A stretch of 64,000 nucleotides of DNA from Eledone cirrhosa (Eukaryota): NCBI GenBank assembly GCA_964016885.1, contig OZ024745.1, positions 49,290,001 to 49,354,000 of the forward strand, in the 5' to 3' direction. Below are positions 1 to 64,000 of the stretch, in pieces (the first letter of the stretch is position 1; the number at the start of each line of letters is the position of its first letter). A program made the position numbers and the translations under genes. A model generated the notes under the pieces. That model made no database searches. It saw only the letters and a list, made by a program, of their open reading frames with translations, and was not told where the DNA came from.

Positions 1-3000
1 GTGAGTTAGTGAGGGAGTGAGTGAGTGAGTGAATGAGTGAGTGAGTAAATGAGTTAGTGAGTGAGTGAGTGAGTGAGGGAGTGAGTGAGTGAGTTAGTGG
101 GTGAATGAGGGAGTGAGTAAACGAGTTAGTGAGTGAGTGAGTGAGTGAGTGAGTGAGTGGGTGAATGAGGGAGTGAGTGGGTTAGTGAGGGAGTGAGTGA
201 GTGAGTGAGTTAGTGAGGGAGTGAGTGAGTGAGTGGGTGAATGAGGGAGTGAGTAAATGAGGTAGTGAGTGAGTGAGTGAGTGGGTGAATGAGGGAGTGA
301 GTAAATGAGTTAGTTAGTGAGTGAGTGAGTGAGTTAGTGAAGGAGGGAGTGAGTAAATGAGTTAGTGAGTGAGCGAGTGAGTGAGTTAGCGAGTGAGTGA
401 GCGAGTGAGTGAGTTAGTGAGGGAGTGAGTTAGTGAGTGAGTGAGTGAGTGAGTTAGTGAGGGAGTGAGTTAGTGAGTGAGTGAGTGAGGGAGTGAGTAA
501 ATGAGTTAGTGAGTGAGTTAGTTAGTGAGTGAGTGAGTGAGTGAGTGAATGAGGGAGTGTGTAAATGAGTTAGTGAGTGAGTGAGCGAGTGAGTGAGTTA
601 GCGAGTGAGTGAGCGAGTGAGTGAGTGAGTGAGTGAGTGAGTGAGTGAGTGAGTGAGTGAGTGAGTGAGTGAGTGAGGGAGTGAGTAAATGAGTTAGTGA
701 GTGAGTTAGTTAGTGAGTGAGTGAGTGAGTTAGTGAATGAGGGAGTGAGTAAATGAGTTAGTGAGTGAGTGAGTGAGTGAGTGAGTTAGTGAGGGAGTGA
801 GTGAGTGAGTGGGTGAATGAGGGAGTGAGTAAATGAGGTAGTGAGTGAGTGAGTGAGTGGGTGAATGAGGGAGTGAGTAAATGAGTTAGTGAGTTAGTGA
901 GTGAGTGAGTGAGTTAGTGAGGGAGTGAGTGAGTGAGTGGGTGAATGAGGGAGTGAGTAAACGAGTTAGTGAGTGAGTGAGCGAGTGAGTGAGTGAGTGA
1001 GTGAGTGGGTGAGTGGGTGAGTGAGTGAGTGAGTGAGTGAGTGAGTGAGTGAGTGAGTGAGTGAGTGGGTGAGTGGGTGAATGAGGGAGTGAGTAAATGA
1101 GTTAGTGAGTGAGTTAGTGAGTGAGTGAGTTAGTGAGGGAGTGAGTTAGTGAGTGAGTGAATGAGGGAGTGAGTAAATGAGTTAGTGAGTGAGTTAGTGA
1201 GTAAGCGAGTTAGTGAGTGAGTGAGTGAGTGAGTTAGTGAGGGAGTGAGTGAGTGAGTGAGTGGGTGAATGAGGGAGTGAGTAAATGAGTTAGTGAGTAA
1301 GCGAGTGAGTGAGTAAGTGAGTGAGTGAGTGAATGAGGGAGTGAGTAAACAAGTTAGTGAGTGAGTGAGTGAGTGAGCGTGCGAGTGAGTGAGTGAGGGA
1401 GTGAGTGAGTGAGTGGGTGAATGAGGGAGTGAGTAAATGAGTTAGTTAGTGAGTGAGTGAGTGAGTTAGTGAATGAGGGAGTGAATAAATGAGTTAGTGA
1501 GTGAGTGAGTGAGTGAGTGAGTGAGTGAGTTAGTGAGTGACTGAGTGAGTGAGGGAGTGAGTGAGTGAGTGGGTGAATGAAGGAGTGAGTGAGTGAGTGA
1601 GTGAGTGAATGAGGGAGTGAGTAAATGAGTTAGTGAATGAGGGAGTGAGTAAATGAGTTAGTGAATGAGGGAGTGAGTAAATGAGTTAGTGAGGGAGTGA
1701 GTGAGTGAGTGAGTGAGTGAGTGAATGAGGGAGTGAGTAAACAAGTTAGTGAGTGAGTGAGTGAGTGAGTGAATGAGGGAGTGAGTAAACAAGTTAGTGA
1801 GTGAGTGAGTGAGCGTGTGAGTGAGTGGGTCAGTGAGTGAGTGGGTGAGTGAGTGAGTGAGTGGGTGAATGAAAGAGTGAGTAATCGAGTTAGTGAGTGA
1901 GTGAGTGAGTGAGTGGGTGAATGAGTGAGTGAGTGAGTGGGTGAGTGGGTGAATGAGGGAGTGAGTAAACGAGTTAGTGAGTGAGTGAGTGAGTGAGTGA
2001 GTGAGTGGGTGAGTGAGTGAATGAGGGAGTGAGTAAATGAGTTAGTGAGTGAGTGAGCGAGTGAGTGAGTTAGTGAGTTAGTGAGGGAGTGAGTAAATGA
2101 GTTAGAGAGTGAATGAGCGAGTTAGTGAGTTAGTGAGTGAGTGAGTTAGTTAGTGGGTGAGTGAGTGAGTGAGTGAGTGAGTCGGTGAACGAGGAAGTGA
2201 GTAAATGAGTGAGTAAGTTAGTTAGTGAGTGAGTGAGCGAGTGAGTGAGTAAGTGAGTGAGTGAGTGCGTGAATGAGGGAGTGAGTAAACGAGTGAGTGA
2301 GTGAGTGGGTGAGTGGGTGAATGAGGGAGTGAGTAAATGAGTTAGTGAGTGAATGAGTGAGTGAGTGAGTGAGTTAGTGAGGGAGTGAGTGGGTAAATGA
2401 GGGAGTGAGTGAGTGAGTGGGTGAATGAGGGAGTGAGTGGGTGAATGAGGGAGTGAGTAAATGAGTTATTAAGTGAGCGAGTGAGTGAGTAAGTGAGTGA
2501 GTGAGTGGGTGAATGAGGGAGTAGAGTAAACGATTTAGTGAGTGAGTGAGCGATTGAGTGCGTGGGTGAGTGAGTGAGTGAGTGAGTGAGTGAGTGGGTG
2601 AGTGAGTGGGTGAATGAGGGAGTGAGTAAACGAGTTAGTGAGTAAGTGAGTGAGTGAGCGAGTGAGTGGGTGAGTGAGTGAATGAGGGAGTGAGTAAATG
2701 AGTTAGTGAGTGAGTGAGTGAGCGAGTGAGTGAGTGAGTGGGTGAGTGAGTGAGTGAGTGGGTGAATGAGGGAGTGAGTAAATGAGTTAGTGAGTGAGTG
2801 AGCGAGTGAGTGAGTTATTGAGTGAGTGAGCGAGTGAGTGAGTTAGTGAGGGAGTGAGTGAGTGAGTGAATGAGTGAGTGAGTAAATGAGTTAGTGAGTG
2901 AGTGAGTGAGTGAGGGAGTGAGTGAGTGAGTTAGTGGGTGAATGAGGGAGTGAGTAAACGAGTTAGTGAGTGAGTGAGTGAGTGAGCGAGCGAGCGAGCG

Positions 3001-6000
3001 AGCGAGTGAGTGAGTGAGTGAGTGAGTGAGTGAGTTAGTGAGGGAGTGAGTGAGTGAGTGAGTGAATGAGGGAGTGTGTAAATGAGTTAGTGAGTGAGTG
3101 AGTGAGTGAGTTAGCGAGTGAGTGAGCGAGTGAGTGAGTTAGTGAGGGAGTGAGTTAGTGAGTGAGTGAATGAGGGAGTGAGTAAATGAGTTAGTGAGTG
3201 AGTGAGTGAGGGAGTGAGTGAGTGAGTGGGTGAATGAGAGAGTGAGTAAATGAGTTACTTAGTGAGTGAGTGAGTGAGTTAGTGAATGAGGGAGTGAGTA
3301 AATGAGTTAGTGAGTGAGTGAGTGAGTGAGTGAGTTAGTGAGGGAGTGAGTGAGTGAGTGGGTGAATGAGGGAGTGAGTAAATGAGGTAGTGAGTGAATG
3401 AGGGAGTGAGTAAATGAGTTAGTGAGTTAGTGTGTGAGTGACTTCGTGAGGGAGTGAGTGAGTGAGTGAGTGTGTGAATGAGGGAGTGAGTAAACGAGTT
3501 AGTGAGTAAGTGAGTGAGTGAGCGAGTGAGTGAGTTAGTGTGGGAGTGAGTTAGTGAGTGAGTGAGTAAATGAGTTAGTGAGTGAGTGAGTGACTGAGTG
3601 AGTGAGTTAGTGAGGGAGTGAGTGAGTCAGTGGGTGAGTGGGTGAATGAGGGAGTGAGTAAATGAGTTAGTGAGTGAGTGAGTGAGTGAGTTAGTGAGGG
3701 AGTGAGTGAGTGAGTGGGTGAATGAGGGAGTGAGTAAACGAGTTAGTGAGTGAGTGATTGAGTGGGTGAATGAGGGAGTGACTAAATGAGTTAGTTAGTG
3801 AGTGAGTGAGTGAGTTAGTGAATGAGGGAGTGAGTGGGTGAGTGAGTGAGTGCCTGACTGAGTGATGTGGGTGAATGAGGGAGTGAGTAAATGAGTTAGT
3901 GATTGAGTGAGTGCGTGAGCGAGTGAGTGAGTTAGTGAGTGAGTGAGTGGGTGAGTGGGTCAATGAGGGAGTGAGTAAATGAGTTAGTGAGTGAGTTAGT
4001 GAGTGAGTGAGTTAGTGAGGGAGTGAATTAGTGAGTGAGTGAATGAGGGAGTGAGTAAATGAGTTAGTGAGTGAATTAGTTAGTGAGGGAGTGAGGGAGT
4101 GAGTGAGTGAGTGGGTGAATGAGGGAGTGAGTAAACGAGTTAGTGAGTGAGTGAGTGAGTGGGTGAATGAGGGACTGAGTAAATGAGTTAGTTAGTGAGT
4201 TAGTGAATGAGGGAGTGAGTAAATGAGTTAGTGAGTGAGTGAATGAGTGGGTGAATGAGGGAGTGAGTAAATGAGTGAGTGAGTGAGTGAGTGAGTGAAT
4301 GAGGGAGTGAGTAAATGAGTTAGTGAGTGAGTGAGCGAGTTAGTTAGTGAGGGAGTGAGTGAGTGAGTGGGTGAATGATGGAGTGAGTAAATGAGTGAGT
4401 GAGTGAGTGAGTGAGTGAATGAGGGAGTGAGTAAATGAGTTAGTGAGTGAGCGAGTGAGTGAGTAAGTGAGTGAATGAGGGAGTGAGTAAACAAGTTAGT
4501 GAGTGAGTGAGTGAGTGAGCGTGTGAGTGAGTGGGTGAGTGAGTGAGTGGGTGTGTGAGTGAGTGAGTGAGTGGGTGAATGAGGGAGTGAGTAAATGAGT
4601 TAGTGAGTGAATGAGTGAGTGAGTGAGTGAGTTAGTGAGGGTGTGAGTGGGTGAATGAGGGAGTGAGTGAGTGAGTGGGTGAATGAGGGAGTGAGTGGGT
4701 GAATGAGGGAGTGAGTAAACGAGTTAGTGAGTGAGTGAGTGAGCGATTGAGTGAGTGGGTGGGTGAGTGAGTGAGTGGGTGAGTGAGTGGGTGAATGAGG
4801 GAGTGAGTGGGTAAACGAGTTAGTGAGTAAGTGAGTGAGTGAGCGAGTAAGTGGGTGAGTGAGTGAGTGAGTGGGTGAATGAGGGATTGAGTAAATGAGT
4901 TAGTGAGTAAGTGAGTGAGCGAGTGAGTGAGTGGGTGAGTGAGTGAGTGGGTGAATGAGGGAGTGAGTAAATGAGTTAGTGAGTGAGTTATTGAGTGAGT
5001 GAGCGAGTGAGTGAGCTAGTGAGGGAGTGAGTGAGTGAGTGAATGAGTGAGTGAGTAAATGAGTTAGTGAGTGAGTGAGTGAGTGAGGGAGTGAGTGAGT
5101 GAGTTAGTGGGTGAATGAGGGAGTGCGTAAACGAGTTAGTGAGTGAGTGAGTGAGTGAGTGGGTGAATGAGGGAGTGAGTGAGTGAGTGAGTGAATGAGG
5201 GAGTGTGTAAATGAGTTAGTGAGTGAGTTAGCGAGTGAGTGAGCGAGTGAGTGAGTTAGTGAGGGAGTGAGTTAGTGAGTGAGTGAATGAGGGAGTGAGT
5301 AAATGAGTTAGTGAGTGAGTGGGTGAGTGAGTGAGTGAGTGAGGGAGTGAGTGAGTGAGTGAGTGGGTGAATGAGGGAGTGAGTAAACGAGTTAGTTAGT
5401 GAGTGAGTGAGTGAGTTAGTGAATGAGGGAGTGAGTAAATGAGTTAGTGAGTGAGTGAGTGAGTTAGTGAGGGAGTGAGTGAGTGAGTGGGTGAATGAGG
5501 GAGTGAGTAAATGAGTTAGTTAGTGAGTGAGTGAGTGAGTTAGTGAATGAAGGAGTGAGTAAATGAGTTAGTGAGTGAGTGAGTGAGTGAGTGAGTTAGT
5601 GAGGGAGTGAGTGAGTGAGTGGGTGAATGAGGGAGTGAGTAAATGAGGTAGTGAGTGAGTGAGTGACTGGGTGAATGAGGGAGTGAGTAAATGAGTTAGT
5701 TAGTGAGTGAGTGAGTGAGTGAGTAAATGAGTTAGTGAGTGAGTGAGTGAGTGAGTGAGTTAGTGAGGGAGTGAGGGAGTGAGTGAGTGAGTGGGTGAAT
5801 GAGGGAGTGAGTAAACGAGTGAGTGAGTAAGTGAGTGAGTGAGTGAGTGAGTGAGTGAGTGAGTGAGTGAGTGAGTGAGTGAGTGAGTGAGTGAGTGAGT
5901 GAGTGGGTGAATGAGGGAGTGAGTAAATGAGTTAGTGTGTGAGTTAGTGAGTTAGTGAGGGAGTGAGTTAGTGAGTGAGTGAATGAGGGAGTGAGTAAAT

Positions 6001-9000
6001 GAGTTAGTGAGTGAGTTAGTGAGTAAGCGAGTTAGTGAGTGAATGAGTGAGTGAGTTAGTGAGGGAGTGAGTGAGTGAGTGAGTGGGTGAATGAGGGAGT
6101 GAGTAAATGAGTTAGTGAGTGAGTGAGCGAGTGAGTGAGTGAGTGGGTGAGTGATGAGTGGCTGAATGAGGGAGTGAGTCAATGAGTTAGTGAGTGAGCG
6201 AGTGAGTGAGTGAGTTAGTGAGGGAGTGAGTGGGTGAATGAGGGAGTGAGTGAGTGAGTGGGTGAATGAGGAAGTGAGTAAATGAGTTAGTGAGTGAATG
6301 AGTGAGTGAGTGAGTGAGTTAGTGAGGGAGTGAGTGGGTGAATGAGGGAGTGAGTGAGTGAGTGGGTGAATGAGGGAGTGAGTGGGTGAATGAGGGAGTG
6401 AGTAAATGAGTTATTAAGTGAGCGAGTGAGTAAGTGAGTGAGTGAGTGGGTGAATGAGGGAGTGAGTAAACGAGTTAGTGAGTGAGTGAGTGAGCGATTG
6501 AGTGAGTGGGTGAGTGAGTGAGTGAGTGGTTGAGTGAGTGGGTGAATGAGGGAGTGAGTAACCGAGTTAGTGAGTAAGTGAGTGAGTGAGCGAGTGAGTG
6601 GGTGAGTGAGTGAGTGAGTTATTGAGTGAGTGAGCGAGTGAGTGAGTTAGTAAATGAGTGAGTGAGTGAGTGAATGAGTGAGTGAGTAAATGAGTTAGTG
6701 AGTGAGTGAGTGAGGGAGTGAGTGAGTGAGTTAGTGGGTGAATGAGGGAGTGAGTAAACGAGTTAGTGAGTGAGTGAGTGAGTGAGTGAGTGAGTGAGTG
6801 GGTGAATGAGGGACTGAGTGAGTTAGTGAGGGAGTGAGTGAGTGAGTGAGTGAATGAGGGAGTGTGTAAATGAGTTAGTGAGTGAGTGAGTGAGTGAGTG
6901 AGTGAGCGAGTGAGTGAGTGAGTGGGTGAGTGAGTGAGTGAGTGGGTGAGTGAGCGAGTGAGTGAGTTAGCGAGTGAGTGAGCGAGTGAGTGAGATAGTG
7001 AGGGAGTGAGTTAGTGAGTGTGTGAGTTAGTGAGGGAGTGAGTTAGTGAGTGAGTGAGTGAGTAAATGAGTTAGTGAGTGAATGAGTGAGTGAGTGAGTG
7101 AGTGAGTGAGTGAGTGAGTGAATGAGGGAGTGAGTAAACGAGTTAGTTAGTGTGTGAGTGAGTGAGTGAGTGAGTTAGTGAGGGAGTGAGTGAGTGAGTG
7201 GGTGAATGAGGGAGTGAGTAAATGAGTTAGTTAGTTAGTGAGTGAGTGAGTTAGTGAATGAGGGAGTGAGTAAATGAGTTAGTGAGTGAGTGAGTGAGTG
7301 AGTGAGTTAGTGAAGGAGTGAGTGAGTGAGTGGGTGAATGAGGGAGTGAGTAAATGAGGTACTGAGTGAGTGAGTGAGTGGGTGAATGAGGGAGTGAGTA
7401 AATGAGTGAGTTAGTGAGTGAGTGAGTGAGTTAGTGAATGAGGGAGTGAGTAAATGAGTTAGTGAGTGAGTGAGTGAGTGAGTTAGTGAGGGAGTGAGTG
7501 AGTGAGTGGGTGAATGAGGGAGTGAGTAAACGAGTGAGTGAGTGAGTGAGTGAGTGAGTGAGTGAGTGAGTGAGTGAGTGAGTGAGTGAGTGAGTGAGTG
7601 GGTGAGTGGGTGAATGAGGGAGTGAGTAAATGAGTTAGTGAGTGAGTTAGTGAGTGAGTGAGTTAGTGAGGGAGTGAGTTAGTGAGTGAGTGAATGAGGG
7701 AATGAGTAAATGAGTTAGTGAGTGAGTTAGTGAGTAAGCGAGTTAGTGAGTGAGTGAGTGAGTGAGTTAGTGAGGGAGTGAGTGAGTGAGTGAGTGGGTG
7801 AATGAGGGAGTGAGTAAATGAGTTAGTGAGTAAGCGAGTGAGTGAGTAAGTGAGTGAGTGAGTGAATGAGGGAGTGAGTAAACAAGTTAGTGAGTGAGTG
7901 AGTGAGTGAGCGTGTGAGTGAGTGAGTGAGTGAGTGAATGAGGGAGTGAGTAAATGAGTTAGTTAGTGAGTGAGTGAGTGAGTTAGTGAATGAGGGAGTG
8001 AGTAAATGAGTTAGTGAGTGAGTGAGTGAGTGAGTGAGTGAGTGAGTTAGTGAGGGAGTGAGTGAGTGAGTGGGTGAATGAAGGAGTGAGTAAATGAGGT
8101 AGTGAGTGAGTGAGTGAGTGAGTGAGTGAATGAGGGAGTGAGTAAATGAGTTAGTGAATGAGGGAGTGAGTAAATGAGTTAGTGAATGAGGGAGTGAGTA
8201 AGTGAGTGAGTGAGTGAGTGAGTGAGTGAGTGGGTGAATGAGGGAGTGAGTAAATGAGTTAGTGAGTGAGTTAGTGAGTGAGTGAGTTAGTGAGGGAGTG
8301 AGTTAGTGAGTGAGTGAATGAGGGAGTGAGTAAACGAGTTAGTGAGTGTGTGTGTGAGTGAGTGAGTGAGTGAGTGAGTGAGTGAGTGAGTGAGTGAGTG
8401 AGTGAGTGAGTGAGTGAGTGAGTGAGTGAGTGAGTGAGTGAGTGAGTGAGTGAGTGAGTGAGTGAGTGAGTGGGTGAATGAGGGAGTGAGTAAATGAGTT
8501 AGTGAGTGAGTTAGTGAGTGAGTGAGTTAGTGAGGGAGTGAGTTAGTGAGTGAGTGAATGAGGGAGTGAGTAAATGAGTTAGTGAGTGAGTTAGTGAGTA
8601 AGCGAGTTAGTGAGTGAGTGAGTGAGTTAGTGAGGGAGTGAGTGAGTGAGTGAGTGGGTGAATGAGGGATTGAGTAAATGAATTACTGAGTAAGCGAGTG
8701 AGTGAGTAAGTGAGTGAGTGAGTGAATGAGGGAGTGAGTAACCAAGTTAGTGAGTGAGTGAGTGAGTGAGCGTGTGAGTGAGTGGGTGAGTGAGTGAGTG
8801 GGTGAGTGAGTGAGTGAATGAGTGGGTGAATGAGGGAGTGAATAAATGAGTTAGTGAGGGAGTGAGTGAGTGAGTGAGTGAGTGGGTGAATGATGGAGTG
8901 AGTAAATGAGTGAGTGAGTGAGTTAGTGAGGGAGTGAGTGAGTGACTGAGTGGGTAAATGAGGGAGTGAGTAAACGAGTTAGTGAGTGAGTGAGTGAGTG

Positions 9001-12000
9001 AGTGAGCGAGTGAGTGAGTGAGTGGGTGGGTGAGTGAGTGAGTGAGTGGGTGAATGAGGGAGTGAGTGAGTGAGCGAGTGAGAGAATTATTGAGTGAGTG
9101 AGCGAGTTAGTGAGTTAGTGAGGGATTGAGTGAGTGAATGAGGGAGTGAGTAAATGAGTTAGTGAGTGAGTGAGTGAGTGAGTGAGTTGGTGAATGAGGG
9201 AGTGAGTAAATGAGTTAGTGAGTGAGTGAGTTGGTGAATGAGGGAGTGAGTAAATGAGTTAGTGAGTACGTGAGCGAGTGAGTGAGTGAGTGAGTGAGTG
9301 AGTGAGTGAGTGAGTGAGTGAATGAGGGAGTGTGTAAATGAGTTAGTGAGTGAGCGAGTGAGTGCGTTAGTGAGTGAGTGAGCGAGTGAGTGAGTTAGTG
9401 AGGGAGTGAGTTAGTGAGTGAGTGAATGAGTGAGCGTGTGAGTGAGTGGGTGAGTGAGTGAGTGGGTGAGTGAGTGAATGAGGGAGTGAGTAAATGAGTT
9501 AGGGAGTGAGTGAGTGAATTAGTTAGTGAGGGAGTGAGGGAGTGAGTGAGTGAGTGGGTGAATGAGGGAGTGAGTGAGTGAGTGGGTGAATGAGGGAGTG
9601 AGTAAACGAGTTAGTTAGTGAGTGAGTGAATGAGTTAGTGAATGAGGGAGTGAGTAAATGAGTTAGTGAGTGAGTGAGTGAGTGAGTTAGTGAGGGAGTG
9701 AGTGAGTGAGAGGGTGAATGATGGAGTGAGTAAATGAGTGAGTGAGTGAATGAGGGAGTGAGTAAATGAGTTAGTGAGTGAGTGAGTGAATTAGTTAGTG
9801 AGGGAGTGAGTGAGTGAGTGAGTGAGTGAGTGGGTGAATGAGGAAGTGAGTAAATGAGTTAGTTAGTGAGTGAGTGAGTGAGTTAGTGAATGAGGGAGTG
9901 AGTAAATGAGTTAGTGAGTGAGTGAGTGAGTGAGTTAGTGAGGGAGTGAGTGAGTGAGAGGGTGAATGAGGGAGTGAGTAAATGAGTGAGTGAGTGAATG
10001 AGGGAGTGAGTAAATGAGTTAGTGAGTGAGTGAGCGAGTTAGTTAGTGAGCGAGTGAGTGAGTGAGTGAGTGAGTGGGTGAATGAGGGAGTGAGTAAATG
10101 AGTTAGTGAGTGAGCGAATGAGTGAGTGAGTGAGTGAGTGAGTGAGTGAGTGAGTGAGTGAGTGAGTGAGTGAGTGAGTGAATGAGGGAGTGATTAAACA
10201 AGTTAGTGAGTGAGTGAGTGAGTGAGTGAATGAGGGAGTGAGTAAACAAGTTAGTGAGTGAGTGAGTGAGCGTGTGAGTGAGTGGGTGAGTGAGTTAGTG
10301 GGTGAGTGAGTGAGTGGGTGAGTGGGTGAATCAGGGAGTGAGTAAACGAGTTAGTGAGTGAGTGAGTGAGTGAGCGAGTGAGTGAGTGAGTGGGTGAGTG
10401 AGTGAATGAGGGAGTGAGTAAATGAGTTAGTGAGTGAGTGAGCGAGTGAGTGAGTTAGTGAGTTAGTGAGGGAGTGAGTAAATGAGTTAGAGAGTGAATG
10501 AGCGAGTGAGTGAGTTAGTGAGTGAGGGAGTTAGTTAGTGGGTGAGTGAGTGAGTGAGTCGGTGAACGAGGAAGTGAGTAAATGAGTGAGTGAGTTAGTT
10601 AGTGAGTGAGTGAGCGAGTGAGTGAGTAAGTGAGTGAGTGAGTGCTTGAATGAGGGAGTGAGTAAACGAGTGAGTGAGTGAGTGGGTGAGTGGGTGAATG
10701 AGGGAGTGAGTAAATGAGTTAGTGAGTGAATGAGTGAGTGAGTGAGTGAGTTAGTGAGGGAGTGAGTGGGTGAATGAGGGAGTGAGTGAGTGAGTGGGTG
10801 AATGAGGGAGTGAGTGGGTGAATGAGGGAGTGAGTAAATGAGTTATTAAGTGAGCGAGTGAGTGAGTAAGTGAGTGAGTGAGTGGGTGAATGAGGGAGTA
10901 GAGTAAACGAGTTAGTGAGTGAGTGAGCGATTGAGTGCGTGGGTGAGTGAGTGAGTGAGTGAGTGAGTGGGTGAGTAAGTGGGTGAATGAGGGAGTGAGT
11001 AAACGAGTTAGTGAGTAAGTGAGTGAGTGAGCGAGTGAGTGGGTGAGTGAGTGAATGAGGGAGTGAGTAAATGAGTTAGTGAGTGAGTGAGTGAGCGAGT
11101 GAGTGAGTGAGTGGGTGAGTGAGTGAGTGAGTGGGTGAATGAGGGAGTGAGTAAATGAGTTAGTGAGTGAGTGAGCGAGTGAGTGAGTTATTGAGTGAGT
11201 TATTGAGTGAGTGAGTTAGTGAGGGAGTGAGTGAGTGAGTGAGTGAATGAGTGAGTGAGTAAATGAGTTAGTGAGTGAGTGAGTGAGTGAGGGAGTGAGT
11301 GAGTGAGTTAGTGGGTGAATGAGGGAGTGAGTAAACGAGTTAGTGAGTGAGTGAGTGAGTGAGCGAGCGAGCGAGCGAACGAGCGAGTGTGTGAGTGAGT
11401 GAGTGAGTGAGTTAGTGAGGGAGTGAGGGAGTGAGTGAGTGAGTGAGTGAATGAGGGAGTGTGTAAATGAGTTAGTGAGTGAGTGAGCGAGTGAGTGAGT
11501 TAGCGAGTGAGTGAGCGAGTGAGTGAGTTAGTGAGGGAGTGAGTTAGTGAGTGAGTGAATGAGGGAGTGAGTAAATGAGTTAGTGAGTGAATGAGGGAGT
11601 GAGTAAATGAGTTAGTGAGTTAGTGTGTGAGTGAGTTAGTGAGGGAGTGAGTGAGTGTGTGAATGAGGAAGTGAGTAAACGAGTTAGTGAGTTAGTGTGG
11701 GAGTGAGTTAGTGAGTGAGTGAGTAAATGAGTTAGTGAGTGAGTGAGTGACTGAGTGAGTGAGTTAGTGAGGGAGTGAGTGAGTCAGTGGGTGAGTGGGT
11801 GAATGAGGGAGTGAGTAAATGAGTTAGTGAGTGAGTGAGTGAGTGAGTTAGTGAGGGAGTGAGTGAGTGAGTGGGTGAATGAGGGAGTGAGTAAACGAGT
11901 TAGTGAGTGAGTGATTGAGTGGGTGAATGAGGGAGTGAGTAAATGAGTTAGTTAGTGAGTGAGTGAGTGAGTTAGTGAGTGAGTGAGTGAGTTAGTGAAT

Positions 12001-25129: not shown

Positions 25130-26254
25130 ATAGAATAGAAAGAACTAAGAACAAGGCCAATAGAATAAACTCATGGTATGATAGCAATAAATACCAGAGT
25201 GTAATGTTCATCAATACAACCCCTAGAGGCGAACTAGCCTACAAATTTAGAAGGGCCCTAAAGAAACATAATCTCAATATTAAGATAGTAGAAAGACCTG
25301 GTACCTCCGTAAAAACACTTATTAGCAAGACATACCCGTTCCAAAGACCCTCATGTATAGATAAGAAATGTATAACCTGTAAAATAAGCCCCCATATTAA
25401 CTGTAAAACTAGAAATGTAGTATATAGCATAAGATGTACTGAAGGACAATGTAGAAACAAAAATATAGTGTACATAGGTGAGACAGCTCGTAGTATAGGG
25501 GAACGAATAAATGAACACTGGCGAGACCTCCAAGATAATAAAGAATCATCTGTGCTCTACCAACATGCTAAGATAGAACACAGGGGTAAATTAGAGAGCA
25601 TAGAAATAAAAATAGAATCCACACACAAGAAAGACGCAATGTTTAGGCAAATTACAGAGGCAGTAAGCATAAAAGAATTAAAACCAAAATTAAATAGAAA
25701 ATATGAGTGGAACAGCAACATCACAACTTACAATTAAGGACAAAATGAAAACACACACACACATAGAACAAACAACTTACAATTGAAAACACACACAAAA
25801 TGAAAACACACACAAGACAAAATGAAAACACACACACACATAGAACAAACAACCAATAGAACAAACAACCAACCAATAATAAATAAATAAATAAACAAAC
25901 AAATAGAAAAATATAAATAGAAAAATAGAAAAATGAACACAAACACACACAGACACCCGGATGTGGCGCATGCACAAACTGAGCACGCAACCCACACACA
26001 AACAAAATGGCGTAGGATAGAAGAAAAGAAAGGCACAGAAACGAAGAAAGAAATCCCCAGTCACTGAAGAGGTCACAGAGTGTGTGACGAAAGAACTATG
26101 ACTATATATATATAAACAACTATCTGGTTGTGGAACCAACCAACCAACCAGAAATTTATAAATTTGTAAATTTATAAATATATAATAAATTAAATTGAAG
26201 TGAAAGCAACTGGTGCGTGTGTTTCTTATTGGCAACATGACCCTCCCAAAGTAT

Positions 26255-26257
<3 letters not shown>
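25130..26257 (+). mobile_element. 5'-truncated Penelope-like element (Naiad-like): GIY-YIG domain and 3' pLTR with HHR
   Basis: SWYDSNKYQSVMFINTTPRGELA...CIDKKCITC...CKTRNVVYSIRC...YIGETARSIGERINEH...RQITEAVSIKELKPKLNRKYEW (stop 25737). 3' end runs into (TA)n. Clade call is by motif recall only. Confidence 0.88.
26059..26103 (+). ncRNA. type I hammerhead ribozyme in PLE 3' pLTR
   Basis: AGTCA-CTGAAGA(26064)-G-GTCACA-GAGTG-TGTGAC-GAAA-GAAC-TA|TGACT; stem I is AGTCA/TGACT. Confidence 0.8.
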
Positions 26258-27287
<1,030 letters not shown>

Positions 27288-27476
27288 TGTAATAAACAAC
27301 ATAAGGCAATTATTTCATTTACCAGTGGTTTCTTAAAAGCAAAAAAATTTGCTTTCAATCACCAGAAAGAAAAAATCCTGGTGTATTTATTGACGTTGGA
27401 TTTTAAAAACAAAAATATAATCTACATGGAAGTGAGGCTGGAAAAGGAAGAACGACTTTTCCGACGGAATTACTTC

Positions 27477-28038
<562 letters not shown>

Positions 28039-28639
28039 TTTATATATATAGAATATATATATATCGTCTTGACTTGCTTACCACCCCTGAACGTAAAGGC
28101 GCTAAAATTTCCGAAACAAGCGGAACTCACAATATATTGTTATTGGTACAACAATTTAGATATCTTGTACAAAAAAAGCAAAACAAAATAAAACATATAG
28201 AATCAGAACAATGAAATATTACTTTAGTATTTGCAATATACATTTCTACTACAGGCTCAGACAGCTTCTCTTCCCAGTTCCGAAGAAACGTGATAATTAC
28301 CAAATTAAATGGATAATTAACACCTCAAGACAAGAACTTTCATCAGTAGACCAGTCTTAATCAATCAATAATTAACCAAATATACAAGACATGAATAAGT
28401 GTAAGATAGGACCCGAACACGTGTTGCATGTCAGGCGATCTGCCAATGTCTGCGACAGTCTTAGACAGCAGAAAGTGGGGCAGAATGCTAAATTTAGCTT
28501 CGTACCAGCTGTGAAATACTTAACCTATGTTTTTGAACATGGGAGTAAATACAATGAAACATCTAGAATCAGAACAATGAGATATTACTTTATGTTAGCA
28601 ATCAATATACACATACACAAACACACACAAATATATATA

Positions 28640-29068
28640 TATAAACGTTTGTATATGTATAATAAAGCCAAAACAATGCAGGTATGGACATAGAATAAAG
28701 AATGCAAATGCAAAAGATATTGTTGACAATTAGTCTTTTACCTTAGATTTATTTAAATGTCCTAAATTTTCGAGATAATATCTCTTCTTCAGAGGGAATA
28801 AAGTTGTCTCTATACCATTTCCTGTCAGCATGACTTGGCAAGCTATTTAGAACACTGGTTTGACAACTTTATTCCCTCTGAAGAAGAGATATTATCTCGA
28901 AAATTTAGGACATTTAAATAAATCTAAGGTAAAAGACTAATTGTCAACAATATCTTTTGCATTTGCATTCTTTATTCTATGTCCATACCTGCATTGTTTT
29001 GGCTTTATTATACATATACAAACGTTTATACCTCATTACACAATGCTTCAAGTGAACTATAACCTCCT

Positions 29069-29071
<3 letters not shown>
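28640..29071 (+). mobile_element. fold-back mini-element family D: 169-bp inverted arms, 53-bp spacer, HHR-like core in each arm
   Basis: Arms 28640-28808 and 28862-29030. Core CTGAAGA(28878)-A-GAGAT-ATT-ATCTC-GAAA-ATTT-AGG. Flanked by (TA)n. Confidence 0.75.
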
Positions 29072-29134
<63 letters not shown>

Positions 29135-29872
29135 GTAGAACACTGGAAGGTAATATCCGTAGTGGTAGAGCACTCAGTCCATGGGACGAGTTAGGTAGAA
29201 GTGGTTACACAACAGTTAGTTCACCATACATATATATATACATATGTGTGTGTGTGTGTATTTATCAATGTATTTTTGTATAAGTGTAGCTATGTATGTC
29301 TGTGTTTACGTATGCATCTGTATCTGTGGTTATGTACCGTAACTTAGCGCTGTGACACAAAAGAAATCGATAAAATAAGTAAGTTATGGAGTCGATTTGA
29401 TGGACGAAATTCCTTTAAAGCAATGAACCCAACACCCAACCCACCATGGCTGAAACCAGTGGAATAGTTACATAGAATGTGATAATCCTTTCTGCTATCG
29501 CAGGTGGAGTTTTATTACAAATATGAAATGGGTTTCCACTCGTCTGAAACGCACCACTTCAAATCAGTAAAAAGGTATATCAAACTAGTGAGGTGCAGGC
29601 CTTTATCTGTAATTAATGTTGCAATTTATGTAAAAGCTAGTTTGATTGATGGTGTTTGCATTTGATCGAACATTAACTGAAAAGGTTGTGATGAATCTTC
29701 AACCATTTTCAATCTACGTATATCAAAATTAATGAATTTCTCTGTAGTAGTTGGGCATAACCTTGAACTTAGTGCGTGAAATAGAATTACACTGTTTAAC
29801 ATATTTGAATACCGATTAGTTTTGTTAGGCATTCTACCGTTTGTGATATTGCCAGCTCTCCTTCAGCCAGTG

Positions 29873-30090
29873 ATAATAGTTTCTAAATTAGGTACAAGGC
29901 CAGCAGTTTGGTGGGAGAGGAAAATCAATTATATCTACACCAATATGTGACTGGTACTTTGTTTTGTCGATGCCTGATAGATGAAAGGCAAAGTTGATCT
30001 CGACGGAATGTAAAGTCGGAACGTAAGGAGCCGAAACAAATACAACAAATCATTTCGTCGGACTCTAACAAATTCTGCCAATCTTTCCAC
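29873..30090 (-). mobile_element. diverged tRNA-derived SINE
   Basis: ACAAGGCCAGCA...CTGGTACTTTGTTTTGTCGA...GATGAAAGGCAAAGTTGA, as in the other copies. Confidence 0.75.
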
Positions 30091-30789
30091 CAATAATAAA
30101 AAAAAGTCATTATCATTGTTTCCCACTACACGAAACTTCATACTCATATTTAGCCTCATCATACTTCCCTATCACCAACCTCTTTCTAGCAATAATAATA
30201 ATTTCACATAATTTCTTTCCACATTATAACGCCTCTCACAACGCTATAAAATTGTTATTACACCTTTCTCACTTCCGACACCCAAGCTTTTAACCTTAAA
30301 CTGCAAGGCTCTCTGCTACGTTATATATTGGACGAACATAACTCTCTTCCAAAATATATGGCATTCTGCCAAATTTCGAAATTTCTATCATATCTTATAT
30401 TAATTCATTAATGCATGGAGTTCAATTTACATTCTATGATTAATTACAATTAATTACAACAAACGTTCCTTCTATTCTTTTCCCAATCAAATTTTAAGCA
30501 AAATTAATCTAGATTTAAAGCTACTTCACAGCAGCAACATTTAAATGTATGTGGCGACTAAGACAGTGGCTGGGAGGCCGCACAACTACGCAACTGTGTG
30601 AGAACATTGATTCTAAACAAGAAATATTCCGCATTGGTTTTGTGGACACTATACATTCATAGGCTAATCATCGATCCTCTGTTGCTCTCGACGATGAGTA
30701 ATAGTGACTCGATCAACGGAACTTACAACTCACAAATAAATGATTCAGTGTTTCACAATCACGTGTACTCTTAACGTAACTCCCAAGCA

Positions 30790-30960
30790 CGACACAGTCC
30801 ATCCAACGAGCTTCCACATAATTTCTGTCAACTCAATTTCATTCACAAGGCTTGAGTCAACCCGAAGCTAGAGTAAAAGACACTTGCTCAAGACGCCACG
30901 CAGTGGGATCGAACCCATGACCTCATGATTGCCAAATAAACTTCTTAAACACACGCCCGC
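30790..30960 (-). mobile_element. diverged tRNA-derived SINE (second family)
   Basis: AAGACACTTGCTCAAGACGCCACGCAGTGGGATCGAACCC is the reverse complement of a B-box-containing head like that at 25022. Confidence 0.6.
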
Positions 30961-31472
30961 ATCTATAATGAGTTAATAAAAGAGTTACAGTTAAACGAGA
31001 CAATAGAGCGTCGCCTTATTGACCAGAAGATCAATCGTTCGAATCCTATCATCAATGTTGTTAACTCCTTGCTTACGACAGTTCTATATGACCCAGTCAA
31101 TTAAGTTTATTACATTCAACAACTAGAGCCCTGTATAACTGATGAGATGTTTCATCATTGGTTAACAGGGCTGATAGGTCCGATCATCTCATGAGTGGCT
31201 TTCAGAGATATATAGAGGATTCTATCAGGTTAACTTCTATGTTGAAGGTATCCCTATCGATAGAACATCGAATTCACACACACACACACACACCTGCATA
31301 CATATATGCATACATGTACATGCATATGTATATACATACATAAATATAAATACACACCTTAATGAAATTAATCACACTCTCTACTTCATTATTGAGTACC
31401 TTACTGGAATTGTGATTCCCTTCCATTCTTTAACGGAACACAATTCAATTATATATATATATATATATATAT

Positions 31473-31687
31473 AGGAACGAGTAGGACCCCGACGGCTGAG
31501 CTCAAGCCGTTTCGACGGCTAATTCTGGACTAAATTAGCCGTCGAATCGGACAGAATTAGCCGTCGAAACGGCTTGAGCTCAGCCGTCGGGGTCCTACTC
31601 GTTCCTATTACCCACTATACTACCCTAAGTATTGAGTACTTTGGTGCGTTATGGTCAATATGGTTCCTTACCACATTTCCTTCGTTA
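31473..31687 (+). mobile_element. fold-back mini-element family A
   Basis: Homologous to 18698-18901; the centre contains a short templated duplication (AATTAGCCGTCGAA). Confidence 0.8.
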
Positions 31688-31702
31688 TATATATACACAC
31701 AG

Positions 31703-31732
<30 letters not shown>

Positions 31733-31738
<6 letters not shown>

Positions 31739-31831
31739 GTCCCCCCAAAATGCATACACACTTCAACAGCATTCTAATAAATATTGCCTGTACAGGTAAT
31801 CAAAGTGTGTATACATTTTTGTGACACCCTG
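31733..31831. mobile_element. Tc1/mariner-type MITE (~100 bp)
   Basis: Imperfect TIRs (C/T)AGGGTGTC..AAAATG(C/T)ATACACACTT at both ends, flanked by TA. Confidence 0.7.
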
Positions 31832-31839
31832 TATATATA

Positions 31840-32018
31840 TAATAAAGAGGGTATGATAAGATGCCAGGTGGACCATAACGCAATACTTAGGGTAGTAGAG
31901 TGGGTAATAGGAAAAGGGTTGGGACTTCGACGGCTGAGCTCCAGCCTTTTCGCCAGCTATATCCGAACGGTTCGGATCTAGCTGTCGAAACGGCCGGAGC
32001 TCAGCAGTCGGGGTCCTG

Positions 32019-32021
<3 letters not shown>
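31840..32021 (-). mobile_element. diverged family A mini-element
   Basis: CCAGGTGGACCATAACGCA..ATACTTAGGGTAGTAGAGTGGGTAATAGGAA plus a fold-back centred on TCCGAACGGTTCGGA. Confidence 0.7.
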
Positions 32022-32110
<89 letters not shown>

Positions 32111-32436
32111 CCCCATTATGGAGAGGTATATACATCCACTTCCCTCACTATGGATTAATTTACATAATCTTTAACATATACACTGTACAATACGTCAAAA
32201 TCCAATAATTAGAAATTGTTCTTTTAAAAATTTAAATGAATCATTTTCTATTTATATAATATTTATCATATATAATTTATTTTAATAGACATACGCAGGC
32301 CAAGGCACTCGAGGTTTATTTAAAAAACAATTTTCCACCAACTCCAGCACTTCACCTATTTCAAAAATGAGACGTGTCATATTTTCAATTGTTATATGTC
32401 TAATAAGGGTACTCAATCGGTAGTACCGGTAGAGCA

Positions 32437-32831
32437 TTGGTGGCAGTGTATTGGTGAGGGTGGAAGTGTATTGGTGAGGGTGGAAGTGTATTGGTGAGGG
32501 TGGCAGTGTATTGGTGAGGGTGGCAGTGTATTAGTGAGGGTGGCAGTGTATTGGTGTGGGTGGCAGTGTATTGGTGAGGGTGGCAGTGTATTGGTGAGGG
32601 TCGCAGTGTATTGGAGAAGGTGGCAGTGTATTGGTGAGGGTGGCAGTGTATTGGTGAGGGTGGCAGTGTATTGGTGAGGGTCGCAGTGTATTGGTGAGGG
32701 TGGAAGTGTATTGGTGTGGGTGGCAGTGTATTGGTGACGGTGGCAGTGTATTGGTGAGGGTCGCAGTGTATTGGTGAGGGTGGCAGTGTATTGGTGTGGG
32801 TGGCAGTGTATTGGTGAGGGCGGCAGTGTAT
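32437..32831 (+). repeat. 20-bp minisatellite GTATTGGTGAGGGTGGCAGT (~19 copies)
   Basis: Exact 20-nt phasing. Confidence 0.95.
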
Positions 32832-32892
32832 CGGAGGTTAGTAAATACATGCACACAAGTATATGAAAGGAAGACAACTTAGAAATGAATAT

Positions 32893-33262
32893 TATAGAGC
32901 ATTGGACACCATGTTTCGCGGCATAGTGCTACGTCCCTATACGTTTTGAGTTCAAATTCCGACGACGTTAGCTTTGTTGTCATTCTTACTGGGTCGGTAA
33001 AATGTAGCACCAGTAATGCACTGGGGTCGACTTTCTCATCTCCCCAAAGTTGTTAGCATTGTACCTAAATCAGAAACAATTATATGTCTAATAAGGGCGC
33101 TAGACTAGCAGTACCTGTAGAGCATCGGACAGTATGCTTTGTGGCAGAGTTACGTCCCTTTACATTCTGAGTTCAAATCCCGCTGTGGTTATATTTGCCT
33201 TACGGGGTTGATAACGTAGAGTAGTAATTGCTGGCCTTGAACCAATGTTAGAAAGAGTCATA
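32893..33262 (+). mobile_element. two tandem diverged tRNA-derived SINEs
   Basis: Two GAGTTCAAAT(T/C)C B-boxes (~32948 and ~33169), each followed by a GGGT(C/T)G(G/A)TAA-type body. Confidence 0.7.
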
Positions 33263-33590
33263 TGACTAATAATCTAGGAAGCGATGCATGAATGAAGTAT
33301 TGTGAATGTATGACTGCTAAAGAAGATATTAGAATACAATTCCAGAAGGAAACCTCATTATGTAATACATTGTGTTTTTACTGTTTAAATAATATCCCAT
33401 CTTCTACAAATATTAGTTCTTGTGTCATCCAGACAGAACACATTTTTGGCGTCGTTTACAATATGCTTCTTGTGTAGTAATTAATGTTTTTCTTCTTCTT
33501 TCTTGAGGAGTTTTTTTAAGGCGAAGTGACAAAAACGATAGCTCTAAAGCAAACTTTCCCAAACATTTTAAAACTACATTTTAGAGATTA

Positions 33591-33884
33591 CTAGCAGAAT
33601 GGCCCGGCATTGCTCGGGATTTGCTCTAGGGTTCTTATATATTTGATATATATTTATCCTTATCGAGCCTCGTGAAATAAATACGTTTGTTTATATATAG
33701 AGAGAGATCGCTAAATCGCCTAATGCGGTCCTTAGGGCATTGAAAATTTGAAATTTTCTTTGCTCAAAACACTCGCAGGACCATAAGTATTATATGTGTA
33801 AAGTTTGAAAACAATAGGTTGGGTGGTTCTCGAGTTTTAGGAAGCTGACAGACAGACATACATTCTCTGTTTTAGATATATAGA
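33591..33884 (-). mobile_element. non-autonomous Helitron
   Basis: Minus strand begins A|TCTATATATC...(GTCT)n and ends with hairpin CCCGAGCAATGCCGGG followed by CTAG|T: a 5' TC, a 3' CTAG and an A/T target. Confidence 0.7.
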
Positions 33885-33907
33885 TATTGTCTGCGTAAAA
33901 CTCATAC

Positions 33908-34375
33908 TGTCGGCCAAGGCTTCTCGAATCCTGCCTGCGGTTATCGGTTCTTCACAGCACTCTGCATCATTCACCGAGAGTTGCGGAAGACCATTGAGGT
34001 AAGAACTGAAGCCCGAAACCGTCTCCAATTCCCCGCTCTCCCCAAACAGTTGTCCAAAGTGCACACATCTGCTTGGAATTGACTAAATGACCCTGGAAAG
34101 GCTTCCTGGTGCCGTCAAAGACCAAAATGTGGTTCTGTTTTCATGCTGCGCCATCTCCGCTCAGACTCATGGAATAGCTTTCGCTCCCTCGTTTCTTATA
34201 GCACGCGTGATAGCTGTGACAATGCAACCTTCTAGTTTCGCATTGAAACATTGTCCAGTACCATTCTTGTCGATAGCACATCGGTTGCAATGCCACTTCT
34301 AATCGCCTCTTCTAATTTAGCTACTAACTCCCCATCCTTTCTATTTTTTCTATCCCTACTTCTTTACTAAAAGCT
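33908..34375 (-). pseudogene. degenerate L1/Tx1-like LINE ORF2 fragment (region between APE and RT)
   Basis: HFGQLFG...YLNGLPQLSVNDAECCEEPITAGRIREAL and upstream KLEGCIVTAITRAIRNE, with stops. Confidence 0.55.
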
Positions 34376-34709
34376 GGTTTAAAGAACACTGAACTGACTG
34401 CAAACTTCTTGACCTGGTGATATGTTGGGCATTATTTCATTGGACCCTTAGAAACCATTACAAAGAATTTGAAAGTAAACCTTAGAAAGCTAAACCTTAA
34501 TCTGAGAGTGCATGTGTTGTAAAATAGTTGTTTTATTCAATCAGCAAGAATTATCCGGAATGTCTTCAACGCAAAGTAAAGACAATTTGAACAATAAAAA
34601 AATCTCATGATAAGAATGGACATGACTGCTTTTCAACCTAGACTACGTGATGTCATTCCATGGGGTGTGTTGTTAAACCGGTTACAATATAAATACCGTA
34701 AAATAATGA

Positions 34710-34870
34710 TGGTTTCTATTTTTCGCACAAGGCCAGCAATTCTTTGGCGGAAAAGCAAATCGATTCTACCAACCCCGGTACTTGCCTGGTACTTCTATTT
34801 TATTGACCTCGGAGGGATGGAAGTCAAAATTAACCTCGGTGGGATTCGAACTCAGTACGTGAAGTGTCGC
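34710..34870 (-). mobile_element. diverged tRNA-derived SINE
   Basis: GCACAAGGCCAGCAAT...CTGGTACTTCTATTTTATTGACC...GGGATTCGAACTCAG. Confidence 0.75.
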
Positions 34871-35180
34871 TAACAGGAAATACAAATCAAGTATTGGGGT
34901 CAATATAATCGGCTTTCCCCTTCTTCCAAATTATTGTCCTTGAGCCTAAATCAGAAATCATTATTTTCATTATTATTATTGCTTGTAGGAAAGACACAAA
35001 CATAAAACCTTTAATAATGTGGAAAGTGATATGTGTAAGAAGGCTAAAACCTTTAATATAATATATTATTCCATTTTCGTTGCAGAATGCTTCAATGCAT
35101 ATTTAAATAGAACGTATTTTTATTGCTGTAGTTGATGATGATGATGATGATGATGGGATGATAATAACGATGCTGATAGG

Positions 35181-35218
<38 letters not shown>

Positions 35219-36385
35219 AATTCTCATCATCTCCAGCTCTAGCTTTACGAGCAGATATGGTATAATAACAATGCAGTGACATTAGTCGACATTATAAATG
35301 CCCCCCAACATTTTTACCATTTCTTTGAAAACAACAACAACAACAACACCAGTTGCTGTCATTTGAAAACCTTGACAACGATGAGTCATATTTCTACTGT
35401 CAGGCAGTTTTTATTTGCCTAAACTGCTTATTATAAACATAACCAACTTTTCCCAATTTACTGTGGTGTACGACAATGTTGTATTAATATTAGTAAAATA
35501 TTGCATTTAATATTACTAATGCTAAAAAGCAGCACATCACCAGAATCACAAGAGTAATTCGAGCAAAATACCATTGTGGTATTTAGTTATGTCCCTTTTC
35601 GTATTGAATTCAAATAACGTTGATGTATTCTATGTCTTTCACCCATCTTATGCCAATCAAATCTTAACTATAATAAAGGAAGGTCTGCGGAATTGCGTCC
35701 AGAATATAATTTTTTACCCCGTTTCTAAAATAACTTGGATTACTTTGAATAAATAATGAATGAATATTACATAATTTATGTGATAAATTTCGTAGCTGTT
35801 GATTAAATATATTTTATAGCTTATAAAGATCTTTAAAATTCAATTCTTTAAAATTATCAAATGTCAACACTTCCGGTTAGCGGCCGTTATATAACTTATA
35901 ATCGCATATATTTCCGTCGCTAATTTTCTCCTAAAATTTTCTCCTAATGCAGTTTATATATAATGTCGTCTTTTTTTAAATATATCATGGATTACTGATT
36001 ACAGAAGACAGTGTAACATAGGCTTTGTTCAATTTCTGTATATATTGTCAATTACGATTTTATTTGATGCATCATATCTGCATACATCTATATTTGTGTA
36101 TAATATACACACTACACTTGCTAGCAGAAAACCACCCGTAGGGTGGTTTTCTGCTAGTAAACACTAATGGAGAGAGATTTAAATCAGGCCTTATTCCATA
36201 TCTCTCCTCCATATCATGCTAATGATATTATTTCATTCATGCTCATAAACCTGGGCAAGATGGTTGCTGACCTTTTTCTTCTGTTGAAGATGTTGCTTTA
36301 GTGTTACTATCCGGATCTCGTATGGTGTTAATATGAATTTTAGACCCCGGCCACCTTCCTTGCATGAGAAATATAGCCTATCCAC

Positions 36386-36387
<2 letters not shown>

Positions 36388-36416
<29 letters not shown>

Positions 36417-36482
36417 TGTATGTATGTATGTATGTATGTATGTATGTATGTATGTATGTATGTATGTATGTATGTATGTATG
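36388..36482. repeat. (ATGT)n microsatellite
   Basis: Abuts the 5' truncation of the RTE. Confidence 0.95.
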
Positions 36483-39400
36483 TTTATGGACCGTCTTCTT
36501 CTCTGGTGACACCGCTTCGCAGCAAGGATGGCAAAGAACTTCTTCGTGACTCACAAGGAATTCTACGATGGTGGCGAGAGCACTTTCATGAGCTTTTGAA
36601 TCAGCCGTCTGTCGTCAATGAAAATTTCCTCAATCTCATTCCAGAAAGTACTGTGAAAGTAGCTCTCGCAGAACCTCCGACGCTTGTGGAGGTTGCAGTG
36701 GCTATCTTGAAGCTCAACAGTGGAAGGTCTCCAGGTATGGATGGCATACATGCAGAGCTCCTACAATATGGTGTTGAGAGACTCCTACAATATCTTCACT
36801 TTTTGTTTGGCAGGATATGGGCTAATGAATCCGTACCTGAGGACTGGAGAGATGCAGTAATGGTGGTCATGTACAAGGGAAAAGGTAACAGGAATGATTG
36901 CGGGAACTACAGAGGTATATCATTGCTTTCTGTCGTAGGGAAAGTTTTATGTAGGGTGCTTCTGGACCGTCTGCTGACACACATTGCATATTGTGTTCTT
37001 CCTGAAAGTCAATCTGGTTTTCGTGCTGGACGCGGCACTACTGATATGATCTTCTCAGCTAGACAGCTCCAGGAGAAGTGCATGGAACAAGGCTTGGATC
37101 TGTATCAGGTTTTTGTCTATCTGACAAAAGCCTTCGATACTGCTAACAGAAATGCATTATGGAAGGTTATCCAGAAACTTGGTTGCCTTGATAAGTTCCT
37201 TGCTTTAGTTAGGTCTTTCTATGACGACATGAAGGCTTGGGTTAATGTCGGGGGTAACATGTCGGAGCCTATCTCAGTAAAAATGGACCCTATTTGCCAT
37301 ATACTTTGCAGTGGTTTTCTATATTGCATTCAGGAATTGCGAGCATGGTGTTTACATCCGATATCGAACCTCAGGCAGCATATTTAACATCAGGCGCTTT
37401 GCTGCAAAAACAAAAGTATTTACATCAATCATAAGAGACCTCTTGTATGCAGATGATTGCGATCTTGTAGCGCACACAGAGAATGATATGCAGCACATTT
37501 TGAATGCATTTTCTGATGCTTGCACTGCCCTAGGATTGTCTGTCAGTGTCATGAAAACCGTCGTCATGTACCAACCTGCCCCTGGTAAGCAGTACAGTGA
37601 ACCAAATATCTATGTGTAAGGTAAACGACTTGGAGTGGTTGATCAGTTTGTCTACCTGGGAAGCACTGTCAATCGATACGGCAACCTTGATAATGAAATC
37701 CCACTCAGGATTAGGAAAGCAAGTGATGCTTTCGGAAAGCTAGAAAGGCGACTCTGGGGTCGGCGAGACATGTGCAAGAAGACAAAGGTAAAGGTGTACA
37801 AGGAATGTGTGCTCTCTTCTCTTCTTTATGCCTGCGAGACCTGGGTCACGTATCGACACCACCTTAAGCAATTGGAGCGTTTCCCTCAGATGTGTCTCAG
37901 ACGGATCCATGGCATTCACTGGAGGGACCACATCAGTGATGTCGAGATTTTGGAAAGCTCTGTGTGACAGTATAGAAGCTCTTGTGCTTAAGCAACGACT
38001 CCGTTGGAGTGGTCACCTTGCCAGGATGAAGGATTCTAGAATACCAAAACAACTCTTTTATGGAGAGTTAGTTAAAGGAAAACGACCGCCACATATACCA
38101 AAAAAGAGGTATAAGGATTCCTTGAAAGCCTCTCTGAAAGACGCTAACATCTCTGTTGATACATGGGAAAGTGTTGCTGCTGATCGTAATAAATGGAGAA
38201 AGATTGTATATGGTTGAAATCCTTCATTCCCAGCCGAAAAGAGGTAGTCACGATTCTAGGACAGCATTCTTCACCATATGAGATGTCATCTGGTGTACCA
38301 CAGGGATCTGTTCTTGGTCCCCTTTTGTTTGTGGCATATATTAATGACATAGATGGCAACTTAAAGAATGCCACAGTACTGAAATATGCAGATGACATCA
38401 AGCTGTACCTTGAAATCAAAAGGACTGATCTTGAAATCTACAACTCTTTCCTACAATCAAACCTGGACACAATGCAGCAATGGATCACAGACTGGCAACT
38501 GAAGCTGGCTGTGGACAAGTGTACCACCATGCATTTTGGGAGGAAAAATCCAGCATCCACATACTCCCTCCACAACACTGATATCAAGAAGTCCTCTTGT
38601 GAACGTGACCTGGGCATTACTGTCAGCAACGATTTGCGTTGGACAAAGCATGTCTCTAAGATTGTCAAGAAGGCCGAGGGTGTCTTGGCATCACCCAGCA
38701 AGACCTTTGTTAGCCGCTCTCCAGCCATCTATTTAAAACTGTATACAGCTATGGTACGACCACATTTGGAATTCGCATCATCAGTCTGGAACCCCTATCT
38801 TGCTCAGAACATTGATCTCCTGGAAACTGTTCAGAGACGTGCAACCAAGCGCATACCCTCCATCAGACACCTACCATACTCTGAACGCCTTTTTTCCCTG
38901 GGCATGGATTCATTGAAGCTCCGACGTCTGGCAATGGACTTGGTAAACACCCACAAAGTTATTAACCATCTCGCCAACAACAACCCTGAGCACCTTTTTG
39001 ATCTCCATGTGTCTAACACAGGTGGATATGCCTACAAAATCAGACAACAGCACAGCTCCCATGACTTTCGGAAACATATTTTCACGCTCAGAGTTGCTGA
39101 AGCATGGAACAAACTGCCTGCGTCAGTTGTTAGTTGCCGAGACACTGCATCCTTTAAAACCCTCATGCTTCCCGAAATTCGCCAAAACTACACCTGATGT
39201 ACCCCTTCCATACACATGCACACATGTGTATATCATGACTCATGCACTGTTCATTTTCCTGACGTTTGTACATTACCCTATGTACTATACATACACTTTT
39301 TGATGAGTTGTAGTGCACCTGAGCACTGTACACAATATTTCATTATTATGAGAGAAAAGTTGCCTTTGAGGCATCTCGAATCGCATACGAGAAAGTAAAG

Positions 39401-39918
39401 CGGGATGTGAGGAAGGGCATTGCTGTTGCACTTCCAGACGGCGAAGGTCCTCCTATGGTGCTGACATGCAGCGTCTGTGCGAGACTCTGCCTAAGCAAAG
39501 CTGGACTCAAAAGTCATCTTCGCAGTCATAAAGTAAGACCAGTGGTTGACTACCAGACTGCTGTTGGAGATACTACTTATCATGCTTGCCAAGCATGTGG
39601 TAGAGAATGTAAATCAGCAGGAGGGTTCAAACGACATTCAAAAGTACATGAACTCCAACTACAGCCGGCTATTCCCAGTGAATGTTTTGGTTGCCTAAAA
39701 AAACACATTCGATCGCAGCGCTGTTAATTGCTATTGTGTATGTGTGTATAGATATGTTTATGTGTGTGCGTGTGTGTGTGTATATATATGTATATTATTA
39801 TTGTTGTTGTTGTCGTTATTATTATTGTTGTTATTATTATAATTATTGTTATTATTGTTTTTTATTGTTTTTTCTCTCGTGCAATGGCCATACTCGATAA
39901 CGAGGGGGCAGTCATCAT
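36483..39918 (+). mobile_element. 5'-truncated, disrupted RTE-clade LINE (RT plus C-terminal C2H2 fingers)
   Basis: [91 protein letters not shown], then CSVCARLCLSKAGLKSHLRSH. Has frameshifts and stops; interrupted at 38213-39346. Confidence 0.93.
38213..39346 (+). mobile_element. 5'-truncated CR1-like LINE nested in the RTE
   Basis: Uninterrupted frame to 39197: SGVPQGSVLGPLLFVAYIND, KYADDIKL, ERDLGI, YTAMVRPHLEFASSVWNP, LETVQRRATK. Short (ATT) tail. TATG is repeated at 38209-38212 and 39347-39350, and the RTE frame resumes after it. Confidence 0.9.
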
Positions 39919-40394
39919 GTATGTATGTATGTATGTATGTATGTATGTATGTATGTTTGTGTGTGTATATATGTTTAAGTGTGAATGCATAATTGTCTGA
40001 ATGTGTGTATGTGTGTGTGTGTGTGTGTTTGGGTGTGTGGATACTTGTGTGTTTGACTGTGTATGTCTGTACAAAATATGTCTCCTCCCTCCTACGCGTT
40101 CACTATTCTTAGCTAGCTATGCCTGACTTTCTAGGATTGTCACTCACCTACGATGTAATCTGTCTCACTCAAAGGGAAAATGACATGATTACTAAAACAA
40201 TGGAAGACTTCTCAACTGTAAGTCGGTCAAACTGTCAAACAATCAGAAGATAAACCCTATTTAAAGACATACTAGAATATTTAATTGACTGTACAAACAA
40301 TTGAATTTGCTATGCTTCTGTATTTCCTGTACCGTTTCAAATGGGTTTCTTTGCAGTTCTTGCATATGAATATAATATGACTCCTTTAACTAAG

Positions 40395-40600
40395 GACAAT
40401 GAATTGGCAGAATCGTTAGAACGTTCGACAATCTGATTTATGGTATTGTTCCTGCTCTTTACATTCTGAGTTCAAATACCACTGAGGTCAATTTTACCTT
40501 TCGTCCGTCCGCGGTCGATAAAATAAAGTACCAGTGAAATACTGGAGTTGATTTAACCGACTTTCCCTTCCCCACAGGCTTTGTTCCTAGATTAGAAATT
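40395..40600 (+). mobile_element. tRNA-derived SINE
   Basis: GAATTGGCAGAATCGTTAGAAC, GAGTTCAAATAC, GGTCGATAAAATAAAGTACCAG. Confidence 0.8.
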
Positions 40601-41312
40601 GTATTGCTACTTTAACTGATTATTTGGTTACAGCTGTTTGTTGTCGCTTTTGTTCAAATAGTGAATACAGGAGCTAATTGATCAAAGCAAAAAAGTAAAA
40701 GAATTATAAATATTACTCATATTATACAACTAATATTATAGTTAGAGTGTGTGACAGAATACTGAAGGTTAGTCTAGTCATCGGTAATACAACAACTACT
40801 AGCATTTTTTTTAGATGTCATAGAGATCAGCAACCTATACCATCGATACCCCAATGATACAAGTCCAGACAATGTGGAAGAACGCTCTCTGGGGTTAAGA
40901 ACTTAAGACGTAAGCCGCCTTGTGTTCTCAGCGGACAGAATGGAGAAAGCGTTATCTCGGAGGATAAAGACGGAGACATGTTGAAATACACATTCCAACA
41001 CGCGGGGTTCATTCATGTGGATGGGATGAATCCTCATAATTAAAAATAGAACGAGCTTAGAGAAATAATGAATGAGGCCAATGACATGGTTTTGGAGAAA
41101 AGGGGGAGTAAAGAATGCTGTAAACAATAAATTCTTAATTTTTTTTTAAATTCACCTCTGAGTGGGAGGTGGAAAACAAAACATCTGGAGTCTATAAATT
41201 CACACTAACAAGAAAGAGAGTTCAATGAGAATGGAAATCGATGTATCGGCTAGCATGCTAGTGTTTAAGTTACTACCTATTTCTAGTCTGGAAAACCCTG
41301 TTTAATGGGCCG

Positions 41313-41367
<55 letters not shown>

Positions 41368-41525
41368 AAAGAATAGAGGTGTAACACACAAGTTGTTATA
41401 TATTGGTAAACGGAATAGAAAATGCTGACAAATTGTTCACAGTTGAAAAATGGTTTAATTAGGAATAAAAGAGTATTAGTGATTGTATGGGTTAGTATTC
41501 AGTTGTGGTTTTAAGTTTTTGTGGT

Positions 41526-41911
41526 TTTGTCAAGGCAGAATTCTAGGAGAAGGAAAACTCTGATATAACACCTGCAACTCTGATGGTATCCAATGATGTT
41601 GACTTGTTCTTCTTTTTGGTAAATATCATCTTGGTTAAGAGAGTGGGACTGGCTTTGTGCAGTGCCTTTGCTCACTATAAAATCTTCACGGCACAGGCAT
41701 TGCTTTATATCTAGAGATCTCTCTGCACTTGTCATCACATGGTACCATGGGTCCAGCACTATGTGTCAATAATTGTCACAAGTGTAGTATTTTTGCCAGA
41801 GTTTTCAAGTCGCTGGCTGGACTAAAAAGTCACACTCGTTCAGTGCATCGGTAAGAGTTCTCCTACATGGATATAAAGTAGTGGCCGTACTCGAAAACGA
41901 GTTGGCAGCCA

Positions 41912-41915
<4 letters not shown>
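41526..41915 (+). mobile_element. 5'-truncated copy of the non-autonomous RTE-derived element
   Basis: Matches 16909-17299; ends CCACCAT followed by (AT)n. Confidence 0.85.
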
Positions 41916-41967
<52 letters not shown>

Positions 41968-41968
<1 letters not shown>

Positions 41969-42390
41969 TGGCCATCCAAAATCGCCGGGAGAGATGACCC
42001 CTTAGCCTTTGTCAAGGCAGAATTCTAGGAGAAGAAAAACTCTGATATAACACCTGCAACTCTGATGTTATCCAATGATGTTGACTTGTTCTTCTTTTTG
42101 GTAAATATCATCTTGGTTAAGAGAGTGGGACTGGCTTTGTGCAGTGCCTTTGCTCACTATAAAAGCTTCACGGCACAGGCATTGCTTTATATCTGGAGAT
42201 CTCTCTGCACTTGTCGTCACATGGTACCAGCACTATGTGTCAATAATTGTCACAAGTGTAGTGTTTGTACCAGAGTTTTCAAGTCGCTTGGCTGGACTAA
42301 AAAGTCACACTCGTTCAGCGCATCGGTAGGGGTTCTCCTACATGGATATAAAGTAGTGGCCGTACTCGAAAACGAGTTGACAGCCACCAT
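41968..42390 (+). mobile_element. 5'-truncated copy of the non-autonomous RTE-derived element
   Basis: Matches 16870-17299; flanked by (AT)n on both sides. Confidence 0.85.
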
Positions 42391-42703
42391 ATATATATAT
42401 ATATTTATATATATATCAAAAGTATGTCCATAGAATCATATGATAAAATATATACACCATTTCCTCTCCCAATTAGCATAATTAACGACATAAAAAATCA
42501 ATTAGACCAGGCTATAAGAATAAAGGCTCCTATGAAGAAATATTTGATAAATAAACGACACCAGCCTCTTCGCGACCGACCGCAATAGAATATTTACCCA
42601 ACATTTCAACAGCATGTAGAAATCGACTAAATATATCGTCAACCATACACAATTAGGTATAAATTTAAAGTTAGAAGAAATGTGTACACTCTTACCATGA
42701 TAT

Positions 42704-43326
<623 letters not shown>

Positions 43327-43329
43327 ACG

Positions 43330-43546
43330 TAGGTCCCGGGTTGAGTCGGGGATAACCACAGTAGGTAAGGTACTCAATACATGGCAGAGTAAAATTTTTT
43401 TATTTTATAGAAGGAGCTTCTACAGGACTAGTACTGTTTCATTCAGATGAAATCTTCAGGAATGAAACAGTAATCTGGAATGAAACAGAAAATCTGAATG
43501 AAACAGTACTAGTCCTGTAGAAGCTCCTTCTATAAAATAAAAAAAA
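43330..43546 (-). mobile_element. fold-back mini-element family C, second copy, with minus-strand HHR (~43416-43462)
   Basis: Minus strand TTC-CTGAAGA-TTTCATCTGAAT-GAAA-CAG-TACTAGTC-CTGTA|GAAG; tail homologous to 27613-27690. Confidence 0.8.
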
Positions 43547-45228
<1,682 letters not shown>

Positions 45229-48200
45229 TGAATATAGACATAGAATATTCGAAAATATTCTGTATGTTTATAATAAACATTTTGAAGACCTAATCGCTAT
45301 AGAATAGAATACGTCACGTATTACAATTAGATTCTCGATAAAAGCAAGGGAAGTAAATCTACGCGTTTCATTCTTATTAGAAATCGTCAGGACTACATAT
45401 CCAGTGCTTCTATCGAGAATGACACAGCTAGAGACTTATAGAATACTTAGCTGTGTACAGGAACTGGTTTGAAAGAGCGGTTGCCGGTCCGGCAGAAATT
45501 AGAAATTGGAATAAATGCTCTGAAATAGCGATATATATGTGAATATAGACATAGAATATTCGAAAATATTCTGTATGTTTATAATAAACATTTTGAAGAC
45601 CTAATCGCTATAGAATAGAATACGTCACGTATTACAATTAGATTCTCGATAAAAGCAAGGGAAGTAAATCTACGCGTTTCATTCTTATTAGAAATCGTCA
45701 GGACTACATATCCAGTGCTTCTATCGAGAATGACACAGCTAGAGACTTATAGAATACTTAGCTGTGTACAGGAACTGGTTTGAAAGAGCGGTTGCCGGTC
45801 CGGCAGAAATTAGAAATTGGAATAAATGCTCTGAAATAGCGATATATATGTGAATATAGACATAGAATATTCGAAAATATTCTGTATGTTTATAATAAAC
45901 ATTTTGAAGACCTAATCGCTATAGAATAGAATACGTCACGTATTACAATTAGATTCTCGATAAAAGCAAGGGAAGTAAATCTACGCGTTTCATTCTTATT
46001 AGAAATCGTCAGGACTACATATCCAGTGCTTCTATCGAGAATGACACAGCTAGAGACTTATAGAATACTTAGCTGTGTACGTATTCTATTCTATAGCGAT
46101 TAGGTCTTCAAAATGTTTATTATAAACATACAGAATATTTTCGAATATTCTATGTCTATATTCACATATATATCGCTATTTCAGAGCATTTATTCCAATT
46201 TCTAATTTCTGCCGGACCGGCAACCGCTCTTTCAAACCAGTTCCTGTACACAGCTAAGTATTCTATAAGTCTCTAGCTGTGTCATTCTCGATAGAAGCAC
46301 TGGATATGTAGTCCTGACGATTTCTAATAAGAATGAAACGCGTAGATTTACTTCCCTTGCTTTTATCGAGAATCTAATTGTAATACGTGACGTATTCTAT
46401 TCTATAGCGATTAGGTCTTCAAAATGTTTATTATAAACATACAGAATATTTTCGAATATTCTATGTCTATATTCACATATATATCGCTATTTCAGAGCAT
46501 TTATTCCAATTTCTAATTTCTGCCGGACCGGCAACCGCTCTTTCAAACCAGTTCCTGTACACAGCTAAGTATTCTATAAGTCTCTAGCTGTGTCATTCTC
46601 GATAGAAGCACTGGATATGTAGTCCTGACGATTTCTAATAAGAATGAAACGCGTAGATTTACTTCCCTTGCTTTTATCGAGAATCTAATTGTAATACGTG
46701 ACGTATTCTATTCTATAGCGATTAGGTCTTCAAAATGTTTATTATAAACATACAGAATATTTTCGAATATTCTATGTCTATATTCACATATATATCGCTA
46801 TTTCAGAGCATTTATTCCAATTTCTAATTTCTGCCGGACCGGCAACCGCTCTTTCAAACCAGTTCCTGTACACAGCTAAGTATTCTATAAGTCTCTAGCT
46901 GTGTCATTCTCGATAGAAGCACTGGATATGTAGTCCTGACGATTTCTAATAAGAATGAAACGCGTAGATTTACTTCCCTTGCTTTTATCGAGAATCTAAT
47001 TGTAATACGTGACGTATTCTATTCTATAGCGATTAGGTCTTCAAAATGTTTATTATAAACATACAGAATATTTTCGAATATTCTATGTCTATATTCACAT
47101 ATATATCGCTATTTCAGAGCATTTATTCCAATTTCTAATTTCTGCCGGACCGGCAACCGCTCTTTCAAACCAGTTCCTGTACACAGCTAAGTATTCTATA
47201 AGTCTCTAGCTGTGTCATTCTCGATAGAAGCACTGGATATGTAGTCCTGACGATTTCTAATAAGAATGAAACGCGTAGATTTACTTCCCTTGCTTTTATC
47301 GAGAATCTAATTGTAATACGTGACGTATTCTATCTATAGCGATTAGGTCTTCAAAATGTTTATTATAAACATACAGAATATTTTCGAATATTCTATGTCT
47401 ATATTCACATATATATCGCTATTTCAGAGCATTTATTCCAATTTCTAATTTCTGCCGGACCGGCAACCGCTCTTTCAAACCAGTTCCTGTACACAGCTAA
47501 GTATTCTATAAGTCTCTAGCTGTGTCATTCTCGATAGAAGCACTGGATATGTAGTCCTGACGATTTCTAATAAGAATGAAACGCGTAGATTTACTTCCCT
47601 TGCTTTTATCGAGAATCTAATTGTAATACGTGACGTATTCTATTCTATAGCGATTAGGTCTTCAAAATGTTTATTATAAACATACAGAATATTTTCGAAT
47701 ATTCTATGTCTATATTCACATATATATCGCTATTTCAGAGCATTTATTCCAATTTCTAATTTCTGCCGGACCGGCAACCGCTCTTTCAAACCAGTTCCTG
47801 TACACAGCTAAGTATTCTATAAGTCTCTAGCTGTGTCATTCTCGATAGAAGCACTGGATATGTAGTCCTGACGATTTCTAATAAGAATGAAACGCGTAGA
47901 TTTACTTCCCTTGCTTTATCGAGAATCTAATTGTAATACGTGACGTATTCTATTCTATAGCGATTAGGTCTTCAAAATGTTTATTATAAACATACAGAAT
48001 ATTTTCGAATATTCTATGTCTATATTCACATATATATCGCTATTTCAGAGCATTTATTCCAATTCTAATTTCTGCCGGACCGGCAACCGCTCTTTCAAAC
48101 CAGTTCCTGTACACAGCTAAGTATTCTATAAGTCTCTAGCTGTGTCATTCTCGATAGAAGCACTGGATATGTAGTCCTGACGATTTCTAATAAGAATGAA

Positions 48201-48371
48201 ACGCGTAGATTTACTTCCCTTGCTTTTATCGAGAATCTAATTGTAATACGTGACGTATTCTATTCTATAGCGATTAGGTCTTCAAAATGTTTATTATAAA
48301 CATACAGAATATTTCGAATATTCTATGTCTATATTCACATATATATCGCTATTTCAGAGCATTTATTCCAA
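45229..48371. mobile_element. 311-bp tandem array (~10 units), one hammerhead per unit, with internal inversion (retrozyme / PLE pLTR array)
   Basis: Period 311 (45230, 45541, 45852). ~2.7 units on minus (45229-46080) and ~7.4 on plus (46081-48371). HHR reads GTAGTC-CTGACGA-TTTCT-AATA-AGAAT-GAAA-CGCG-TA|GATTTAC. Plus cores at 46314, 46625, 46936, 47247, 47557, 47868, 48177; minus cores at 45384, 45695, 46006. Confidence 0.9.
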
Positions 48372-48515
48372 TATATATATTTATTTATATATATTTATTT
48401 ATATATATATATATATTTATTTATATATATATATATTTATTTATATATATATATATATATTTATTTATATATATATATATTTATTTATATATATTTATTT
48501 ATATATATATATATA

Positions 48516-48582
<67 letters not shown>

Positions 48583-48737
48583 TTATTTATATATATATAT
48601 TTATATATATATATATATATATATTTATTTATTTATTTATATATATATATATTTATCTATCTATATATATATATATATATATTTATTTATATATATATAT
48701 ATTTATCTATATATATATATATATATATATATTTATT

Positions 48738-48768
<31 letters not shown>

Positions 48769-48785
48769 ATATATATTTATTTATT

Positions 48786-48816
<31 letters not shown>

Positions 48817-48852
48817 ATATATATTTATTTATTATATATATATATATTTATC

Positions 48853-49077
<225 letters not shown>

Positions 49078-49100
49078 TTATATATATATATATATTTATT

Positions 49101-49173
<73 letters not shown>

Positions 49174-49210
49174 TTATATATTTATATATATATATATTTA
49201 TATATATATT

Positions 49211-49244
<34 letters not shown>

Positions 49245-49252
49245 ATATAATT

Positions 49253-49285
<33 letters not shown>

Positions 49286-49311
49286 ATATATACTTTATAT
49301 ATATATATATT

Positions 49312-49342
<31 letters not shown>

Positions 49343-49389
49343 TTATATATATATTTATATATATTTATATATATATTTATATATATATT

Positions 49390-49420
<31 letters not shown>

Positions 49421-49423
49421 ATT

Positions 49424-49460
<37 letters not shown>

Positions 49461-49528
49461 ATTTATATATATATATATATATTATATTTATATATATATA
49501 TATATTTATATATATTATATATATATAT

Positions 49529-49623
<95 letters not shown>

Positions 49624-49652
49624 ATATATATATTTATATGTATATATATATT

Positions 49653-49741
<89 letters not shown>

Positions 49742-49868
49742 TTATTTTTATATATATATATATATATATATTTATTTTTATATATATATATATATATATA
49801 TTTATTTTTATATATATATATATATATATTTATTTATATATATATATATTTATTTATATATATATATA

Positions 49869-49907
<39 letters not shown>

Positions 49908-49942
49908 TTATATATATATATATTTATTTATATATATATATA

Positions 49943-49975
<33 letters not shown>

Positions 49976-50091
49976 TTATTTATATATATATATATTTATT
50001 TATATATATATATATATTTATTTATTTATATATATATATATATTTATTTATATATATATATATATAATATATATTTATTTATATATATATA

Positions 50092-50158
<67 letters not shown>

Positions 50159-50189
50159 TTATATATATAAATTTAATATATATATATCT

Positions 50190-50221
<32 letters not shown>

Positions 50222-50332
50222 ATATATTTATTTATATATATATATATTTATCTATATATATATATTTATTTATATATATATATATTTATTTACATATATA
50301 TATATTTATTTGTATATATATATATATTTATT

Positions 50333-50392
<60 letters not shown>

Positions 50393-50422
50393 TTATATAT
50401 ATATTTATTTATTTATATATAT

Positions 50423-50627
50423 ATGATAGCTAACAAGCTTGAAACTAGTACATCGTTCCTGTGTCAGTGTTGAACAAAAAGGTGACGTGGTTGCCTTAAC
50501 ACCGTATGGCATAAATTCAGGCTGTTCGATTTGTTGACAAACAAACGAACAAAGCAGGCGTTATAATAAACGTCGGCTAAACTGATGCGTGCATATATGT
50601 ATGTGTACCTGTATGCATATGTGTATA

Positions 50628-50669
<42 letters not shown>

Positions 50670-51116
50670 TGCTACTGTACGTCTGTATACATATATGTAT
50701 GTACGTATACATACATACTTACATTTAAGTAAGTGCCATAATAAGAGTGAGAAATGAAATTTCGTTTTCATTTTTTCAACTTATCGTTTTCGGTATGCCT
50801 GACCGATTTAACTCACTCAATATGCAAACTAGGCTGCTCAGCCGTTAATTTTCATAAGGAAAGTATATACTTTCGAACGTTCAACTATCTGGCAGATGGG
50901 TAAACGGTGCTGATGATAGCTAACAAGCTTGAAACTAGTACATCGTTCCTGTGTCAGTGTTGAACAAAAAGGTGACGTGGTTGCCTTAACACCGTATGGC
51001 ATAAATGCAGGCTGTTCGATTTGTTGACAACAAACGAACAAAGCAGGCGTTATAATAAACGTCGGCTAAACTGATGCGTGCATATATGTATGTGTACCTG
51101 TATGCATATGTGTATA

Positions 51117-51163
<47 letters not shown>

Positions 51164-51274
51164 GCTACTGTACGTCTGTATACATATATGTATGTACGTA
51201 TACATACATACTTACATTTAAGTAAGTGCCATACTAAGAGTGAGAAATGAAATTTCGTTTTCATTTTATTCAAC

Positions 51275-51278
<4 letters not shown>
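50423..51278 (+). mobile_element. 490-bp HHR repeat family, 1.7 tandem units
   Basis: Unit repeats at 50425 and 50915; complete HHR at 50903-50947. Confidence 0.85.
50903..50947 (+). ncRNA. type I minimal hammerhead ribozyme
   Basis: AACGGTG-CTGATGA-T-AGCT-AACA-AGCT-T-GAAA-CTAG-TA|CATCGTT; 7-bp stem I and palindromic stem III ACTAGT. Confidence 0.88.
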
Positions 51279-51316
<38 letters not shown>

Positions 51317-51355
51317 TTATTTATATTTATTTATTTATTTATATATATTTATTTA

Positions 51356-51426
<71 letters not shown>

Positions 51427-51690
51427 TTATATATATATATATATATATTTATTTATATATATATATATATATTATATATATATATATTTATTTATTTATA
51501 TATATATATATTTATATATATATATATTTATTTATTTATATATATATATATTTATATATATATATATTTATTTATATATATATATATTTATTTATTTATA
51601 TATATATATATTTATTTATATATATATATATTTATATATATATATATTTATTTATATATATATATATTTATTTATTTATATATATATATA

Positions 51691-51755
<65 letters not shown>

Positions 51756-51836
51756 ATATATATATTTATTTATATATATATATATATATATTTATTTATA
51801 TATATATATATATTTATTTATATATATATATATATA

Positions 51837-51909
<73 letters not shown>

Positions 51910-51935
51910 ATATTTATATATATATTATATATATA

Positions 51936-52163
<228 letters not shown>

Positions 52164-52417
52164 TTATATTATATATATATATATTTATTTATATATATAT
52201 ATATATATATTTATTTATATATATATATTTATTTATATATATATATTTATTTATATATATATATATATATTTATTTATATATATATATTTATTTATATAT
52301 ATATATATATTTATTTATATATATATATATTTATATATATATATATATATATATTTATTTATATATATATATATATATTTATTTATATATATATATATTT
52401 ATTTATATATATATATA

Positions 52418-52462
<45 letters not shown>

Positions 52463-52476
52463 TTTATATATATATT

Positions 52477-52575
<99 letters not shown>

Positions 52576-52590
52576 ATATTTATTTATATT

Positions 52591-52621
<31 letters not shown>

Positions 52622-52622
52622 A

Positions 52623-52745
<123 letters not shown>

Positions 52746-52928
52746 TTATTTTTATATATATATATATATATATTTATTTTTATATATATATATATATAAT
52801 TATTTTTATATATATATATATATATATTTATTTTTATATATATATATATATTTATTTTTATATATATATATATATTTATTTATATATATATATATTTATT
52901 TATATATATATATATTTATTTATATATA

Positions 52929-52959
<31 letters not shown>

Positions 52960-53042
52960 TTATTTATATATATATATATATATATTTATTTATATATATA
53001 TATATATTTATTTATATATATAAATTTAATATATATATATCT

Positions 53043-53076
<34 letters not shown>

Positions 53077-53183
53077 ATATATTTATTTATATATATATAT
53101 ATTTATTTATATATATATATTTATTTATATATATATATATTTATTTACATATATATATATTTATTTGTATAAATATATTTATT

Positions 53184-53308
<125 letters not shown>

Positions 53309-53338
53309 TTATATATATATTTATTTATTTATATATAT

Positions 53339-53543
53339 ATGATAGCTAACAAGCTTGAAACTAGTACATCGTTCCTGTGTCAGTGTTGAACAAAAAGGTG
53401 ACGTGGTTGCCTTAACACCGTATGGCATAAATTCAGGCTGTTCGATTTGTTGACAAACAAACGAACAAAGCAGGCGTTATAATAAACGTCGGCTAAACTG
53501 ATGCGTGCATATATGTATGTGTACCTGTATGCATATGTGTATA

Positions 53544-53589
<46 letters not shown>

Positions 53590-54182
53590 TGCTACTGTAC
53601 GTCTGTATACATATATGTATGTACGTATACATACATACTTACATTTAAGTAAGTGCCATACTAAGAGTGAGAAATGAAATTTCGTTTTCATTTTTTTCAA
53701 CTTATCGTTTTCGGTATGCCTGACCGATTTAACTCACTCAATATGCAAATTAGGCTGCTCAGCCGTTAATTTTCATAAGGAAAGTATATACTTTCGAACG
53801 TTCAACTATCTGGCAGATGGGTAAACGGTGCTGATGATAGCTAACAAGCTTGAAACTAGTACATCGTTCCTGTGTCAGTGTTGAACAAAAAGGTGACGTG
53901 GTTGCCTTAACACCGTATGGCATAAATGCAGGCTGTTCGATTTGTTGACAAACAAACGAACAAAGCAGGCGTTATAATAAACGTCGGCTAAACTGATGCG
54001 TGCATATATGTATGTGTACCTGTATGCATATGTGTATATATATGTATATTATATATATATATATACATGCTACTGTACGTCTGTATACATATATGTATGT
54101 ACGTATACATACATACTTACATTTAAGTAAGTGCCATACTAAGAGTGAGAATGAAATTTCGTTTTCATTTTATTCAACTTAT
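53339..54182 (+). mobile_element. 490-bp HHR repeat family, second block (HHR at 53824-53868)
   Basis: Near-identical to 50423-51278. Confidence 0.85.
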
Positions 54183-54313
54183 TTATATATATATATTTAT
54201 TTATATATATATATATATATATTTATTTATATATATATATATATTTATTTAATATATATATATATATTTATTTATATATATATATATATATTATATATAT
54301 ATATATATTTATT

Positions 54314-54346
<33 letters not shown>

Positions 54347-54647
54347 ATTTATTTATTTATATATATATATATTTATATATATATATATTTATTTATTTAT
54401 ATATATATATATTTATTTATTTATATATATATATATTTATTTATTTATATATATATATATATATTTATTTATTTATATATATATATATTTATATATATTT
54501 ATTTATATATATATTTATTTATTTATATATATATTTATTTATATATATATTTATTTATATATATATATATTTATTTATATATATATTTATTTATTTATAT
54601 ATATATTTATTTATATATATATTTATTTATTTATATATATATATATT

Positions 54648-54680
<33 letters not shown>

Positions 54681-54736
54681 ATTTATATATATATATATTT
54701 ATTTATATATAATATATATATATATATATATGTATA

Positions 54737-54776
<40 letters not shown>

Positions 54777-54817
54777 TTATATATATATATATATATATAT
54801 TTATTTATATATATATA

Positions 54818-54972
<155 letters not shown>

Positions 54973-54986
54973 ATATATATATATTA

Positions 54987-55025
<39 letters not shown>

Positions 55026-55268
55026 TTATATATATATATATATATATTTATTTATATATATATATTTATTTATATATATATATTTATTTATATATATATA
55101 TATATATTTATTTATATATATATATTTATTTATATATATATATATATATTTATTTATTTATATATATATATATTTATATTTATTTATATATATATATATT
55201 TATTTATATATATATATATATATTTATTTATATATATATATATATTTATTTATATATATATATATATA

Positions 55269-55394
<126 letters not shown>

Positions 55395-55407
55395 ATATAT
55401 TTATATT

Positions 55408-55438
<31 letters not shown>

Positions 55439-55449
55439 ATATTTATTTA

Positions 55450-55536
<87 letters not shown>

Positions 55537-55737
55537 TTATTTTTATATATATATATATATATATTTATTTTTATATATATATATATATATATTTATTTTT
55601 ATATATATATATATATATATATTTATTTTTATATATATATATATATATTTATTTTTATATATATATATATATATTTATTTTTATATATATATATATTTAT
55701 TTTTATATATATATATATATTTATTTATATATATATA

Positions 55738-55776
<39 letters not shown>

Positions 55777-55892
55777 TTATATATATATATATATATATTT
55801 ATTTATATATATATATATATTTATTTATATATATATATATATATTTATTTATATATATATATATATTTATTTATATATATATATATAATATA

Positions 55893-55966
<74 letters not shown>

Positions 55967-55997
55967 TTATATATATAAATTTAATATATATATATCT

Positions 55998-56031
<34 letters not shown>

Positions 56032-56148
56032 ATATATTTATTTATATATATATATATTTATTTATATATATATATTTATTTATATATATATATATTTATT
56101 TACATATATATATATTTATTTGTATATATATATTTATTTATATATATA

Positions 56149-56209
<61 letters not shown>

Positions 56210-56317
56210 TATTTATATTATATATTTATTTATTTATATATATATGATAGCTAACAAGCTTGAAACTAGTACATCGTTCCTGTGTCAGTGTTGAACAAAA
56301 AGGTGACGTGTTGCCTT

Positions 56318-56517
56318 NNNNNNNNNNNNNNNNNNNNNNNNNNNNNNNNNNNNNNNNNNNNNNNNNNNNNNNNNNNNNNNNNNNNNNNNNNNNNNNNNNN
56401 NNNNNNNNNNNNNNNNNNNNNNNNNNNNNNNNNNNNNNNNNNNNNNNNNNNNNNNNNNNNNNNNNNNNNNNNNNNNNNNNNNNNNNNNNNNNNNNNNNNN
56501 NNNNNNNNNNNNNNNNN
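56318..56517. other. assembly gap (200 N)
   Basis: Run of N. Confidence 1.
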
Positions 56518-56602
56518 AATAAATATAAATATATATGTATGTATATATATATATATATATACATACATACATAATATATATACATACATACATAAGCATA
56601 TA

Positions 56603-56637
<35 letters not shown>

Positions 56638-58852
56638 TATATATATAGATGCAACGCCCCGGGCAAAAGGCTGCAATATTTATCATCTGAAACCCAGATG
56701 GTTGCCATAATTCTTTTAGACTGAGCTCAAACAGAATGAGCATCATCATCCTCCTATCACCACGAGAACATGCGGATGAACATATGGAGCTCGTCTGCCG
56801 AGTTCCTCCCTAACAAATAATCCTGCCAAAAATTGTACCATCTTGTAATCATAATCGTTAGCAGGAATTTAGCAGAGAAATTGGAAATTAGAAATTTCTT
56901 TATGGATATAATATATATTACGTAGAATATTTTTGTGTTGTTATAAAATGTAAACTTCATACCATTTTATTAATCCTTTCTTTACCACATATATTTTCAA
57001 TGAAATCCTAGGATTTTTTAGTTATTTTGAACGTAACCAAGAATTTAGAGGAGTTTAAATAATGTATATATCATTATTATGTTGAATTTTGGAACATTAA
57101 CTTAATTATAAAATTATGATGGAAGTTCGTTTTTAATAAATATAGATATATACATACGTTAACCTTTTCAATACGATATTTCTAATAAAAGACGCTTTCA
57201 TGATTTTCCAATGATTTTGAAAATAATAAAAAATTTTGAGGGGTTATTAATATGACTTTCTCGATATTAAATTGTGTTTGAGGTATAAGTTAACGAAGGT
57301 TCTTACATAATACTGTCGTAAAATGTGTTAATATGTATCTAAAAGATAAATATAAACAGTTTTGTATTGTAGAATCGGGGTCAGTTTTTGGCAGTTTGAT
57401 TTCAAAAGTGTTAAGGAGATTTATTAAAGCTGAAACTCATTATTATTTATGATTCCCACATTATAGCCTTTGTAATAATTTTACTTTTTAGAGTTTTTAT
57501 GAACTAATAACTTAAAGTTAAAGATGTGAGGCACGGAGTTCTCTTAAAGGAAAATATCACAGGATGTAATAAATCCAGCCTTCAAGAGCTCTGGTATGAT
57601 GATATGTTTAGGTCAAAGAGCCTCTGGGATGGAGTTAACTGGAATTTATATCTCACGGTTTATTGAAAAAACAACTAACATTAAATATTCACTTCTCAAG
57701 AGATAGTAACAAATTACATTTGATAGGACGTATGTTAATAGTGTTACTTAATGAGACGTTATAAAAAGGTGCAAACCGCAGTTATGAATCTTAGGCTTCA
57801 CTGCTTTCATTGTATTTGATATTCATTCATGTTAAATTATCTTCGTAAGTCTTGATAATAAATCTTATAATATATGTTTTGTAATAAGACTGTCTGTTTT
57901 TCAGTTTAATTGGTTAATTTATAGATCGTTAATGTCTACGTTTCTTAAATAATCAGAAATTATTACATAAAGATAATTCTTATCCGATTAAAAAAATATG
58001 GAAGTAGAGCGTCGAAGATTCTGAAAAAGATATGTTCATAGCGTACGTAAATGCACTGGGCTAAAAAAGATTATTTTTCAGTTATGCAAATAGTTCAAAA
58101 TAGTTGAAGTCTGTTCCAAGCCCATACACCCACGAGGCGGAACTTATGTGATACCCATATTTTAGAGACAATCCTCAGCATCCTAATTTTGAGGTCTCAA
58201 AATAATAAGGTCCGTGTTCCACCCTACTACAAGGTATCTTGTCATAGGTTACAGTTGACATATGCCTAGTGAATGAAATTGCGTAGGCGGCAACGTAATA
58301 AAAGCTTGTCAGATAGATTGTACCTGTAATTCATAAATTCAGTATTGTAAAATACTGAATCACGCTGATTATGTTAGTGAATTACGTTAAGGATACACAT
58401 GCCAGTGGAATACTCACCACTTGCACACTATTGGAGGTTCAGAAGGTAGAAAAACTAAATGGTCATCGTTGAAACATGTGGAGGATCCGTCAGTATTCTC
58501 TAATACGTTTAGGAAACTCTGGTATAAAGGAATAGGTAATTTCGGTTTACATTTAATCATTTGTTCAACCATGCTACTCACAGTGCTAAAAGATAACATG
58601 GACATTTCAAAAACTAACAAATAAAAAATAAATAGTTAAAAATATACTATACTAAATCAGAGTTGATTTCCTGAATAGTAAACTTTGGTCATTTCCGGTT
58701 ATTAGAAATTTATCATAAGCATAAAAATGTCGATGACTAAGCGGAAGGAAAATAAGGACCGGAAAAAAAGAGTTAAGTACATTAAGGGATTGAGGGGGCT
58801 AGAATTAAAATTAAACATGCAAGCAATACATACATACACATACATACACCCC

Positions 58853-58900
<48 letters not shown>

Positions 58901-58995
58901 ATATAAATATATAGATGCCTGTGTGTGTATGTATGCATATATGTATATTTACATATATATTTACACACGCACATCTATCTATATATATATATATA

Positions 58996-60402
58996 AATTT
59001 TGAGTATATGTTGGTTGTTTACCAACACCCAGTGTGCAGGTTGGAGCACTCGACGAAGTGCGCAGGTTGGTTTGGTTACTCCGGAGTAATGTAAAATAAA
59101 ATAAATAAGTCAAATATTTAAAATTTGGCTTCGTTTATTACTTCGTTTATTATATATATTTCGGTGACAGCCATCTTTGGCTGTGACCTCTTCAGGCAGT
59201 CCGAATTGGTGTGGTAGAGACGGGTACACATGTTGTTGAGGTCTTTAACTCCGTCAATACACCGATATGCCCAGTTCCTGGTTAGGTTGTTATTTCTCTG
59301 AGGAACTGGAATCATGTGAATTCGAACAAACGAATTTCAGCCCATTGGTCAGTTGTGAGAACATTCCTCAGTCAAAAGTCTATAGAAATTCTCTCTGAGG
59401 CGAGGCAATCTGTAGTGGTTGTTTTTGTTATTGTTAAGTACAGCTGACCTTCTCCCTTATGTTGGTAGTGATGTTGGTGTTGGGGGTCAGCTTAAGTCTG
59501 ACTGCTGCTGTTTTTAGAAGAATTTGTGTGTGTGTGTTGGCATCTATCCTGCCACCATTTCTTGTGGTGGTGGTAGTGGTGGGGTTGTGCCAAGCAGATG
59601 AAGAAATAAGATAAAGTAAAATGGGGAAATAAAAGGCAATAAAATAAAGAAAATAAAAAATTAAAAAATGAAGAGAAAAATAAAATGAAATGAAAAGGTA
59701 AAAAACTAAAAATAAAAGAATAAAATAAAGAAATAAAAAAGTAAAATAAAATAAAATAAAATAAAATAAAATAAGAAAATAAATAAACAAAAAAAATGAT
59801 AAAATAGTAAAAGGAATAAGATAATAAAAGAATAAAATAAGATAATCAAATAAAATGCGTGTGTGTTATAACCAATCTCAAAGTTTGAAAGATTTGGAAG
59901 ATATTGACCGAAGTAGAAAGGCTGTGTCATCAAAAAGTGCAAAGGATCACAATCTTTACACTATCATGGTGTGGTGTGTTTTAAGAGCAAATGAGACAAG
60001 TGTTAAAATCCGGAAATAAAAGAATAAAATAAAGAAATAAAAGAGTAAAATAAAATAAAATAAAATAAAAAGAATAAAATAAAATAAAATAATAAAATAA
60101 AATGCGTGTGTGTTATAACCAATCTCAAAGTTTGAAAGATTTGGAAGATATTGACCGAAGTAGAAAGGCTGTGTCAGAATCAATCTTTACACTATCATGG
60201 TGTGGTGCGTTTTAAGAGCAAATGGGCATATCGGTGTATTGACGGAGTTAAACACCTCAACAACATGTGTACCCGTCTATACCACACCAATTCGGACTGC
60301 CTGAAGAGGTCACAGCCAAAGATGGCTGTCACCGAAATATATATAGCAGTAATAAACGAAGCCAACTTTTAAATATTTGACTTATTTATTTTATTTTATT
60401 TT
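58996..60402. mobile_element. PLE-like element with ~180-bp inverted arms carrying an HHR
   Basis: Arms ~59095-59273 and ~60222-60400. Internal direct repeat ~59705-59993 / ~60015-60223. (TA)n at both outer ends. Confidence 0.75.
60296..60350 (+). ncRNA. type I hammerhead ribozyme
   Basis: ACTGC-CTGAAGA-GGTCACAGCC-AAAGAT-GGCTGTCACC-GAAA-TATATA-TA|GCAGT, with a perfect stem I. The mirror copy at 59154-59200 (minus) lacks the 3' strand of stem I. Confidence 0.88.
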
Positions 60403-60468
60403 ATATATATATGTATATATATATATATTTATTTATTTATGTATATATAGTATATATATATATATATA

Positions 60469-60721
60469 TTTTATTAAAATAACAGATTAAAGTTTAAGCA
60501 AAGAATCGCTGCTTTCACCCTTAACGGGATCTTCTGAAACTGAGTTTCAGAAGATCCCGTTTCAGAAGATCCCGTTAAGGGTGAAAGCAGCGATTTTTTG
60601 CTTAAACTTTAATCTGTTATTTTAATAAATATTTGCTCTACGGTTCTTATATATTTGATATATATTTATCCTTATCGAGCCCTCTTTGGATTTTAGTCTT
60701 CAAATTTATTATTATTACTAT
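60469..60721 (+). mobile_element. fold-back mini-element family B with HHR-like variant core
   Basis: Palindrome centred near 60542, with a 15-bp slip duplication. Core GTTT-CAGAAGA-TCCC-GTTAA-GGGT-GAAA-GCA...TGC-TT-AAAC (60559-60607). Confidence 0.75.
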
Positions 60722-60763
60722 ATATATTTTATATATATATGTATGTGTGCGTGTGTGTATGTG

Positions 60764-61140
60764 TCAGTTGATCGACTTTAATTCTTGTCTGAATGGGGAG
60801 ATATATTGTATATATATATGGACTCGTAACTGCTGCCGGAGTCGTCGGGACACCATCCTGATATGTGTTAATGGGTACTTTAAACCTAGTGGAACCCAGT
60901 AAGAACACAGTCGATTTCTTCCAGGGAAATAGAGAGAGAGAGAGAGAGAGGCGGGGGAGTGAGAAATAGATATAGAAGAAGAATCAACCCCAGTACTAGA
61001 CTGATACTTTTTTATCGATCTTGGAAAGATGAAAGGCAAAGTTGACCTTGGCGGGATTTGAACTCAGTGAGCAGAGAGCTGGAACGAATACCAGAAAACA
61101 CTATCTGCAGTTCTAACGAATTCTCCAGTTCACCGCCTTG
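60764..61140 (-). mobile_element. tRNA-derived SINE with extended 3' body; related copy at ~62924-63215
   Basis: GATGAAAGGCAAAGTTGACCTTGGCGGGATTTGAACTCAG; the CAGTTGAT.GACTTTAA.TCTTGTCT...AGAACACAG.CGATTTCTTCCAG block recurs at 62925. Confidence 0.65.
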
Positions 61141-64000
61141 CATATATCTTCTTTTAGTCCCTTAACTCCTGGGGGAGTCGTTTCTTAGGGCATTTTAAAT
61201 CCTGGTAGGGGCCCATCTTCTCTGCAGGTCTGAATACATCAGATTTCTTCAAGAGAAGGATAGAGATCGTGAGAGAATGGAAGTGAGAAAGAGATATAGC
61301 GGAAGAATTGCTCCCAGTATTAGACTGGTACTTTTTGTATCAATATCGAATGGATGAAAGACAAAGGTCAGTTACGACAACGGAGCCATACCAGGAACGT
61401 ACTTTTCGTTGGCCTTGAGGATCAACTTTTCAACTTGATATATAGAGGGGGTTGGGAGAGATAAGTGTAGATATTTATAGAGAGTGAGAGAGTGTATTAG
61501 TGTTAGATATAGAGAGGGGTAGAGTTTGGTTTTAGTAGATACAGAGAGGGGGATTAAAAGAGAGTTTTGTGTGATACACATAGAGAGGAGGAGAGTTTGG
61601 TGACACTTTCGGGTCCCGTCACTAATAATAGGAATGGTGGCAGTAATAGGGCGCGGCGGGGGGGGGGGGGGGTCTTGGGAATCTGTAATTGTATAGTGTA
61701 CGTTGGTAAATATGGGATTTCTGGTAATGTTCTTCTTTTTGTCATATATAATGTTTTTTTTTTAAAATGTAAAATAGAATTATTATTCGATTCTCCAACT
61801 GCTGTATCAATATGAATCATTTACAATAAAATTTTGCCGGAGATAGATTAACAAAATTTAATAAGCCGGTGGGGATGTGGAAAAATCCCTGCGGGTGGGG
61901 GATCAGACAGATTAATAATCTGGGTGTGGGGACGATTTTTGAAGACCTGAAAGTACGTGAATTATTGACGAACGTAAAACACATCTTTTTGGATATACGG
62001 TACAATTTATGTACATGTTATGTTTATCGCATATCGAAGTCTGACCATTTTATAGTGCAAAGAGGTAAACTAATCACTACAGCTAAATTGTCCAAATTTT
62101 TCCCCCACAACCCCAACATTCAGAAAAGCTTAGACCGCCCCTGTATATATATATTATATTATATTATATACGCACACGCAACTATTTATATGATAAGTGA
62201 ACTCGTATCATATTTACATGAATTTCTGTTTGTATGCGGTGTCGTTAATTGAAGTAAAGCAAATTATCTTCTTATATATACAAACATACACTTGTGAAAG
62301 GGAAATAACATTATGCTTTAATATTTAATTGTTATTGTGTCCAACAAATCTATAATATATATTATAGTTGAAATGAATGATTTTAGTATTTTATCTTGTT
62401 TAATAATCTATGTTAAGACATAAAAGACAATGAATATATGGCAATAAAATGTGATGTTTTCTTTTGACTAGGCACCAGGCCAACTTTTGATGAAACATAA
62501 ATGTAAGTAGATATACAGTGGAGAATGAATAGGATATTGTTTGTTACAGGTTTTATATTCTACCAACGTGTGAAAGCATATATCTTACTGCAGAAGGTGT
62601 TCGGCTGACGTTCGTAAGGTTGTGAGTTCGATTCCCAGCAGAAACTGGGTACTAACCCAGCGAAAGACGGGCGTCCTGTTCAGGGAATATGAGATGAGGG
62701 GCCAATCACCCGTGACACCATTAGTGCTAATCCATATCGAATATAAAATGAATTTGGTAATTGTGTTTCATGAAACTGATAAATGTATAAACTGCCAGGG
62801 CTTGAACTAAAGATTAACAGAGGTATACTGACCCTTGGACTCTAACCTATACGTTCTTCGTAAATTATTTATGTTGAATAAAATTTTGTTGAACCGGCTT
62901 CTGTATTTAGAACAATAAATATATCAGTTGATGGACTTTAACTCTTGTCTAACTGGGGTGATATATTGTATGGACTGTCACCATGTTGGGGGAGTCCATC
63001 TCTTCTGCAGGCAAGAACACAGCCGATTTCTTCCAGAGAGAGATAGAGAGAGAGAGTGTGTGTGTGAGAGAGAGAGTGTGAGAGAGAGAGATGTACAAAA
63101 AGACTCCACCCCAGTACTAGACTGGTATTTTTTTTATCGATTTTAAACTCGACAGGATTAACACCAATCATTCTATCCGATGTTCTAACGTTTTTTTGCC
63201 AATTCGCCCCATGCGGAGATAAATTTAGGTGGTGATTATATCAATTATATTCTATTCCCTTACAATTTTGCCATTGAATTCATTATAAGTGAATGACTCT
63301 ATCTATATTTTACATTTGCCCAATATTTTTATATATAAATATATTCAAATTTGATTTGGAATGGTGTCCTACTTTATCACGCTTACTTTTATTGATATAA
63401 AGATAGCTGTCGGCCAACTTGTTGATGATTCAAGACATCATGTTTTTCAAATCTCTATTGTATTTGTTTTTCAATCTAAAGAATCAATCCGCCATGATCA
63501 AGGAAATAGGAAATATTCTAGTAATTTATTGGTTGAGTTACTAGAAGGCAATCTTATTATTTTATTATGCTTTATTAGTTTCTGGCTTACCCCCCTTAAA
63601 AGAACTCTTATTTAACGGTGATTAATATATTATTGTAAACTATTCATATTGAATATAATAGACTATCATGGAGGTTATAAATAACCCTTTTAAATATCTC
63701 CTCTTTTCATAAGTGAATGTATGTATATGTGTGTGAGTGTTATGTATGTATGTATGTATGTATGTATGTATGTATGTATGCATGCATGTATGTATGTATG
63801 CATGTATGTATGCATCTATCTATCTCTCTCTCCATCTCTCTATCTATCTAGCTATGTATTTGTTTCTTTCTGTTTCTCTTTCACTATTTCTCTATCATAC
63901 ACTCTCTCTTTCTCCCTCCCTGTATATATATATATACAGAGAGAGAGAGAGGGGGGATAGATACATTGATACTTTCCTTTTTACATGTAAAATGTCATCC

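Follow-up and report, generated by a model that had tools for sequence, protein, structure and literature searches.

The 311-bp repeat locus at positions 45229-48372 of the window, i.e. the 64,000-nt stretch of DNA analysed here (C5:49,290,001-49,354,000 of the 3.0-Gb Eledone cirrhosa assembly), is by every feature testable in sequence a non-LTR retrozyme that was inserted with hallmarks of Penelope-like elements (PLEs). We estimate a probability of approximately 0.65 that its two arms were copied from target-strand primers on one circular 311-nt RNA by a PLE-type enzyme. The first-pass annotation had identified the locus as a retrozyme, which the present data support, while overlooking an inversion within it. 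This inversion is the key to the mechanism: the locus consists of two arms, probably primed independently, with ends at a fixed offset in a (TA)n target, which is a PLE hallmark.

Organization of the locus and its hammerheads

The units follow a 311-bp period, are nearly identical, and contain ten hammerhead cores in total (CTGACGA...GAAACGCGTA, one per unit), arranged in two divergent arms. The short-end arm (45229-46080) lies on the minus strand and comprises 2.74 units with three hammerhead cores (45360-45390, 45671-45701, and 45982-46012); its RNA-sense 3' end and inner end are at unit positions 131 (window 45229) and 213, respectively, when positions are numbered from window 46345, the first base past the predicted cut. 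The long-end, tail-bearing arm (46079-48372) lies on the plus strand and comprises 7.38 units with seven hammerheads, the first core being at 46314-46344 and the others at 46625, 46936, 47247, 47557, 47868, and 48177; its inner end is at position 46 and its RNA-sense 3' end at position 166 (window 48372). The arms meet at an inversion junction (46079-46080), where a 2-nt microhomology (AC) is common to both. The single head-to-tail array of ten units that had been annotated here is ruled out by these opposite-strand arms, which overlap by 2 nt. Because of their opposite orientation, ten monomers cannot be released from one read-through transcript. Only eight cut-to-cut monomers (2 + 6) are present at the locus. 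The monomer used as the reference extends from predicted cut to predicted cut (46345-46655, plus strand, 311 nt).

Differences between units are limited to four single-T deletions in T runs, all located in the plus arm (unit lengths of 311, 311, 311, 310, 311, and 309), with no substitutions; these deletions may be T-run sequencing errors rather than biology. The earlier description of near-identical, non-coding units that differ only by rare 1-bp deletions and carry one hammerhead each was thus accurate, with 10 of 10 cores intact and a longest stop-free frame of 59 codons in the 311-nt unit, which is devoid of an ORF. The GC content is 0.34 across window 46001-48000, i.e. below 50%, and no LTR layout is present. 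Absence of an ORF for RT plus GIY-YIG from the unit separates it from autonomous PLEs, and the array shows the features of the non-LTR retrozyme class (two or more consecutive tandem units of ~170-400 nt, every one of them containing a type I hammerhead).

One (TA)n-type microsatellite encloses the locus on either flank (42700-45228 on the left; 48373-50400 on the right, from where it runs on to 56245, interrupted by other inserts). An assembly or chimeric-read artefact may be suspected wherever low-complexity DNA contains inverted repeats, and a gap (56319-56517) with a repeated block alongside, as well as the resemblance of the four deletions to T-run errors, point in that direction. Each locus of the family, however, has its own junction and haplotype and yet uses the same two end zones, and contigs from a public run, which may be derived from the assembly's own sample, have loose ends in TA tract at unit positions 140 and 171. 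We therefore attach almost no weight to an artefact.

Several other elements were identified in the window. A second hammerhead family with a period of ~490 nt occupies 50426-51280, 53341-54180, and 56246-56318 within the TA tract of the retrozyme locus, its cores being at 50910 and 53831; its block repeats every ~2.9 kb up to the N gap, which may reflect duplication or misassembly, and related motifs also occur in several other loci. A small back-to-back fragment in the left TA tract (43330-43550), with a hammerhead-like motif on the minus strand (43432-43459), may represent a third family that is organized in the same way. The 3' fragment of a distant, second PLE family with GIY-YIG lies in a TA/TATG tract at 21074-21754. 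The remaining repeats include a degenerate (GTGA)n array of 15 kb (1-15095) and putative broken LINE-type RT fragments (36377-39197).

The first hammerhead of the plus arm (46314-46344) consists of CUGACGA, a stem II with U.U at its base, GAAA, and, at the place of stem III, the palindromic sequence ACGCGU, with a predicted cut after GUA; its stem I is formed by 46308-46313 with 46345-46351 (six pairs and a bulge). The unit gave no Rfam hammerhead match at the gathering score or at E<=10. Despite this silence, the motif is, on the basis of its core motif, stems, and natural variation pattern, a type I hammerhead. Folding yielded a z-score of -3.64 for the reference-monomer frame moved by 1 nt; closure of stem III in the monomer costs energy, and the ACGCGU self-duplex of two copies has a calculated value of -9.5 kcal/mol. 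Across arrays, only N7 varies array-wide in the core (C, U, or A), and variants in stem I retain pairing. Substitutions that break a pair or the core account for 3 of 25 array-wide changes (two of these three are an alignment effect of one compensated change) versus 28 of 71 within-array changes (p 0.013; four noisy arrays left out), a contrast that suggests selection on the RNA fold.

Array ends, joints, and the autonomous PLE

The presence of other genomic copies, which the first-pass annotation had proposed to count, was confirmed: a 25-nt unit motif has 16,541 exact matches in the genome (reversed control, 0), dispersed over multiple loci. A pattern consisting of the long end plus TA has 772 forward-strand matches, reverse matches being counted several times, and was present in 11 of 18 clusters in the first 36 Mb of C1, from which we estimate a family size of ~1,500-2,500 insertions. 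In total, 121 arrays were examined: 60 long-end-selected arrays (the first 60 sites from C1, of 63 distinct sites listed) and 61 end-unselected arrays, comprising the window array, the best unit-search matches, and arrays chosen by variant or position. An older sister family (L080, L155, and L156-L185) is ~75% identical over the start-site region and has a ~319-nt period and 2,782 motif matches; its copies frequently form divergent pairs whose ends fall in the same two zones as those of the 311-bp family, and the hammerhead core was not noticed in two copies inspected.

Two arms were found in 58 of the 60 long-end-selected arrays (the others being one single-armed array and one adjoining a gap) and in 47 of the 61 end-unselected arrays; the remaining 14 of the latter, approximately a fifth to a quarter, show a single arm, the inner end being out of view in one case. 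All 43 end-unselected two-arm arrays with both ends visible possess one short and one long end, and two ends alike were found in none (entries L092 and L099 are scored as short plus long). Short ends lie at 112-145, mostly at 131 or 140 in the AUAUAUAU tract, and long ends at 150-175, mostly at 166-173. The two outer ends are thus offset by ~35 nt, corresponding to a 30-40-nt tail at one end only. On the basis of this end census, reverse transcription would start at 131-140 and at 166-173, the two zones and the intervening ~35-nt tail corresponding to 46475-46517 (plus strand) within one unit of the window locus. The flank was TA-rich at 91% of left and 96% of right ends (69 arrays), and target-site duplications are not callable within such microsatellites.

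Inner ends show a different behaviour from these fixed outer ends. Their phases are uniform round the unit, and only 2 of 130 lie within ~6 nt of the ribozyme cut (5.9 expected), i.e. there is no run-off. Among the 65 of 69 simple arrays usable for joint statistics, six joints are same-phase, or palindromic (4.4 expected), and 17 contain an insert, which is often templated; of 48 flush joints, 28 have microhomology of at least 2 nt, compared with an expected 18%. In array L058, 272 bp of unrelated sequence separates the two arms.

An autonomous PLE of the same genome served as the comparison element. Its 3' fragment in the window (25123-26262, plus strand), unlinked to the retrozyme locus, contains a GIY-YIG domain, a hammerhead-like motif (26064-26098), and a short end. 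This young element has full copies elsewhere (e.g. L190 and L186), with a period of 4,278 nt and open frames of up to ~1,300 aa, and its 150 scored matches are 99-100% identical in protein. Pfam was silent on the whole ORF, while pieces of it gave GIY-YIG and RVT_1 (E 7.8e-5, below the cut-off). Its insertions are back to back, and the combination of one short and one long end was observed in 17 of 17 two-ended insertions, with a tail of 55-60 nt. In L186, both tandem full-length units share seven variants absent from the other copies examined, which hints at a circular template for the autonomous element too.

These data bear on the possibility that the first cDNA folded back and primed its own copying into the second arm, or that the second arm was made from an antisense template. 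Such origins have been proposed for PLE palindromes (PMC3846280) and would explain the agreement between arms; moreover, four joints of the autonomous PLE (L147, L152, L195, and L196) are near-palindromic and fit fold-back, or run-off from one broken RNA, in a subset of insertions. In the retrozyme, however, same-phase joints are not in excess of the expectation given above, and the short-end arm is the longer arm in 25 of 51 arrays. Five insertions of the autonomous PLE have two arms that are each shorter than one unit. In these, the tail is confined to one arm, and the tail-less arm extends further in the 5' direction; since each arm has sequence that the other lacks, copying of one from the other at the DNA level is precluded. 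The substitution bias described below is also sense-strand A>G, not T>C, and rolling would still be required for the first arm. We consider this explanation very unlikely.

The search for a partner element returned no PLE terminal repeat similar to the unit among the loci examined by blastn, no linked ORF or matching terminal repeat at 30 loci of the ~75% identical sister family, no unit-like terminal repeat among the best 150 of 39,596 and 68,830 candidates scored for two PLE protein queries, and no terminal repeat matching the unit in the 3' regions of 12 PLE fragments. The autonomous PLE at 25123-26262, the tail of which is longer than that of the retrozyme, is a comparison element and only a candidate partner.

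Sequence variation and the template of the arrays

The majority state is equal in both arms of 69 of 70 two-arm arrays, while random pairs of arrays share a haplotype in ~10% of cases. Genome-wide counts were run for five variants. Two are confined, as fixed states, to single arrays: 106T>C is present in 13 of 13 units of one array, in both arms, with six isolated matches elsewhere in the genome, and 233T>C in 8 of 8 units of another, with two isolated matches elsewhere. All eight isolated matches sit in arrays of other backgrounds and were rejected as parent units. The other three variants represent lineages (of two, nine, and many arrays) rather than private changes: 120T>G is present throughout two arrays plus one other match, a 3-nt deletion throughout nine arrays, and 211C>A in a larger lineage plus one mosaic 46-unit array. 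The latter array was rejected as the 211C>A parent, its 211A units all having 15G>A, which is lacking in other arrays. The arrays with the 3-nt deletion were listed in full, and among them three further changes (158T>C, 102A>G, and 249T>C) each occupy every unit of one array.

Such homogeneity could also be expected of an ordinary minisatellite, in which a short insertion was amplified and homogenized locally by unequal exchange and conversion. A model of this kind is discussed in 10.64898/2026.07.22.740005, and arrays of 27-46 units are indeed mosaic, with block duplications and variants at intermediate frequency, indicating that DNA-level turnover does act. These later expansions are, however, restricted to one arm. 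In arrays of at least 6 units, non-lineage variants comprise 55 single, 10 minor, and 5 fixed changes, with none between 50% and 100%, and local amplification offers no route to a strand-specific A>G bias or to fixed offset ends. The minisatellite reading is highly improbable and, for typical arrays, already largely refuted.

The counts of substitution origins depend on a minimum spanning tree (95 arrays; 39 haplotypes) with the most frequent haplotype as its root. In the RNA sense, A>G accounts for 16 of 42 array-wide substitution origins compared with 4 of 100 changes confined to one unit (p 6e-7; the latter count excludes five noisy arrays), and the A>G:T>C ratios are 16:5 and 4:20, respectively. 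At paired positions, 14 origins were counted for A>G and none for C>T, although each yields G.U; selection for G.U alone is therefore insufficient, since C>T should be favoured too. No such bias was found in the autonomous PLE (2 of 23 shared changes). The window locus itself has G at one recurrent A>G site, unit position 261 (46605, plus strand), in 10 of 10 units and both arms, whereas only A is present in 91 of 95 arrays.

ADAR enzymes perform A-to-I editing and prefer adenosines with a 5' U or A, not G. The 5' neighbour of the eight A>G sites is G in none and U in four, compared with a unit-wide 16 of 91 adenosines with a 5' G; these sites are too few for a firm comparison. A strand-specific, stem-located, recurrent A>G change that precedes amplification is the trace that A-to-I editing on a single template would be expected to leave. 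G21 arose on five backgrounds in the 95-array set and has 825 genome matches; position 21 is all-or-none in these arrays (five all, none in part), as is position 260, and partial cases are limited to two at position 277 and one at position 261. In ten further G21 loci, all units have G in eight, 1 of 4 units in one, and 2 of 10 units in one. The partial A>G arrays are L066 (12 of 13 units), L095 (8 of 12), L256 (2 of 10), and L249 (1 of 4). An all-or-none G points to a single edited template, since a multimer would be edited unit by unit.

This pattern is relevant to two further alternatives. In the first, PLE two-strand priming would occur on a long, uncut read-through RNA of the parent array, the clonal appearance resulting from homogeneous parents. 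It would account equally for the missing run-off at the cut site, and a PLE works without cleavage in vitro (PMC11167929). In addition, variants specific to certain units recur in both arms of L071 and L105, equally far from the outer ends, and such variants are shared in alternation by the arms of L240; together with L087 and L099, these arrays have non-fixed variants common to both arms, which necessitates a multimeric template or arm-to-arm conversion there. We accept that in a few arrays some templates may have been multimeric, or that the arms may convert each other. As a general explanation, however, the uncut multimer is unlikely: G would be scattered over single units of an edited multimer, yet arrays are all-or-none at positions 21 and 260, the assembly contains no multi-unit parent for either 106T>C or 233T>C, and three changes are each fixed throughout one member of the nine-array deletion lineage.

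In the second alternative, which we regard as quite unlikely, the arms or successive units would be derived from different RNAs, either two circles or cut monomers between which the enzyme jumps, all originating at a single dominant source locus in the cell concerned. Dimerization has been predicted for a PLE protein (PMC11167929), and the state changes part-way in L095 and L256, where inner units have G and outer units A; this switch could mean that editing took place while synthesis was under way, that the enzyme changed templates, or that conversion spanned the centre of the palindrome. Against different RNAs, a putatively edited site with G in ~5% of units (825/16,541) is fixed across both arms in the great majority of carrier arrays; moreover, inner ends should cluster at the cut if the enzyme jumped at monomer ends, and no such clustering was observed. 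The clonal arrays, the A>G signature, and the lack of run-off at the cut thus lend support to the youth of the array and to its origin by reiterative reverse transcription of a circular RNA, as the first-pass annotation had proposed. Among sequencing runs containing the unit, no RNA run was listed. A 340-nt looped unit contig in three runs of unknown kind was not used as an indication of a circle, as the same contig would be obtained from tandem DNA.

Proposed mechanism and known systems

For the preferred reading, in which both arms derive from one circular RNA, we propose the following sequence of events. A source array would be transcribed, its hammerheads would cut in pairs, and the monomer would be ligated into a circle, which would stay intact because the monomer ribozyme is predicted to be unable to form stem III. 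A host deaminase (ADAR) may at times edit a stem adenosine of the circle. A Penelope-type enzyme, itself putative, would then cut both target strands, with synthesis beginning in the two zones at ~131-140 and ~166-173 evident from the end pattern. Each cDNA would roll a few turns round the circle and halt at a random phase, and the inner ends are joined through microhomology of 1-6 nt or by way of a small templated patch, as the joints display. Unequal exchange subsequently lengthens one arm of a few arrays. In its strongest form, the proposal is that each insertion is the fossil of one circle, with a PLE dimer cutting both strands of the (TA)n tract, its two RTs occupying the two start sites of that circle and rolling in opposite genomic directions, and an inosine being copied into every unit of both arms; we consider the odds of this form to be evenly balanced. 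If true, the arrays would provide direct genomic evidence of rolling-circle retrotransposition in retrozymes, one rule would explain both the inverted repeat and the one-sided tail of PLEs, and RNA editing would rank among the main sources of heritable change for a retroelement family. A young family with fixed starts, clonal arms, and an editing record sharpens tests of the circle and PLE-mobilization hypotheses, and the intact young PLE in the same genome is an enzyme to try.

The anatomy invites comparison with L1 twin priming, in which both target strands prime, a 5' inversion is generated with microhomology at the joint, and the first arm, copied from a single linear RNA, halts where the second primer annealed. 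Unlike in twin priming, the inner ends here are not enriched near the second site (15 of 69 at positions 120-175, vs 12.4 expected), and the arms repeatedly cover the same sequence.

Plant LTR retrozymes are similar in that a hammerhead-made circular RNA is mobilized in trans (PMC7229834; 10.64898/2026.07.22.740005), but their described layout, with type III hammerheads in LTRs, PBS/PPT, a 4-bp TSD, and a Gypsy partner, is not apparent here. The metazoan non-LTR retrozymes of coral, mussel, and axolotl are much closer, being dispersed, high-copy tandem arrays of ~300-nt, non-coding, low-GC units with a type I hammerhead each (PMC7229834; 10.64898/2026.07.22.740005). The axolotl HHR_Amex1 has a palindromic, weak stem III and HHR_Amex2 a U.U at the base of stem II, as in the present unit (PMC7229834; 10.64898/2026.07.22.740005), and axolotl ribozymes with the palindromic stem III layout cut as dimers (PMC7229834). 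Of nine Xenopus retrozyme dimers, 8 failed to cleave (10.64898/2026.07.22.740005), and a PLE can do without ribozyme cleavage in vitro (PMC11167929). For metazoan retrozymes, tandem cDNA templated by a circle and mobilization by PLEs have both been proposed, and RNA editing has been mentioned as a possible source of circle heterogeneity (PMC7229834; 10.64898/2026.07.22.740005). In Xenopus, a PLE terminal repeat was matched in 24 of 57 retrozyme families (10.64898/2026.07.22.740005), whereas none was found here among the loci examined. The metazoan elements are described as head-to-tail repeats, and the words 'inverted' and 'orientation' do not occur in the relevant sense in the main text of either paper (PMC7229834; 10.64898/2026.07.22.740005); the arrays described here, in contrast, mostly consist of two divergent clonal arms with fixed offset ends and an A>G record.

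EN+ PLEs share the inverted 5'-truncated copy, the one-sided 30-40-nt tail, and the (TA)n target (PMC8557442, PMC3846280), and for an EN+ PLE two internal RT starts bound the tail and both target strands are cut and extended in vitro (PMC11167929). The tandem/inverted structure and the tail of PLEs have been called unexplained (PMC8557442). In contrast to EN+ PLEs, the retrozyme has no ORF, the arms of its clonal arrays reach ~19 units, and short and long ends are strictly distributed one per arm. The short start zone of the retrozyme can pair with the TA target, whereas an Anolis PLE starts without homology (PMC8557442, PMC3846280, PMC11167929). Among the papers listed in a literature search that did not extend to subscription work on PLE structure, none describes retrozyme arrays placed back to back, a strict pairing of short with long ends, or a record of editing; the supplementary model figure of PMC7229834 may bear on novelty. 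The retrozyme class is therefore known and, as far as searched, what is new is the two-arm rule together with genomic evidence for one, sometimes edited, monomer circle as the template of all units.
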